DNA of 53,610 bases, the filler included, from Jimgerdemannia flammicorona (lineage: Eukaryota), in assembly GCA_003990765.1 (NCBI GenBank). It is 2 parts of 2 records of this genome, joined end to end, with 100 filler letters (N's around TTAATTAATTAA, not from the genome) between each part and the next. Parts side by side here need not be neighbours in the genome. Positions count along the whole stretch, not along the records: positions 26,860 to 53,610 come from RBNJ01000699.1; 1 more part is not named here. The stretch is one strand, 5' to 3'. Of this stretch, positions 1-53,610 are shown piece after piece. Within the stretch, counting starts at the first letter, position 1. Every line of letters starts with the position of its first letter. The position numbers were made by a program, and so were the translations under genes. Below the pieces are notes generated by a model. The model was not told the DNA's origin, did not search any database, and saw only the letters and a list, made by a program, of their open reading frames with translations.

Positions 1-94
<94 letters not shown>
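1..94. repeat. poly(A) homopolymer at contig start
   Basis: Uninterrupted A run. Confidence 0.9.
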
Positions 95-95
<1 letters not shown>

Positions 96-379
96 AAGAG
101 AGTTATAATTTTAAATATTATCTAAATTATTTTTATAGAACAAAGTTTAGAGTTATATTTAGAGTTGAGTTTAGAATTGAGTTTAGAGTTAAGTTCAGAA
201 GTTAGATTCAAGGTTAAGTTTAGAGTTAGATTTAGAGATTAGATTCAAAGTTAAGTTAAGAGTAAATAATAGTTTAGATTAAAGATAAGTATTTTTTTTT
301 TTTATATTGAATTAAATATAAGTTATATATATTTCAAGATTAGATTAAAGATATATAGATTAGTTTAAATTATAAAGTA

Positions 380-1445
380 CTAGATATAGTAGATATCTCT
401 TTTTTTATCTAAAGTAATAGCAAACTTCTAAACTGAGTAATAATATCTTCTCAGATTTTCTTTTAGATATATAGTTATTTTAATAAACTTCTTAATAAGT
501 TCTTTATAGGATTATTATTTCTTTACTACTTTATAACTTTAAACTAAGGTTTATTTTAATTAACTAAAGTTAGGAGAATTATACTAATTGTCTTAGATAT
601 TTAATTTTAACTTTAGTAACTCTCTCTATTATAGAGTCTTGAGAGTATCTAGCTATCTAATATTACTAAGTATAGGTAATCTTTTGTAGTAAGTCTAAGA
701 ACTACTATTTAAAATTAAATTATTAAAACTATTTCTAAATAGATTTCTTTTAGAAAAATTATTTCAGCTACTTAATCTCTGATAATATCTATAAGTATAG
801 AAGATATTTATATTATTATTTATTCTTTGGTAAATTTGGTTAAATTTAATTTTTCAAGATCTACTTAATTTATCTAATTTATAACTAGATCTTCTATATT
901 ATTTAAGAATCTTAAATTAGGTTAGCAGATATTTAGATAGTGATAGTTATTTATTATTTAACTTATAAATAAGAAATTTATCTTAAATAATTACTAAGTT
1001 ATAATATAATAAATATTTAATCTAAGAAATATAGCAGATTTTTCATCTTAAATAATTTATTTTCTTTAAATTCTTAAAGTTAGTACTCCCAAACAAATTG
1101 AATTAATTTAAATCAAGTTTGAATCAAATCAAATTTGAATTGAATTGAGGATTCAAATTAAATCTCAAATCAAATTGGACCTTTGATTCAATTTGAATTG
1201 AATCAAATTAGATCTTTTATTTGATTAAATTAAATTGAATTTGGGTTAAATTCAATTTGATTCAATTTATTAGGAGTACTACTCAGAGTTCTTAGTATAT
1301 AGAATATAGAGATAGATGAGATTAAAATATATCTCTCTATAAGTTTACTTATTTCTTTAAACTATTTTGATCTGAGATTTATTTACTTTAAATACTAGAA
1401 ATATTTATATAAGTTTATCATCTATATAGTGACTAAGTTATAAGA
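380..1445 (-). mobile_element. Heavily AT-mutated relic of a family A Ty3/Gypsy element (gag region, PBS and part of 5' LTR)
   Basis: tagatatagtagatatctc...atctaaagtaatagcaaacttctaaactgagt (~381-438) matches 7055-7110. The 1282-1440 segment (ctcagagt...actattttgatctgaga) matches LTR 8004-8170. Differences are almost all C>T/G>A. Confidence 0.75.
1081..1281. mobile_element. hAT-like MITE with TAGTACTCC terminal inverted repeats
   Basis: Ends tagtactcccaaacaaattgaa...ttcaatttattaggagtacta. Interior is (aattg/caaat)-rich. Degenerate 8-bp TSD cttaaagt / ctcagagt; the intact LTR has a single ctcagagt at the equivalent site. Confidence 0.75.
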
Positions 1446-1771
1446 TATATTATTAAATTAAAAAAATCTTATTAAAAATTTTATTTTAAGAATTTTAATT
1501 AAAAATCTTATTAAAATTTATATAACTATTAATTATATACTATATAATTTAAAAATCTGATTTAAATATTATAATTAAATATCTATCTTCTAATTTTTAT
1601 TCTAACCCTAACCCTAAACCAATTATAATCTAACCATAACCCAAACCCTAACTATATATATCATAAAAAGAAAAATATATATATATATATAATGAAAATA
1701 AAAATCAAATATATATAATTTTTATAAATAAAATTATTTATAAAATATTATAACTTAAAAAATATTAATAT

Positions 1772-2239
1772 TGTAATGTAGTAGACACTTACTCTTGAAA
1801 GTATGTTGGATTTTTGTATCTTGAATACTTTATCTTCTCTGACTCCTTGGAATCCTTGGAATGTAGGGGTAGATGAGTTTGAAGTGTATCTGCCTGCAGG
1901 CTTACTAGTTCCTTTGCTATCTCTTTACTTTTGAACTATTTCGATCTGAGGTTTATTCACTTTAAGATACTGGGTTATTTATACAAGTTTTGCTAACTAT
2001 AAGGTAACTAAGTAATGGCTCATTTTGTAAGTGTTGAATATTTTAACATCTGCTAAGATTTCGCTGATTGTGAAGATTCTAACATCTCCTAAATCTTTGC
2101 AAACATTAAAGTTTCTGCACTTTGCGGAATGTGGCTACTATTTTTATGAGGCTAAGCTATATTGGAAATTGAATTCAGGTACTGCGATCAAATGTCTAAT
2201 TCCTCTATTTCATATTACTAATTCAGATCAGCCATTACA
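1772..2239 (-). repeat. 3' LTR of copy A1
   Basis: TG...CA ends; direct repeat of 7931-8398; minus-strand TATAAATA and AATAAA; purine tract AGAAGGAAGA (2240-2249, minus) abuts it. Confidence 0.95.
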
Positions 2240-2280
2240 TCTTCCTTCTGAATAGATGATTTATCTCAGGAGCATCCTAT

Positions 2281-2740
2281 TCACTCAAATTCCCAGGCTT
2301 CTACAATTTGTATTTCCTTATTGTATAATTTGTGTCATTACATCCTTCCAATGTTGTCTCTTAACATATCCAAAGTCTCCTGGGGTTACTCCTCGGAAAT
2401 GGGCTAAAGCTGACTTGTTATCTTTGAATAACTTGTGTACTCTTTTTGCAATTGTAATCTGAGTGTAAGAGAGCTGACATTCTCTAATCCAGTCTTATTT
2501 TCCCATCTTCAGTTTTGAATTCAGTGGCTGTTCCAACTTGAAGTATTCCTGAAACTCAGTTCAGTTCTGGTAGGCCTTGAAATGTGAGATTTGTGATAAG
2601 TGTGTTTGCACTATATTCTAGATGCTGTTGAAGAATTCTTCTATTGTTGGTGGCTTAGTAGAACACCACTATCTTTCAATGGCTTGCTGGGCTGCACTAG
2701 TAATTCTGAGGGCAGCAGTATTACTTCATTGACTGGTCAT
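2281..2740 (-). pseudogene. Disrupted copy of the family A accessory ORF (between integrase and PPT)
   Basis: Aligns with 15183-15644 (LRITSAAQQAIER...EAWEFE*); contains stops and indels. Confidence 0.75.
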
Positions 2741-2744
2741 GATA

Positions 2745-5700
2745 CTTCTTGAGTCAGTTTTGGTAGATAGTAGTGGGGATGATTGTATCTGAGAGTTTTT
2801 GTGACCATGAGGCTTCTACCATGTTCCAATACACCAGGACTTTGTCTCCTATCTTGATAATCTCCAGGGGTTTGTGGGTTTTTTCTGCATTTTTCCATTG
2901 TAGTGTCTGTACCTTTGTTATGTAATCCTCAGCCTTCTTTCTGATTTGGTGTAGTCTCTGTATTTCTCCATCCACATGTTTCCATATAGCATCTCTATTG
3001 AATGATAGGGTTTCTTGAGAACTTTCTTCTCTGAATAGCATTTCTCAAGGAGTAAAGTGGGTACTTTGTGATCTGATATCTTGGAGAGCAGATAATGCTA
3101 TTGGCAGATAGTGATCCCAGTTTTCATAGTTATTGCAGATCTTGGCAATAACATTCTTGAGAGTCTTGTTGGTCCTTTCTGCTTGTCTGTTTCCTTAAGG
3201 GTGATAGGCTGTAGTCTGAATGTGCTGGATCTTGTACTTCTTGTAGAGAACCTCAAAGAACTAGTTCACAAATTCTGTTCCTCTATCTGTAGTTACTTGT
3301 ATTGGGGTCTTGAACCAGCAGATGATTTCTTTGTGCAAGAAATCAGCGATTGACTGTGCATTGGTTTCCTTGAGGGGTCCTGCTTCTATTCACTTTGTAA
3401 AAAGGTTTACAATGATAATGATATATCAGTTACCAGTCAGGGTCAAGGGTAGAGGGCCAATCACATCCATTGCTATGTAGGCAAATGGTACTGGTTCTAT
3501 ATGTGCTGATTCTGGGGCTTGGTTTTATTGGTCTTGTTTCTGTTTCTGGCATTTGTTGCAGTTTTTGACAAATTGTCTGATATCTTTCTCCATTCCTGGC
3601 CACCATATCATTCTTCTTACCTAATCGTATGTATTCATTCCTCCTAGATGGCCAAGTTCATGTACTGATTTCATTGCTTGCTCCTTCTTATGCTCTGGTA
3701 TGACTAGTAGTTTTTCTTTCTTCAGTGTTTGTCCATCAGTTTCAAATTGTTTCCAAGTTCTGTTGATAATTGTTTGTGTCCATTATTCCAGATGTTGGGG
3801 CATCTTTCACTGTCCCAGATATGTGATAATTCTGTAGTAGAGCTCCTTATTTATAATTGATTTGTTGGTTGGAGGTGTTTCAAGATGTCCGTGAGAAAGC
3901 ATCTGTATTGGAATTTGTTCTTCCAGGGCAGTATACAATGGTTACATCATAGGCTTGTAACTTCATTATCCATCTGGCATAGATTCCTTTGGGTTGTCCA
4001 GTTGTCAGTAGCTAGGTGAGAGCTGAGTGGTCTATCTGAATGGTGAAGTATCTTCCAGCCAGATAGTAGTGGAACTTTTCCACAGCCCAGATGACTGTGA
4101 GGTATTCCAACTTGTAGGATTCATATTATTTTTCAGCTCCTTGGGTTCCTCAGCTAAGGTATGTAATGACATACTCTTTTTTGTCTTTCTTTTGAGCTAG
4201 AACTGCTCCTAGTCCTTGTGCACTTGCATCTGTCTGAAGGATAAACTCTTGAGTCCAATTGGGTTGTCTGAGGATGAGTGCCTGAGTCAGTCTGACCTTG
4301 AGTTCATCAAATGCTTTTTGTTGTCTACCAGTCCACTGGAACTTAGTGTCCTTTTTGTTGAGTTTGTAGATTGGACCTGCAATATTGGAGAATCCTCTGA
4401 TAAATCTGTGATAGTAGAAGGCAAGTCCCATGAAGGCTTGGGCTTCTGTAACAGTAGTGGGCCTTGAGTATACTGCTACTGCTTGTATCTTGAGGGGGTC
4501 TGTGTGCATTCCATCTCAATTGATAATATGGCCAAGGTAGGAGATCTTGATTTCTGCAAATTTGCATTTTTTGGGCTTGATATACAGGCCGTACTTTCTC
4601 AGTCTTTCTATTATCTGCTGTATGTGCTGCAGATGTTCCTCAGGTATCTTGCTGTAGATAATTATGTCATCAATATAAACCATCATCCATCTTCCTATGT
4701 CATAGTGGAAGATTTTGTTCATCATTTGCTGAAAGCTTGCTGGTGCATTGTACATCCCAAATGGCATTTGTAGGTAGATGTAGGTTCCATCTAGGGTGAT
4801 GAAGGCTAACTTTTCACTTGCCATCTCTGTGAGTCTGATTTGGTGGAATCCTGAGTATAAGTCCAAGGTGCTGTAGTACTGTGCTTCATCTTCCAGTGTT
4901 ATAAGGATATCACTGATGAGGGGCAGTGGTTGGCGATCCTTCTTAGTAACTGCATTGAGCTTTCTATAGTCAACACAGAGTCTTGGGGTGAATTCTCCAG
5001 GTTTGCTTCCTTTTTTTGGGACTAGTACAACTGGTGAAGACCAGGGGCTGCTGGCTTCTTTGATAATACCAGCTTCTTCTATCTGTTTGATTTCTTCTCT
5101 GAGCCATTCTCAGTAGGCTGGTGGGATAGGTCTTGCCTTCTGGTAAATTGGTTTGGTGTCTCCAGTATCTACCTCATGATAGTAGTATGGGATCTTTCTC
5201 TTGATATCCTTAAAATCCATGGTGAGGACATCCTTGAATTTGTGGAGTATTTTCTTGAGTTCCTCCTTGAGTGGAAATTCATTTCCAATGGTGTAACTGT
5301 GCTTGTTTGTGACTTCCTCCTTCTTATGCTCCAGTTCAGTAATCTTGGTACTGGTGAATACTCCTCTTCTTGTGGATCTGAATCCTTTCTTTCCTCTTTT
5401 CGTTTCCTCCAAATTCTTGACTTCTATGATCCTTGGTTGTAGGATTGGAAAGATCAACATCTGTGCCAATCGGTCCTTCTTCTTGACTGGAAATGGGATT
5501 GTAGGATTGTGATTCCTAACAATGAGCAGGATTTCTCCAGTATAGTCAGAATCGATGACTCCTCCTTCAATCGTAATTTCGCTTCTGACCAGGCTGCTTC
5601 TTGTCTTGAGGATCCTAACATAATCCTTTGAGATAGTCATCTCCAGTCCAGTTATGAGTAGGGTGGTTGTTTGGAGTTCTAGTACAGCTTCTTCTACTGT

Positions 5701-7836
5701 GGCGATGTCCATTCCAGCTGCATTTTCTGACTTGTATTCTGGCAAGACTGCATCAGGGTGGGTCCTTCAGATCTTGACCTTAATTTCTTCTTCATCATCA
5801 CTATCCTCCAGGAGGGCTGGTAGTTCATCATCTTCCTCCTCCTTCACTTCTCTGACCTGTTTTTTGAGAGCTTTCTGTTTTCTTTCCTGGTGGATTTTCT
5901 TGATTCTGATGGTGCACTGGTAGCAATCATTGACATGCTCCATATAGTACATCTTAATTCCATAAGAACAGACTCCTTGTGATATATAGCCTTCTGCAAT
6001 CTTCTTACACCATTCTTCTTCGCTCATCTGTCCAACTTTCTTCTTCAGAGTAGTCACCATATAAGTTTCCTCTTGCTCACTCTCTTCTTCCTCCATGTCA
6101 GGCAAGACTCCTTTGTTGACATTGATGGGAATTTGTATCTTCTGTCTCCAGTAGGTGATTTGCATCTTCTGGGCATTGAGATTGATTACTGCCCTGGCTT
6201 TGTGAAGCTATTGATTACCGATGAGGATGTCATAGTTGGTGACATTGGTTACAATTACATCTACTGGGATGGTTGCTCCTCTAATCTTGATGGGGACTTC
6301 TCAGATCTTTCCCAGAGGGGTGGCTCTTGTGCCATCTGCTGTGACAAAAACCAACTTGGTTGCTTCTTCAACTTCCCAGCCTAGGCAGTCTGCTGCTTTC
6401 TTGCTAAGGAAACATCCTCCTGCTCCAGTATTGATGATGGCTTCAAAGACTCTATCTTTGATTTGGCATATTGCATAGGCAGAGGTTTTGCAATTGTCTT
6501 CACTTTCTTCTTCTGAGTCCTCTTGAATGTTGTTGGCCTCAGTTATCTTTCATCCTTACTTCTTGGTTGTTTTGGCAAGTCCAAACCTCATTTGTTGTCT
6601 AAATGTTGGTATTTCTACAAGCTGACCAAAGGTTGCATTGACCTTTTGTTAGCCAAGATCCTTGAAGATATCATACTTGAAAGTCTTGGTCTTGCGAAGT
6701 TTCTTTTCTTTTTCTCCTTCACTGGCTGGAGTAGTTTCTTAGATAATATCTTGAACTGCTTGCTCCAGCTCCATATCTTTGTCCATCTCTTCAGCTTGGC
6801 TTTTGGTGGCTGTTTCTATCTGCTTTTCTACTGGGTTCTTCTTGGGTCTTCCTGGTGGTCTCTTGTAGAGTTCTTTGTGAACATTCTTCTTGGTAGTCTG
6901 AGCAGAATAGGTCTCCTATTCTTCTTCATCAGAATCTCCAATTTCCTCGAAGGTAATTGTATTGACCTGCTCCCTGTTGTATAGCATTGCTTGGTTGAGC
7001 CTTGTGTGCTTGGTTTTGCTCATACATTCATAGGAGTAGTGGTCTTCTTCTCCGCAGGTATAGCAGGTATCTTTCTTTTTATCTGAGGTGACAGCAAACT
7101 TTTGAACTGAGCAGCAGTTTCTTCCTTGGATTTCTTTTACCATGTCTTCCAGGTGGACAGTCATTTCAGCGAACCTCTTGGTAAGTTCCTCTATAGGGTC
7201 ACTATTCTTTTGCTACTCTGTAGTTTTTGACTGAGATATGTTTTACTTGATCATTGTAGTAGAGATCACACTGGTTGCCTTTGGTGTTTTAATTCTAACT
7301 CCTGTGACTCTTTCTATTGTATGGTCTTGTGGGTGTCTGGCTGTCCAATATCACTGAGCATAGGTGACCTTCTGTAGCAGATCCAAGACTACTGGTGATG
7401 AATAGATGGCCATGGCTATCTCTGGGTGAACTCCTTTCATGAAGGTTGCTTCGGCTACTTAATCTCAGATAGCAGCAGCATAATCTGTGAGGATTATCTG
7501 ATATTGAATTCTGGTATAGAATGTGTTTGGATCCTCACTTATTTCTTGGCATATTGTGTTGAGCTGATCCTTCAGGGCTTGCTTGATCTCATCTGTATAA
7601 TATATATTTCAGAGCCAGGTCTTCTGTACTGTCAGTATAGCATCAGCATCATTTCCTGCATGAGTTGTGGCTATGAATACTGCTCTGGCAGAACCTTGTA
7701 GGCTGAAGGGCATGAGGGCTACTTGCTGTACTGCTGTCAGAGTCCTTACAGCAGCATACTGCTCGAAATCATCAATGAAGGTAATGATTGATTCATCTGA
7801 GATATACCCATGGAATACTGATGGTCTCATATCCAT
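2745..7836 (-). pseudogene. gag-pol polyprotein of copy A1 with many nonsense mutations
   Basis: Zinc knuckle CYTCGEEDHYSYEC (~7025-7066); protease motif read as IINTGAGG (D>N, ~6415-6440); RT 4516-5200 (MPFG, YIDD); RNase H ILQTDAS; integrase 2750-3700. Confidence 0.92.
5370..5775 (-). pseudogene. dUTPase domain within A1 pol, between protease and RT
   Basis: Trimeric dUTPase motifs AAGMDI, RSSL, GVIDSDYTGE, RLAQ, RGxKGF. Confidence 0.92.
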
Positions 7837-7930
7837 TTTGTCTGGGTATTGGGGCTCAGTTTGTATAGTTGCTCAGGTAGTGGCAGTTGTTTATTATTTG
7901 TCTTGAATTACCAGCCAATGGGCACCAAGT

Positions 7931-8398
7931 TGTAATGTAGTGAATGCTTACTCTTGAAAGTAAATTGGATTTCTGTATCTTGAATACTTGATCTTCTCTG
8001 ACTCCTCAGAGTCCTTGGGATGCAGGGGTAGATGAGTTCAAAGTATATCTACCCACAGGCTTACTAGTTCCTTTGCTATCTCTTTGCTTTTGAACTATTT
8101 TGATCTGAGGTTTATTCACTCTAAGATACTGAGTTATTTATATAAGTTTTGCTAACTATAAGGTGGCTAAGTAATGGCTCATTTTGTAAGTGTTGAATCT
8201 TTTAACATCTGCTAAGATTTCGCTGATTGTGAAGATTCTAACATCTCCTAAATCTTTGCAAACATTAAAGTTTCTACACTTTGTGGAATGTGGCTGCTAT
8301 TTTTATAAGGCTAAGCTATATTGGGAATCAGATTCAGGTATTGCAATCAAATGTCTAATTTCTCTGTTTCATATTACTAATTCAGATGAGCCATCATA
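7931..8398 (-). repeat. 5' LTR of copy A1
   Basis: Direct repeat of 1772-2239; followed on the minus strand by ACT-TGGTGCCCATTGG (PBS-like). Confidence 0.95.
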
Positions 8399-8423
8399 AT
8401 ATTTAATTAAATTTCTCAGATCT

Positions 8424-9620
8424 TTATTATTATTATTATTATTATTATTATTTTAATAGACTTAATGTCTTGTGGATTTTTATTGGAAGAGAACCTAGAC
8501 TATATAGTCCAAAACTCTCCCCCACCACTTATCAAACACTGCCCCCCTATTAATCTAGACTAGCTATTATCCAGCAGCTCAACTATATCAGGCACAGCAG
8601 GGTCTATAGTGGCCTGCACTTCATTCTGTACACCATGCTCTCTCTATCACCAGGAGAAACCCAACCATATACCAATAACTGAAAGCATACCCAGAAACCC
8701 AACATATGTACAAGACCATGCCTGAGCCAATAGAAAAGCCCCTGCCATCCCAAAGAGAATAACAGGCAAAGAAAAAACCCTCATCAAAGTACAACATGGT
8801 GGGCAGAGCCTAGTTCTCCCAGTCGAGGTGAGTAAAGAACTTATATGTGAGGTGGGAGGAGACCCCCAATACCCCACTACTCAAGCCTGCAGGCCTTGAT
8901 CACATTGCTATATCAGCTCCCAGTTCCAGTTAAGTGCAGCCAAGATACCTGAAATGGATAGCCTCAAGCCCCCCAACCCTCTCTGATGACTGAGGCCCAA
9001 CTTGCCAAATTGCCAAAAGAAGCCAAGAGTAACACCTACTACTAACCACACCATACTAATCAAAAGGCCCCACTGAAGCAATATATACCCCAGCCCCAAC
9101 AACTGCCCCCAGCCTAGCACTCTACTGATTTACCATTATCACCCTTCCTCTTATCTATGATGGCCATCTCTCCTTCCATCCCAATAACATCCAAAAAGCA
9201 GCCACCTATATCAGAACTGTGCTCACTGGGAAGCTTGCCAAAGCCAGAGAGCCCCACCACAGATACCAAGAACCTGCAGATAATCTATACTGAGCACTTG
9301 ATGCCCAAGGTCAGCTAACTCTCTACATAACCTGAGACACACCAAGACAGCATCTTGTTGACAACAATAAAAGGAAAAAGACACCTCACCAAAATAGATG
9401 TACTCTAGATGCAGCCAAAGGTACCAGAAACTGTGAAAAAGTGGAAAAAAAACCAATCCAACACTGATAAAAGGGCAACTCATCACTATTGCCTCCCTCC
9501 CACTGCCCTGCAACAGGCACAACAAACCAACCCAAGATAAAGGGGGTAAAAATTATGGAAAATGGACTCAGAAGGTTACCTATCAAACCATTGTGACCGG
9601 TAAGGTAGCGGAGAAAGGTG
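8424..9620 (-). mobile_element. ~1.2-kb repeat with minus-strand AATAAA and (TAA)n tail; probable non-autonomous non-LTR retroelement
   Basis: (att)n tract 8424-8453 next to ...ggatttttattgg. A colinear, more degraded copy lies at ~27850-29560 with the same two boundaries. Confidence 0.6.
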
Positions 9621-9824
9621 CACGGATCTTCATTGTTATATAATAATATATTGTTATTTAAAAAATCACAACTAGAACACATACAATTCATCACATTTCG
9701 TTAAGATATGGGGCGCAATTTTTCAAAAATATGCATTATCACTCATTGAAATAAGGCATATTTTGAAACATTGCGCCACATATAAATAACTTAGTGGTGC
9801 AACGAGTAGTGCAACGCATGACGG

Positions 9825-12800
9825 TCACATGAAGTACATGACTATGATATGTTAAAGCAATTTGAGAAATAGAGAAACAGATGATGGGTATTGATCGGAT
9901 TTCATTCAAAAATTGGAGTGGACAATGAAACGACGACTTACCCTTTCGAAGGTCTGGTTTCACCTGACGATAACTGGCAATGGCTCGATTTTGCGCCTCT
10001 TGATCGGAGACCTCAGTCGAAGTATCAGCTTCCGATTCGTGAAAGTTTGTCGTATGAAAACTGTCCGAGGCAAGGTTAAGCACAAGTTCAAAAGATGTGG
10101 CGTAATCCAAACCGAATAGAATCTAATAAATACCGTGCCCTAGTTGCGATCAGATCGGCGTAATAAGCTAATTTAAAATGCAGGCACGAAATATTAGCGT
10201 GTATAAGAAGTATTAAGATTGCGAAATTATTTTAGATTACGTACCAGGTGGAACTATGGACACTGCGCGTGTGGCGCGGCCATAGAGATAGCATAGTTTA
10301 TACGTCAAATCTTGTAAGCTATCCGGGGTGAAATTGTTCTCATCGTGAAGAACATGGTAGTGACAAGGACGCGAAGTGCCTTTCAACCCTGCATGAGATT
10401 GCAAATCTGAGAAGAAGAGGAGTATTACATTCCATAGAGAACTCATAGTTAAGGATGAATGTGCAAATTGGTAGAGGCTCACAGAAATCAAACTCAAAAG
10501 GATGAGTTATCGTGGTTTCAACCACAGTTCCAGGAAGACAGTTGCCAGTCCGGTCCGCATCTTGTTTTCTCATCGGGAAAAAGCGCGCATGGTGACGTTT
10601 TTGCACAATGACGAACGTAATGGTGGGATTATAATTAGGATCAAGTGATGTGCAGGCCGCTGCGTCGTAAACAAAATTTAACCGTGAGCGACGAGGAGTA
10701 AAAGTACATCGGAAGATTAATAAGGATAATAGATCTAATACGCGAAGATGCCTACGACAAAGCAGAAAGATGGAGAAAGCGTGTGACGATTGATGACACA
10801 TACCCCGAACCGCTCTAATCTCCTCTTCCCTAACTATCTGAAATTGGCGCTCGGAGACACCATCACGATAGAACAAAATTCGGCGTGGCTTTTGGCCGCA
10901 TTGCTGATAGAAGGTTTTCAGTATTTCCACCACCATTTCCGCCAGATCGCTTATAATCTCGACGCGTCCCTCTTGGACGCGAATCGAAGCGGAATACCGA
11001 GATGCCCTTGAATCCATGGATCCACATACGGCGGCAATCGACGGCTTGTTCACGGCTCCAGGTGCTGGGTGTGTAACATCTGCTCCAAACAAAATTGTCG
11101 GTTGCTCCGCGATGAAGGGGATTTGGTCCCTATTCAAAAATGAATTCATTCCACCGAGCTTGAGATTCACCTTCAAACATACGTTTGCGCAATATTGCTT
11201 CTTGGGCTCAAATGTGTGCACAGCTTGTACGCACTGAGAAGAGACACCAATCACGGTATCAGTGACTCTCTTGATCTGGGCGTAAAGATTTACATCCGTG
11301 TCGGGCAGAACGCACATAAGGAGTTGAGGCTGTGCTTTCGCGGTTCGAGCGGCTTCAAACCAGCCTTCCTTTAGGATCTCCTCAATGTTTCCGTTATGGC
11401 TCACTTGGCGAATAGGCGGCTCTCGATTGACGACGTTCTAACAAACGGAATATGTAATACGTGGCCAATAAGTTGATGAGCAAAGAGATATAACGCGCTA
11501 TTAATGTGATAGATGTTGCGCCATGGGTAAAACATACCAGGCCTGTAGTGTGGAATATCTGGACCATTTCACGGATGAATACTTCTAACTGACGAATCGT
11601 CGGACTTCTCCTGGATCTCGGGTCACGAAAGTGGATCACCGCCCAGGACCCCAGCACAGCACCTGTGGCAACCTTGGTATTGCGCAAATTCCATGCACCA
11701 CCGTCGGGAACGACGTCTCTTGAACTCGAGTGATAGGATAATGTCGGCGTTTCAAGTACCCGGGCCTTGACAATAGCCATCTCGGTACCCACTGTGAGGC
11801 CGAAATGCTTGAGATAGTCATTCTCGCGGTAATTCAGGAGGTCTATTCCCTCCTTAATGAGATTAGCTCGCATGTCCGGAGGTTGACAGGTGAAATTGAT
11901 CATTTCCTTTGTCTGCGCCCTGTTGAGCTTCCTCAGGCAACGTTGGCCTTTGACGACGTGACATACTTCAATGGGAAGGTAATTATTTTTCTGGACAACA
12001 ACGCACGGCAACATCGGAAAGTTGAGACGCCTGTTGTACGTCTTTCTGAAATATGACGCGACGTCTTGCCTCACTCCAGTATCGCCAGTCTCGAAGAAAG
12101 TCTTGTCAGGGGTGGTTTTCGTGAGCTTGAAGATTTGAAATTTTCTCCTGAAATTGTCACCGCGGTGGTCCACCGTGATTCGGAGGCTTTTGATGGCTTT
12201 CTCTACCTTGCCCCATTCCTCACCGAAACCGTCACGGAGGTCATCTCGCCTATTATAATTGAGGATCTTCGCTACCATGTCTATGAGCGGAATTTCCTCA
12301 TAGAAAACCGTCGCGCTTACATCGACATTTATCATCATTTTGCCTACGGATATGAGGTAGCAATTGATCAATAAATTATTCCATACCCGGATGCATTGGT
12401 AGTGATGCCGTAACGATTCAATGCTCACCTACTGCTGGACGGGCGGATTGATGGTACCCCTGCCAGACCTCCGACCCATTAGGAAGCCAGCCCTTACGTC
12501 GGTCTGTGAAAAACGAACGGCCAACTGGGGCGTATAACATGGAGGGCTTGTGTCGAATGAGGACGTCGAGCACCATTATCGCTAGAATGTGAATGACATT
12601 GTACGGAAGACGTGGGAAAAAGAGGTGAGGAAGTCTACTTCGTAATGTCCGCGAAACTGGTTGGATATGATTGGTGTATTACCATTCAAACAATTGTCCG
12701 TCAGGCCTAGTTTAGCTTCCAAGAACTCGGGTAATTCGGCCATGATGATGTCCCCAACCTTCCTGATATTAATTTTGAATTTTTTCGGGGAAATTTCCGA

Positions 12801-13457
12801 AAGAGGAGCATCACCATCCTCAGGAAGGACAACCTGCAATGTAATCGAAAATCGAGAAGTTGAATGTATATAATATCAATACACTGTTCCTAGAACGATA
12901 ATTCGGCGTTCCATTTTACACATTTCCCCTTCTTTTCGAGGGAACTGACCCGATACACAGTTAACAATAAAGGTGTAATGTGATGGGGTCCCCGAGAAGT
13001 CGGAAGGGTGGTAAGCGTGTCGTTAAAAAACCACCAGGACGTCGTCTTCCATGCGCACAATTTGAAATCATGGCAAGAATTCCGGTACCAATTTATCCGA
13101 TGGGTGTTGTTATACCCGCTGTTACAAGGGGGATAATATACTCACATCAAATACGGCTGCATCATTCTCATCGAAAGGCAAGGCTTTTGGGGAATACGCG
13201 TTTTTGCGACCGTCATAAATAGGGCGAAATCTACCAAGGACGCGCGCGTTCAATTTTTCGTCTTCGAATTGTTGCCAGATTCGACGATTGAGGGAAGGTG
13301 GAATTTTCATTAGGGGGGTGACATCGTTTAGGATGGTGACATCGTAGTGGTAAATGTCGGCGCTGGGTAAACTTTGAACTTCGAAGAAGTTTGAGCGAAT
13401 GTTGATCTCGCGACCTAGGCAACCCAAGCCAGGGCGTTTGACGTTCTCTGTCGACAT
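9825..13457 (-). CDS. AGO: Argonaute (QDE-2/Ago1-like), 9 exons, apparently intact
   Basis: Exons approx. 13457-13146, 12833-12683, 12581-12429, 12343-11538, 11437-10804, 10659-10483, 10406-10245, then 10167-10133 + 10061-9942 and a final 17-nt exon 9841-9825 (so 10 if the last small intron calls all hold). GT-AG introns; PAZ (YLPIEVC), MID (QCV), PIWI GADVTH / EII / YRDGVSE / AYYADL; C-terminus VMYFM*. Confidence 0.95.
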
Positions 13458-14669
13458 TTTTGAAAAGTGCGGTGCTGGAAGGGCTGTGTGAAAAATCGTT
13501 CCGAACAAGTCATGTAGCACATCAACTGACCTCCTCACTACCAAAAACGCTGGAATGACGATATCGTTGGCCCCAAAATATAAGTACTTAATATTTATAG
13601 AAAACTATAATTAATATCAATTTAAAAGATACATTATATATTATAATTATTATATTTTAAATTATATTCTTTTAACTAGTGCTTCCAGACGAATCAATCA
13701 ATGAAAATCCATATTCTTTAGTAAACTACATTTATCTAAAATTTAAATTAAATTAAATACTTAATTAAATTTAATTTATATTTTTAAAATAAATTGACTA
13801 CTTTTAATTTCAATCTGTATTATAGATGAATATACTAATAAAAATTATATGTAATACATATATTTATCTTAGTAAATATTTATTTATATTTATAATTTTA
13901 ATATATTAAATTTGATAATTATTTATTATATTTATAGTATTTATATTGAAGTTACTTAGTAAACTTTATTTTATATTTTTACTTATCTTATAATCTATAA
14001 TCTATATAAATTTATATATCATTAAGTTAATTATAAAAATATTAATTTTTTTTTTATTTTTTTTTTATTTTTTATATATAAATATATATAATTATATAAC
14101 TTTATAGTTATATAGATAAATTTGAATAATATTATTATTCAGAGATATATTAAAAATATAAACTTATATGTAAAATACTATTTATATACTCTAATATCTA
14201 TTTCTATATTTAGAGATTTATTTATATACTTAAAGATTTACTTATATATTTAAGAATCTCTAATCTAAGATATGATTTTACTCATAATTATAGTTATGAT
14301 AGTATTATAGTTAGTTAACTATTCTGTCAGTTATAATTTCAATTATTATCTCTATATATAGTATAATATACTAGCTTAATAAAGACAAATTACAAAGTTA
14401 GAGAGCTGTATAGTTTGGCTTAAGCTTCTAGTTACTTTGTCAAAAATAATAAAAAGTTTAATAGTTTTAGGTATAAGAAATAGATATAAGTTCTATTAGT
14501 ATAATGTAGATAATTTTGATAAGTTTCTAATTCAACAATCTGATATAATACAGATTTTTCAAAAATAGTAAATAATGTAGATAATGTAGATTCTTTTTAA
14601 ATTAGCAGACTTTTCAAAATAGTGGACTTCTCTTGAGTAAAGCTATATCAAAGACTGTTTCATTTATAT

Positions 14670-15145
14670 TGTAACATAGTAGACGCTTACTCTTGAAAAT
14701 ATGTTGGATTTCTGTATCTTGAAAACTTGACTGTTCTGACTCTCGCAGAGTCTCTTGAAGTTGCAGGGAAGGGTGGGTGAGTTCGAAGTGTATCTGCCTG
14801 CAGGCTTACTAGTTCCTTTGCTATCTCTTTGCTTTGAACTATTTCGATCTGAGGTTTATTCACTCGAAGATACTGGGTTATTTATACAAGTTTGCTAGCT
14901 ATGAGAGGGTGGCTAAGTAATAAATGAGTCATTTGGACTTTGTCGAAACATTTGAACAATGTCTAAATGCTATACTAAATCGGGGTATCTGATTTGGATA
15001 ATGTCTAAAATTTAGACAATGTCTAAGAATTTAGATAATGTCAAAATCGAGGACTGCTAACTATAAGGCTATACTACTTTGGGAATGGGTGCGATCAAGT
15101 GTCTATTCCCTATTTCCTTCTTCCTAATTCGGCTATACCATCACA
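14670..15145 (-). repeat. 3' LTR of copy A2
   Basis: TGTAAC...TCACA; first ~250 bp match the A1 LTR; TATAAATA at 14879-14886 and AATAAA at 14855-14860 on the minus strand; PPT AGGAGGAAG adjacent. Confidence 0.9.
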
Positions 15146-15182
15146 ACTTCCTCCTAAATGGATGGTCTCGTCTCTGAGGCAT

Positions 15183-15644
15183 CTATTCAAACTCCCAGGC
15201 TTCAACCGTCTGTATGGTCTTGTACTGTGTAATTTGCTATATGACTGTTTCCCAATGATGTCTTCTCACTTTCTCAAAGTCGGTAGGGATTACTCCTCTC
15301 AGGTGGTCTATCGCTGCTTCATCTTCTCGGAATAACTTGTGGATCCTTTTGGCAATAGTGATCTGTGAGTGGGAGAGTTGACACTCGGCAATCCAGTCCT
15401 TCTTGGTCTTTGATGGATCCTGATTGAGCATCTGTCCAAGCTTGAAGTACTCTTGGAACTCTGCATGATACTGATAGGCTCTAAAGTGTGAGATCCGAGA
15501 GAGATGCATCTGTACAATACTCTGAATATCCTCATAGTATGCCTCTATGGTCAGAGGCTCAGTGGTGTGCCATTGTCTTTCGATGGCTCTTTGGGCAGCA
15601 CTAGTGATCTTGAGTGCCATCGCAGTACTTTTATTACTGGCCAT
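15183..15644 (-). pseudogene. Family A accessory ORF (~153 aa, one premature TAG at 15237), unknown function
   Basis: ORF 15237-15644 reads on through one stop to EAWEFE*, the same end as in copy A1. Its ATG overlaps the last codons of pol. Confidence 0.75.
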
Positions 15645-18600
15645 GATATTTCTTGAGTCAGTTTCGGTGAATAGTGGTGGGGATTATTGTGTCTGAGGGT
15701 TTTCATAGCCAAAAGGTAGTCCCTTTTATATCTTGCACAAGGTGAGGTCCTTCCCACTTGGGCTCTAGTTTTCGTGACTATGAAGCTTCTACCATGTTCC
15801 GATACACCAGAACCTTGTCTCCTATCTTGATAATCTCCAAGAGCTTGTGGATCTTTTCTGTATTCCTCCGTTGTAGTGTCTGCACCTTGGTTATGTAATT
15901 CTCAGCTTTCTTCCTGATTTGGTATAGTCTCCGTATTTCCATGTCCACATGTTTCCATACGGCATCTCCATTAGATGATAGGGTTCCTTGAGAACATTCT
16001 TCTCCAAACAGCATTTCTCAAGGGATAAAGTGGGTGCTTTGTGATCAGATATCCCGGAGAGCAGATAATGCTATTGGCAGATAGTGATCCCAGTTCTCAT
16101 AGTTATCACAGATCTTGGTGATAACATTCTTCAGGGTTTTGTTGGTCCTTTCTACTTGTCCATTTCCTTGGGGGTGATAGGCTGTGGTCCAAATGTACTG
16201 GATCTTGTACTTCTTGTAGAGAACCTCAAAGAGCTGGTTCACGAATTCTGTTCCTCTGTCTGTAGTTACTTGTGTTGGGGTCTTGAACCGGCAGATGATT
16301 TCCTTGTGGAAGAAATCGGCAATTGACTGTGCATTTGCTTCCTTGAGAGGTCCTGCTTCTATCCACTTCGTAAAAAGGTCTACGATGACAATGATGTATC
16401 AGTTACCAGTCAGGGTCAAGGGTAGAGGGCCGATTACATCCATTGCTATATGGGCAAATAGTACTGGTTCTATGTGTGCTGATCCTGGGGCTTGATTCCA
16501 TTGGTCTTGTTTCTGTTTCTGGCATTTGTCACATGTCTTGACGAATTGTCTGATATCTTCCTCTATCCCTGGCCACTATATTGTTCTTCTTGCCTTGTCA
16601 TATGTATTCATTCCTCCTAGGTGGCCAAGTTCATATACTGATTTCATCGCTTGCTCCTTCTTGTGTTCTGGTATGACTAGTAGTTTTCCTTTCTTCAGTG
16701 TTTCTCCATCAGTTTCGAATTGTTTCCATGTCCTGTTGATAATCGTTTATATCCATTCTTCCAGATGTTGGGGCATTTTTCGCTGTCCCAGGTATATGAT
16801 GATTCCATAGTAGAGCTTCTTATTCATGATTGATTTGTTGGTTGAAGGTAGTTCGAGGTGTCCGTGAGAGAGCATCTGCATTGGAATTTGTTCTTCCGGG
16901 GTGGTGCATGATGGTTATATCATAGGCTTATAACTTCATTATCCATCTGGCATAGATTCCCTTGGGTTGTCCAGTTGTCAGTAGCCAGGTGAGAGCTGAG
17001 TGGTCCATCTGGATGGTGAAGTATCTTCCGGCCAGATAGTAGTGGAACTTTTCCACAGCCCAGATGACTGCAAGGCATTCCAACTTGTAGGACTCATATT
17101 CTTTTTCAGCCCCTCAGGTTCCATGGCTAAGATATGCAATGACATACTCTTTTTTGTCTTCTTTTTAAGCCAGGACTGCTCCTAGTCCCTGTGCACTTGC
17201 ATCTGTCTGAAGGATAAATTCTTGGGTCCAATTGGGTCATCTGAGGATAGGTGCCTGAGTTAGTCTGACCTTGAGTTCGTCAAATGCTTTTTGTTGTCTG
17301 CCAGTCTACTGAAACTTGGTATCCTTTTTGTTGAGTTCGTAGATTGGGCCTGCGATATTGGAGAATCCTCTAATAAATCTGCAATAGTAGGAGACAAGTC
17401 CCATGAAGGCTTGGGCTTCTGTGATGGTAGTCGGCCTTGGGTATGCTGCTACCGCTTGTATTTTGAGAGGGTCTGTGTGTGTTCCATCTTGATTGATGAT
17501 ATGGCCAAGATAGGAGATCTCGATTTCTGCAAACTTGTACTTCTTAAGTTTGATATAAAGGCCATGTTGTCTTAGTCTCTCCATTATCTGTTCCTCGGCT
17601 GTCTTACTGTAGATGATTACATCATCGACATAGACCATCATCCATCTTCCCATGTCATAGCGGAAGATTTTGTTCATCATTCGCTGAAAGCTTGCTGGTG
17701 CATTGCACATTCCGAATGGTATTCGTAGGTAGATGTAGGTTCTGTCTGGGGTGATGAAGGCTGACTTTTCACTTGCCACTTCTGTGAGTCCGATTTGGTG
17801 GAATCCTGAGTATAAGTCCAAGGTGCTGTAGTACTGTGCTTCGTCTCCCAGTGTTATAAGAATGTCACTGATGAGCGGCAGTGATTGGCAATCCTTCTTG
17901 GTGACTGTATTGAGCTTTCTGTAGTCGACACAGAGCCTTGGGGCAAATTCTCCAGATTTGCTTCCTTTTTTTGGGGCTAGTACAACTGGTGAAGACCAGG
18001 GGCTGCTAGTTTCTTTGATGATACCAGCTTCTTCCATCTGCTTGATTTCTTCTCTGAGCCATTCTCGGTAGGCTGGCGGGATGGGTCTTGCCTTCTGATA
18101 AATTGGTTCAGTGTCTCCGGTATCTACCTCGTGATAGTAGTGTGGGGTCTTTCCTTTGATATCCTTGAAATCCGTGGCAAGGACATCCTCGAATTTGTGG
18201 AGTATTTTCTTGAGTTCCTCCTTGAGTGAGAATTTGTCTCCAATGATGTAACTGTGCTTGCTCATGTTTTCCTCCTTCTTATACTTAAGTTCAGTGATCT
18301 TGGTGCTGGCAAATACTCCTCTTCCTGTGGATCTGAATCCTTTCTTTCCCCTTTTCATTTCCTCCAGATTCTTGACTTCTATGATCCTTGGCTGTATGAT
18401 TGAGAAGATCAACATCTGTGCCAATCAGTTCTTCTTCTTGACTGGGAATGAAATTGTAGAATTGTGATTCCTAGCAATGAGTAGAATTTCTCCAGTATAG
18501 TCTGAATCAATGACTCCTCCTTCGATTGTGATTTTGCTTCTAGCCAGGCTGCTTCTTGTCTTGAGAATCCCGACATAATCCTTTGGGATGGTCATCTCTA

Positions 18601-19107
18601 GTCCAGTTGCAAGTAGGGTAGTTGTCTGGGGTTCGAGTACAGTTTCTTCTACTGTAGCGATGTCCATTCTGGCTGCGTTTTCTGACTTGTATTCTGGCAA
18701 GACTGCATTACGGTAGATCTTTCGAATCTTGACCTTGATTTCTTCATCATCACTGTCCTCCAGGAGGGCTGGTGGTTCATCATCTTCCTCCTTCTCTTCT
18801 TCTCTGATCCGTTTTTCGAGAGCTTTCTGGCTTCTTTTCTGGTAGATCTTCCTAGTTCCGATGGTGCACTAGTAGCAATCATTGACATGTTCCATACAGT
18901 ACATCTTGATTCCATGAGGACAGACTCCTTGTAGGGCATAGCCTTCTGCAATCTTCTTGTACCATTCTTCTTCACTCATCCATCTGACTTTCTTTTTCTT
19001 TGGGGTAGTCACCATATAAGCTTCCTCTTGCTCACTCTCTTCTTCCTCCATATCGGGCAGGACTCCTTTGTTGACATTGATGGGAATTTATATCTTCTGT
19101 CCCTGGT

Positions 19108-21171
19108 TGTAAGCACACAACCTCCAAGCCACCGAAATTACATGTCACCCTCTGAACAAGCCACTGAAATCACATGCGACCTCTGAACAAACCTGGAAAT
19201 CACCTGCTTGATCACGAAGCTGAGTTAAACCGAAGTCACAGCGCACAAAGCTGAGTCAATATGAAGTCACGGAATACAAGATCTACACAAACGGAACCTT
19301 ACCAATCAGGACCAAATGCATATATACCAAGCACCGAGATACATCAAATCAGAAAACCAAAACAAATAACAACCACAACTTCCAAATACACAAACATGAC
19401 CACCGAGATCTACAACCATATCCGTACTGACATTTGGAATGCCATTGTCAACCGAGCCACACCCCCTCTACCCCTCATGAATATCCATAGCCTGGCACTC
19501 CTCTACTTCATGGAAGCCCGATGGAATGCCCTAAACATGCTTAGCGAGGCCTACCGAATCAGACAAATCTCAAGCTACTACCAGATTGGCCGCCTCCTGG
19601 AAGACATGGTCGAACACCACCATGATACAGACATTACCCAGATGTCTCAACACCAGAAGCTCATCGCCCGCAAACATCGAGAACTCTTCTATGAGTACAA
19701 CACCTTTATTCCCCGCCTCCAAGTTACTACCAGTGAAATGGTTGCTACCCTGTCCTATGGCCAAATCGATGACATGATACAAGAAATCAACCACAAGTAC
19801 CTCGAATATGTCCAGACCACAGACAGAACCTTCCCGCACCCTGATGACCACATCCTGCAAATGCCTCAAGTTGGATATGCCATGAAGGATGTCTATGATA
19901 TAATCCACTTCGATGAAGACAAAGCAGAAGACAATGATCCCTCTGACACCAACATGACCTCTAGCCAAGGATCTCTGCCAACCCTGATCACTCCGCCAAC
20001 CTTGCCGATAAACTTACAACAGTTCATAACTGCATATGAGACTTATTGGGACAATGACCACTGGCACGAATACCAACCCGTGTTCACCCCCAATTACTTC
20101 AATTACAATGAAGAGACCAGAGAATACAACCTGTACCTTCAGACAACCCTCGAGATCGAACCAACCACTCCACTACCCAAGTACAAGTGACACGAACCAC
20201 AGCCACCAGCATACTATAACCCTGCAACTCATAGTGCCGTAATCTATAAAAGGTACACAGATAGTGAATCTGATGAAAGCGAAGACAATACACCCATCCT
20301 TCGCCCACCAACATCTTATCCAGCATACGAAACAGATGATGCTATCCTGTAGGATGGAGATGAAGTTCCAATGTATTACTACCTCAGCGAACAAGGAGAA
20401 GTAATCCACGAACCACTCCTTCTAGACGACTACTTCATCAGAGATGATGCAATCAATGGTGATATCATCGAAGACTACCCAGACAGTGTCTAAACCTATA
20501 AATAGTCTAGCAGTCATAGTATAGATAGATTAGCCTTATATGATGTGACTGTGAACTGACTCAGCAGTCAGATGATCCCTTGACATGTCAGATCACACTT
20601 ATACTACATGACTGCATTCCGACTCAGTAAGGCACTTAGTGCTACATCCATATTTAGCATAGTCCAGATAGCCCCTCACTAGTATAAATACCCCCTCCCC
20701 CAGACCTCAGAATCTCAGACTTGAACAATCTGAACACAACTTCTGAGTACTTCCCCACAATATCCCTTTACACAAATACTCCTAGTATAGCAATATCATG
20801 AATAGCAAATAAACCTATTCCATAACCCACAAACCACTCTTAAGTAAATCTGCTCCCTGTTAGGTCCTACTCCTAACCCTGTCACGAAATTTCCTAATTG
20901 GGTATTGTCTGCAGCAATACGCCAATTCAACTAAGCTGGTCTTAGTTTCTTGAACTTCCTGAAATACGGAAAATCCTGAACATCCAGAACTAGTCCAGAA
21001 AAGGACTTTGATTGAGACGTCAACCCGATCTTGAAATCAATAAGCATAGAGGACGTACTCCATACAAAATTGATCTTGACTATAAGAAAACGGTCTTCCA
21101 GAACATCCAGAATATCCAGAAAACCTTTCCAGAACTACGTAATGGTTACCCTAAAAAGTAATCCTCTTACA
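19108..21171 (+). repeat. Putative 2064-bp 5' LTR of element B
   Basis: Terminal inverted TGTAAG...CTTACA; PBS 3 nt downstream; TATAAATA at 20683-20690; AATAAA at 20808-20813. The second LTR is not in the window. Confidence 0.7.
19396..20493 (+). pseudogene. LTR-encoded accessory ORF of element B (~365 aa if two stops are read through)
   Basis: ORF 19261-20190 (ATG 19396). The frame continues through TGA 20188 and one TAG to TAA 20491-20493. N-terminal part resembles the family A accessory ORF. Confidence 0.7.
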
Positions 21172-21174
21172 ACT

Positions 21175-21186
21175 TGGTAGCAGCGG
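21175..21186 (+). promoter_or_regulatory. Primer-binding site, initiator tRNA-Met type
   Basis: TGGTAGCAGCGG directly after LTR-terminal CA; complementary to the AGCAG-type iMet acceptor stem plus ACCA. Confidence 0.75.
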
Positions 21187-21211
21187 TTTACAATCCAATT
21201 CCACTTCAAGA

Positions 21212-24200
21212 TGCTTCCTTACCCCGCTACAAACCCCTCTGCGAATTCCTACAAGTTGGTATAAAGCCCAACCTCTGAACTGGAATTTATCTGAACCATC
21301 TGACAATCTGGAGAGAATTGAACCTGACATACAAGGACAATTTGACCTCCACACCTACAACAAGTGGGACAAACTTCATTCTAAGAAAGAAGTACTCCGG
21401 TTAAACTAGCAAATAGGCAAAACCCTATTCACCGAACTCCTTGCACTACACCCAGCAAGTCAAGATGAAGAAGGTCTTATTGAAGCCTTCTTTACTCTTC
21501 TCAACAAGAGTTTTGTCAGCTCTACAAATCTGAGCGACCTAGGATAACCAGTAGCAGTCTTTCTAGCCTTAGTTCCTCACGAAGCCCAAGCCTCTGTAGC
21601 CAAGTGGCTCAACTCTACCGACTTTCACCATACCAGGACCAAGACCACCTTATACTACCGATTCCAGAACAGCAAGGCCTGCCATATCCTTAAAGAAGAA
21701 GCAAGAGAAACCCTTCATCAACTCTCTGACCCCAAACCTGAAGCAGGCCCTGCTACAGCCCTACCTGAATCTGAAACCAATACTGAACCTGAACTTGACT
21801 TTGAATTAAGTCCATCTGAAATCAGATATACAACTGACTCTGTCTACTTTGACACCGAGCAAACCCAATTACATGGGGACCAAACTGAAGAAGAGGAGGA
21901 GTATCTCACCGAATTTGATCCTGGATACACCACTGAAGGAGACACATGCTCATCAGGACAGAATACACCTATACAGCAACAAACAGCTATCTATTAAGCC
22001 CTCACTCCAGATCCACAACTACTACTCCAGTAACTTACACAGACCCAAAGAACCCCATCACACTCTGCACCAGTACCTCAAGTAGTACCAGTAACACTAC
22101 TACCAGCAGTCCAACCACCTCCAGCAATCAACATGGCGAACCAACAGATTCTGGATCTCACAGCCCAAGTAGCTATAATGGTAGCAACTATCACTACCTT
22201 AGCTGAACAGACCTGACCTACCAAAAATCTGAGCCTACCTACCTTCAATGGTACTGCACAAGAAGTCCAAAGCTTCATTAATATAGTTGACACCAACTTC
22301 GAAGCCAATCAATGGACTAATGAGTGAGTTGCTGACTACGTTCTGACAAACAATCAAGACCACACCCTGGAACAACTCTTTGCTACAACTACAGCCTATG
22401 TCCGCCGAGTTGTTACATTCTTCCGAGGACCTGCCGAAGAATAGTGGCGAACCCTTCCTGAAAAACCCCTCACATGGGATACCTGACCTACAGTAGTTGC
22501 TCAGAATGCAGCAAACAATGCCCCAGGATATGGAGTCCATCCTGCAGCCCCTGGACTCAAACAACTCATGATTGCTCAATATCGCAGCGAGACCATGATT
22601 GCCGAATCTCGAGTAAAACTCTGCAACCTCAAATTTGATGTATATGGCAAAGAAGAATTTGAAACCTTCTGTACAAAACTCGAGTCACTCCTGAACACTG
22701 TTGGCCTAGGATACATTGCCAATGACGAAGCATGAAATGGTACAAGAGCAGACTATTTATTCGATGCCCTGCCTGAATGGCTTACTAGAAAAATCCGAGA
22801 ACAAGGCTGCCCAGTTGGTTGCGATCACCAACAATGATGCCTGGCAAGAATCAAGACTATGGTCAAGCGAATTCTAACAGCTGGACCAATTCTGCCCCGA
22901 AGACAATTTAACAACAAGAAAAGAACTTGGACCAAGAAAGAAGAACCCAAGCATGAAGCATCTCAAGCTCCCTCCACATCCACCTCTTGGACACCCAGAA
23001 ATCATGAACCCACCCAGCCAAGTACCTTCAAGAAACTCACTGAAGGCGAAAGGAATGAACTTCAAAGAAGCGGAGCATGCTTCTATTGCCAAAAGACAGG
23101 ACATATGGCCAGTGCCTGCCCAAACTGAAAACCTCGAACAGCAACACGAGCAACTGTTACAACTCTGCACCACCTCAACAACCTGACCACCAAAATACTG
23201 GACTTTGTCAAGTTAAGACAAACTGCTAAGGCCCCAACCAAAGGAAGTCAAAAAGCAGCTGGATATGACCTGTATGCAGCCAAAGAAGCTACAGTTTCCA
23301 ACCGAGAAGTCAAACAAGTCTATACAGGAATCAGTATCCAAATCCCTGAAGAACATGTTGGAAGAATATGCTGTCACAGCAGCCTAGCACTGAAAGGACT
23401 CTCAGTAGAAGGAGGAGTCATTAACGAGGATTACACAGGCGAAATCATTATCCTCATTCGAAACCACAGTTGGACACCCTTCAAGATCCCTATTGGCTTC
23501 TGTATTGCCCAGATCCTATTCGAAAAGATCGAGTCAACCCTGACAGTCAAGGAAGTCCCTGAACTACTGCCCACCATCCGAGGATCCAAAGGATTTGGCT
23601 CATCAAACAAGGCCACAGTCCAACCTACCATGAGCAAAGAAGAACAATTCTACAAGAAGATCGAAGATGGATATGTACTAAGTGGCCGATGCCCTCATGG
23701 TATTGGAATGTACTCTTCCCGAATGATCGATGACTGCTTCTCTTGTATCAACAAACTGGCTCAAAGAAGAACCAACAGAAGGAAAGCTCCTATAACTGAA
23801 ATCACCAGTATTGGATCAGACAAACTGCTCACCCTTAAGGCTTTTGTCAATGGAGCACCTGTCAAGATTATGATAGACAGTGGTGCCTCAGGCAACTTCA
23901 TCAATGAAGAGACAGCCAACAGACTCAAGGTCTTCACCTCTCCAGTACAGCAAACTCAAGCAGTTGCTACAGCTGATGGAACCTCACATATTATTAGCAA
24001 GAAGTCCGCAATCTACCCTTCCAAATTGGCGACTACCGAGTACATGTTACCCTCCAAATCGTACCACTTCCTGACAATGAAATCATCCTTGGAACCCCAT
24101 GGTTAAAACAAGAGAACCCCATGATTGATTGTGTAAACCATTCTCTGACCATCAAGAAAGGATGCCATAACTTCAAACTACAAGGCGAAAAGGACCCACT

Positions 24201-26759
24201 CAACTCTAGTGACCCTGGACCAAAGATCACCCACATCAATAAGCTACAACTCAAGAAATTGGCCAAGAAATGCCCTCTCTTCGCCATCTCCATCTGACCA
24301 TCCAAAGGAGAACCCGAGAACTCTGAAGAAGATTTTTCCAAGACTGACAGCCGTGTCAGACCACTACTCCAGAAATTCCGAGACATATTCCCAAAGAAGC
24401 TCCCAAAAGGCCTACCTCCCAAATGAGCAGTAGACCATGCCATCAAGACTATCCCAGATGCCAAACCAGCCTTCAAGTCAATCTACCACATATCTCCGAG
24501 AGAAATTGATACACTCAAGAAGGAAATCGACGAACTCCTAGAATAAGAATTCATCAGACCCAGCGTATCACCCTATAGTGCACCAGTCCTCTTTGTTGTC
24601 AAGAAAGGAGGAGACCTGCGAATGTGCATTGACTACCGCGATCTCAATGAGCAGACCATCAAGAACTATTGCCCACTACCAAGGATTGATGAAATATTCG
24701 ATAGACTCACCAACCCACAATTCATGAGCTCCTTTGACCTGCGAAATGGTTACTGGCAAATTGCTATGAAAGAAGAAGACATCTACAAGACAGCCTTCCG
24801 AACTCGCTATGGACACTTTGAGTTCCTGGTTATGCCCTTTGGCTTAACTAATGCTCCAGCAACCTTCCAGATACTGATGAATACCATCCTGCATCCATAC
24901 CTGGACAAATTCATTGTTGTCTACATTGACGACATCCTAGTCTTCAGCAAAACCCTGGAGGAACATCTTGAATACCTTGAACTAGTACTACTGAAACTCC
25001 GAGAAAACAGACTCTTTGCAAAACTCAGCAAGTGTGAATTTCTTCTGAAAGAAATTCAATTCCTTGGACACATTGTCACTCCGAATGGAATCAAAGTGGA
25101 CCCCAGCAAAATCTCTGCAATCAAAGATTGGCCCACACCTAAGAAGCTTAAAGACCTCCAGTCATTCCTGAGATTAGCAAACTATTATAGGTGATTCATT
25201 GCCAACTTTGCTAAAATCACCACTGCCCTCACCCAAATGACCAAGCACAACAAGAAACAAGAACAACCTTGGACCATAAGAAAAGAGAAAGACTTCAACA
25301 ATCTTGTAAATTGGGGACCTGAACAAGATACTGCCTTTCAAGTGCTGAAAGATGCCCTGATAACCACACCAGTACTTCAAGTGGCAAATTCTGCCCTACC
25401 ATATGAAGTTACTACTGATGCCTCTGACCTAGCTCTTGGAGCAGTGCTCATGCAAGAAGGACACCCTGTGGCCTATCACTCCCACAAGTTCAATGATGCT
25501 GAAATCAACTACGCAATTCATGAGAAGGAAATGCTAGCCATCGTGGACACTCTGATCAAATGGTGACCATATCTAGAAGGAGCACACTTCACTATATTAA
25601 TAGACCACAAGTCACTAGTCAACATCAAGACCCAGGCTACCCTTTCTCGAAAGCAAGCTAGATGGATGAAAGTCCTCACCAACTTTGACTATGAAATTCA
25701 GTACCACCCTGGCAAGGAAAATATTATTACTGATGCAATCTCCAGACCACCAATCGAAGAGGTTATCCAAACTCTGACCTTGGTTACCGACACTATCATG
25801 GAACAAATCATCGCAGCATATGTTGATGATAAAGAAGCTCAAGCACTCCGAGAAATCCTGAACAATGATGATGCCAACAAGTATACCTGGTACAATCAAT
25901 ACCAACTCAAGGACAATGCTATCTACTACAAGGACAGACTGTATGTCCCAAACAACCGAGACCTCTGAAGGACTATCCTATTCAAATGTCATGATGCCCC
26001 TACAGCTGGGCATTTAGGATTTGACAAATGCTACAAAGTTATCTCCTGAAACTTCTATTGGCCCCGCATGGCAGATCAGCTCAAAACCTATATTACTTCC
26101 TATGATGCCTGCCAACGAAACAAGTCCTCAACACTAGCAAAACCTGGCTTACTTCACCCTATCCCAGTACCATCTGCAAATTGGGAACAAATCTCTATGG
26201 ACTTCATTATACAACTACCCCAAACCAAGAATGGGAAAGATGCAATTGTTGTCTTTGTGGACTACCTCAGCAAACAAACCCACTTTGTGCCTACTACCAC
26301 TACTGCAACAACACCAGACATAGCCATACTCTTGTTTGACAACATCTTCCACTATCATGGTATTCCTAAGATCATTGTTAGTGACTGAGATCCGAAATTC
26401 ACCAGCCACTTTTGGAAAGCCCTCCATGTATACCTTGGAACAAAACTTGCACTATCCACAGCCTTTCACTCTGAAACCGATGGCCAAACCAAAAGAATGA
26501 ACTGAACTCTGGAACAAATGCTAAGGAACTATGTCTCCTACAGACAAGATGATTGGCATGAACACCTCACAGCAGTCGAGTTTGCCTATAACAACAGCAA
26601 GCAAGCCTCTCTTGGAATGACCCCATTCTTCGCCAACACTGGACAAAATCCAAACACCTCTTTGACACTTATCTGAACCACTGAAGAACCCTCCACAGTC
26701 GAAGCTGTTGAAGAATTCCTACTCCGAATGCGCAATCTAAGCCAGATCGCAATTGAGAA
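21212..26759 (+). pseudogene. gag-pol of element B (gag-NC-dUTPase-Zn motif-PR-RT-RNaseH-IN) with nonsense mutations and a frameshift near 24000
   Basis: One reading frame from ~21212 through the protease, interrupted by TGA/TAA/TAG; RT ORF 24622-25194; RNase H ~25390-25750; integrase HHCC and core from ~25950. Confidence 0.9.
23200..23606 (+). pseudogene. dUTPase domain of element B, between NC zinc knuckle and protease
   Basis: Manual translation: APTKGSQKAAGYDL...SSLA...GGVINEDYTGE...IAQ...RGSKGFGSS, in frame with gag and protease. Confidence 0.9.
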
Positions 26760-26859
26760 NNNNNNNNNNNNNNNNNNNNNNNNNNNNNNNNNNNNNNNNN
26801 NNNTTAATTAATTAANNNNNNNNNNNNNNNNNNNNNNNNNNNNNNNNNNNNNNNNNNNN
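26760..26859. other. Artificial contig-joining linker
   Basis: 100-bp N block with central TTAATTAATTAA (stops in all six frames); flanking contigs are 26759 and 26751 bp. Confidence 0.95.
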
Positions 26860-27000
26860 TTGTTGGATTGCATTATCGCCATCACACATGTATTTCGCAT
26901 CACGCAAAATCGCCATACCACCACCACCACCACCACCACCACTTTTTTTTTATATATTCCCTTTACTCGAGACATATTGTAATGGTTGCATGAGCGAATG

Positions 27001-27270
27001 TTAGCCCTTTTCTGTTGTGTTACGAGTATTTAATAGAATCAATATTCGGATATTATTCATGAGAGGTTGTCGAGCAAGTTCTGCATTGCCATGAAAACGA
27101 TTTCCAACAGCGACAAGGACAAAGCTGAAGAGGAGATCGAGGTTGATGTGGATCCCAACGTCAGCACTCGCGGAGGACGAGAACATTGCGACGAGTCTGA
27201 ATGCCAGGCCTAACGCCAAGTATCCTGCTGACGACAGCTCGTCTGAAATTTGGGTATTACCCTCGAACAT
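27001..27270 (-). CDS. Possible small hypothetical protein (89 aa)
   Basis: ATG in cagccATG context within CpG-normal sequence; no recognisable motif. Confidence 0.2.
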   Translation of the reverse strand: MFEGNTQISDELSSAGYLALGLAFRLVAMFSSSASADVGIHINLDLLFSFVLVAVGNRFHGNAELARQPLMNNIRILILLNTRNTTEKG

Positions 27271-27445
27271 GGCTGTTGCTGAGGTTGTTCGTGGTCTCCG
27301 AGAGCTTGGTGAATTGAAATTGCTTTTGACCTTTTTTGATTGTGCTGTTCTTTGATATAATTGGCTTTATACATATGTAGATTGCCTCATGGGATTGGTT
27401 GTGTTAGGGATACTATTAGATAGCTTAACTGGATTCAGTAGGGTG

Positions 27446-27658
27446 TAGTGCTTACAAATTAATTTGAATTGAATTGAATTGAGGATTTTTATTCAAATTG
27501 AGGTTTGATTTATATATAAGACAAATCCAATAAGTTTAAAATGTTAAGTAGTTGAATTTTAAATTAAATTAAATTCAAATCAAATTAGATCTCAATTTGA
27601 TTTAAACTATTTTAAATTTAACTTAAATCTAATTCAATTTTATTTATTATAAATACTA
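27446..27658. mobile_element. Degenerate hAT-like MITE, same type as 1081-1281
   Basis: Ends tagtgcttaca...tataaatacta; aattg-rich interior; flanking 8-mers gtagggtg / ataaagta differ only by G>A. Confidence 0.6.
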
Positions 27659-27849
27659 ATAAAGTAGTTAAAGATATTTATAAGTAAATAATAAAATTAA
27701 TATTTATTATTAATAATTTTTTTATAAAATCTATATATACTTTGTTACTATATTTTAAATATTAATATTAGATATATAATATTATTACATAATATAGATA
27801 TTATTATTAATTATTACTAAATACTAATATTACCTTGTTCTTTAGTATA

Positions 27850-27854
27850 TATTA

Positions 27855-27885
<31 letters not shown>

Positions 27886-29560
27886 TTATATAAACTCTAT
27901 ATTTTATGGATTTTTATTAAAAGAGAATCTAGACTAGTACTCAGAATGAATTAAATTGAATCAAATTTACCTCTAATTTGATTCAATTCAAAATATTCAA
28001 ATCAAATTAAGAGTTAATTCAATTCAATTCAATTCAAATCAAGGCTCAATTCAATTCAATTTAAATTAAATTGAGGTCTAATTTAATTTGAAGTCTAATT
28101 CAAACCTAATTTTTCAAAATTCAATAACTTGACTAAAAATATCCAAATTTAATAAATTTAATGAATTTTAACTTGTTTAATATATCTTATAATAGAGAAT
28201 CTAGTATAATAAAGAATATTAAATTTGGGTATATTTCTATTGAGTTATTATATTTTGAATTTAGAATAAATATTTCAAATTGAATTAGATCTTAATTTAA
28301 TTTGATTAAATCAAATCAGATCTCAATTTGATTTGAATTTAATTTAAATTCAAAAATTTCCAATTTAATTTAATTTGAATAATCCTCAATTTAATCCAAT
28401 TTGAATTAATTTAATTTATTTAAGAGTACTAATTTAGACTATATAGACTAAAACTCTCCTCTACTCTACTCTAAATACTATATAGACTTACTATTGTCCA
28501 GTAACTCTATCATGCCAAATATAGTAGGATAAATAGCCTATATCTCATTCTATATACCATACTCTCTCTATTATTAAAGAGAAAATAACCATATATCAAT
28601 AACTGAAAATATATATCTAAAACTCTAATATATATATATATAAGACTATATATATTAGAACTAGATAGCAAAGTCTCACTACTTCAAATAGAGTAACAGA
28701 TAAAAAAAAAACTCTCCAAAAGATATAAAATAGTGGGTAGAAGCTAGTTCTCTCTAATAAAATGAATAAAGAACTTATATATAAGATAGAAAGAGACCTA
28801 CAATACTCTACTACTTAAGTTTACAGACCTTAATTATATTATTATATCAGCTCTTAGTTCTAGTTAAGTACAGTCTAAATATCTAATTTAGATAGTCTTA
28901 GATCTCTTAATAATCTCAAATAACTAGAGCCTAATCTCATATATTATTAAGAGCTACTAAGAGTGATACTTATTATCTAACTACTTTATACTAATTAGAA
29001 GATCTCACTAATATAATATCTATATTAGTCTTAATAATTGTTATTAGTCTGATATTTAACTGATTTACTATAATTATCTACCTATTTATCTGTAATAGTT
29101 ATCTTTTCTTCTATTCTGATATTATCTAAAAAGTAGTTATCTATATTAGAACCATACTTACTAAGAAGCTTATCAAAACTCAGAGGATCTATTACAGATA
29201 CTGAGAATCTATCAAAATCTTTACTGGTACTTAATATCTCAAGGTTAGCTAACTTTCTATTAGCCTAAAATATATTACAATTATATCTTATTGATAATAG
29301 TAAAAAAAAGAAGATATTATACCAAAATAGATATATATACTTCAGATATAGCCAGAGGTACCAAAAACTGTAAAAAAAGTAGAGAAAACACTAATTCAAT
29401 ACTAATAAAGAGATGACTTATTACTATTACCTTTCTTCTATCATTCTATAATAGATATAGCAAATTAACCTAAGGTAAAGAAAGGTAAAAGTTATAGAAA
29501 GAGAACTCAGAAGGTTATTTATCAAAACCTTATAATTAATATAGTAGTAGAGAAAGAAGC
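27850..29560 (-). mobile_element. AT-eroded second copy of the 8424-9620 (TAA)n-tailed element, interrupted by a MITE
   Basis: Shared blocks such as agactatatag..aaaactctcc, aaagaacttatat, aggtacca..aactgt, ctcagaaggtta; (att)n at 27855-27885. Confidence 0.7.
27935..28431. mobile_element. hAT-like MITE (~500 bp)
   Basis: TIRs tagtactc...gagtacta; 8-bp TSD atctagac / atttagac; the empty site acctagac is seen at 8493-8500. Confidence 0.8.
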
Positions 29561-30219
29561 CATATATATATATTATATTATTATTATTATTAACTGAGTT
29601 AGTACTTTTATTATTAATAATATTATCTATACTACTAATAGTACTTATATATATATACTATTAATATTATTATTACTTTTATTACATAAAAAGAGTTTTA
29701 TTAATTAGTTATAGATATCAGATTAATAAAACCACTTATAGATCTTATAAAATTAGTACTGATTACTTATATAAATATTGTCTATATAAATATTACTTAA
29801 ATATTATTATATAGTATATATATATATTAGTTTAGTTACTATAATAAGTATCTTAATAATTATTTCTTTTATAATATCTATATTTTCCATAATTATCTTC
29901 AAACTTAGTCTAACTATACCTTTGATCTTATTAGTATTTCTTATCTTATCTGTAGAAGTTATAAAAGATTTTTTTATTATTATTACTATTATCTCCATTA
30001 AATATAAATATTTATATATATTAATCTCATTAATCTTATTTCTATATTGACTTCATTGACCTCATTTGTCTCATTGAATTTATTAGCCTTATTGGTCTTT
30101 TCTATAATTGTCTCTATCATTTGAAAGAGGTTTATTATTATAATTACCTTTATCATCAGAGAGGACTTTGTTATCATAATTGCCTCTACTATCTAGACAG
30201 ATATAATTATCTATTATCT

Positions 30220-30946
30220 AGAGCACCTCTTTCTCTTCTCTTCTACTCCCTCTCCTCTCTCAAAAAAAAGCTCACCACATATCTGAACCAATGGCCCATA
30301 CCAAGCAAACCACCCACAAGTCCACTGGTGGCAAGGCTCCTCGTAAACAGCTTGCTACCAAGGCCGCTCGCAAATCTGCCCCTGTCACTGGTGGTGTCAA
30401 GAAGCCCCATCACTATAGGCCTGGTACTGTTGCTCTTCGTGAGATCCATCACTACCGCAAGCTACCCTTCCAGTGCCTTGTTCATGAAATCGCCCAGGAC
30501 TTCAAGACTGACCTGCACTTCCAGAGCTCTGCTATCAGTGCCTTGCAAAAGGCCTCTAAAGCTTATATCGTCGTCTTATTCGAAGACACTAACCTTGCTG
30601 CGATCTACGCCAAGCGTGTCACCATCCAGCCCAAGGATATTCAGCTTGCCCATCACCTTCGTGGTGAGCAGTCGTAAACTCTCCTATTCTTGTCTGCATC
30701 CTCATTATCCGCCCCCTTCATGATAACATCATCTTATGGTCGGGGTGTTCCCGCCCTTCTGTCATACTTTTTGTTATGTATTATATATATCCTCTGAGTT
30801 GTACTTATCGCAAGCATCTCGTTTTCTAATATCGGTAGCTTTGTTGTTTGCCCTGCTGTGTATATATTGCCGCCTGCTTTATGGCATGTTCTGTGGATTT
30901 GTACAAAATAAACTCGCTTGAGTTTGTGCATAGCCTTTGCAAAAAA
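30220..30946 (+). pseudogene. H3: Processed (retrotransposed) histone H3 pseudogene; ORF 30291-30677
   Basis: Intronless fungal-type H3 with R>H/A>T/E>K changes and loss of QKSTELLI; UTRs; AATAAA 30907-30912; A tract from 30941; 15-bp TSD aattatctattatct at 30205-30219 and 30947-30961. Confidence 0.92.
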
Positions 30947-31419
30947 AATTATCTATTATCTGAGAGAACTTCTTTATTGCTATCTTAGCAGACTTCTTCA
31001 CTACCTAGGCTAGTAATGACCATCTTTTCTAGCCACTATCAGGGCTCATAATCTTTATTGTAGAATTTATAAGACTGAATAGAAAAAGTAATTTTATTGA
31101 AATTACATAAGTTGAATATTTTACACATCACTAATGAATGATATAGAACTGATGTAAATGGTATAAAATCACATACTGATATATCAAATTGTCATCTCAA
31201 CAAAAAATATTTAAATTTATCTATATTAAAGCTTAGCCAGTTAGATAATTTATAACATTTATACTTTCAAATAAGAAACATATCCACTTCACATCTTCCA
31301 GTTATATAGGATGGCTATCATTTCACTGGCATTTCTGTCATCTGAGGATGAGCGAACACATATAGATCGTGAGCTTGATTCCATTACACAGCTGAACACA
31401 GTATTTCACATGGTTCTGA

Positions 31420-32620
31420 GTTCAGAGTTCCAGCATGGTTAAGATCTTGCTCTGCCTCAGATACTCGGTCAGGGAAGCGTGCCCCCTCGTCGCCGATCCT
31501 GTTGTCTGAACATGAACAGGGGGATGCAATATTGTGAGCTTGATTCTATCGCGTGGCTGCACACAATGCTGCACATAATTTCGACATACTAGCGTGGCCA
31601 AGGTTGTGTTCTGCTTCAGAGACTCGACTAGGGCACGTGCCCCCTCGCCGCCGATGCTGTTCTCTGAACATGAACAGGGGAGGGGGTACACGCACAGATC
31701 ATGAGCTTGATTACATCATGCAGCTGCACACAATGCTACACACAGTTCCAACATACTTTCGAGATTCAGCGTAGTCAAGGTCGTGTTCTGTTTCAGAGAC
31801 TCGGCTAGGGCGCGTGCCCCCTCGTCGCCGATGCTGTTCCCTGAACGTAAACAGAGGGAATGCACATATCGTGAGCTTGATTCATCGCACAGTTGCACAC
31901 AATGCTTCACACAGTTCCGACATACTATATTCGTTCGTAAAAAGCCATGATAGCCCGTATTCGAAGCGGTCTGGACATGAACAGAGAATGGATGAGCGAA
32001 CACACACGGATCGAACACGCACGGATCGTGAGCTTGGTTCTATCACTCAGCTGCACACAATGTTTCATACAGTTCCGACATACTTCCGAAATTCAGCGTG
32101 GTTATGTCGTGTTCTGCTTCAGAGACTCAGCTAGGGCGCGTGTCCCCTCGCCGCCGATGTTGTTACCTGAACATGAACGAGCGAACACGCACGGATCGTA
32201 AGCTTGATTCCATCGTGCTGCACACAATGCTTCACACAGCTCCAACATACTTTCGAGATTCATCGTGGTCAATATCGTGTTCTGTTTCAGAGACTCGGTT
32301 AGGGCGCGTGCCCCCTCGTCGCCGATGCTGTTCCCTGAACATGAACAGGGGGTGGATTAACGAACCCGCACGGATCGTGAGCTTGATTCAATCACAAAAT
32401 GCTTCACACAGTTCCAACATACTGAAAGATTCAGCGTGGTCAAGGTCATGTTTCGCTTCAGAGACTCGGCTAGGGTACGTGCCCCCTCGTCGCCGATGCT
32501 GTTATCTGAACGTGGATAGGGGGTGCAGCTGCACACAATGCTTCACACAGTTCCAACATACTTTCGAGATTCAGCGTTGTCAATGTCGTATCCTGCCTCA
32601 GAAACTCGGCTAGAACGGCC
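31420..32620 (-). repeat. Tandem exon+intron array of 28-aa LRRs (~7-8 units of ~140-180 bp)
   Basis: 84-nt exons at 31757-31840 and 32251-32334 (83 nt at 32084-32166 and 32423-32505), each with ttcag| acceptor and |gtatgt donor; intron sequences are repeated too. Confidence 0.85.
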
Positions 32621-35600
32621 GCGAGCAATTTCGCGACCTCGACGTGCCCACAATTCACGGCATAGTGCAGCGGCATCCCTGGTTGTTCCTGACGCCCTGA
32701 ACTCGGTCACGAGCAGCCTCACAACTTCGATATACCCTCCCTTCGCAGCCATGTGCAGCGGCGCCCACCCGTCAATGTTCTTGGCGTTGGGTCCGCTCCG
32801 AACACGATTATGAGTATTACTATGAAATCGACATGCCCGTTTTCTGCGGCACAGTGCACTAGCTTGTTACCCTTCTTGTCCTTTGCATTGATGTTTGCAT
32901 TGAATTCGAATACGAGTAGCTCAAACAAATTGATGTAGCCCTTCTTTGCAGCTAGGTGCAACGGAGTCCGACCATGCCTATCCTTCAATTCGACGTTGGC
33001 GTTGGGTTGATTGAGCAGCGATCTGATCAATGTCATATGACCACCCTCAGCAACAGCGGAAGAGAAAGATCAAACTTGATCGACAGACCTTCTGTCTTGT
33101 TTTCATCATAGATTTTGTACCAATAATTCATTCTGTTTCTGTCCTTCTCAACGCCACGGCCGAACCGATAGCAATTTTGAACCTTTTCTTGTGCTCCTTT
33201 GTCGCCAGCCTCTGAAACCTTCAAGTACCATTCTTCTCGTCCATGTCAACGGCCCCCCCTCCTTCCTCGTAACAAACAGCAATGGTTAGCTGCGCTTCTA
33301 AATGTCCATTTATCGCAGCTTTAGTGCACCAGTCAATCTGCTTCTCTAGATTATTTGCAACGCCGAAGCCTACTCCATAACATAGTGTAATATAGAACTG
33401 TATCTCCGAATCATTCTGCATGTCGGCAACGGAATTTTCGGTAGCGCCAAACTGGTGATTGAGGAAGGAGGATGTAGGGTATAAAACCTTGTGTCTTTCT
33501 CCATAAACCTGGGACGCCAGTCACCCGAACCTTGAATCGTACTTGAGTTCATTCAGCGAGCTCTGTTGCCAAAGTTTGTGTAAATTGTTCTCTGCAGACA
33601 ATACCAATGTACTGTTATTATCCAAAGCCTTCTTCGCTAGTGTTGCTGAGAAGGGAACCTCAAATAGTCTTAACTGTCCAAGCAATGATTTAAGACTATC
33701 ATCTAGGTAATCTGGATACATTTATCGACTGAATCGTAACGTTCTTCAAGATAATCTGTCGCATCCCGTAGCCGGTCGTTGATGTGGTTGACGAATTCTT
33801 CAACAGGCTCCATGCAGTTATTGAATACACCACCAAGAAGACGAATCGACAATGGATAGGCTACTAATCTTTTTTGCATCGTCATCGTCAATATCATCCG
33901 AACGTTGAGAAGCCCATTGCCGAAAGATCTGCATACCATCATGTGGTGCTAAACCATTCAGCTCGATAAATTGTTCATTGGGCCAATCGAGCGCGATTCT
34001 TGATGTTGCAAGAACTTCGATGTTTTCCGGTATTTGGTGGAAAAATCTCATCAAAGATATTACATCATTTTCCGTCGCCGAGTCTTACATGTTTGACATC
34101 CTCCATCAAGATAAAACAGCGTCGGCCTTCCACTTTGCTAACTTGGCTATCACTGCATTTCGCAAAATCTTAGGATCTCGAGACATTTCGATGTCGATGT
34201 TGAGAAATCCGGCGATCATTGAAATTACTGAATCCGAGCTCGGGTTTCCGACGAGTGATATCACCAGCACTCTGCCAGAGTTGAAGTTCTTGACCGCTTG
34301 GATTGCCAAAGCCGTTCTGCCCATCCCGCCAAATCCACGAATAGTGATGTAGCGAATTTTCGTATCACGGAGTAGTTCTTCCAATTTTTGGAGCTCTTGC
34401 TGACGTCCAAAAAATTCTCCATATGCATTGACATTGCCGAAATCTATGTCCGTTGCCGGGTGGTTCACATTGCCGATTTCCGCTTCCGATGCTATTGATT
34501 AAAATGTAGCATTGTCAGTGAGCGACTCCTGTTAGTTTCCCCTGTTCACATTTTTACCCCTAAGGGTTTCTTCACCTGGCAAAGTATTGAGATCCATTCG
34601 TTTTATGGGTTATTTCTACCCAGTTTATGTATTCAAATAAGCAGTTCGATGACGGTATTGTGAGTTTGCATTGTTCCCAACAATCGTTGCTTGGGGAGTG
34701 GAAGAGACTGCAACTCACCGGGAGGAGGTTCTGTCCTAATTATAAATGCGTCTTCTCTAGACAGGATCGTAAAGATTCCATGGCCTTCTTCATCAGACTT
34801 ACATTCTTTTCGGCATTTGTGGTAGCCCGTTCGGTGAGCTCGGTGTTGGTATGATACAAACACAGGATGAACGGCGATTTATTTTCTGTCACAATCGGTA
34901 TGATGTGCTCCATACAGAACTTAGGAAAGCTCGCGTGGAGGATTTCGGACGCATTACGTCTGAACACACCAACCCACCAAATAACATTTGCTGCTGCACG
35001 CCGTCCCTTTCGAGTTTGTGGCCGCTGATGCCAGGAATGTCAACAATGTTGTAGTATTGTTCTTCACTTCATTACGGGCATAGTCTTGGATACTTCGGAG
35101 TTGCCATTCAAACACCATGGAAATTCCTGGGGTAAAAAATCAGAAGATAGTGCACAGAGGAAACCCAAAATGACCGAATTTCAACTGCATTACTCGCCAT
35201 ATTTAGATGGTTTGGCAACTCCAATTACAAACGTGTCATCATATACGCCGAGTACCAGCAAGCAAAGTCGCAGTTTCATTACCGAATTACACTGTCTCAC
35301 GCCTTCTCTAAGAGCGACGTGGATCCTGTATTCACCATCTATTTTCGACAATAACTTAATATCGCATAGTTGCTGCAGGTTCTCGTTACGATAACTGACC
35401 CTTTCTGGCGATGAAGAGGTGTGGTTGACAAAATAACGTACGAACGCGAGCACTCCTTCTGTGATTGGTCCGATGGCAACGTGTCAGCGAAGTCGAGACT
35501 TCCTGCGTCTTGATCTTCAAAGATAAGTGCCCTCGCACCATCGTTCTGCAAGCCACAGTGTCCCATGAAGTGAAGCACCGTGGCCATCTCAGCATTTACC

Positions 35601-36240
35601 TAAGCAACTCGTACATTTGGTCGACGGTCGGCGGGAACACACACTGCAGTAATACCGTTCGATCGTTTTCTTATACTCATCACATAATGCCTGAAACTGA
35701 TCGTTCAGATGCAGATCTGGAGATTGCTTTGCGTTTGGATCGTTCGGCAGGATGACGGGTCCAGTACGACGGCGACGATGTGCAGCGGAAGTTTCGAAGG
35801 CTGAGGCTCCTTCAGTTTGAGGAGGGGCAGCGAAAATAGCGAAAGTAGCGAAAAATTCGATGGCAGAGGGCTGCCCCACGCGTACTCCCAGGGGATGACG
35901 TCGAGGTCGTGGTCGTAGCAGGATCCGACGCTTTGAGAGAGAGGCCGTAACATGTCCTGCAGCCGACGCCGGGCGGGGCTGGACTCTTTTTCCGAAAAGA
36001 GGGCCCAGAACAACTTTTTTCCGTATTTTCTGAGGGCCGCAGACTTGGGTTTTACATCGAAGACATTGACGGCGATGAGTCGACCCTCTTGAATATCTTG
36101 AAGGTTGAAAGGAATGGTTTTCAACAAGCTCAGCCAAGAGATCATCGACGTCGGAAACCTTGACGTGGACTCTGATTTCTTTGGGGTCATCACTATTGGT
36201 ATCCTTTCACAAGAATATTTGCATGTTTGTGAGTGTATGG
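31420..36240 (-). pseudogene. Disrupted NLR-like gene: CHAT protease - NB-ARC-type ATPase - Sel1 - ankyrin - RI-like LRR
   Basis: CHAT-like LDVIPWEY, VLHFMGH, LIFED, VILS (35400-35900); FFGRQQEL...GFGGMGRT P-loop (~34300-34420); VLATSR; Sel1-like CYGVGFGV / CYRFGRGV; ankyrin GRTPLHLAA; LRR NSIGDEGARALAESLKQNTTLTTLNL. Many frameshifts. Confidence 0.75.
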
Positions 36241-37079
36241 GTGTTGGTGTTCTCGAGTCAAGCATGCGTTTGACAAACACCTCGCTGTTCGACCTCGAAT
36301 TCGTTCTTGATGCCGATCAAGCACGCAATCGGTGGCTTGTTTCCAGGGAACCTTAATTCACTTCTTGTTTCGTCCGTTTCTGCGTAGGCTGGTGCTTTTC
36401 AGAGCGTCTTTGATGTCTCCGTTCCTTCTGGTTTGTTGGATTTTCTGTTGTGAAGTCTCATTTCGATGTTTGATCGTGCATTACCCTAAAAATCAGGCAA
36501 GGAACGTCCCCTTGTATATACTCGCCGATGCCTATGGATGAGATGAAGCGAATTGAGGGCAATGAGGATATTGGTGATACCGTCCGCGCAACGCATACCA
36601 TCCTGGATTGAGTTCACGATGTTGCTCAGGTTGGCAGCGTTACCTGTATGATACTGATGTGGAGGGATTGAAAAGGGTTTAGAAATCGTGGTACGCACTA
36701 TGCGGGCAATTCAATCTCCAAATCAAATATATCTTGCGCACATCCTCGTGGCTGCTGCACGTCGCCCTGGTCTTGCCATCGGCCGAAAGCTGGAGCACAG
36801 GCACGCTGACTTGATAGCCAGCTTGCAGGACCTGGACTTTAGAAAGCACGGATGGCCCCTGATGACGGCGACTTTGACCGTCGTTATTTCTTTTTAGTTT
36901 AGTTAGGTGGCTCTGATACATCTTTTTCCTCTTGCACAACCCTGATGTGTGCGTGCAGTAGTATGTATCGTTCGCACGATGCCAGATTATATTGCTACCG
37001 GACATAATGACATGGCTCACATGAATGGGGTTTGGTTGGGGTTGATTGTCTGATGTAGGCCATGAGAGAGGGTGAAGGT

Positions 37080-37117
<38 letters not shown>

Positions 37118-37432
37118 ATCGACGGATGGGAGAATGTCGGAGAGGAAATCCTCACACTCTGCATATTGGACATGAAGGATCCTGGGATCCGTCGAATCCT
37201 GACGATTTCGCAAGAATTTGAGGTGGGTAGCTTTTATCGTGTGTAGTGTAACGCGGCGTCGTGCCAATAATAAAGTATTGATCGGGGCGGAAATAGAGGA
37301 AGGAAGCACCAACATCTAGTGCGCTATCAACATGATACTCCCATCTTCCCTCCCTCCGCATTCCACAAACCCCTTACAATGACACACCGCCCACTTCTCT
37401 CTCTCTGCTTCCCTCTCATATCTCACCACTCA

Positions 37433-38656
<1,224 letters not shown>

Positions 38657-39603
38657 GATTGGATTGATTCGAATGATTAGGTTGTTTTTTGGACAAGATC
38701 CAAGAGGCAGATTTTTATACTGGTGTGCGCACGTGCTCCCTGCGCCACCGACCCCTGTCACGCCTATCGACATAGCCTTCCACCGCCGATACACCTTTTA
38801 AGGGTATTTCGCACGACATCTGTAAGGTTGAGAGATTAGCTCGGATTTCGAACATCTAACGCCACATCAACGCCAATGGGCCACGTATGTATGAATCAGT
38901 AAGGTTATTCTTGCAGTGGGCGCAGTGATAATTCCAATAAAACTTTGGCGCCTTGAATTCTTTAAACTGGCTTGCGGAGTATTTATATACAACTCGGACA
39001 TTTGATGACGTAATGGATAGGTGATCGGGCAGTTTTGGATATAATTACTCCTTATGTATATATTTGTTTCCACACCAGGATAGCCACTATCCGAATCATC
39101 GCATGTCGTTAAGGACAGCTCCATCCAGCATTATTTTGCTAATAATCATTTATTTTAACATATATATATATACTATTAAATTAGATAAATCTAGATATGA
39201 GATTTAAGTTAGTAATGTTTAAACTTACATATCTAATAAAGCATGTTAGATAAATAATCAATACAAGATTAATAAAAGATCATTATACTCTAATAACTTA
39301 AATATTTTATTTTTATCTAAATTGGATATAATCAAATATTTGTAAATTTCAAATTTAAGTTGGTTTGGATTGTAACAAATTTTTTTAGATCACATTTGGA
39401 TATTATTCTAAAACACGATGTACTTTCAGATAAGTCGCAGTTTCCATGGTTTAATACCTGGTATTAATTTCAAAGGTACAAAAATTACGAATCATTAAAA
39501 AACGAAACGAAACCTCAATGTGATTACTTAACCGCAGACGACCATTACACTCCACGCATTCAGAACAAAGAAAGGCAAAAGCGACTCAATAAGTCAATTA
39601 CAT

Positions 39604-41023
39604 TCAGCCATCTTTTACCACCTTTCAACCTTCGCTCTTTTGTCCAATCCTGCCCTCGCTGGCCCTACAAACCAACTCGACTGCTGGCTTCAAACGTGCT
39701 TCCATGAATCCGACAGTAGACTCACGTCATCCAACGTCGTGTCCTTAATGTTGAATCCGGCCTTCTCGAACCCTTCGTGGATATCCTTTTTTCACAACGG
39801 CATTGTGAAAACGAAGAATTGCACCTCAGCATGTGCACAGAACCCTTAAGAACGCGCAACATGCTATTCCTAGTGCAACACGCCACACGCCGCATACATA
39901 AATACTCGCATACCTTGACCTTGCCCGGGGCCGACACGACGACGACATTGGACGTCTCAGGCTTGAACAAGTTGTTCAGATAGAGATTGAGGACGCGGTG
40001 TAGGTCGTCCTTTGTGACGTCCTACAGTTGGTCGGCATGCACGTACATTCGTACTTAATCGTTAGTGAAAATGCTCATCGTAGTTCAAATCTGAAAGGAA
40101 TTTGACGATGCGGTACCTGGACCTTGACCAACATGTCCTTTCCGTGCGTCACGGAGACTTTCTTGAGCACCTGGTTCAGGAACGATTCGGTCGCGGCGCG
40201 GCTCATTGTGTCCTACGCGATAGAAACAATGGAAAATATCGCCCATAAATACACATGGGGTGTGACAAAGGAACAGATCAAGGCGCCATCGAAATGTGTC
40301 GTGGCAAAATGGGCACATTCCTTCAGAAAGGCTTAGTCCCGAACGTTGTGCGAGACCAACGGAGCAAACCCAAACCCAACATACCTCACGATCAACGATA
40401 CTGAAGATCACACCACTCTTGGCGCCATCGATCAGTGCTTTATCGAAATCCAGCTGAAGGATTGGATCAAATGCATAAAGCAACCAAAGTTTAGTGCGAT
40501 CATGTTTTTTTTCTGCTATTAGGAAAAAAAAAAAAAAAATACCAAACATAATGTATCTCCCTCCCCCCTTTCCTCGACGAGCATATTCGTATTCCCACCT
40601 TCTTATCGGCTACCTCCTGCAACACTTTTTTTGCCTGCTCAAACGCTTTGAATGCGTCGGGCGAACTGTAAATGCTGAAATTCACCAACCCTACAAGCAA
40701 TTTCGTATTAGGTTTAATTGTCATTGACTCCATAAAGTCAACTTATTCCTTTCTCATCCGACTTCCAGAGCAAGACGACTTACCAGCCTCAACATCGGCA
40801 CTCAGCGAGCACGCATACGCCAACCCTTGCCCGCGGATCAGTTTCCAGAAGATGCCCTCCATGTTCTCCAGTAGCTCGATCAGGACGAGCAAAGGGGCGA
40901 TGTCAGGAGAGTCAAAGCGGGAGGGGCCTGTATTACGTGCAAGATTTACGGAGTGAGCTCAGCGTCGTCACGTTTACAAAAACACGTCCAAAGAAAGATT
41001 TCCCTGCAAGCAACCACATTGAG

Positions 41024-41090
<67 letters not shown>

Positions 41091-44000
41091 GTGTACCTTT
41101 GGCAGAGTGGAGCGAGAACGAACTTTCGATGGACGGCAGGTTCACTACATACCCCTACAGAGTATTGAAGAAGCGCGCAAATAGGTCGTTTTTAATATGT
41201 GAACATAACGGCAGTGACTATGCGCAATTCCCGCCAAATATTCATTCTTCTCATCCCATTCTATTTTTTCCCCCGATATATATATATATATAAACTCACA
41301 ACATTGCCGGGAACCTTCCCACACTCCGTTAGAACATCCTGCGCCAAAGGCACAGGTGTGAGCTTCTCAATCTTCCCACCCTGGGTTGATGGTTACCGAC
41401 ACAATATAACAAGAACAATTAAATAGTGAATAAAGTGGTCGTTCGGCATGATTGGCCATTTTGTGATTCTCAAATTCGAAGACGAATGACGATTAATAAC
41501 GAGGACTAAGATGTACCTTGTTCTTTCCGAAGTGCTCGAACGCCTTTCTAGGATGCTCGAGCTTCATAATGTTGCCGATGACATGGATACGGAAGTTCCG
41601 TGGGCGGCATACTGTACATTATCGAGAGATAAAAACACACACACGAAAACTAACCACAGAGTATCCGTGTAAATTCCCATTCCCATAACCCAGGGTGAAT
41701 ACTCACGAATTTCTCGGAATTCATTCAGGTCCGCCACGACCTTCTCCGGCCGCTCGTCGATCTTCTTCAGCAGCTCGGGCAGGAACTGCGCCTGATAGAG
41801 CACGTTGGTGGCGGCAAAGCTGGACTTGCTCCGGTCGAACTGGAGCGCGCGCAACGCGGCGCCAGTCATCTATCGACAAATTTATGGCATATAGTGAGTT
41901 GAGAAATGAGGAGGATTAGTTGATATTTCGACATAGGTTGAATGATTGCTAAATCGTGTAGTCACATCATCCAAAACATGCAAGATTTACATACCCTTCT
42001 ACCGTCACGTTTCGCCTGCGGGATGTCATTAAGAATTTTACTGGCTGCAATCTTCAACCTATCGAACAAAAAACGAACATCGCTCATACCAACTTCATAA
42101 ATAACCGTAAGATGTGATAACAAACAAGGAAATACCAACCTCTCTGTTGCAAATTCAGTGTTCCAGAGTAGATCCTCGAGCCATTTGATCGCTTTCTTGT
42201 ATTTTGCGGCCTGCGATTCACAAACGGGATATTTTGACAGCGTTTAAGTAAAAATCATACATTGAACCTTCGAAAATCGTTAATAGATCATCCACGTTTC
42301 GCGGACATATTGCCGAAATATCAGTTAATATCCCCCCTCCCCCCCTCCCCCCCTCCCCCCCCCCCCCCCCCCCCCCCCTTTCCTCCAATATTCAAACCCA
42401 TTATACTCACTTCAACCTTCATACTAATCAACACAAGCTCCCTGAATCCAGACCCAGACCCAAGCGAGGCGTTGAATTGGATCGTATCCTCATTCAACTG
42501 CCGCACAACCTCCTCGTAGGAGATCTGTGTACCGTCCGGTTTGTCGAGGGGCAGGTTGAAGAACGAATCGAGGAAGACGCTCATGTAGGCGCGGAGGTGG
42601 GGGGGGAGGGCCGTCGTGGTGATGATTAGGGAGAGGGTCACGAACGCAGAATTTATATCTGTGGTGATAGATGGAGAGGCTTAAGCGGTGGTCATGATTC
42701 CAGGGACGCGAAGTCGGTTTGTACTAGGAACTTACGATCGAATTGGATGAAATACGGGATGGAGACGTCGTCCTTGTTTACGTGATCCTGGACTTCATTC
42801 CTACTGGTGTGGATCGAAAGCAAAGGGGAGGGTCAGCCGCATGCAAGTAAATGCACCGATAACTATCGTTGTGTATCGCAATTTTCAACCACAAATAACA
42901 GTATCAAACTACTCTCGCTCTCAACCCCCCTCGATACAGACAGACAGACATGGCAAACTTACATATGCTCAACGGGTTGATTCCGTGCCGTCACGACAGG
43001 GATGAATGAAATCGAACTTGCAGAAGGGATGGGAAACGATTCTGCAATCGAAGTTGAAATCCTCTTAGATATATGAGCAAATTTGCGGCGTACACTCCAT
43101 AAGCACACCGATATCCAATCGTATATGCAAAAATACGTACCCATGATCTCCTTAGGCACCTTCACGTCGTTCTTCTTCTTTACCTCCTCCAACTTACGCT
43201 CCAGCTCTTTAAGCTTCTCTTTGCCCAACCGCTCACGCTGTGCCTCCGTGCGCTCGGTCTCCTCGCGTAGAAGTTTCTTAGCAAACTTGGCCGAGGGCTT
43301 GCCAAGGAGACAGATGTGGGCCGGGGTGACGTAATATCTGATGCAAAGAAAAGCGTAGTTTTGAGGCGACTTTTGAGGCGACTGCGTTATAGATCCACAA
43401 CGAGGATCCGACAGGTTATACATAAATCAAGCATAAAATGGTGTCCCAATTGACTCACTTGCGCAGCCGTTCGATCCATTGCTCGTTCGTGAACTGAGCT
43501 ACGGCTTCGAGGTACTTGAGGTCTTGGACCGAGCGCTCAAGGTCTTCACCGTTGGGGTCACCGTACAGAAAATCTATAACATTTTCAAACATGGGCGATA
43601 AAAAGATAAGTAAACAATCCGAAGCCTCTTCTCATGCGATATTTAAAGCTTCCAGTAAAGAAATGCACGACACAAGATCCATACCCGTGATACACGTTAT
43701 CGCAAATGAGAATTGTGCGGCAATTTCTACACTGTTCAACAACTAAAGTAACCGAGGGGTAGGGGTAGGCAGTTTAATGCCCTATCCATCGTATATGTTA
43801 CTATGAAAATCGCCAAGCAACACTGTGCGCAGATTTACTCTCATCTCCCATAGTGGTCTCATCTATCAGGACACTTTAGGCAATCAAAACAAAGCATTCT
43901 CTACACACCTTGAGCTTCTCCCTATTGATGACCGTACGCATGCGATCCATGTCAAATCCCTGCTTGCAAACACGATCGAGGACCCTCAAGAACTTGGGTT

Positions 44001-44376
44001 TGATCTCCTCCAGGTTCTCAGCAGGCACGTTCGAGAAGTTCAAGGTCAGGATAACGCGGAGCTGTTCGGTCATGTGGAAGTCGATGTCTACGTACGCCGA
44101 ACGAGTATATATGAACGTCGGTAGGAGTGGAGTGGGGAGTAAGCACGACCAAAGAAAAAGAAGAGAGCCAGCATAGTAGTAACTTCAGACCGTCCCATGC
44201 GACATAGGGATGCGAATGAATAGCTTACCGGTACACAATGGTTCCTCAATCTCGACAAACTCTCTCTGTAAGACGGATACGGCCGAGTCGGAAAGGTATC
44301 TATTTGGTATAGGTTTTGCCCATGCAAGCATGGCACGATAACACAATGAGATCGTGAACATAAGTTTCAACATCCG

Positions 44377-44454
<78 letters not shown>

Positions 44455-47154
44455 CCCAGCCATCATTTCCACCAATACTTACGTATTCAACACATCAATC
44501 GCCTTCAACTCCAGGTAGTCCTATAGTAATGTGACGGGTAACAGCCAAGGTAATCCAAAAGTCACGATTAGCACGCACCCAAACTCCCCATCTTCCTCCG
44601 CTCTCCCAACTCTAAATTTCACCAAGCTAACGCACCTGAACCTTAGGCCCCATCCACGCGAACATCACCTCGCCCATGCTCTCATCCTCATCCGGGAACT
44701 GGACCACTTCATCCACAGACTTAACCAGCGGTGGGGGTTGGGGCGAGGTGACCCATGGCCTTCGGATAGGGGGTAAAGGCCCTTTGCGAATGATGCGTTC
44801 CTCGACGGGGACGAGAGCGCGCAGCAGGCGGGCGTGGTCGATCTTTCCCGTGATGACGAGGCAGAGGTTGTCGGGACGGTAGTAGGAGCGGTGGTAGTCG
44901 CGGACTTAAGGAAGAACGAGAAGAGAGTATGAGAAACGGAACGTGAGGTTTGAGCGTATTTTAACAAGTAGGTATGAAGGCGGAGAACTCACTTTGCTTG
45001 ACGCCGAGGTCCCTCAGACACTCCATCAGCCCTCCCGTTTCGCTTCGGTAGCCGCATCCTTCGGGAAACATGAGTCGTTGCATCCTGCGTAGACAAATAC
45101 AGGAGGGAGAAAGAAGCGCATCAGGAATGCAGATACAACAATGCGTGGCGCTACAGCAACCAGAGCAGCGTCACCGTCACACCTATGCTGAAGACGATCG
45201 CCGCTCGTGTTTTGACGACCCTGTGAGGTTTCGTTAAATACAGGGTATGAGAAGCTCAAGTCAACATAATGGCTCAGGCGACAATCGCCAAAGTTTTTTC
45301 TATGTTATCATACCTGCATCTCACTGTATACCACCTGAAGCATAAAAATAGATGACATTCATGGATATTAAAAAATATCCTTCGGATTAAATCACGAATG
45401 GTAATGAGATGCTTTCAAATGAATTATATAGATGACAGCATACCCCTACAACATGACGGCGGGAGCGGGATTTATACATTAAGGAAGTAACAGGGATATT
45501 AGTATTAGCCCTATTTATTTCCACGCAACGTGCCAATGCAAGTCCGCTCAGTCCGCCTATATAGATCTATATTCACAGACAAGTCATCCATCCCATCTAC
45601 CCTTCGTGGATCTCTTATGAACCGTTGCATGAAGAACATACCTGCGTCCTCGCCTTTCCCGTTGATATTATGCACCTAAAGATCCGAAAATAGTGTGAAC
45701 ATTGACACTCCTTGATTTTCTTGTGACACTTCACCAACCAACATTATAACACCGCATTTCCGCCTTGTACAGAATATAACCAATCCTTAATCTTCCACCG
45801 TTCACGACTCTCTCAAACACCTCACCACCAGATACCCACCTCAGTATAGTACCCGTTGTCCGTCAGCGTCGGATACAAGACATGATCGATATAGATGGGC
45901 AGGAGGTTGAGGAATCCTTCGCTTCCCGCAGTGGTGATGGCTGTCGCGTTTCGCGGGCGGGGAAGAAGCGGCATCGTTAGCAAGACGGACCAAATCATGC
46001 GAGCCGTCGCGGCAAGGATCAGTATGGAGATGGAGTGCACTTGGAACGTACTGTAGCATGTGTGGCTTTAAGGATTCATAGTTCGTTCCAAGAGGATATA
46101 TTTGAAAACAAAAGCAGGTATGGGTCAAGAATTTGCCATATCAGATTATGCTGCCCTCAGCACTAGTCCCAACCCCTACCTTCTCCTAACACACGACTTT
46201 CGGTACAAAACAACCAGTAACGTACTCAGTGTCAGTCCAAGCATTTGTACCCTGTGCGAGCGCGCGGTTGGCGAGCGAGTCAAGAACTCCCTAAAGCGCA
46301 ATGCAATGTACGTTTGCATTCAGACAGGAGAGCAGGCGGGGGGAGACGATTGATGTCGAGGAAAGTAATTTCCATGATGCGTACCTTATAAGGATAATTC
46401 TCGCTACCCAAGAAGACCAAGCTGGTATGACATGAAGTTAGGGGTTTCGCCCTTATCAAATGATCAGAGGTAACCGTGGGACCGTGGGTATGAGAAATTA
46501 AGATGACTCACTGCTCAAGTGTGTGAGGGCAACCATAGTCGTCCGTGGCTACGGGATGTGAGTGTGAGGCGAATAGGATCAGCGAATGCAGATCGGCCGG
46601 ACTTCGTATCCCCAAAAACCCCACCAAAACCAAATCCCAAATTTCCCACGAGAGGCCACACGTCCATCCACGCTTTAGACCCGTTTGAGCAAGTTACCTT
46701 CGGTCGCCAAAACGAAAAAACCGTTCACGAGCGGGGCTGTGCGAAGGGACGTGGGAATGGGTTAAAGAACAATCGTCGCGATCGATTTTCCCACGCGTCC
46801 GCTCACATTCCAGCCAAACTCCGTCTTAGGCCGCTCCGTAGCGAACTTCGCGTATATCGACGCGGTTTTCACATTTCGACGACGTCATCACTTGACATGA
46901 ACGCGTTTCCAACCCCGACGCTGCGACCGGATCGGGAATGTCACGAGGGCCTCAAATTTCCTCTATGTCGCTCCGCAAAACAACCCCGCTTCTCCCCATG
47001 GGTACATACATTCAATATCGACGTGCACGACGGTCAACCCCGTTTGCGGGGAGCGGAACTTCATGACGGCGACGCCATACTCGGTGGTGAGCTGCTTAAC
47101 GACCTCGTAGTTGGCGGCGGCGGCGACGGCTTGGGTTGGGTTCGTTGGGGCCAT
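39604..47154 (-). CDS. Multi-exon M16-family zinc metalloprotease (Sdd3/YOL098C- or Cym1-related)
   Basis: Inverted zinc motif GCPHTLEH (46511-46535) then LVFLGSENYPYK, GTNAWT, TAGSEGFLNLLPIYIDHVLYP, and WKLIRGQGLAY near the C-terminus; many GT-AG introns. Confidence 0.85.
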
Positions 47155-50149
47155 TGCGTGTGGAGAGAGAGAGGAAGTTGAGGTCAGAAGAGCCAAGAAG
47201 GTTAATTTTTATTTCCTTCTTAGTACAAGGGTGACTGGTAGTTCGTGGGGTTTTATATGCATACAGTGGTTACCTTGATCGGAATGAATCCGTTATAATA
47301 ATGGCACCCGGGCACATGGCTCTAAGGCAGATCCCGCCAATCGTCAAAAGGCGCGTTTACTCCCTCACCATAACACCACATGCAACCGCATCAGCCACCC
47401 CATCTCGATGATCAGGCGCCCAAGCGCGCAAACAATGAGAGCGCCGACAGCCTGACGCGTCTTGGGATACGCACCCGCACCACGTGAGGCGGTGCGGGGA
47501 ACCGGGCCTGTTTGGGAAAGAGGTCCCAAATTGGCCCCCAGTGCGGGGTTCGTGTCTCGAGACCAAACTCTTGACAGGTCTTTGTTTGGAGGTGGCGCTG
47601 GGGTAGTGTGTATTACTATACGGCTGGGTCGACGATCAAAAAGCTCGGCAAATCACGTTTAAGGATGAATGTGGGGCGGAACAAAGAGGGTTTATCATAG
47701 GATCAATAACCCCGTACTAGGCGATATTTAAATTCTGCATACCTCCACCCTAACTGTCAACGACCACCCGAATGACAATTGTCAAACGTGTCACTATCCA
47801 TAACGCCCATCAGGATCGCCTTCTGCTCCACGATTCTCAATTAGAGCCATATAAATTATTCGCGCCGTCCGCACGGGTTCGCCCGTCCTTTCCATGAGAT
47901 GCATGCCTGGACCTGCAGCTCCAAAATTATGTTTTCCCATTGAAGTTGTAGATGAACTGCATGAAGCATAACATCAATAAACACAGAGCGGTACGCAAGA
48001 AAACCCAAGAACCCGAGCCGCAGATTTTGATGATCGAGCTGTGAAATCTTGGCGCCTAGATCCGAGTCGTCGTACAACTCAAGGGATCGATTACGTCGGC
48101 CTCTGAAATAATGAATGCAGGCATACATCATCACCCTTTTGGCAATCTTTTCACTACGAATGGGCATCTCGACGGCTCCTAGCCACTGCAAAACGCCAAG
48201 TCCAGAAGCGCGAGTGTTACAAAGAAGCATTGGCTTTTGGGGTGGGTTCCCTCGCGTCTGTACTTCATCACATGAAAGGGTGACGGCGAATCATGAAGAG
48301 ATGTGTTCATTTTTTCGGATCAGGTCAAGGATCTTCTATCGATCCAGATGGGTTTTCAAAGCAATCACAGTTTTCTTGATGGGATTTCCAGTTTTTCTTT
48401 GGGCGGGAATATAGGTCATTGTGAGGTGTGTGCCTTTCCATACTCAGATATTCGGATAAAGTTAGAGTTTTCTTGATATTGATACAGACCTTCTGTTTCA
48501 CACATACTATTTGGGCTCATTAATATTTTAATTGAGACTTTTAACAATGCCAGATCTACTGGACAAGAAGATGAATTATTCTGAGATTTATTTTAGTATT
48601 TCAAATTTGACAGATTTGAATAAACAAGTAAAATATTTATTATTATATATTAAGAAAGATTAAATGTTAAAATAATTATTTAGAAGTAATTTATTTATTA
48701 CTTTATAAAAGTTATTTTATTTGCTATAAAAATCTGTATTAATTAATTTTCAAATAATAATAATATTTTTTATATTATCTATTTGATTATTTTATATTTA
48801 AATATAAAAGTAAAAAGATTTGATCATTAATTTAAATTAAGTAATAATAATTTATTTAAAAATTAAAATATTAATATTAAATATATATAATAAGTTTTTA
48901 ATACAAACTATATATTTTTATAGCTAAAATATTAAATTTAGTCAAATAAATATATATAAAATTACTTTATATTCCAAGACAAAAATTCCAATTTATCTGA
49001 TTTATTTGATTTAACATTATGGACTAAATTATTTAAAGCTTCAATTTAATTTCATTTAGGTCTAGCATATTTGTCTTCTTGGTTATTCTTTCCACAGTAC
49101 AAATGACGGTTATGCAACAGCAGCATGTGCGTGCGCCACACTATGCCGCAGCCACGTGCACGCTCCACCAAGCGTTTCAGCCCCGCTCACGTTTGGCCAA
49201 TGTTCACCTTCAATGTTCAGTACGGCGAATCTATAAATCACCCCACGTGACTAATAGTGTTCTGGGGTCCATGAAACGTCATCCAAATAGTCATGTGCTC
49301 AAGATTGGGTAAAATAATACTATTCACTAAAAATCATTGTGTAATAATATTTTTTTGATGTATACTATTATAAAATTTATATAGTATTAGAAATTTATAT
49401 AGTGATTTCCATTTTAAGAAGTATATAATTTTGGCTCAATATAATAAAAATTCTTTTTTGAGACAAAAAAAAAAAAAATTAAAAAAAAAATTCTGACTCT
49501 GTCAAGTTGTAGTAAAGAATTATTCTACAGAATTAGGGTTTTAAAGTTTATAGATTCAGGTCGTGTTAATTGCATCTTCATTTTTGTCAGGTTGCTGTTC
49601 CAGTTGTCCGCCTAAGTCTCATTTTTCACCAGTACATCTGATGTGACATGAATACTGCCTGAACAACCTGCTGGTGGTGTCAGTAGAACGCCAGATAAAT
49701 GCTGATTTGGACATGTATAAAAATCGTTGGGGATTTATTCGGAGGAAAAGGGTGCAGTATATTTGTTTATCAAAAATTCGCAGCGGTCGTGTTAAGCGTG
49801 GACTGAGTCCTTTCCGCGGCTGGTAGAGGATGATCTATGATTCCATATCTCTTTATTTTGACCCACTCGAAATTCTTCAACTTATATAGACAGCAGAAGA
49901 ATGTCCAATCGCCCCATGCTGTCAGGAGGACCTTCATCGATGATTAAATCGCATGACTCTCGTCCTTTATTTTTACACTCACATTAGCGCCTTGCTAATG
50001 TTATGAGAGGTTTAGCTCATTCCTGTTATTTCAAATCAATGTGAAGATGTTGAGAAGGGCGAAACCCCAGGATAACGCAGCACAGCAACACCATCACCGG
50101 GCGAATTAGAATTGGGGAGGTGCTTGGTGCTTCACTACTGGAATCACGA

Positions 50150-52940
50150 AATTAGATTCGGCGAGAAGAGCATTTGGGTTTCGCAAATGGGGAGAGGGGA
50201 AATGTATATATGTGAATGCCATTAAAGTTACAGCTAGCTAAATTTTTTCGAGCTTGTGCTATGTACCAGTGTTCCGATCCCAATACCTTCTCACGGATTA
50301 CCAGCACCCGTTCGTACAGTGGCCTAGCTTTGTCGTACCCCCCCTGGCGGCGGTAGAGCACAGCTAGGTTGTTCAGAGATTGTGCTGTGTCTGGATGCGC
50401 ACCCGTTCGTTCAGAGGCCTAGCCTTGTCGTACCCTCCCTGGCGGCAGTAGAGCACAGCTAGGTTGTTCAAAGATTGTGCTGTGTCTGGATGCTCCGATC
50501 CCGATACCTTCACACGGATCGCCAGCGCTCGTTTGTGCAACGGCTGCGCCTTGTCGCATTTTGCCCAGGCCGTAGTAGATCCCAGCCAGATTGTCCAGAG
50601 CTTTTGCCGTGTATGGATGCTCTGATCCCAACACCTTTTCATGGAGCGCCAGCATCCGTTCGTACAGCGGCTCCACCCTTTAGTACTTGCCCTGGGGTTT
50701 GTAGAGCAAAGCCAGGTTACCAGAGATTTTGCCGTGTATGGGTGCTCTGATCCCAATCCATTCTCACGGATCACGATGCAGTCATATTGTTCGGAGATGT
50801 TGCCGTGATTGGGTGTTCTGATCCCAATACCTTCTCACAGATCGCCAGCGCCCGTTCATACAGCGGTTCCGCCTTGTTGTGCTTCGCAGATTGTTCAGAA
50901 ATGCCATGATTGGGGTTCTGATCCCAATACCTTCTCACAGATAGCCAGCGCCCATTCGAACAGCGGCTCCGCCTTGCCGTACTTCGTAAACCCCAGCCAG
51001 ATTGTTCAGAAATGCCGTGATTGGGTGTCCTGATCCCAATACCTTCTCACAGATCGCCAGCGCTCATTCGTACAGCGGCTCCGCCTTGCCGTACTTCGTA
51101 AACCCCAGTCAGATTGTTCAGAAATGCCGTGATTGGGTGTTCTGATCTCACGGATCGCCAGCGCTCGTTCGTACAGCGGCTCCGCCATGTCGTACTTCGT
51201 AAACCCCAGCCAAATTGTTCAGAAATGCCGTGATTGGGTGTTCTGATCCCAATACCTTCTCACAGATAGCCAGCGCTCGTTCTCCGCCTTGCCGTACTTC
51301 GTAAACCCCAGCCAGATTGTTCAGAAATGCCGTGATTGGGTGTTCTGTCCCAATACCTTCTCACAGATCGTTCGTAAAGCGGCTCCGCCTTGTCGTGCTT
51401 CGTAAACCCCAGCCAGATTGTTCAGAAATGCCGTGATTGGGTGTTCTGATCTCAATACCTTCTCACAGATCGCCAGCACTCGTTCGTACAGCGGCTCCGC
51501 CTTGTCGTACTTCGTAAAACCCCAGCCAGATTGTCCAGAAATGCCATAATTGGGTGTTCTGATCCCAATACCTTCGCCAGCGCTCGTTCGTACAGCGGCT
51601 CCGCCTTGTTGTACTTCGTAAACCCAATAACTTCTCACAGATCACCAGCACCCGTTCATACAGCGGTTCCGCCTTGTCGTACTACGTAAACCCCAGCCAG
51701 ATTGTTCAAAAATGCCGTGATTGGGTGTTCTGATCCCAATACCTTCTCACAGATCGCGTACTTCGTAAACCTCAGCCAGATTGTTCAGAAATATTGCCGT
51801 GGCTGGGTGATCTGATCCTAACACCTTCTCAATGATCACCAGCGCCCGTTCGCACAGCGACTCTGCGTTGTTGTACTTGCCCTGGCGTTTGTAGAGCCCA
51901 GCCAAATTATTCAAAAATGTCGGTGTCGGGATGCTCTGATCCAACACCTTGCTCTCCTTATCGTACTTGTCTTGGCATTGGTAGAGCATGGCCAGATCGT
52001 TCAGAGATGTTGCCATGTCTAGGTGCTCTGATGCCAACACCTTCTCACAGATCGCTAGCGCTCGTTCGCACAGCGGCTCCGCCATGTTGTATTTGCCTTG
52101 GCTTCGTAAAAGCGTGACAAGATTGTTCAAGGATCGCCAGCGCCTATTCGTACGCCAGCTCCACCTTGTCGTCCTTGCCCTGTCTTTGTAGATTGTTCAA
52201 AGATGTTGCCGTATCTCGGTGCTCTGCTCCCAACACATTCTCACGGATCGCCAGCGCCTGTTCGTACACTTGTCGTCCTTGCCCTGTCTTTTGTAGATTG
52301 TTCAGAGGTGTTGCCGTGTCTCGGTGCTCTGCTCCCAACAAATTCTCACGGATCGCCAGCGCCTGTTCGTACACCAGCTCCGCCTTGTTGTCCTTGCCCT
52401 GTCTTTTGTAGATTGTTCAGGGATGTTGCCGTGTCTCGGTGCTCTGTTCCCAACACATTCTCACGGAATCGCCAGCGCCTGTTCGTACAATGGCTCCGCG
52501 TTGTAGAGTAAAGCTAGATGTTTCAGCGCTGATGTCGTGTCTGGGTGCACTGATCCCAACACCTTTTTATGGATCGCTAGCGGCCGTTCGTACAGTGGCT
52601 CCGTCTTGTCGTACATAACCTTTTTGTTATGTCTGGGTGCTCTGATACCAATGCCTTTTCACGAATCGCCAGCACCCGTTCGTACAGCGGCTCCGCCTTG
52701 TAGTACCCCTTTTTTCGAAGAGCAAAGCTAGAATGTTCAGCACTGACACCATGTCTGGGTGCTCTAATCCTAACACCTTTTCACGGATCGCCAGCGCCCG
52801 TTTGTACAGCGGTTCGCCTTGCCGTACATGCCCCTGTCGTTGTAGAGCAACGCTATCTTGTTCAGCGCTGATGCCTCGTCTGGGTGTGTTCTGCTCTTCC
52901 AATTCCTTGTCACTGATCGCCAGCGCTCGTTCGTACGATG
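50150..52940 (-). pseudogene. Frameshifted tandem array of 42-aa TPR repeats (kinesin-light-chain / NLR type)
   Basis: Repeated AEPLYERALAICEKVLGSEHP..A..LNNLA fragments across all three minus frames; no NB-ARC domain visible upstream. Confidence 0.85.
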
Positions 52941-53610
52941 TTCCGTGCAACCCAAACCCGTGACCAGCCAGACCCAAGACCAAAATCAAATAAAATCACC
53001 AAAGTATAGAATATATATATGTATTCAACAAATTCTAAATTAACTTTGTTTTTAAAATTTAAGCTTATATAATAAAATTAGAATTTAAATTAATGTTCAA
53101 ACCCAATACTATTAAGCATTTAATTAGTTGACAAGATTTCACAAATGGCAGCTTTAACTTTGGTCGAGTCACGTGACACGATCTTTTAGACCACATAATT
53201 ATTGAATTTCATCGCATTTATTTTTGTAAGTGAAGAGAATCGCTGTAATTGGTGAATGGTGCTTCCTTGGTTCACACCCTACCAAACTCCATACCAAATA
53301 ACTTTTTTTCATCATCCTCATTCTTTCGTGATCAGATTTTTCCCGATCCATGCGGACGGTACGCTAACAAGAGACAAACCAAATAGCAAAAACAGAAGCA
53401 AAACACAAAAATAAATGCAAGCACCAAGCTAATTACATACACCGCGTGTCCAAACAAGACGCGATGAGGGGAGGAGTGTTGGGGTTGTAATACGGGATGA
53501 TGATTACATGTACAGGCGGAAAAGTAGTGGATAGAATAAGAACAGGGAAATGAAAATCAGAATGTTCCTCGAAGAGGAGAAACATGATTAAGAAAGGGGA
53601 ATGAAAAAAA

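Follow-up and report, generated by a model that had tools for sequence, protein, structure and literature searches.

Can two retrotransposon families share one accessory gene and keep it at different places? The question is raised by a 53,610-nt stretch of the Jimgerdemannia flammicorona assembly GCA_003990765.1 (positions 1-26,759 are RBNJ01000698.1), hereafter the window. Extra genes of LTR retrotransposons are raw material for retroviral accessory and regulatory genes, and few of them beyond env are understood. In the window, an initial annotation had proposed a single helical protein family in two retrotransposon families regarded as unrelated, encoded after integrase in one (ORF A) and inside the LTR in the other (ORF B). 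Both reading frames are where it had placed them (Table 1): the ORF A peptide lies in a minus-strand open frame (15237-15683) that stop readthrough extends to 15183-15185, and the ORF B peptide lies in frame 19255-20190.

Placement of the two ORFs

ORF A is found downstream of integrase in a dUTPase-bearing Ty3/gypsy element, where its ATG (15644) is still within pol, so that the two reading frames share 11 nt. Two elements of this family are present. Element A1 has decayed coding regions despite its complete structure, and element A2 is truncated at 19101, where it adjoins the LTR of element B. As had been claimed, the ORF occurs in both elements and both copies terminate at the same ...EAWEFE stop. 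In A2 this stop is separated from the polypurine tract by 27 nt, and the arrangement is identical in A1. The U3 region of the A2 LTR contains partly inverted repeats, which are candidate protein-binding sites. Family A and element B have the same ACT spacer between the LTR end and the primer binding site (PBS), and no tRNA gene for matching PBS assignments is present within the window. An Argonaute gene sits between A1 and A2; its fragment is nearest to human AGO1-4 (E 4e-66) and then to Arabidopsis AGO10 (6e-58), Neurospora QDE-2 being distant (9e-27).

The location of ORF B inside an LTR could not be established from the window alone, as it contains no second B LTR: element B is interrupted by N runs (26760-26859) and its 3' LTR lies outside. 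This location is nevertheless supported by the TG..CA termini at 19108 and 21171, by the PBS-like site, and by metagenome contigs of related copies, which cease to be homologous at 19106/19108 and 21171. In four contigs, a purine-rich tract immediately precedes the LTR start, about 290 nt ahead of ORF B. The contigs compared are short pieces (153-779 nt; 1-15% divergent), which represent related copies rather than the organism or its habitat. A higher summed contig depth over 19037-21124 was set aside as evidence, because depth in contigs gives no basis for comparing one part of a stretch with another. Judging from the TATA boxes alone, ORF B probably lies in U3, since it is upstream of them. 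It would thus be copied along with every LTR.

Table 1. Coordinates, strand and main characteristics of the features discussed in the text.
Feature	Position	Strand	Characteristics
Element A1, complete	1771..8394	-	two 465-bp LTRs, 91.4% identical to each other
ORF A remnant, element A1	2281..2740	-	six in-frame stops, 2-nt gap; second ORF A subtype
A2 3' LTR, TGTGATGG...GTTACA	14669..15145	-	contigs break at 14669 beside PBS sequence
TATAAATA (TATA box), A2 LTR	14879-14886	-	
Five copies of 19-20-nt repeat, U3 of A2 LTR	14928..15045	.	partly inverted
A2 polypurine tract AGGAGGAAG	15147..15155	-	one base before LTR; read directly from sequence
ORF A, A2 copy	15183..15644	-	153 codons; one in-frame stop (15237-15239)
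ORF A 55-residue core aligning with ORF B	15297..15461	-	overlaps predicted homodimer interface (residues 40-94)
A2 pol	15686..19101	-	Cys/His motif, dUTPase, RT, RNase H, integrase
Element B 5' LTR, TGTAAG...CTTACA	19108..21171	+	2,064 bp; TG..CA ends, PBS-like site, contig breaks
31-32-nt tandem repeats, 5' end of B LTR	19125..19274	+	before ORF B
ORF B	19396..20493	+	365 codons; in-frame stops 20188-20190 and 20350-20352
ORF B core aligning with ORF A	19564..19722	+	
Second TATAAATA, B LTR	20497-20504	+	
TATAAATA, B LTR	20683..20690	+	context same as family A TATA box
PBS-like TGGTAGCAGCGG	21175..21186	+	three bases past B LTR end; ACT spacer common to family A
Element B coding region	22137..26759	+	gag, dUTPase, Cys/His motif, protease, RT, RNase H, partial integrase

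The two families are not unrelated, contrary to the initial annotation. Both are Ty3/gypsy, and they are 38% identical in RT, 37% in dUTPase and 56% in a 34-residue Cys/His motif (E 8e-14), which indicates distinct but related families. Inheritance of the ORF from a common ancestral element is thus at least as likely as its capture by unrelated elements. Similarly, the positions of the two ORFs are different on DNA, as had been stated, but probably equivalent on genomic RNA. With the order R-U5-PBS-gag-pol-...-U3-R, ORF A would lie just before the polypurine tract and ORF B just after it, so that both would occupy the same slot between pol and R. By their sequences, nothing separates the two layouts except whether the ORF precedes or follows the polypurine tract. 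The earlier suggestion that a shift of this tract could convert layout A into layout B fits both the proximity of ORF A to its tract and the purine tract that precedes the B LTR.

Coding status of ORF A and ORF B

The databases contain 18 relatives of ORF A (61-84% identity), four of which are intact 153-aa copies on separate contigs and five of which share the C-terminal ...EAWEFE; the C-terminal peptide is preserved across synonymous changes. Between ORF A subtypes, dN is 0.24-0.27 and dS at least 1.4 (145 of the 153 codons), with synonymous sites saturated. The resulting dN/dS, a check that had been proposed at the outset, is 0.08-0.17 and not near 1. ORF A is kept by purifying selection, as a separate ORF found in independent copies.

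Divergence between A1 and A2 is uneven. Their RT sequences are 88% identical at the nucleotide level (dS 0.27-0.38), while identity is well below this value in ORF A (65%) and in the LTR (71%). This contrast indicates a mosaic structure, in which ORF A and the LTR appear to form a 3' module that recombines independently of pol.

Searches outside the family returned little. A profile search with ORF A against 1.84 billion representatives (E <= 0.001) gave five matches, of which three belong to its own family. P0013 and P0014 were dropped as relatives, because they are internally repetitive (5 and 4 matched stretches, respectively) and their scores are summed-repeat artefacts. Neither ORF had a usable family match in Pfam (E <= 1 and E <= 10), in PHROGs or among PDB sequences (both E <= 10). 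When the ORF A alignment was compared with metagenome and viral contigs, none of the 47 and 24 pattern matches, respectively, was confirmed; the ORF B alignment gave 312 and 20 pattern matches in the same two sets, again with none confirmed. By sequence, ORF A matches no described family or domain, as had been anticipated.

ORF B has only two relatives: P0010, 91% identical over the N-terminal part, and P0009, 65% identical over the tail, which reads through both stops of the window copy. One stretch of 311 codons is open, and gag-pol genes are as decayed as the accessory ORFs in the same copies. Taken together, these data support both ORFs as real coding sequences belonging to their elements.

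Similarity between ORF A and ORF B

Whether the two proteins form one family, as proposed in the initial annotation, received a divided answer. BLASTP aligns them with 15 identities over 55 residues (E 0.059). Their Smith-Waterman score was matched by 221/5,000 and 231/5,000 shuffles (p ~0.045), and their semi-global score was equalled by 157/3,000 shuffles (p ~0.05). The recommended hhalign comparison was run on shallow alignments (11 and 2 sequences) and gave a probability of 2.8% (E 0.016). We rejected a by-eye extension of the alignment into the N-terminal halves, as these parts fail to align. The motif quoted for the family was built from the two ORF sequences themselves, and is thus no independent test.

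The profile comparisons are more favourable. Among 715 window ORFs, ORF A and ORF B are reciprocal best non-self matches (E 0.082 and 0.021), and their real profile scores were attained by only 5/10,000 and 9/10,000 shuffles, although the next unrelated ORF in the scan with the A profile (E 0.14) comes near the value for ORF B (0.082). The order of predicted helices also agrees between the two models. By contrast, the search of the 1.84 billion representatives with the ORF A profile (E <= 0.001) did not retrieve any B-type protein. Conservation of the ORF B core relative to P0010 is non-significant (3 of 12 differences fall within the 54 aligned residues; p 0.17), and the gap-free ORF B stretch 57-101 was chosen post hoc. 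The similarity is thus marginal, and involves a 55-residue helical core.

These results are compatible with two histories. In the one that we prefer, both ORFs are true accessory genes of their elements and occupy the same RNA slot in two related dUTPase-bearing Ty3/gypsy families, an explanation to which we give an even chance overall. Homology of the two ORFs is itself about evenly balanced, and a homologous core would have been inherited with the other modules common to both elements. In the other history, which is a serious contender although somewhat short of even, the ORFs are unrelated and were gained independently at 3' ends, the core reflecting chance or amphipathic-helix convergence. 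The pairwise and hhalign scores speak for this second history, as do the near-equal score of another ORF against the A profile and the difference in length (153 versus 365 codons, ORF A having no long tail). In addition, the bdelloid rotifer study (PMC5408684) documents cases in which LTR elements acquired extra ORFs independently. It accounts less well for the reciprocal best matches, the rarity of equivalent profile scores among shuffles and the congruent helix order. Nor does it explain the equivalent RNA position, or the presence in both elements of two unusual modules, dUTPase and the Cys/His motif.

Predicted structure, possible role and known counterparts

Both proteins are predicted to be all-helical, in agreement with the initial annotation, but AlphaFold modelled them with low confidence (pLDDT 58 for ORF A and 54 for ORF B). 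In the structural searches recommended earlier, these query models gave no fold match at E <= 0.001 (PDB Foldseek, BFVD, VIA-wide), and the best Z values (5.8 for ORF A and 7.1 for ORF B) are in the noise range for helical models. The filovirus VP30 C-terminal domain and the RSV M2-1 core appeared in two ORF A lists, but they were rejected as being at noise level and absent for ORF B. No transmembrane segment was detected: hydropathy (19-residue Kyte-Doolittle mean) peaks at 0.19 and 0.39 in two relatives with an intact ORF A and at 1.02 in ORF B. No long hydrophobic helix occurs in either model. As had been argued, the sequences indicate that neither protein is an Env.

For ORF A (P0001), a symmetric homodimer held together by the best-conserved helices of the protein is predicted. 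The prediction scored 0.45, versus 0.00 for the best of three controls, with at least 78% contact agreement between runs and a partner pLDDT of at least 64. The mark used was reached by 21 of 30 microbial proteins solved as pairs and by none of 23 solved as single chains. The corresponding eukaryotic figures are 17 of 29 and 0 of 30, but only 1 of 7 for eukaryotic pairs without an older solved relative. The predicted interface (residues 40-94) is the most conserved block of the family. Such dimerisation is equally compatible with many other functions.

In ORF B, the N-terminal domain, about 130 aa long, is predicted to be helical; it is followed by an acidic, aromatic and proline-rich tail (residues 131-365; 232 aa) with a net charge of -35, 31 aromatic residues and 24 prolines. 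This sequence fits the layout of acidic activators, in which an acidic, aromatic-rich and probably disordered region is attached to a folded domain.

Among possible roles, the one that we tentatively favour is that these proteins may be nuclear dimeric regulators of the LTR of their own element. A spliced message or reinitiation would give rise to the protein from the 3' end of the element RNA. Its helical domain would bind, and its acidic and aromatic C-terminus would activate; this C-terminus would correspond to the 232-aa tail in ORF B and, in ORF A, to the brief conserved terminus ...EAWEFE. Repeats in both U3 regions, tandem and inverted, were counted toward this proposal, and the non-basic helical domains (net charge +1 and -4) and sub-threshold helix-turn-helix (HTH) leads against it. 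PF09039 (HTH_Tnp_Mu_2) was matched over residues 4-63 by 3 of 12 ORF A relatives, but at 13.0-14.8 bits for a cut-off of 20.5, and PF26215 (HTH_animal) was matched by none of four ORF B sequences at E <= 10. A language-model protein atlas offered HTH_animal for ORF B (score 0.78), and for ORF A it pointed to phage HTH-type regulators, with 165-170 features in common (score 0.95), all of them leads only. Beside the acidic tail of ORF B, these leads are the only pointers to the nucleic-acid-binding, transactivating or anti-silencing role raised in the initial annotation.

An extended version of the proposal appears rather unlikely as a whole. It holds that a dimer-forming regulatory module common to two dUTPase gypsy lineages crossed the polypurine tract in one of them, and acts as an LTR-specific transactivator co-diverging with its own U3 repeats. 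The regulatory gene would then be inherited and recombined together with the LTR on which it acts.

Several retroviral genes provide points of comparison. In HIV/SIV, nef overlaps U3, and Sag, which a vertebrate retrovirus encodes, is a type II membrane glycoprotein. The location of MMTV sag, inside the LTR and before the promoter, is that of ORF B but not of ORF A, which ends before the polypurine tract; like sag, ORF B would be a coding ORF in U3, placed at the 3' terminus of the genomic RNA and copied with the LTR. Unlike Sag, ORF B has no hydrophobic segment or detectable similarity to solved proteins, and element B has no env. A relationship to Sag or Nef received no support from PDB sequences (no match at E <= 10) or from folds, as only generic helical folds were retrieved (Z <= 7.1) with a low-confidence model. 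Foamy virus Tas/Bel1 and HTLV Tax are transactivators encoded 3' of env. By analogy, they resemble the regulator proposed here in being products of 3' accessory genes that act on their own LTR, and in combining binding with acidic activating parts, as suggested for ORF B. The likeness is one of layout, any activity of the two ORFs being wholly inferred.

Extra genes are also known from other LTR retrotransposons. Rodriguez, Kenefick and Arkhipova (2017, PMC5408684) describe additional ORFs ('ORF3') in bdelloid rotifer LTR elements. Some types are common to different retroelement groups, their distribution across lineages is read as modular gene sharing, and expression is described as typically occurring via spliced messages. 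Like these, ORF A is an extra family-specific ORF after pol in a dUTPase-bearing Ty3/gypsy-type element, and it sits between pol and the 3' R; the same holds for ORF B if the U3 placement suggested by the TATA boxes is accepted. In contrast, the rotifer ORF3s described there are of recognisable origin (env, GDSL esterase, DEDDy exonuclease, coiled-coil/TM), whereas ORF A and ORF B match nothing; in addition, ORF B is inside the LTR, and sharing between A and B is only marginally supported. Fungal Gypsy elements, as presented by Novikova et al. (2010, PMC2864245), vary in the place of dUTPase within Pol (N-terminus, C-terminus, or between PR and RT), and some are drawn with an 'add. ORF' of unknown function, which can be likened to ORF A and ORF B by description alone, without sequence or position. 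Finally, Sun et al. (2023, PMC10309623) report that the C. elegans element Cer1 encodes CERV, a novel accessory protein specific to its family, which is translated from a spliced mRNA and on which the export of genomic RNA depends. CERV is lineage-restricted, belongs to a gypsy-type element, self-assembles and regulates the expression of its own element; it differs in acting in genomic RNA export and in needing phosphorylation, and its sequence showed no relation to either ORF.

CERV also serves as a precedent for an alternative that we regard as improbable, although to be taken seriously, namely that the proteins are multimerising factors acting on RNA (export, stabilisation or packaging of unspliced genomic RNA), like CERV (PMC10309623) or retroviral Rev. 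The 3'-terminal position and the predicted self-association of ORF A suit such factors. However, neither ORF contains an arginine-rich or other basic tract, the net charge of their helical domains is +1 and -4, and no similarity to any RNA-binding protein was found in sequence or fold; the long acidic tail of ORF B would also suit activation better than RNA binding. Counteraction of host silencing, through RNAi or chromatin, which the initial annotation had suggested, is more doubtful still. It would account for strong selection combined with fast subtype divergence, but this is circumstantial, and the Argonaute gene between the family A copies is most likely a coincidence; we detected no similarity to known suppressors and no sequence feature specific to silencing. 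That the ORFs are chance open frames in non-coding 3' sequence and LTR, as the broken state of all three window copies (one, six and two in-frame stops) might suggest, is very hard to credit given the intact and readthrough relatives, the preserved C-terminal peptide and the equal decay of gag-pol, and is already contradicted for ORF A by its dN/dS.

Extra ORFs are already known as a class in LTR retrotransposons, but no earlier description of ORF A or ORF B was found in the open-access literature. ORF A is a selection-maintained, family-specific gene with no known relative outside its family, and its association with the LTR points to a 3' module (gene and LTR) that recombines apart from pol. 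Layouts A and B offer a natural before-and-after pair around the polypurine tract. If the two ORFs are not homologous, they are merely two further orphan retrotransposon ORFs, and ordinary. If they are homologous and self-regulating, these families would provide a simple, non-retroviral model for the origin of transactivator-type genes and for their co-evolution with promoters, and would demonstrate dispersal of protein-coding genes by solo LTRs. In the extended version of the proposal, rather unlikely as a whole, every B LTR, solo LTRs included, would be a self-contained protein gene with its promoter.

Two families with common modules

The window carries two Ty3/gypsy retrotransposon families with a dUTPase, A (copies A1 and A2) and B, whose features are collected in the table. 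Family A encodes gag, protease, a Cys/His motif, dUTPase, RT, RNase H and integrase. Family B, the start of which adjoins A2 directly, encodes gag from ~22137, then dUTPase, family A's Cys/His motif, protease, RT, RNase H and integrase. The family B integrase runs into N's, followed by unrelated, AT-rich sequence (GC ~0.21-0.33), so that the 3' end of element B is unreadable in the window; its missing 3' half may correspond to a gap or masked stretch rather than to a biological truncation.

Positions of the elements, their accessory ORFs and other features
Feature	Position	Strand	Details
Element A1	1771-8394	-	two 465-bp LTRs, 91.4% identical
Element A2	14662-19101	-	cut off at 19101
ORF A (A2)	15183-15644	-	after integrase
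LTR of A2	15145-14669	-	TGTGATGG...GTTACA
Family B LTR	19108-21171	+	TGTAAG...CTTACA
ORF B	19396-20493	+	365 codons, two in-frame stops
TATAAATA boxes	20497-20504, 20683-20690		downstream of ORF B
Protease, Cys/His motif and dUTPase	A1 5767-6549, A2 18425-19087, B 23129-24106		opposite order in A and B
Runs of N	26760-26803, 26816-26859		inside element B integrase; 44 N each, 12 bases apart
Argonaute gene	10340-13604	-	between A1 and A2
Epimerase gene	37925-38797	-	host-type, NAD-dependent epimerase/dehydratase (Pfam E 9e-48), unrelated to elements
Repeat array	50200-53000	-	long; encodes TPR_10/TPR_12 repeats; many DNA units of ~85-150 nt, 60-95% identity
Repeat array	31346-32613		~170 nt, tandem-like, 68-79% identical, no coding match
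Direct repeats	8496-9587 and 28435-29526		~1.1 kb, diverged (~67% identical), flanking elements
Direct repeats	382-784 and 7056-7471		~0.4 kb, diverged (~67% identical), flanking elements
Poly(A) tracts (three)	1-95, 41025-41090, 44377-44455		uninterrupted, ~65-95 nt

The initial annotation regarded the two families as unrelated, which is contradicted by their RT (38% identical, 83/218, E 9e-47), their dUTPase (37%, 33/89) and a 34-residue motif, EE.[WF]YKKI..GY.L.G.CPHGI.MY......DC (56%, E 8e-14). Domains are ordered gag-PR-motif-dUTPase-RT in family A and gag-dUTPase-motif-PR-RT in family B, protease and dUTPase thus being swapped around the Cys/His motif, which matches no Pfam family. Judged by these sequences, A and B are distinct families with unusual modules in common, which would make a third common module unsurprising.

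In the Argonaute gene, N, L1, PAZ, L2, MID and Piwi domains are spread across several frames by either introns or decay. The Piwi part most closely resembles human AGO1-4 (E 4e-66) and Arabidopsis AGO10, and is distant from Neurospora QDE-2 (9e-27).

ORF A and its LTR as a recombining module

The ORF A peptide originally proposed is present in frame 15237-15683 (minus strand). Its start codon (ATG at 15644), in the context ATCATGG, overlaps the pol end by 11 nt in A2 (26 nt in A1). The A2 copy has one in-frame stop (15237-15239); read through, it ends at 15183-15185 with the C-terminus ...EAWEFE, and is followed by 27 nt, the polypurine tract (PPT) AGGAGGAAG and the LTR. The arrangement is the same in A1, where ORF A is interrupted by six in-frame stops and has a 2-nt gap. 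In 5.8 billion proteins, a word-indexed search identified eight relatives (61-77% identity) among 12 candidates; two further ones came from 1.84 billion representatives searched in full with a HMMER profile, and eight more from a cluster look-up, for a total of 18 proteins, all on short contigs. Four of them (P0001, P0016, P0020 and P0022) are intact at 153 aa, five carry the C-terminal ...EAWEFE, and every relative extending to the position of the window's stop reads through it. These relatives split into two subtypes, corresponding to A1 and A2.

A1 and A2 have 87.5% identity in their pol regions and only 69.7% in the last kilobase (1764-2799 vs 14662-15703). For ORF A (65% nucleotide identity, 98 transitions to 63 transversions), we obtained a dN of 0.24-0.27, a dS of 1.4-3.4 and a dN/dS of 0.08-0.17 rather than near 1, based on 145 of 153 codons (the eight with stops or gaps being dropped) and with dS saturated and undefined by NG86. 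Its last eight codons show synonymous differences only. The corresponding values for RT (88% identity) are 0.07-0.08, 0.27-0.38 and 0.20-0.31, while the integrase end is 86.5% identical (39 transitions to 4 transversions) and the LTR 71% (69 to 62). Sequence divergence thus indicates that ORF A is a real gene under purifying selection, and that ORF A and the LTR form a 3' module that diverged much earlier than the pol now joined to it; family A elements are therefore recombinants.

Differences between the A1 and A2 pol regions (2794-6146 vs 15767-19101) are strongly biased towards transitions (367 vs 30 transversions), and 109 of the 275 C/T differences (40%, vs 25% expected) have A next. The same transition excess was observed in all four metagenome runs (contigs on 14600-22400). 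This suggests deamination-type (RIP-like or methylation-linked) mutation of repeats.

ORF B inside a long LTR

The second proposed peptide was found in frame 19255-20190 (311 codons), and ORF B starts with an ATG at 19396. Among its database relatives, P0010 matches the first 128 residues with 91% identity, and P0009, 65% identical to the tail, reads through both stops to the same endpoint. As the window holds no second copy of the ORF B/LTR DNA, boundaries were checked on contigs from four public runs with at least 85% likeness to the window. Matches begin at 19106 or 19108, after unrelated sequence, in four contigs of metagenome run X2 and two of run X4; in one X4 contig the match stops at 21171 and unrelated sequence follows, and two rearranged contigs rejoin at 19107/19108. 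The four X2 contigs have a common upstream sequence (agreement 0.98), ending in a purine-rich tract that immediately precedes the LTR, as a pol-PPT-3' LTR junction should look. The LTR end is followed by ACT and a primer-binding site (PBS)-like TGGTAGCAGCGG, an arrangement (...TTACA-ACT-TGG...) also found in family A with a different PBS. Termini, PBS-like site and contig breaks therefore define a discrete 2,064-bp LTR with ORF B inside, as initially annotated.

The position of the two TATAAATA boxes, the second of which is in family A TATA-box context, would place ORF B in U3. Genomic RNA would read pol - ORF A - PPT - U3 - R in family A and pol - PPT - U3 (containing ORF B) - R in family B, so that both ORFs would occupy one RNA slot and differ solely in the side of the PPT. 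The A2 U3 carries five tandem 19-20-nt units, partly inverted, and the family B U3 31-32-nt tandem units upstream of ORF B.

Possible common descent and role

The proposal of one protein family for A and B draws support from profile scores and little from pairwise comparison. BLASTP of ORF A against ORF B aligned 15/55 identities (18.9 bits, E 0.059), and the Smith-Waterman score was reached by 221/5,000 and 231/5,000 composition-preserving shuffles. Semi-global alignment of ORF B to the four intact ORF A proteins, which left the N-terminal halves unaligned, was equalled by 157/3,000 shuffles, and hhalign on shallow alignments (11 and 2 sequences) gave a probability of 2.8% (E 0.016). When every stop-to-stop ORF in the window with a length of 40 aa or more (715 in total) was scanned, each profile had the other ORF as its best non-self match: ORF B for the ORF A profile (E 0.082; next ORF 0.14) and ORF A for the ORF B profile (E 0.021; next 1.4). 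These scores were reached by 5/10,000 shuffled ORF B and 9/10,000 shuffled ORF A sequences. Among 1.84 billion representatives, the ORF A profile found no B-type protein at E <= 0.001; its five matches were three members of its own family and two repeat proteins, rejected as relatives. AlphaFold models, of low confidence (pLDDT 58.1 for ORF A, 53.6 for ORF B), are both all-helical, with the same helix order across the aligned core. We infer common descent with caution, homology being plausible and, in our judgment, evenly balanced.

Neither protein has a transmembrane segment, as first noted, or a match in Pfam, PHROGs or PDB sequences, and fold searches with both models gave generic helical matches only. 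The Mu transposase I-gamma DNA-binding subdomain appeared below threshold in 3/12 ORF A relatives (13-14.8 bits vs 20.5), and a language-model atlas linked ORF A to phage HTH-type regulators and ORF B to an animal HTH family, with scores that are leads only. Two copies of intact P0001 were predicted to form a homodimer (score 0.45, vs 0.00 for the best of three controls; at least 78% of contacts in agreement between runs; partner pLDDT at least 64). The mark used is reached by 21/30 microbial proteins solved as pairs and 0/23 single chains, and in eukaryotes by 17/29 pairs (only 1/7 without an older solved relative) and 0/30 single chains. The interface, predicted to be symmetric, comprises residues 40-76 and 84-94; it constitutes the most conserved block of the ORF A family and overlaps the core aligned with ORF B; the dimer test thus supports, without proving, self-binding of ORF A. 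The ORF B tail (232 residues) has a net charge of -35, 31 aromatic residues and 24 prolines.

Retroviral 3' transactivators offer an analogy for LTR-regulating accessory genes. Because of this analogy, the binding-domain and acidic-tail architecture and the co-inherited LTR repeats, both proteins might be dimeric regulators of their element's own LTR, a role we consider rather doubtful; they would be translated from a spliced message, or through reinitiation where stop and start overlap. The main functional rival, by analogy with CERV of Cer1 (PMC10309623), would be export or packaging of genomic RNA. Silencing suppression, the anti-silencing role initially put forward, has no specific support.

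The kind of gene is already known, since extra ORFs and ORFs within LTRs have been described. PMC5408684 reports extra ORFs in bdelloid rotifer LTR retrotransposons, of types common to different retroelement groups and dUTPase-bearing lineages, which ORF A and ORF B resemble as additional ORFs in such elements. For fungal Gypsy elements, PMC2864245 notes a dUTPase whose position varies, as well as an 'additional ORF with unknown function', and MMTV sag, like ORF B, lies within an LTR (PMC12548423). The novelty lies in the particular orphan family (or two families) found here, in the pair of layouts with the ORF before or after the PPT, and in a module of gene plus LTR that recombines.

Follow-up and report, generated by a model that had tools for sequence, protein, structure and literature searches.

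The window, by which we mean the whole stretch of Jimgerdemannia flammicorona DNA analysed here (53,610 nt, filler included), contains an element, A2, that is interrupted by a long terminal repeat (LTR) retrotransposon whose features all lie on the plus strand. In the alignment of A1 with this host element, homology extends up to position 19107 and all likeness is gone from 19108, where the insert opens with TGTAAG (19108-19113). The matching CTTACA at 21166-21171 closes a 5' LTR of 2064 bp (19108-21171), with limits drawn from the A2 break and from contigs of public runs. Its TG..CA ends form a 6-nt inverted repeat that pairs 19108 with 21171, or one of 8 nt (GTTGTAAG / CTTACAAC) if two bases outside TG..CA are counted. 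The final A2 bases, CTGGT (19103-19107), are a candidate target-site duplication (TSD) in the A1/A2 alignment, and uninterrupted copies of A, seen in contigs with loose ends at 19107 (run X1) and 19103 (run X2), continue past 19107 like A1.

A 3-nt spacer separates the LTR from a sequence resembling a primer-binding site (PBS), TGGTAGCAGCGG (21175-21186), which has no other exact match in the window. A sequence-only reading of this DNA had placed TGTAAG at the exact break in A2 and CTTACA 2064 bp further on, before a PBS, and both ends were borne out. We take the PBS to be that of the initiator tRNA, whose A1:U72 end gives ...UACCA; ARAGORN found no tRNA gene in the window against which to match the site. 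Self-comparison gave no second copy of the LTR in the window. An artificial join of contigs (26761-26859; TTAATTAATTAA between two runs of N) cuts the element at 26761, so that the 3' LTR, the PPT and the TSD of this copy lie out of view. The only hit to the purine-tract motif in the window is a chance one, with one mismatch, within the Argonaute gene, and an Rfam scan of 18500-26760 returned no match.

Pfam domains follow the PBS in the order zf-CCHC, dUTPase, aspartic protease, reverse transcriptase (RT), RNase H and integrase, all of them decayed. The main frame of the gag region (21190-23128) is interrupted by about 11 stops, and the region includes the CCHC zinc knuckle (zf-CCHC; about 23075-23125). 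The frame of the zinc knuckle is shared by the dUTPase domain (23225-23605; PF00692, E = 2.3e-33) and the protease (23807-24162; RVP_2), the latter being split by a frameshift near 24000-24100 with profile positions 15-85 in one frame and 83-133 in another. Beyond these lie the RT (24547-25194; PF00078, E = 1.3e-36), the RNase H (25195-25700; PF17919 and PF17917) with an in-frame TGA at 25564, and the zinc-binding and core domains of the integrase (26050-26760; PF17921 and PF00665), truncated by the contig end. The assembled part of the element, which ends within the integrase, shows no env. The C-terminus of the integrase, where elements of the chromovirus branch of Ty3/Gypsy carry a chromodomain, falls past the contig end. 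Judged by its protease-RT-RNase H-integrase order and by an LTR with TG...CA ends next to a PBS, the element is of the Ty3/Gypsy type (Metaviridae), in agreement with the sequence-only reading, whose NC-dUTPase-PR order was likewise recovered by Pfam.

Nine of the ten in-frame stops in pol are TGA, and the CpG observed/expected ratio is 0.33-0.57 in the element versus 1.07 in the window's genic parts. The window copy was probably disabled by transitions, mainly CpG to TpG (CGA to TGA). Stop density is 10 in about 920 codons for pol versus 2 in 365 codons for the gene in the LTR described below, and decay probably proceeded at about the same rate in this gene and in gag-pol. The neighbouring element A in the window is likewise a dUTPase-bearing Gypsy type. 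The window shows both CpG methylation and RIP-like decay.

The coding frame in the LTR

The LTR gene occupies 19396-20493 and comprises 365 codons, two in-frame stops included (TGA at 20188 and TAG at 20350), from the ATG at 19396 to the TAA at 20491-20493. The stop-to-stop open frame (19255-20190) measures 311 codons, or 309 counted from the ATG at 19261, so that the two figures proposed from the sequence alone, a 309-codon ORF and about 365 residues from ATG 19396 with two stops read through, were both recovered. Internal stops number 2 in the gene frame versus 13, 28, 6, 23 and 23 in the remaining five frames. Base-shuffled, composition-matched versions had 16.4 stops on average, and none of 20,000 had two or fewer.

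Variation between copies points the same way. Among the 14 variant sites listed for the gene, 10 are synonymous third-position changes, four fall in first positions and none in second positions (p = 0.004). The frequency of G at the three codon positions is 0.27/0.10/0.13 in the gene and 0.26/0.11/0.14 in pol, whereas the rest of the LTR is flat. Gene and element also have in common a strand skew (GC about -0.3, AT about +0.2) that is missing from the window's genic parts, and this argues for long residence of the gene in the element. On these sequence features, the 365-codon frame is a real, conserved coding sequence that is broken in the window copy.

Two further copies of the gene are known as predicted proteins. 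P0003 shares its start with the window gene, to which it is 91% identical over residues 1-128, and P0001 shares its end residue, with 65% identity over residues 115-365. P0001 is open at both of the window's stop sites, where it reads Q and W, and its only indels relative to the window gene are two of two residues each. Conservation of the ORF between copies, which had been set as a test of the earlier interpretation, was thus found, together with the synonymous bias. Because database proteins are ascertained as open frames, the intactness of P0001 and P0003 is partly selected for.

The protein has no Pfam family at E ≤ 0.01. Protein searches gave no cellular homologue, the only matches being the two element copies, and a profile search of 1.84 billion representatives returned P0001 only, with a 247-position profile from which the N-terminal 114 residues were left out. 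None of 556 candidates passed as a fused or longer form of the protein, which is weak evidence. Queries with the ORF alignment or P0003 gave no confirmed locus in metagenome, viral or genome contigs, nor did an RT query against viral contigs. The AlphaFold2 model was unusable (mean pLDDT 34), and in a comparison with a protein atlas recognition was below a usable level and the matches were unrelated. Our guess is that the N-terminal half of the protein is helical and that its C-terminal half is acidic, rich in Tyr and Pro and internally repeated.

Promoter-like features and the placement of the gene

Putative regulatory features lie on both sides of the gene. At the 5' end of the LTR, an enhancer-like 32-nt tandem repeat of 2.7 copies (19125-19207) is followed by two tandem 31-nt modules (19213-19274; repeat family D2) with TGAGTTA and TGAGTCA, which we take to be AP-1/Gcn4-type sites. 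CCAAT (19302-19306) and ATATATA (19320-19326), 70-95 nt 5' of the ATG at 19396, make up a candidate promoter of the LTR gene (19302-19328). Past the stop at 20493 there are two TATA boxes, TATAAATAG at 20497-20505 and TATAAATA at 20683-20690, the latter being the putative core promoter of the genomic RNA; the ORF thus lies upstream of a TATA box, as had been claimed. An inverted copy of the 31-nt module (20535-20565), 71% complementary to 19250-19280 (pair I1), sits 5' of the second TATA box, and the U3/R border would fall at about 20715-20725.

Contigs of run X18, guessed to be RNA, have a summed depth of 2,600-7,800 over 20720-20992 versus 1-21 over the gene, a depth that does not count as evidence. 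The high-depth stretch begins just past TATAAATA, and contig depth is not evidence for the U3/R border either. X18 contigs leave 18900-19263 and 21175-21600 uncovered, and these uncovered parts are not evidence. No RNA dataset was listed among the public runs matching the window.

We consider it probable that the window copy is a dead, 5'-complete Ty3/Gypsy copy from a family whose LTR of about 2.06 kb carries the 365-codon gene in a two-unit U3 layout. The LTR would owe its length to the complete protein gene carried inside. TPR_10/TPR_12 repeat genes, the TE types and the soil and root origin of matching public runs point to a filamentous soil fungus as the likely host. Two tandem transcription units would then lie within the LTR. 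In the upstream unit, the repeats at 19125-19274 together with CCAAT (19302) and ATATATA (19320) would drive transcription of the gene (ATG 19396, stop 20493) into an mRNA that ends at the LTR's own poly(A) site. In the downstream unit, the inverted module (20535-20565) and TATAAATA (20683) would start the genomic RNA near 20720, and such a start would place the gene in U3. If the layout holds, every LTR, be it 5', 3' or solo, would contain all that is needed to express the gene, which reverse transcription would duplicate in each cycle. The placement in U3 is what we infer, and the same holds for expression and function.

The gene might instead be part of R, with a sole start near 19350 that would make it the first cistron of the genomic RNA (ORF0-type), repeated at the 3' end. 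The CCAAT and ATATATA motifs upstream of the ATG, with tandem repeats before them, would suit such a start, and orphan ORFs 5' of gag-pol are described for long-LTR plant elements in the excerpted text of one study (Retrosat2 ORF0; PMC3485330). This arrangement is unlikely, however, given two good TATA boxes past the gene (20497 and 20683) that have their own copy of the 31-nt module. R would also exceed 1.4 kb, which is exceptional for this region, and a 1.8-kb leader with a long ORF would impede translation of gag.

Contigs of 100-450 nt from the public runs X1, X2, X3 and X18 were compared with the window and bear on whether the gene belongs to the LTR at all. A segment of about 1.3 kb (about 19250-20565) could have entered an ancestral LTR some 750 bp long, by insertion or capture, as a passenger that does not serve the element, in which case short LTRs without the ORF would be normal. 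The 31-nt inverted repeat (71%) brackets this segment and could mark an old insertion, and the LTR minus the segment would be 748 bp, a usual size. Summed contig depth is greater outside the segment, with 20538-21083 at about twice the gene in X1; depth is not copy number, and given this X1 depth variants of the LTR without the ORF may exist. In one X18 contig homology starts only at 20439, the preceding 125 letters being unlike; some copies must therefore be rearranged or be missing most of the gene.

Several observations nevertheless make a passenger improbable. The three joints listed across the four runs include none that skips 19260-20500. The inverted arms lack a flanking target duplication. 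Since the left arm has a tandem partner, a regulatory module is a better fit for it than the end of a transposon. The gene itself is kept at 65% identity with its frame intact and with synonymous bias, has the strand skew and codon-position pattern of the element, and has no cellular homologue in the protein searches.

The ends of the LTR recur in other copies. A purine tract, AAGAAGGGGAGA, stands directly before 19106 in three X1 and four X2 contigs and resembles a PPT, which a 3' LTR should have at this place; in run X3, two contigs have unlike flanks before 19108 and one has a 108-nt flank other than the PBS behind 21171 (all among the best 24 of 124 loose ends). The window limits 19108 and 21171 are therefore found again in other runs, with the purine tract or unlike flanks outside them. 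Between 19157 and 21171, no loose end is backed by at least three contigs (among the best-supported 24 of 124 loose ends); five contigs in X1 and X2 diverge past 19157, which speaks against the probable layout. The upstream part of the LTR is bridged to the gene by contigs X2 19245-19490, X2 19288-19464 and X18 19317-19508, and the gene end is bridged to the downstream LTR by X18 20439-20720 and also by X3 20272-20502 joined to X3 20473-20806 through a 30-nt overlap. The LTR limits and the coding frame are established, as is the presence of the gene in other copies with the same LTR flanks, while no molecule among these contigs has the 2064-bp repeat at both ends.

It is accordingly very improbable that the true LTR is short and starts after 20493, with 19108-20493 being internal (the 3' ORF of a truncated upstream tandem copy) or unrelated DNA. 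Accessory genes do commonly lie between pol and the 3' LTR, according to the available passages of PMC5408684. One low-depth X2 contig also runs from gene position 19905 through 29 purine-rich letters into the LTR start, and in some relatives the gene could sit just inside the 3' LTR border. However, the terminal inverted repeat joins 19108 to 21171, the break in A2 is exactly at 19108, and neither a purine tract nor a TG start follows the stop of the gene. The seven contigs with the purine tract adjoin 19106-19108 and no site past 20493 (among the best 24 of 124 loose ends), in keeping with the LTR start that had been read from the sequence.

That the frame is open merely by chance, in LTR DNA that is non-coding and A/C-rich, is close to refuted: the scarcity of T and G on the strand means fewer stops, and the protein has neither a family nor a usable model, but the shuffles, the two relatives aligning in frame, the 10 synonymous sites of 14 and the codon periodicity in composition all stand against it.

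Comparison with other elements and implications

A few complex vertebrate retroviruses are distinguished by genes within their LTRs, and reports of extra ORFs in LTR retrotransposons concern the internal region. In the betaretrovirus MMTV, the sag gene lies in U3 and a dUTPase is encoded upstream of the protease. The proposed MMTV-like character of the window element stood as to layout: a whole protein gene is found inside the LTR, 5' of the putative genomic promoter, and zinc knuckle, dUTPase and protease share one frame. A gene inside the LTR is duplicated along with it in MMTV, as it would be in the window element. There is no sequence relation, and the protein matches no Pfam family at the threshold used, sag included. 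RT and integrase are of the Ty3/Gypsy type, the element sits in a non-vertebrate host, and the window gene has a predicted promoter of its own, whereas sag is expressed from spliced mRNAs. The nearest solved relatives of the dUTPase are cellular (E = 1e-25) rather than retroviral (E = 1e-14 to 4e-8), by E-values only, and with retroviral entries that we take to be such. Since dUTPases were already known in fungal Gypsy elements and this one is apparently of the cellular type, "MMTV-like" is an analogy only.

Fungal Gypsy elements with a dUTPase at varied positions, as in the window element (PF00692 in gag-pol), are in print: Tmt1 of Tuber melanosporum, PosPlaTy3-3, -4 and -5 of Postia placenta and elements of Phanerochaete chrysosporium, with the domain at the amino end of Pol in PosPlaTy3-3 and with "add. 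ORF" marked in a figure for some (PMC2864245). Unlike in the window element, the parts of that paper drawn on here mention no gene inside the LTR of the Tmt1 and PosPlaTy3 kinds (PMC2864245). The rice elements Retrosat2, RIRE3 and RIRE8 have LTRs over 3 kb and an ORF0 upstream of the gag-pol ORF; they resemble the window element in their very long LTRs and in a lineage-restricted, fast-evolving orphan ORF0 without homologue beyond the family, but they are plant elements and, in the excerpted text, ORF0 stands before gag-pol and not within the LTR (PMC3485330). Among fungal Gypsy elements, Boty/BcGypsy1 of Botrytis cinerea likewise carries an extra gene, brtn, of unknown role; brtn is antisense, however, and nothing in the sections used here places it within the LTR (PMC8365987; Zhao et al. 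2011).

The bdelloid rotifer elements Vesta, Juno and TelKA are LTR retrotransposons that carry a dUTPase, here between protease and RT, and capture extra ORFs, in their case a varied ORF3 (PMC5408684). In contrast to the window gene, these ORF3s are separate from gag and pol, with none mentioned within an LTR in the available passages, and many of the extra ORFs belong to recognisable enzyme families (PMC5408684). The extra ORF is internal in elements of the ORF0, ORF3 and brtn types, whereas the window ORF lies between the LTR start at 19108 and the PBS at 21175. Full-text literature searches gave no complete gene inside the LTR of a non-vertebrate retrotransposon; supplements, figures and subscription papers (Riccioni 2008, Zhao 2011) may bear on this.

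Beyond the two-unit layout, we tentatively suggest a "complex" fungal retrotransposon in which every LTR, including those left solo, would autonomously express, from its own promoter, a 365-residue acidic regulator that acts in trans on the family by activating the LTR or countering host silencing. Its U3 gene would have evolved independently of vertebrate retroviruses, possibly through an upstream shift of plus-strand priming that drew a former 3' ORF into the LTR. As for function, our foremost guess, held with low confidence, is a trans effect on expression of the element itself, through transactivation or anti-silencing.

If true, the gene in this fungal Gypsy LTR would be doubled in every replication cycle and, with its promoter, would remain in every solo LTR, giving rise to a dispersed family of orphan genes. 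It would then be a candidate for a factor that works in trans where transposons and the genome defence of fungi are in conflict. For annotators, the locus is a reason against blind masking of long LTRs.

A Gypsy copy nested in an older element

Positions 19108-26760 hold a single LTR retrotransposon copy on the + strand, nested in A2 (14669-19107, - strand), the second copy of an older Gypsy element that we call element A. The first copy, A1 (1771-8394, - strand), has a dUTPase adjoining its RT and 465-bp LTRs that are 91% alike. The two copies match at 87% over 3.3 kb; their alignment holds to 19107, and the likeness is gone from 19108. Downstream of its LTR, the nested copy encodes on the + strand a CCHC zinc knuckle (Pfam E 9.9e-06), a dUTPase in the same frame (E 2.3e-33), a retroviral-type aspartic protease (Pfam) with a frameshift within its domain, RT (E 1.3e-36), RNase H (E 9.4e-28), and integrase zinc-binding and core domains (Pfam). 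A TGA at 23126-23128 exactly separates the zinc knuckle from the dUTPase, all in one frame; it may once have been the gag stop, with pol made by read-through, or be another CGA-to-TGA mutation.

With ~12 stops in the gag frame, the frameshifted protease and 10 in-frame stops in pol, this copy is dead. Nine of the 10 pol stops are TGA, and on our reading of the motifs they fall at usual arginine positions of RT and integrase relatives. The observed/expected CpG ratio is 0.33-0.57 in the element versus 1.07 in the genic parts of the window, and low CpG in transposons is a sign of CpG-to-TpG decay. Across the window's transposons the ratio is 0.09-0.57. Separate blocks of 17-27% GC (1-2000, 13000-15000, 27000-30000 and 48000-49000) have a RIP-like look.

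The copy runs into an artificial contig join at 26761-26859 (N run, TTAATTAATTAA, N run; the linker carries stops in six frames), so the window does not include its 3' LTR, PPT and TSD, and the two sides of the window need not be genomic neighbours. Self-comparison revealed no element-like sequence past the join in the window. Elsewhere, an Argonaute gene (10340-13604, - strand) lies between A1 and A2, with ArgoN, PAZ, L2, Mid and Piwi in successive ORFs. Two direct repeats of 1.1 kb, 67% alike, one beside A1 (8496-9587) and one within an AT-rich block (28435-29526), are probably remnants of another repeat family. A diverged tandem repeat array at 50200-52940 (- strand) encodes TPR_10/TPR_12 repeats of a type known from fungal NLR-like proteins, a second long array (31350-32610) has no Pfam family match, and three poly(A) runs of ~75-95 bases lie at ~1-95, 41010-41085 and 44377-44455.

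Layout of the LTR and its other copies

The 5' LTR (19108-21171) contains a frame of 365 codons from the ATG at 19396 to the TAA at 20491-20493, with a TGA at 20188 and a TAG at 20350. Upstream of it lie a 32-nt repeat in 2.7 copies (19125-19207), two tandem 31-nt modules with TGAGTTA/TGAGTCA (19213-19274), a CCAAT (19302) and an ATATATA (19320); the ATG follows 70 nt past the ATATATA and has an A at -3. Downstream of the stop are an inverted copy of the 31-nt module (71%, 20535-20565) and TATAAATA at 20683. From this arrangement we infer two promoter units in tandem. The upstream unit would yield a monocistronic mRNA of the gene ending at the LTR poly(A) site, and the downstream unit would start the genomic RNA near 20720, which would place the gene in U3. 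A position in R, with the gene as a leader ORF, is unlikely. MMTV uses long-range splicing for sag, which seems improbable in a fungus whose introns are short. In X18, a small public run that we guess to be RNA, summed depth is 1-21 over the gene, 2,600-7,800 over 20720-20992 and ~100 by 21174, with nothing aligned beyond, contig depth not being evidence; the high stretch spans from just past the TATA box to the LTR end and might be R-U5.

Logan contigs from four public runs (two soil metagenomes, 'organism A' and 'organism B'; 3874, 444, 84 and 441 records aligned) were compared with 18900-21600 at a likeness of at least 85%; the longest pieces listed over the LTR region were 100-450 nt. Contigs link the upstream LTR to the gene in X2 (19245-19490 and 19288-19464) and X18 (19317-19508), and the gene end to the downstream LTR in X18 (20439-20720) and X3 (20272-20502 and 20473-20806, with a mutual overlap of 30 nt); an X2 contig (20362-20519) extends 26 nt beyond the gene stop. 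None of the three joints listed in the four runs skips the gene, which argues against a passenger inserted between the arms of the 31-nt inverted repeat, a reading we consider quite improbable. Other observations do not fit a uniform LTR. The X18 contig at 20439-20720 has 125 unlike letters ahead of 20439, five contigs (X1, X2) diverge past 19157 in the tandem-repeat zone, and summed X1 depth over 20538-21083 is ~2 times that over the gene, depth not being copy number. A low-depth X2 contig leads from position 19905 in the gene, via 29 purine-rich letters, into the LTR start (a joint of 19905 to 19107), and another contig joins 20801 to 19108. The former could represent either a copy that has been rearranged or a relative whose gene immediately precedes the 3' LTR. 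There may therefore be LTR variants that lack the complete gene, or relatives in which it sits just within the 3' border.

The LTR limits proposed by the sequence-only reading were all present: TGTAAG opens the element at the break in A2, CTTACA closes the LTR 2064 bp on, and the PBS, TGGTAGCAGCGG, follows three bases past 21171 as the sole exact 12-mer match in the window. The terminal inverted repeat is 6 nt, or 8 nt (GTTGTAAG / CTTACAAC) with the dinucleotides outside TG...CA. Among the best 24 of 124 loose ends, three X1 and four X2 contigs carry a common foreign sequence, ending in the purine run AAGAAGGGGAGA, that abuts 19106, as should be expected where the internal region and its PPT meet a 3' LTR. 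The GT between purine tract and TG mirrors the AC between CA and PBS; on the retroviral model these would be the dinucleotides removed by integrase. The GT before TG is also identical to the final two A2 bases at the insertion site. Among the loose ends listed, two X3 contigs have differing flanks before 19108 and one runs to the last LTR base, 21171, and then into 108 non-PBS letters. Such ends should occur at other insertions, at 3' LTRs or at solo LTRs. Where element A is uninterrupted, contigs continue A1-like past 19103-19107. Any short LTR would have to start between 19157 and 21171, and no loose end with at least three contigs fell there among the 24 of 124 listed; a short LTR is very improbable. 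Given the exact A2 break, TG...CA, the inverted repeat, the PBS and the contig ends in other runs, we accept the 2064-bp LTR, with the reservation that no one contig showed both repeats of an element.

Coding evidence and features of the predicted LTR gene product

The ORF of ~365 aa with two stops that had been proposed from the sequence was recovered, and two relatives, a synonymous bias and codon periodicity speak for it. The remaining five frames over the gene have 13, 28, 6, 23 and 23 stops, and composition-matched shuffles had a mean of 16.4, with two or fewer in 0 of 20,000; that the frame is open by chance is highly improbable. Of 72 candidates among 5.8 billion protein clusters, P0001 (247 aa, from a 998-nt contig) was the only relative of similar length. 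It is 65% identical to residues 115-365 with only two 2-residue indels, has Q and W at the window's stop sites and ends on the same last residue. Among shorter proteins, the sole relative from 20 candidates was P0003, named 'hypothetical protein' at its source (128 aa, 1180-nt contig), which shares the start methionine and is 91% identical to residues 1-128. The 14 variant sites listed within the gene (from a sample of 40 of the 442 differences) comprised 10 third-position synonymous, four first-position and no second-position changes, a third-position excess with binomial p 0.004 against one third and 0.0035 against the 0.33 of random transitions. G content by codon position is 0.27/0.10/0.13 in the gene and 0.26/0.11/0.14 in pol, and is flat in the rest of the LTR (0.14/0.15/0.13). 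Judged by these sequence comparisons, the gene is real and common to the family.

Its TGA and TAG are consistent with the same transition decay as in pol. Since its stop density (2/365 codons) is no higher than that of pol (10/~920), the gene was probably intact when this copy inserted. It also has the element's strand skew (GC ~-0.3, AT ~+0.2), which is absent from the genic parts of the window and speaks for a gene long resident in a retroelement, not one captured recently from the host.

The predicted product matched no Pfam family at E<=0.01. The word-indexed search, run for near, shorter and longer lengths, found no relatives besides P0001 and P0003; nor did an exhaustive profile search of 1.84 billion representatives with the C-terminal 247 positions, and the protein atlas search gave no usable match. 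The AlphaFold2 model has a pLDDT of 34; its secondary structure, together with the sequence, points to helices in the N-terminal half. The other half is acidic and Tyr/Pro-rich, with two copies of a ~27-residue motif at 41% identity (a weak match, E 0.61). Sag is a type II membrane protein; no long hydrophobic segment was seen in the LTR gene product, which is in this respect unlike such a protein.

Comparison with known systems

The MMTV-like layout proposed earlier stands as far as the NC-dUTPase-PR order, which is present, but not as kinship. Among the relatives of the element's dUTPase, retroviral chains (1.5e-14, 1.8e-12 and 4e-8) are more distant than cellular eukaryotic enzymes (best E 1.4e-25), so the order would reflect convergence with betaretroviruses, and the likeness is one of analogy. 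A dUTPase in fungal Gypsy elements is already in print for Postia placenta, Phanerochaete chrysosporium and Tmt1 of Tuber melanosporum, at varied positions including the amino end of Pol (PMC2864245; see also PMC6431247 and PMC5408684); element A likewise has one.

Additional ORFs are described for rice Retrosat2/RIRE3/RIRE8 (ORF0 upstream of gag-pol, LTRs >3 kb; PMC3485330), Boty of Botrytis (the antisense gene brtn; PMC8365987) and rotifer LTR elements (ORF3s; PMC5408684), none of them placed inside the LTR in the passages covered. In the running text of openly available papers, the proteins described as encoded in an LTR were all from vertebrate retroviruses, MMTV among them. What remains of the sequence-only interpretation, once MMTV is taken as analogy, is a real LTR gene common to the family: by its sequence, the element is a Ty3/Gypsy retrotransposon with an accessory gene located inside the LTR. 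From the acidic tail and this setting we favour, tentatively and with considerable doubt, a product that might act in trans to regulate the family, as a transactivator or by countering silencing.

Follow-up and report, generated by a model that had tools for sequence, protein, structure and literature searches.

Surveys of fungal NLRs describe sensors made of ANK, TPR, WD40 or HEAT repeats and no LRRs. A 2014 survey (PMC4986451) states that 'no LRR motifs were found', proposes that fungi lost the NOD/LRR combination, and reports that neither Mucorales nor chytrids yielded any NLRs. NLRs that carry a CHAT protease at their N terminus are also known from fungi, and some adjoin gasdermin genes, according to the available portions of three further papers (PMC9815663, PMC10197012, PMC8851545). 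CHAT as a fungal NLR effector is already published, and the unusual piece of the locus described here is its LRR part. No fungal NLR with LRRs was reported in the accessible parts of the literature on fungal NLRs, including 12 of the 17 supplementary files of PMC12258605.

In this paper we analyse a gene-sized unit in a window of 53,610 nucleotides from Jimgerdemannia flammicorona, the window being the whole stretch of DNA under study. The unit lies on the minus strand, from about 36260 to 31422, and carries all five domain types in a single orientation, which bears out a sequence-only reading that had placed them on one strand at 31420-36240. The order of N-terminal effector, NB-ARC and C-terminal ANK in one protein, as given in the accessible description of PMC4986451, is matched here as it is in the relative P0152, while the LRR tail falls outside that description. 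We conclude that this CHAT-NB-ARC-Sel1-ankyrin-LRR unit probably belongs, as a dead copy, to an NLR-like (STAND) family that is present in many copies in a fungus close to the Endogonales (Mucoromycota). The copy is of value as a pointer to this family.

Domain content and continuity of the unit

The features of the unit are collected in Table 1. It is colinear with the relatives P0152, P0014, P0015, P0004, P0151, P0013, P0012 and P0272. The nearest relatives with names are proteins of Endogone sp. FLAS-F59071 (Mucoromycota), two of the eight checked relatives being named.

Table 1. Features of the pseudogene, with positions counted along the window.
Feature	Position	Strand	Length or basis
Whole pseudogene: N-terminal region, CHAT, linker, NB-ARC, Sel1-like pair, ankyrin, LRR exons	31422..36260	-	colinear with relatives
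Putative CHAT (caspase-like protease) domain; relative to P0152, 4 frameshifts and one stop within the frame	35350..36040	-	P0152 alignment
CHAT His motif HFMGHC, conserved	35555..35572	-	ATVLHFMGHC identical in P0152
Codon at CHAT catalytic Cys: Thr (LSTT against LSAC)	35420..35422	-	P0152 alignment, tentative
Linker domain between CHAT and NB-ARC	34695..35185	-	common with Endogone gene model P0014
NB-ARC-type NTPase domain, frameshifted	33620..34420	-	HMMER relatives; frameshift mapping
Walker A GFGGMGRT, Arg for invariant Lys (codon 34318-34316)	34313..34336	-	translation
VLATSR motif (NB-ARC)	33998..34015	-	translation; relatives read ILATSR
Two Sel1-like repeats	33110..33413	-	weak Pfam Sel1 in window; homologous place in relatives
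About four and a half ankyrin repeats	32610..33069	-	Pfam Ank E 1.1e-17 and 6e-6; P0015 alignment
Junction exon: last ankyrin repeat in frame into first LRR strand (TTLTTLNLE)	32562..32706	-	ORF 32470..32706 contains both
LRR array	31422..32561	-	LRR_6 matches, donor scan, TRF period 171, run-contig joints
LRR exon E1	32505-32423	-	83 nt
LRR exon E2	32334-32251	-	84 nt
LRR exon E3, with stops	32166-32084	-	83 nt
LRR exon E4, wrecked	31970-31926	-	45 nt
LRR exon E5	31840-31757	-	84 nt
LRR exon E6, 10 nt missing	31663-31590	-	74 nt
Last LRR exon	from 31505	-	exon/intron table

The CHAT domain of the window copy is assigned through its relative P0152. Pfam CHAT (PF12770) matched none of the window's own 25 stop-to-stop fragments, and none of eight N-terminal and central fragments at E-values up to 10. 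Residues 90-345 of P0152 match the same family at 61.6 bits (cut-off 24, E 1.1e-16), and a tblastn search with this protein covers 36226-35480 of the window (E 4.8e-24), which points to a CHAT domain in the homologous place. The His motif is also matched by VVHFMGH of P0164, a protein of bacterial type. At the Cys position P0152 has LSAC and P0164 LNAC, and the window copy has Thr, an assignment that is tentative because local identity is low. The catalytic His/Cys dyad thus appears incomplete, with the His motif LHFMGHC kept and Thr at the weakly aligned Cys. Between CHAT and NB-ARC, residues 53-120 of P0014 (RUS12921.1) match 34967-34746 in tblastn (E 2.9e-12).

HMMER with an NB-ARC fragment retrieved 426 relatives, the best 71% identical, and tblastn with P0015 covers 34408-32617 (E 7e-121). 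In a frameshift-aware alignment to P0015, 329 of 620 residues are identical with a score of 1430, against 47 for the reversed protein. On the 25 window fragments Pfam gave one match each for AAA_16 (E 4e-5) and NB-ARC (17.2 bits, cut-off 23.5), both below threshold, while NB-ARC (PF00931) is above its cut-off in the colinear relatives P0015 (38.7 bits), P0003 (50.1) and P0012 (31.3). The motifs LFYLD..MED (split by frameshifts), VLATSR and YPLSIRLLGG follow in order and all align to relatives. We take them to be the Walker B, TTR/TSR-like and GxP (GLPL-like) motifs, VLATSR presumably occupying the RNBS-B/TTR-like position of NB-ARC. The Walker A Lys (K81) is invariant in a 12-sequence alignment (A1), and the Arg of the window copy departs from GxxxxGK[TS]. 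The ATPase motifs of the sequence-only reading are present as GFGGMGRT and VLATSR, and LHFMGHC is present too.

A word-based search with a 130-residue NB-ARC fragment gave no hit among 596 candidates, and a metagenome scan with A1 returned 80 loci of bacterial-type NB-ARC at 23-37% identity, with no close family member among them. A protein Atlas query with residues 1-520 of P0015 (top score 0.87, guide value 0.9) led to NB-ARC/TPR clusters of bacteria and eukaryotes, which we treat as a lead only.

For the Sel1-like repeats (PF08238) one of the 25 window fragments gave a match below threshold (E 0.046, 14.8 bits, cut-off 30.7), and the homologous place in P0004, P0012, P0013 and P0015 scores 34.9-43.8 bits against the same cut-off, P0015 at 42.1 bits. 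Pfam Ank was found in three of the 25 fragments, with 63.6 bits at 32722-33069 and 26.7 bits at 32546-32866 (cut-off 21.1). Of the domain families expected from the sequence-only reading, Ank and LRR_6 were thus found by Pfam on the window itself, and CHAT, NB-ARC and Sel1 pass only on relatives.

The five domain types had been read as one NLR-like gene with CHAT, an NB-ARC-type ATPase and a Sel1-ankyrin-LRR sensor, and relatives that span the junctions support this. No single protein among the relatives found is an intact paralogue with all five domains; overlapping relatives jointly cover CHAT-NB-ARC-ANK, NB-ARC-Sel1-ANK and ANK-LRR. It could be argued that the unit only seems continuous and is made up of unrelated adjacent genes, at least two in number, such as a CHAT-ATPase gene and an ankyrin-LRR gene, as ORF-called relatives such as P0015 and P0004 begin at NB-ARC and no transcript across the whole region was seen. 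This is very improbable, since every junction is crossed by relatives or by an open frame: P0152 holds CHAT, NB-ARC and ANK in a single ORF, the Endogone gene model P0014 joins linker and NB-ARC and reaches about 150 residues upstream of NB-ARC, to about 160 nt from the last CHAT-aligned residue, four relatives (P0004, P0012, P0013, P0015) have NB-ARC, Sel1 and ANK in one ORF, and the frame from ANK into the LRRs is open in the window itself.

LRR exon cassettes and their junction with the ankyrin repeats

What is new here is the make-up of the LRR unit. Each 171-bp unit consists of an 84-nt exon, which encodes one 28-residue LRR, and a phase 1 intron of about 87 nt, so that roughly half of every unit is intron, which corrects the view of the array as all coding. 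The introns measure 56, 88, 84, 113, 85, 93 and 84 nt, each of the form GTATGT...T[TC]CAG, and GTATGT occurs seven times in the 1.1-kb array and not once in the remaining 3.7 kb of the gene. Intron length varies (56-113 nt), while every undamaged LRR exon measures 84 nt exactly. The alternative of an LRR unit of 57 residues, made of an A and a B repeat, was dropped for exon plus intron on the sequence, the donor scan and the exon table.

The repeats have a period of 28 residues (LxxLxLxxNxIGDEGAxxLAxxLKxNxT) and belong to LRR_6 (PF13516), which was found in three of the 25 window fragments, best at 31719-32039 (24.7 bits, cut-off 23.4); exon E5 alone reaches 23.7 bits. All 12 proteins retrieved with the LRR fragment list PF13516, and the fragment shares 43% identity with a MYND-LRR_6 protein of Jimgerdemannia. 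In contigs of two public runs, X1 and X2, whose kind (RNA or DNA) is a guess, the first base of one exon (32334/32335, 31829-31839) is joined to the last bases of another (31757-31761), and in all three computed cases the letters between the joined exons complete an 84-nt unit. These joints could be the product of intronless paralogues and not of splicing.

The last ankyrin repeat runs in frame into the first LRR strand, and the GTATGT donor that closes the junction exon lies at 32561. P0012 and P0013 both align at this exon with their tails. The ORF of P0012 ends in ...ELNLKGMLEIS, aligned to TTLNLESMLEL of the window, as expected of read-through into the same intron, and that of P0004 ends in ...ELDLKGLLEM, which is similar by eye but did not align in the tail alignment. 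In P0013 the alignment of the last ankyrin repeat extends through AVL.E..TT..TL. As these relatives are ORF calls on short contigs, their LRR continuation is deduced from 5-8 tail residues. In P0272, an independent ORF of 178 residues, Ank_4 (24.3 bits, cut-off 22.7) precedes LRR_6 (E 7.6e-25), the latter with the 28-residue period.

This evidence bears on the question whether the LRRs belong to the family at all. The functional family might be CHAT-NB-ARC-Sel1-ANK only, with the LRR array gained by ectopic recombination with one of many LRR cassette arrays in the organism, possibly after the death of the copy, so that the order of the five domains would be an isolated accident. LRR_6 is listed in none of the six long relatives (P0015, P0004, P0151, P0013, P0012, P0152), of which P0015 and P0151 have a different end, and LRR_6 arrays have other partners too, as for example MYND in P0269. 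The cassette is also highly abundant in the runs, with 79 (X1) and 108 (X2) contigs at 31791 and a summed depth of 6,000-93,000 against 17-1,000 elsewhere. We nevertheless regard such an accident as unlikely, given the in-frame junction with its canonical donor, the unbroken ANK to LRR_6 frame of P0272, which comes from another source, and the relatives whose tails follow the window to the junction: P0012 with LNL and a read-through beginning at GT, P0004 in a like manner by eye, and P0013 in its last ankyrin repeat. An LRR tail that belongs to the family remains our preferred reading, and intact members presumably retain it.

Decay of the window copy

The window copy is dead and non-functional. 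From NB-ARC through ankyrin (34500-32600) the frame is shifted at least 7-11 times, in the same places against five relatives and under three penalty settings, besides the lesions of the CHAT domain listed in Table 1. Downstream of the junction five of the seven LRR exons are damaged. The copy had already been described as broken from its frameshifts, its Walker A K>R change and the missing catalytic Cys, and each of these was confirmed, the Thr at the Cys position tentatively.

Contigs of X1 are about 99% identical to the window and represent a near-identical, less decayed version in another run. One may ask whether the organism has an intact gene, with frameshifts that were introduced by this assembly. 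X1 contigs carry 4-11 extra letters at 32675, 32692, 33049, 34084 and 35149, each of which reopens a relative-like frame, and when the listed X1 indels are applied the frameshifts against P0015 fall from 13 to 9. On the other hand, gap-free X1 contigs still cross frameshifts near 34132, 34104 and 33230, and the X1 contig over Walker A is the same as the window, K>R included. X2 contigs, which may come from the window's own sample, repeat its letters gap-free at 32538-32913, 34788-35139 and 35411-35561, and the losses in exons E4 and E6 speak for real damage as well. Assembly error as the whole explanation is thus very unlikely, and we keep to a copy that has decayed in the genome. RIP-like mutation found no support as an explanation of the decay: most lesions are indels, and the differences of X1 contigs to the window (A>G 17, T>C 12, C>T 11, G>A 8) show no strong excess of C>T or G>A.

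The family and its comparison with known systems

Contig counts in the two runs bear on the size of the family: 79 (X1) and 108 (X2) contigs lie on 31791, and stretches of the Sel1 and CHAT regions are covered by 9-12. An intact member would begin with a CHAT caspase-like protease as its effector and continue through a linker domain into an NB-ARC nucleotide switch. Its sensor would be composite, with a pair of Sel1-like repeats, then ankyrin repeats, and at the C-terminal end RI-type LRRs of 28 residues each. By analogy with known CHAT-NLRs, binding of a ligand by the repeats would release the NB-ARC switch, the receptor would then oligomerise, and the clustered protease domains might cleave a presumably death-executing substrate. 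On the same analogy the family may have a role in immunity or cell death.

It is about an even chance that Endogonales-like fungi have an expanded NB-ARC receptor family with RI-type LRR ends made from 84-nt phase 1 cassettes, in which NOD-LRR was built independently by shuffling onto a bacterial-type CHAT-NB-ARC core. If this is true, fungi do have a NOD-LRR architecture, and a Mucoromycota family of NB-ARC plus LRR would qualify the statement that NOD/LRR was lost in fungi and would be a third independent NOD-plus-LRR assembly, besides those of plants and animals. It would also suggest a simple route of assembly, with one LRR per phase 1 exon duplicated along with its intron, and would bring early-diverging, plant-associated fungi into the range of protease-armed "all-in-one" receptors.

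Compared with the CHAT-armed fungal NLRs, as far as their accessible descriptions go, the unit shares a CHAT effector, a NOD module and superstructure-forming repeats, and presumably the logic of receptor and protease in one protein. Their sensors are ANK, TPR or WD40, whereas the unit adds Sel1-like repeats and an RI-type LRR tail. The lineage differs as well, being Mucoromycota-like, and no gasdermin neighbour was detected in the scanned flanks: Pfam found nothing gasdermin-like in 18 flanking and other long ORFs, fungal gasdermins being divergent and intron-split.

Bacterial-type CHAT-NB-ARC-TPR proteins (Ktedonobacteraceae, Chloroflexi, Anaerolineae and many metagenome rows) have a CHAT-linker-NB-ARC module that is colinear with the family. 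Among proteins outside the family whose match to P0015 extends over NB-ARC, they rank best (30-36% identity). An alignment of P0152 with P0164 has 28% identity over 626 columns (E 1e-43) and takes in the motifs HFMGH and L.AC. This likeness is one of colinear homology and in itself implies no transfer in either direction. Their sensors are TPR_10/TPR_12 and they have no introns, while the family has Sel1-ANK-LRR.

Plant NB-ARC-LRR resistance proteins resemble the unit in having an NB-ARC switch followed by LRRs. Their LRRs are of another subtype and stand directly after NB-ARC, and their effectors are CC or TIR domains where the unit has CHAT. Protein searches with the NB-ARC fragment and with P0015 revealed no close sequence relation to them. 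Animal NACHT-LRR receptors (NLRC/NLRP) share with the unit a NOD module and an RI-type LRR_6 sensor, and their LRRs are likewise modular, phase-compatible exon cassettes. The unit differs from them in having NB-ARC and not NACHT, in the ankyrin and Sel1 repeats between NOD and LRRs, in encoding one 28-residue LRR per 84-nt exon, and in carrying a protease effector in place of a CARD/PYD adaptor.

Domain order and decay of the NLR-like pseudogene

The sequence-only reading had described five domain types in one orientation with no obvious intergenic gap, and this chain is borne out by colinear protein matches together with an in-frame ankyrin-LRR junction. By tblastn, residues 16-265 of P0152, a CHAT-bearing relative, align to 36226-35480 (E 4.8e-24), the Endogone model P0014 to 34967-34746 and 34420-34202, and residues 37-668 of the family member P0015 to 34408-32617 (E 7e-121), which gives the order CHAT, linker, NB-ARC, two Sel1-like repeats and about 4.5 ankyrin repeats. 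In a frameshift-aware alignment 329 of 620 residues are identical between P0015 and the pseudogene, with a score of 1430 against 47 for the reversed protein. The homology to P0014 extends upstream to about 35185, some 160 nt short of the last CHAT-aligned residue, and therefore leaves no space for an intergenic region. At the other end, the open frame 32470..32706 holds the final ankyrin helix and goes on as TTLTTLNLE, which forms the first strand of the LRRs. The profile HMMs named in that reading recover part of the chain from 25 stop-to-stop fragments of the pseudogene. Ankyrin repeats (strong in three fragments, best E 1.1e-17) and LRR_6 (three fragments, best 24.7 bits, cut-off 23.4) stand above the Pfam cut-offs, the fragment 34109-34498 has sub-threshold hits to AAA_16 (E 4e-5) and NB-ARC (17.2 bits, cut-off 23.5), Sel1 reaches E 0.046, and CHAT has no match on these fragments, nor on eight of the N-terminal and central ones at E up to 10.

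Judged from its sequence, the window copy is a dead pseudogene, and the damage anticipated for it is present. Its NB-ARC-to-ankyrin part needs 6-13 frameshifts (against five relatives at three penalty settings), recurring near 33860, 33712, 33527, 33467, 33230, 33050, 32789 and 32686; a cluster at 34135-34067 reads as three frameshifts or, alternatively, two in-frame stops. The CHAT part contains four frameshifts and one stop, and the linker two frameshifts. The Walker A motif is GFGGMGRT, with Arg in place of a Lys that is invariant in 12 relatives, and the catalytic Cys position of CHAT aligns to Thr where local identity is low. Among the LRR exons, numbered E1 to E6 plus a last exon, E1 and E3 are one base short each, E3 also has stops, E4 is cut down to 45 nt, E6 is 10 nt short and the last exon is frame-shifted.

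Two public sequencing runs, X1 and X2, have contigs over the pseudogene. The X2 contigs have low depth and show no difference from the window wherever they overlap it, but X2 is possibly the window's own sample and this agreement is not independent. The X1 contigs are about 99% identical to the window and carry extra letters (4 at 32675, 10 at 32692, 10 at 33049, 11 at 34084 and 11 at 35149), besides five differences of 1-2 letters. Restoring these insertions in silico reopens relative-like frames (...SLPLLHRAAEGGHMTLIR..., ...MEDVKHVTKKEDSATENDVISLMRFF..., ...EFRADANVRNNQGKMPLHYAV...), and with the X1 indels applied the frameshifts against P0015 fall from 13 to 9. Since X1 contigs cross the lesions near 34132, 34104 and 33230 without gaps and keep the Walker A Arg, the X1 version reads as a less decayed allele or paralogue that is still not intact. 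The additional lesions of the window are most probably real deletions, not assembly errors. Across ten indel sites (31590-35149) the window lacks blocks of 10, 10, 11 and 11 nt relative to X1, E6 also being 10 nt short; each 10-11-nt loss has 1-2 nt of microhomology, an odd surplus of one-helical-turn deletions, and substitutions between the two versions number only about 19 in about 2.7 kb.

LRR cassette and ankyrin-LRR junction

The LRR array has a period of 171 bp (TRF). Translated throughout, this resembles a 57-residue protein repeat, a reading contradicted by the intron signals in the DNA, and these mark the unit as an exon plus intron cassette: every unit starts its signals with GTATGT, continues with a CTCAC-like box and a stretch of pyrimidines, and closes with TTCAG or TCCAG, and GTATGT occurs seven times in the 1.1-kb array versus zero in the remaining 3.7 kb of the gene. 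Cutting at the splice-like sites yields exons of 83, 84, 83, 45, 84 and 74 nt plus the last exon, and introns of 56, 88, 84, 113, 85, 93 and 84 nt. The intron lengths drift freely (56-113 nt), as non-coding sequence does. E2 and E5, which are undamaged, measure exactly 84 nt in phase 1, and each encodes one canonical 28-residue LRR unit (..NSIGDEGARALAESLKQNTTLTTLNLE.). The cassette has three independent lines of support, namely exon joints in run contigs, contig ends at an exon edge, and the 28-residue period of the ORF P0272.

Contigs of the two runs bring together pieces of two LRR exons, one represented by its first base (32334/32335, 31829-31839) and the other by its last bases (31757-31761), and the letters between the joined ends complete 84 nt in all three computable cases. 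Splicing of the RNA or paralogues that lack introns would account for such intron-less arrays, the RNA or DNA nature of the runs being a guess. In two studies contigs break off at 31505 and 31507, where the last exon is predicted to begin, a weak hint for its start. With the one-letter omission of X1 at 31475, this exon reads ...LTEYLRQSKILTMLEL and reaches a stop at 31424-31422, the predicted natural C-terminus. In the organism's runs the cassette at 31561-32495 is a member of a repeat family of very large size, with 79 (X1) and 108 (X2) contigs at place 31791 and a summed depth of 6,000-93,000, compared with 17-1,000 elsewhere in the gene.

LRR_6 is not among the domains listed for the six long relatives, whose sequences were called as ORFs from contigs no longer than 7.4 kb. 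In P0272, an ORF of 178 residues on a JGI contig, LRR_6 at a 28-residue period (E 7.6e-25) comes directly after an ankyrin repeat (Ank_4, 24.3 bits, cut-off 22.7). The ORF of the relative P0012 ends a few codons past ELNLKG-MLEIS, and this tail aligns to TTLNLES-MLEL of the window, at the homologous donor. The end of P0004, ELDLKG-LLEM, resembles both by eye only and gave no alignment to the window junction in the tail comparison, and in P0013 the alignment of the final ankyrin repeat extends across the unusual AVL.E...TT..TL stretch. Taken together with P0272, these short ORF tails favour a conserved ankyrin-LRR junction over a single fusion event. The first 15 nt or so of the LRR introns (e.g. 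32561-32545) read through as SMLEL, and similar starts recur in ORF tails as GMLEI (P0012), GLLEM (P0004) and GMSEL (the related ORF P0271). The intron starts look conserved between paralogues only about 50% identical in protein, possibly through cassette homogenisation or constraint on the intron.

Surroundings of the pseudogene

The window is eukaryotic, with retrotransposon remains and ordinary genes, and its AT-rich blocks go down to 17-27% GC.

Features of the window and the evidence for them
Feature	Position	Strand	Evidence
LTR-retrotransposon remains (three)	2000-9000 (-), 15000-19000 (-), 19000-27000 (+)		RVT_1, RNase H, integrase, aspartyl protease
Argonaute gene	9742-13604	-	ArgoN, PAZ, ArgoL2, Mid, Piwi over several frames or exons
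Histone H3-like open frame	30222-30677	+	Pfam Histone E 4.7e-28
NLR pseudogene	~36260-31422	-	succession of short ORFs, all three phases used
UDP-glucose 4-epimerase / NAD-dependent epimerase family gene	37436-38797	-	intron-split, Pfam Epimerase E 9.3e-48
TPR_10/TPR_12 array (kinesin-light-chain type)	50155-52995	-	many overlapping frames

The H3-like frame, on the opposite strand, is separated from the pseudogene's 3' end by about 750 nt and has an internal deletion. Against canonical H3 it shows many Arg-to-His changes (PHHYRPG, LAHHLRG), and it has the appearance of an H3 copy in decay, with transitions of the CpG type. The epimerase gene is the upstream neighbour, with a poly(A)/poly(T) run between near 37080-37120. 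The TPR array probably represents what is left of the sensor of another NLR-like gene, the 5' part of which would lie past the window end; 52133-51753 is matched by the TPR regions of P0160 and P0051, two CHAT-NB-ARC-TPR proteins of bacterial type. The retrotransposon remains show strong strand-specific AT skew, and a dUTPase domain lies within their pol region (E 2.3e-33 and 6.1e-25). Blocks of 17-32% GC (1-2000, 13000-15000, 27000-30000, 48000-49000) lie between stretches of 40-55% GC in an isochore-like pattern flanking transposon remains and pseudogenes. N runs occupy 26760-26803 and 26816-26859.

Relatives, fungal NLRs and bacterial counterparts

With the 130-residue NB-ARC fragment as query, an exhaustive HMMER search returned 426 proteins with E values of 0.001 or lower, 21 of them at 1e-10 or better and the best 71% identical. 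Pfam was run on 17 relatives among the 150 matches listed: four (P0004, P0012, P0013, P0015) combine NB-ARC, Sel1 and ankyrin repeats, one (P0051) is a CHAT-NB-ARC-TPR protein, and none has LRR_6. The P0015 query added P0151, with the same NB-ARC, Sel1 and ankyrin architecture, and P0152 (1270 residues), in which CHAT scores 61.6 bits (cut-off 24) and is accompanied by an NTPase of divergent NB-ARC-like type and by 13 ankyrin repeats. Of eight relatives looked up, two are named, both Endogone sp. FLAS-F59071 (Mucoromycota, order Endogonales); these nearest relatives suggest a source fungus in or close to this order.

PMC9815663, PMC10197012 and PMC8851545 describe fungal NLRs whose effectors are CHAT or S8 proteases; according to them, many adjoin gasdermin genes and the protease activates the gasdermin. 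By analogy with the CHAT-armed members, an intact protein of this family would be a ligand-gated, self-oligomerising protease. A Pfam scan of ORFs in the window, a weak test here, turned up no gasdermin-like neighbour. The earlier statement that described fungal NLRs use other repeats and lack LRRs agrees with PMC9815663 and PMC10197012, which give ANK, TPR or WD40 instead. LRR models were part of a 122-proteome scan with Bifiguratus as Endogonales representative, and no LRR-NLR is reported in the examined portions of that study, including 12 of its 17 supplementary files (PMC12258605). Our literature search found no report of a CHAT-NB-ARC-Sel1-ANK-LRR architecture. Intact members of the LRR-bearing family are indicated indirectly, and the copy in the window is a pseudogene.

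Beyond the family, the best P0015 matches over the NB-ARC part are CHAT-NB-ARC-TPR proteins at 30-36% identity, several of them named Ktedonobacteraceae, Chloroflexi or Anaerolineae. P0152 and one of these bacterial-type proteins, P0164, align colinearly from CHAT up to and including the NB-ARC arm, with 28% identity in 626 columns (E 1e-43), so the CHAT-NB-ARC module is common to both groups. In the bacterial-type proteins the sensor is TPR.
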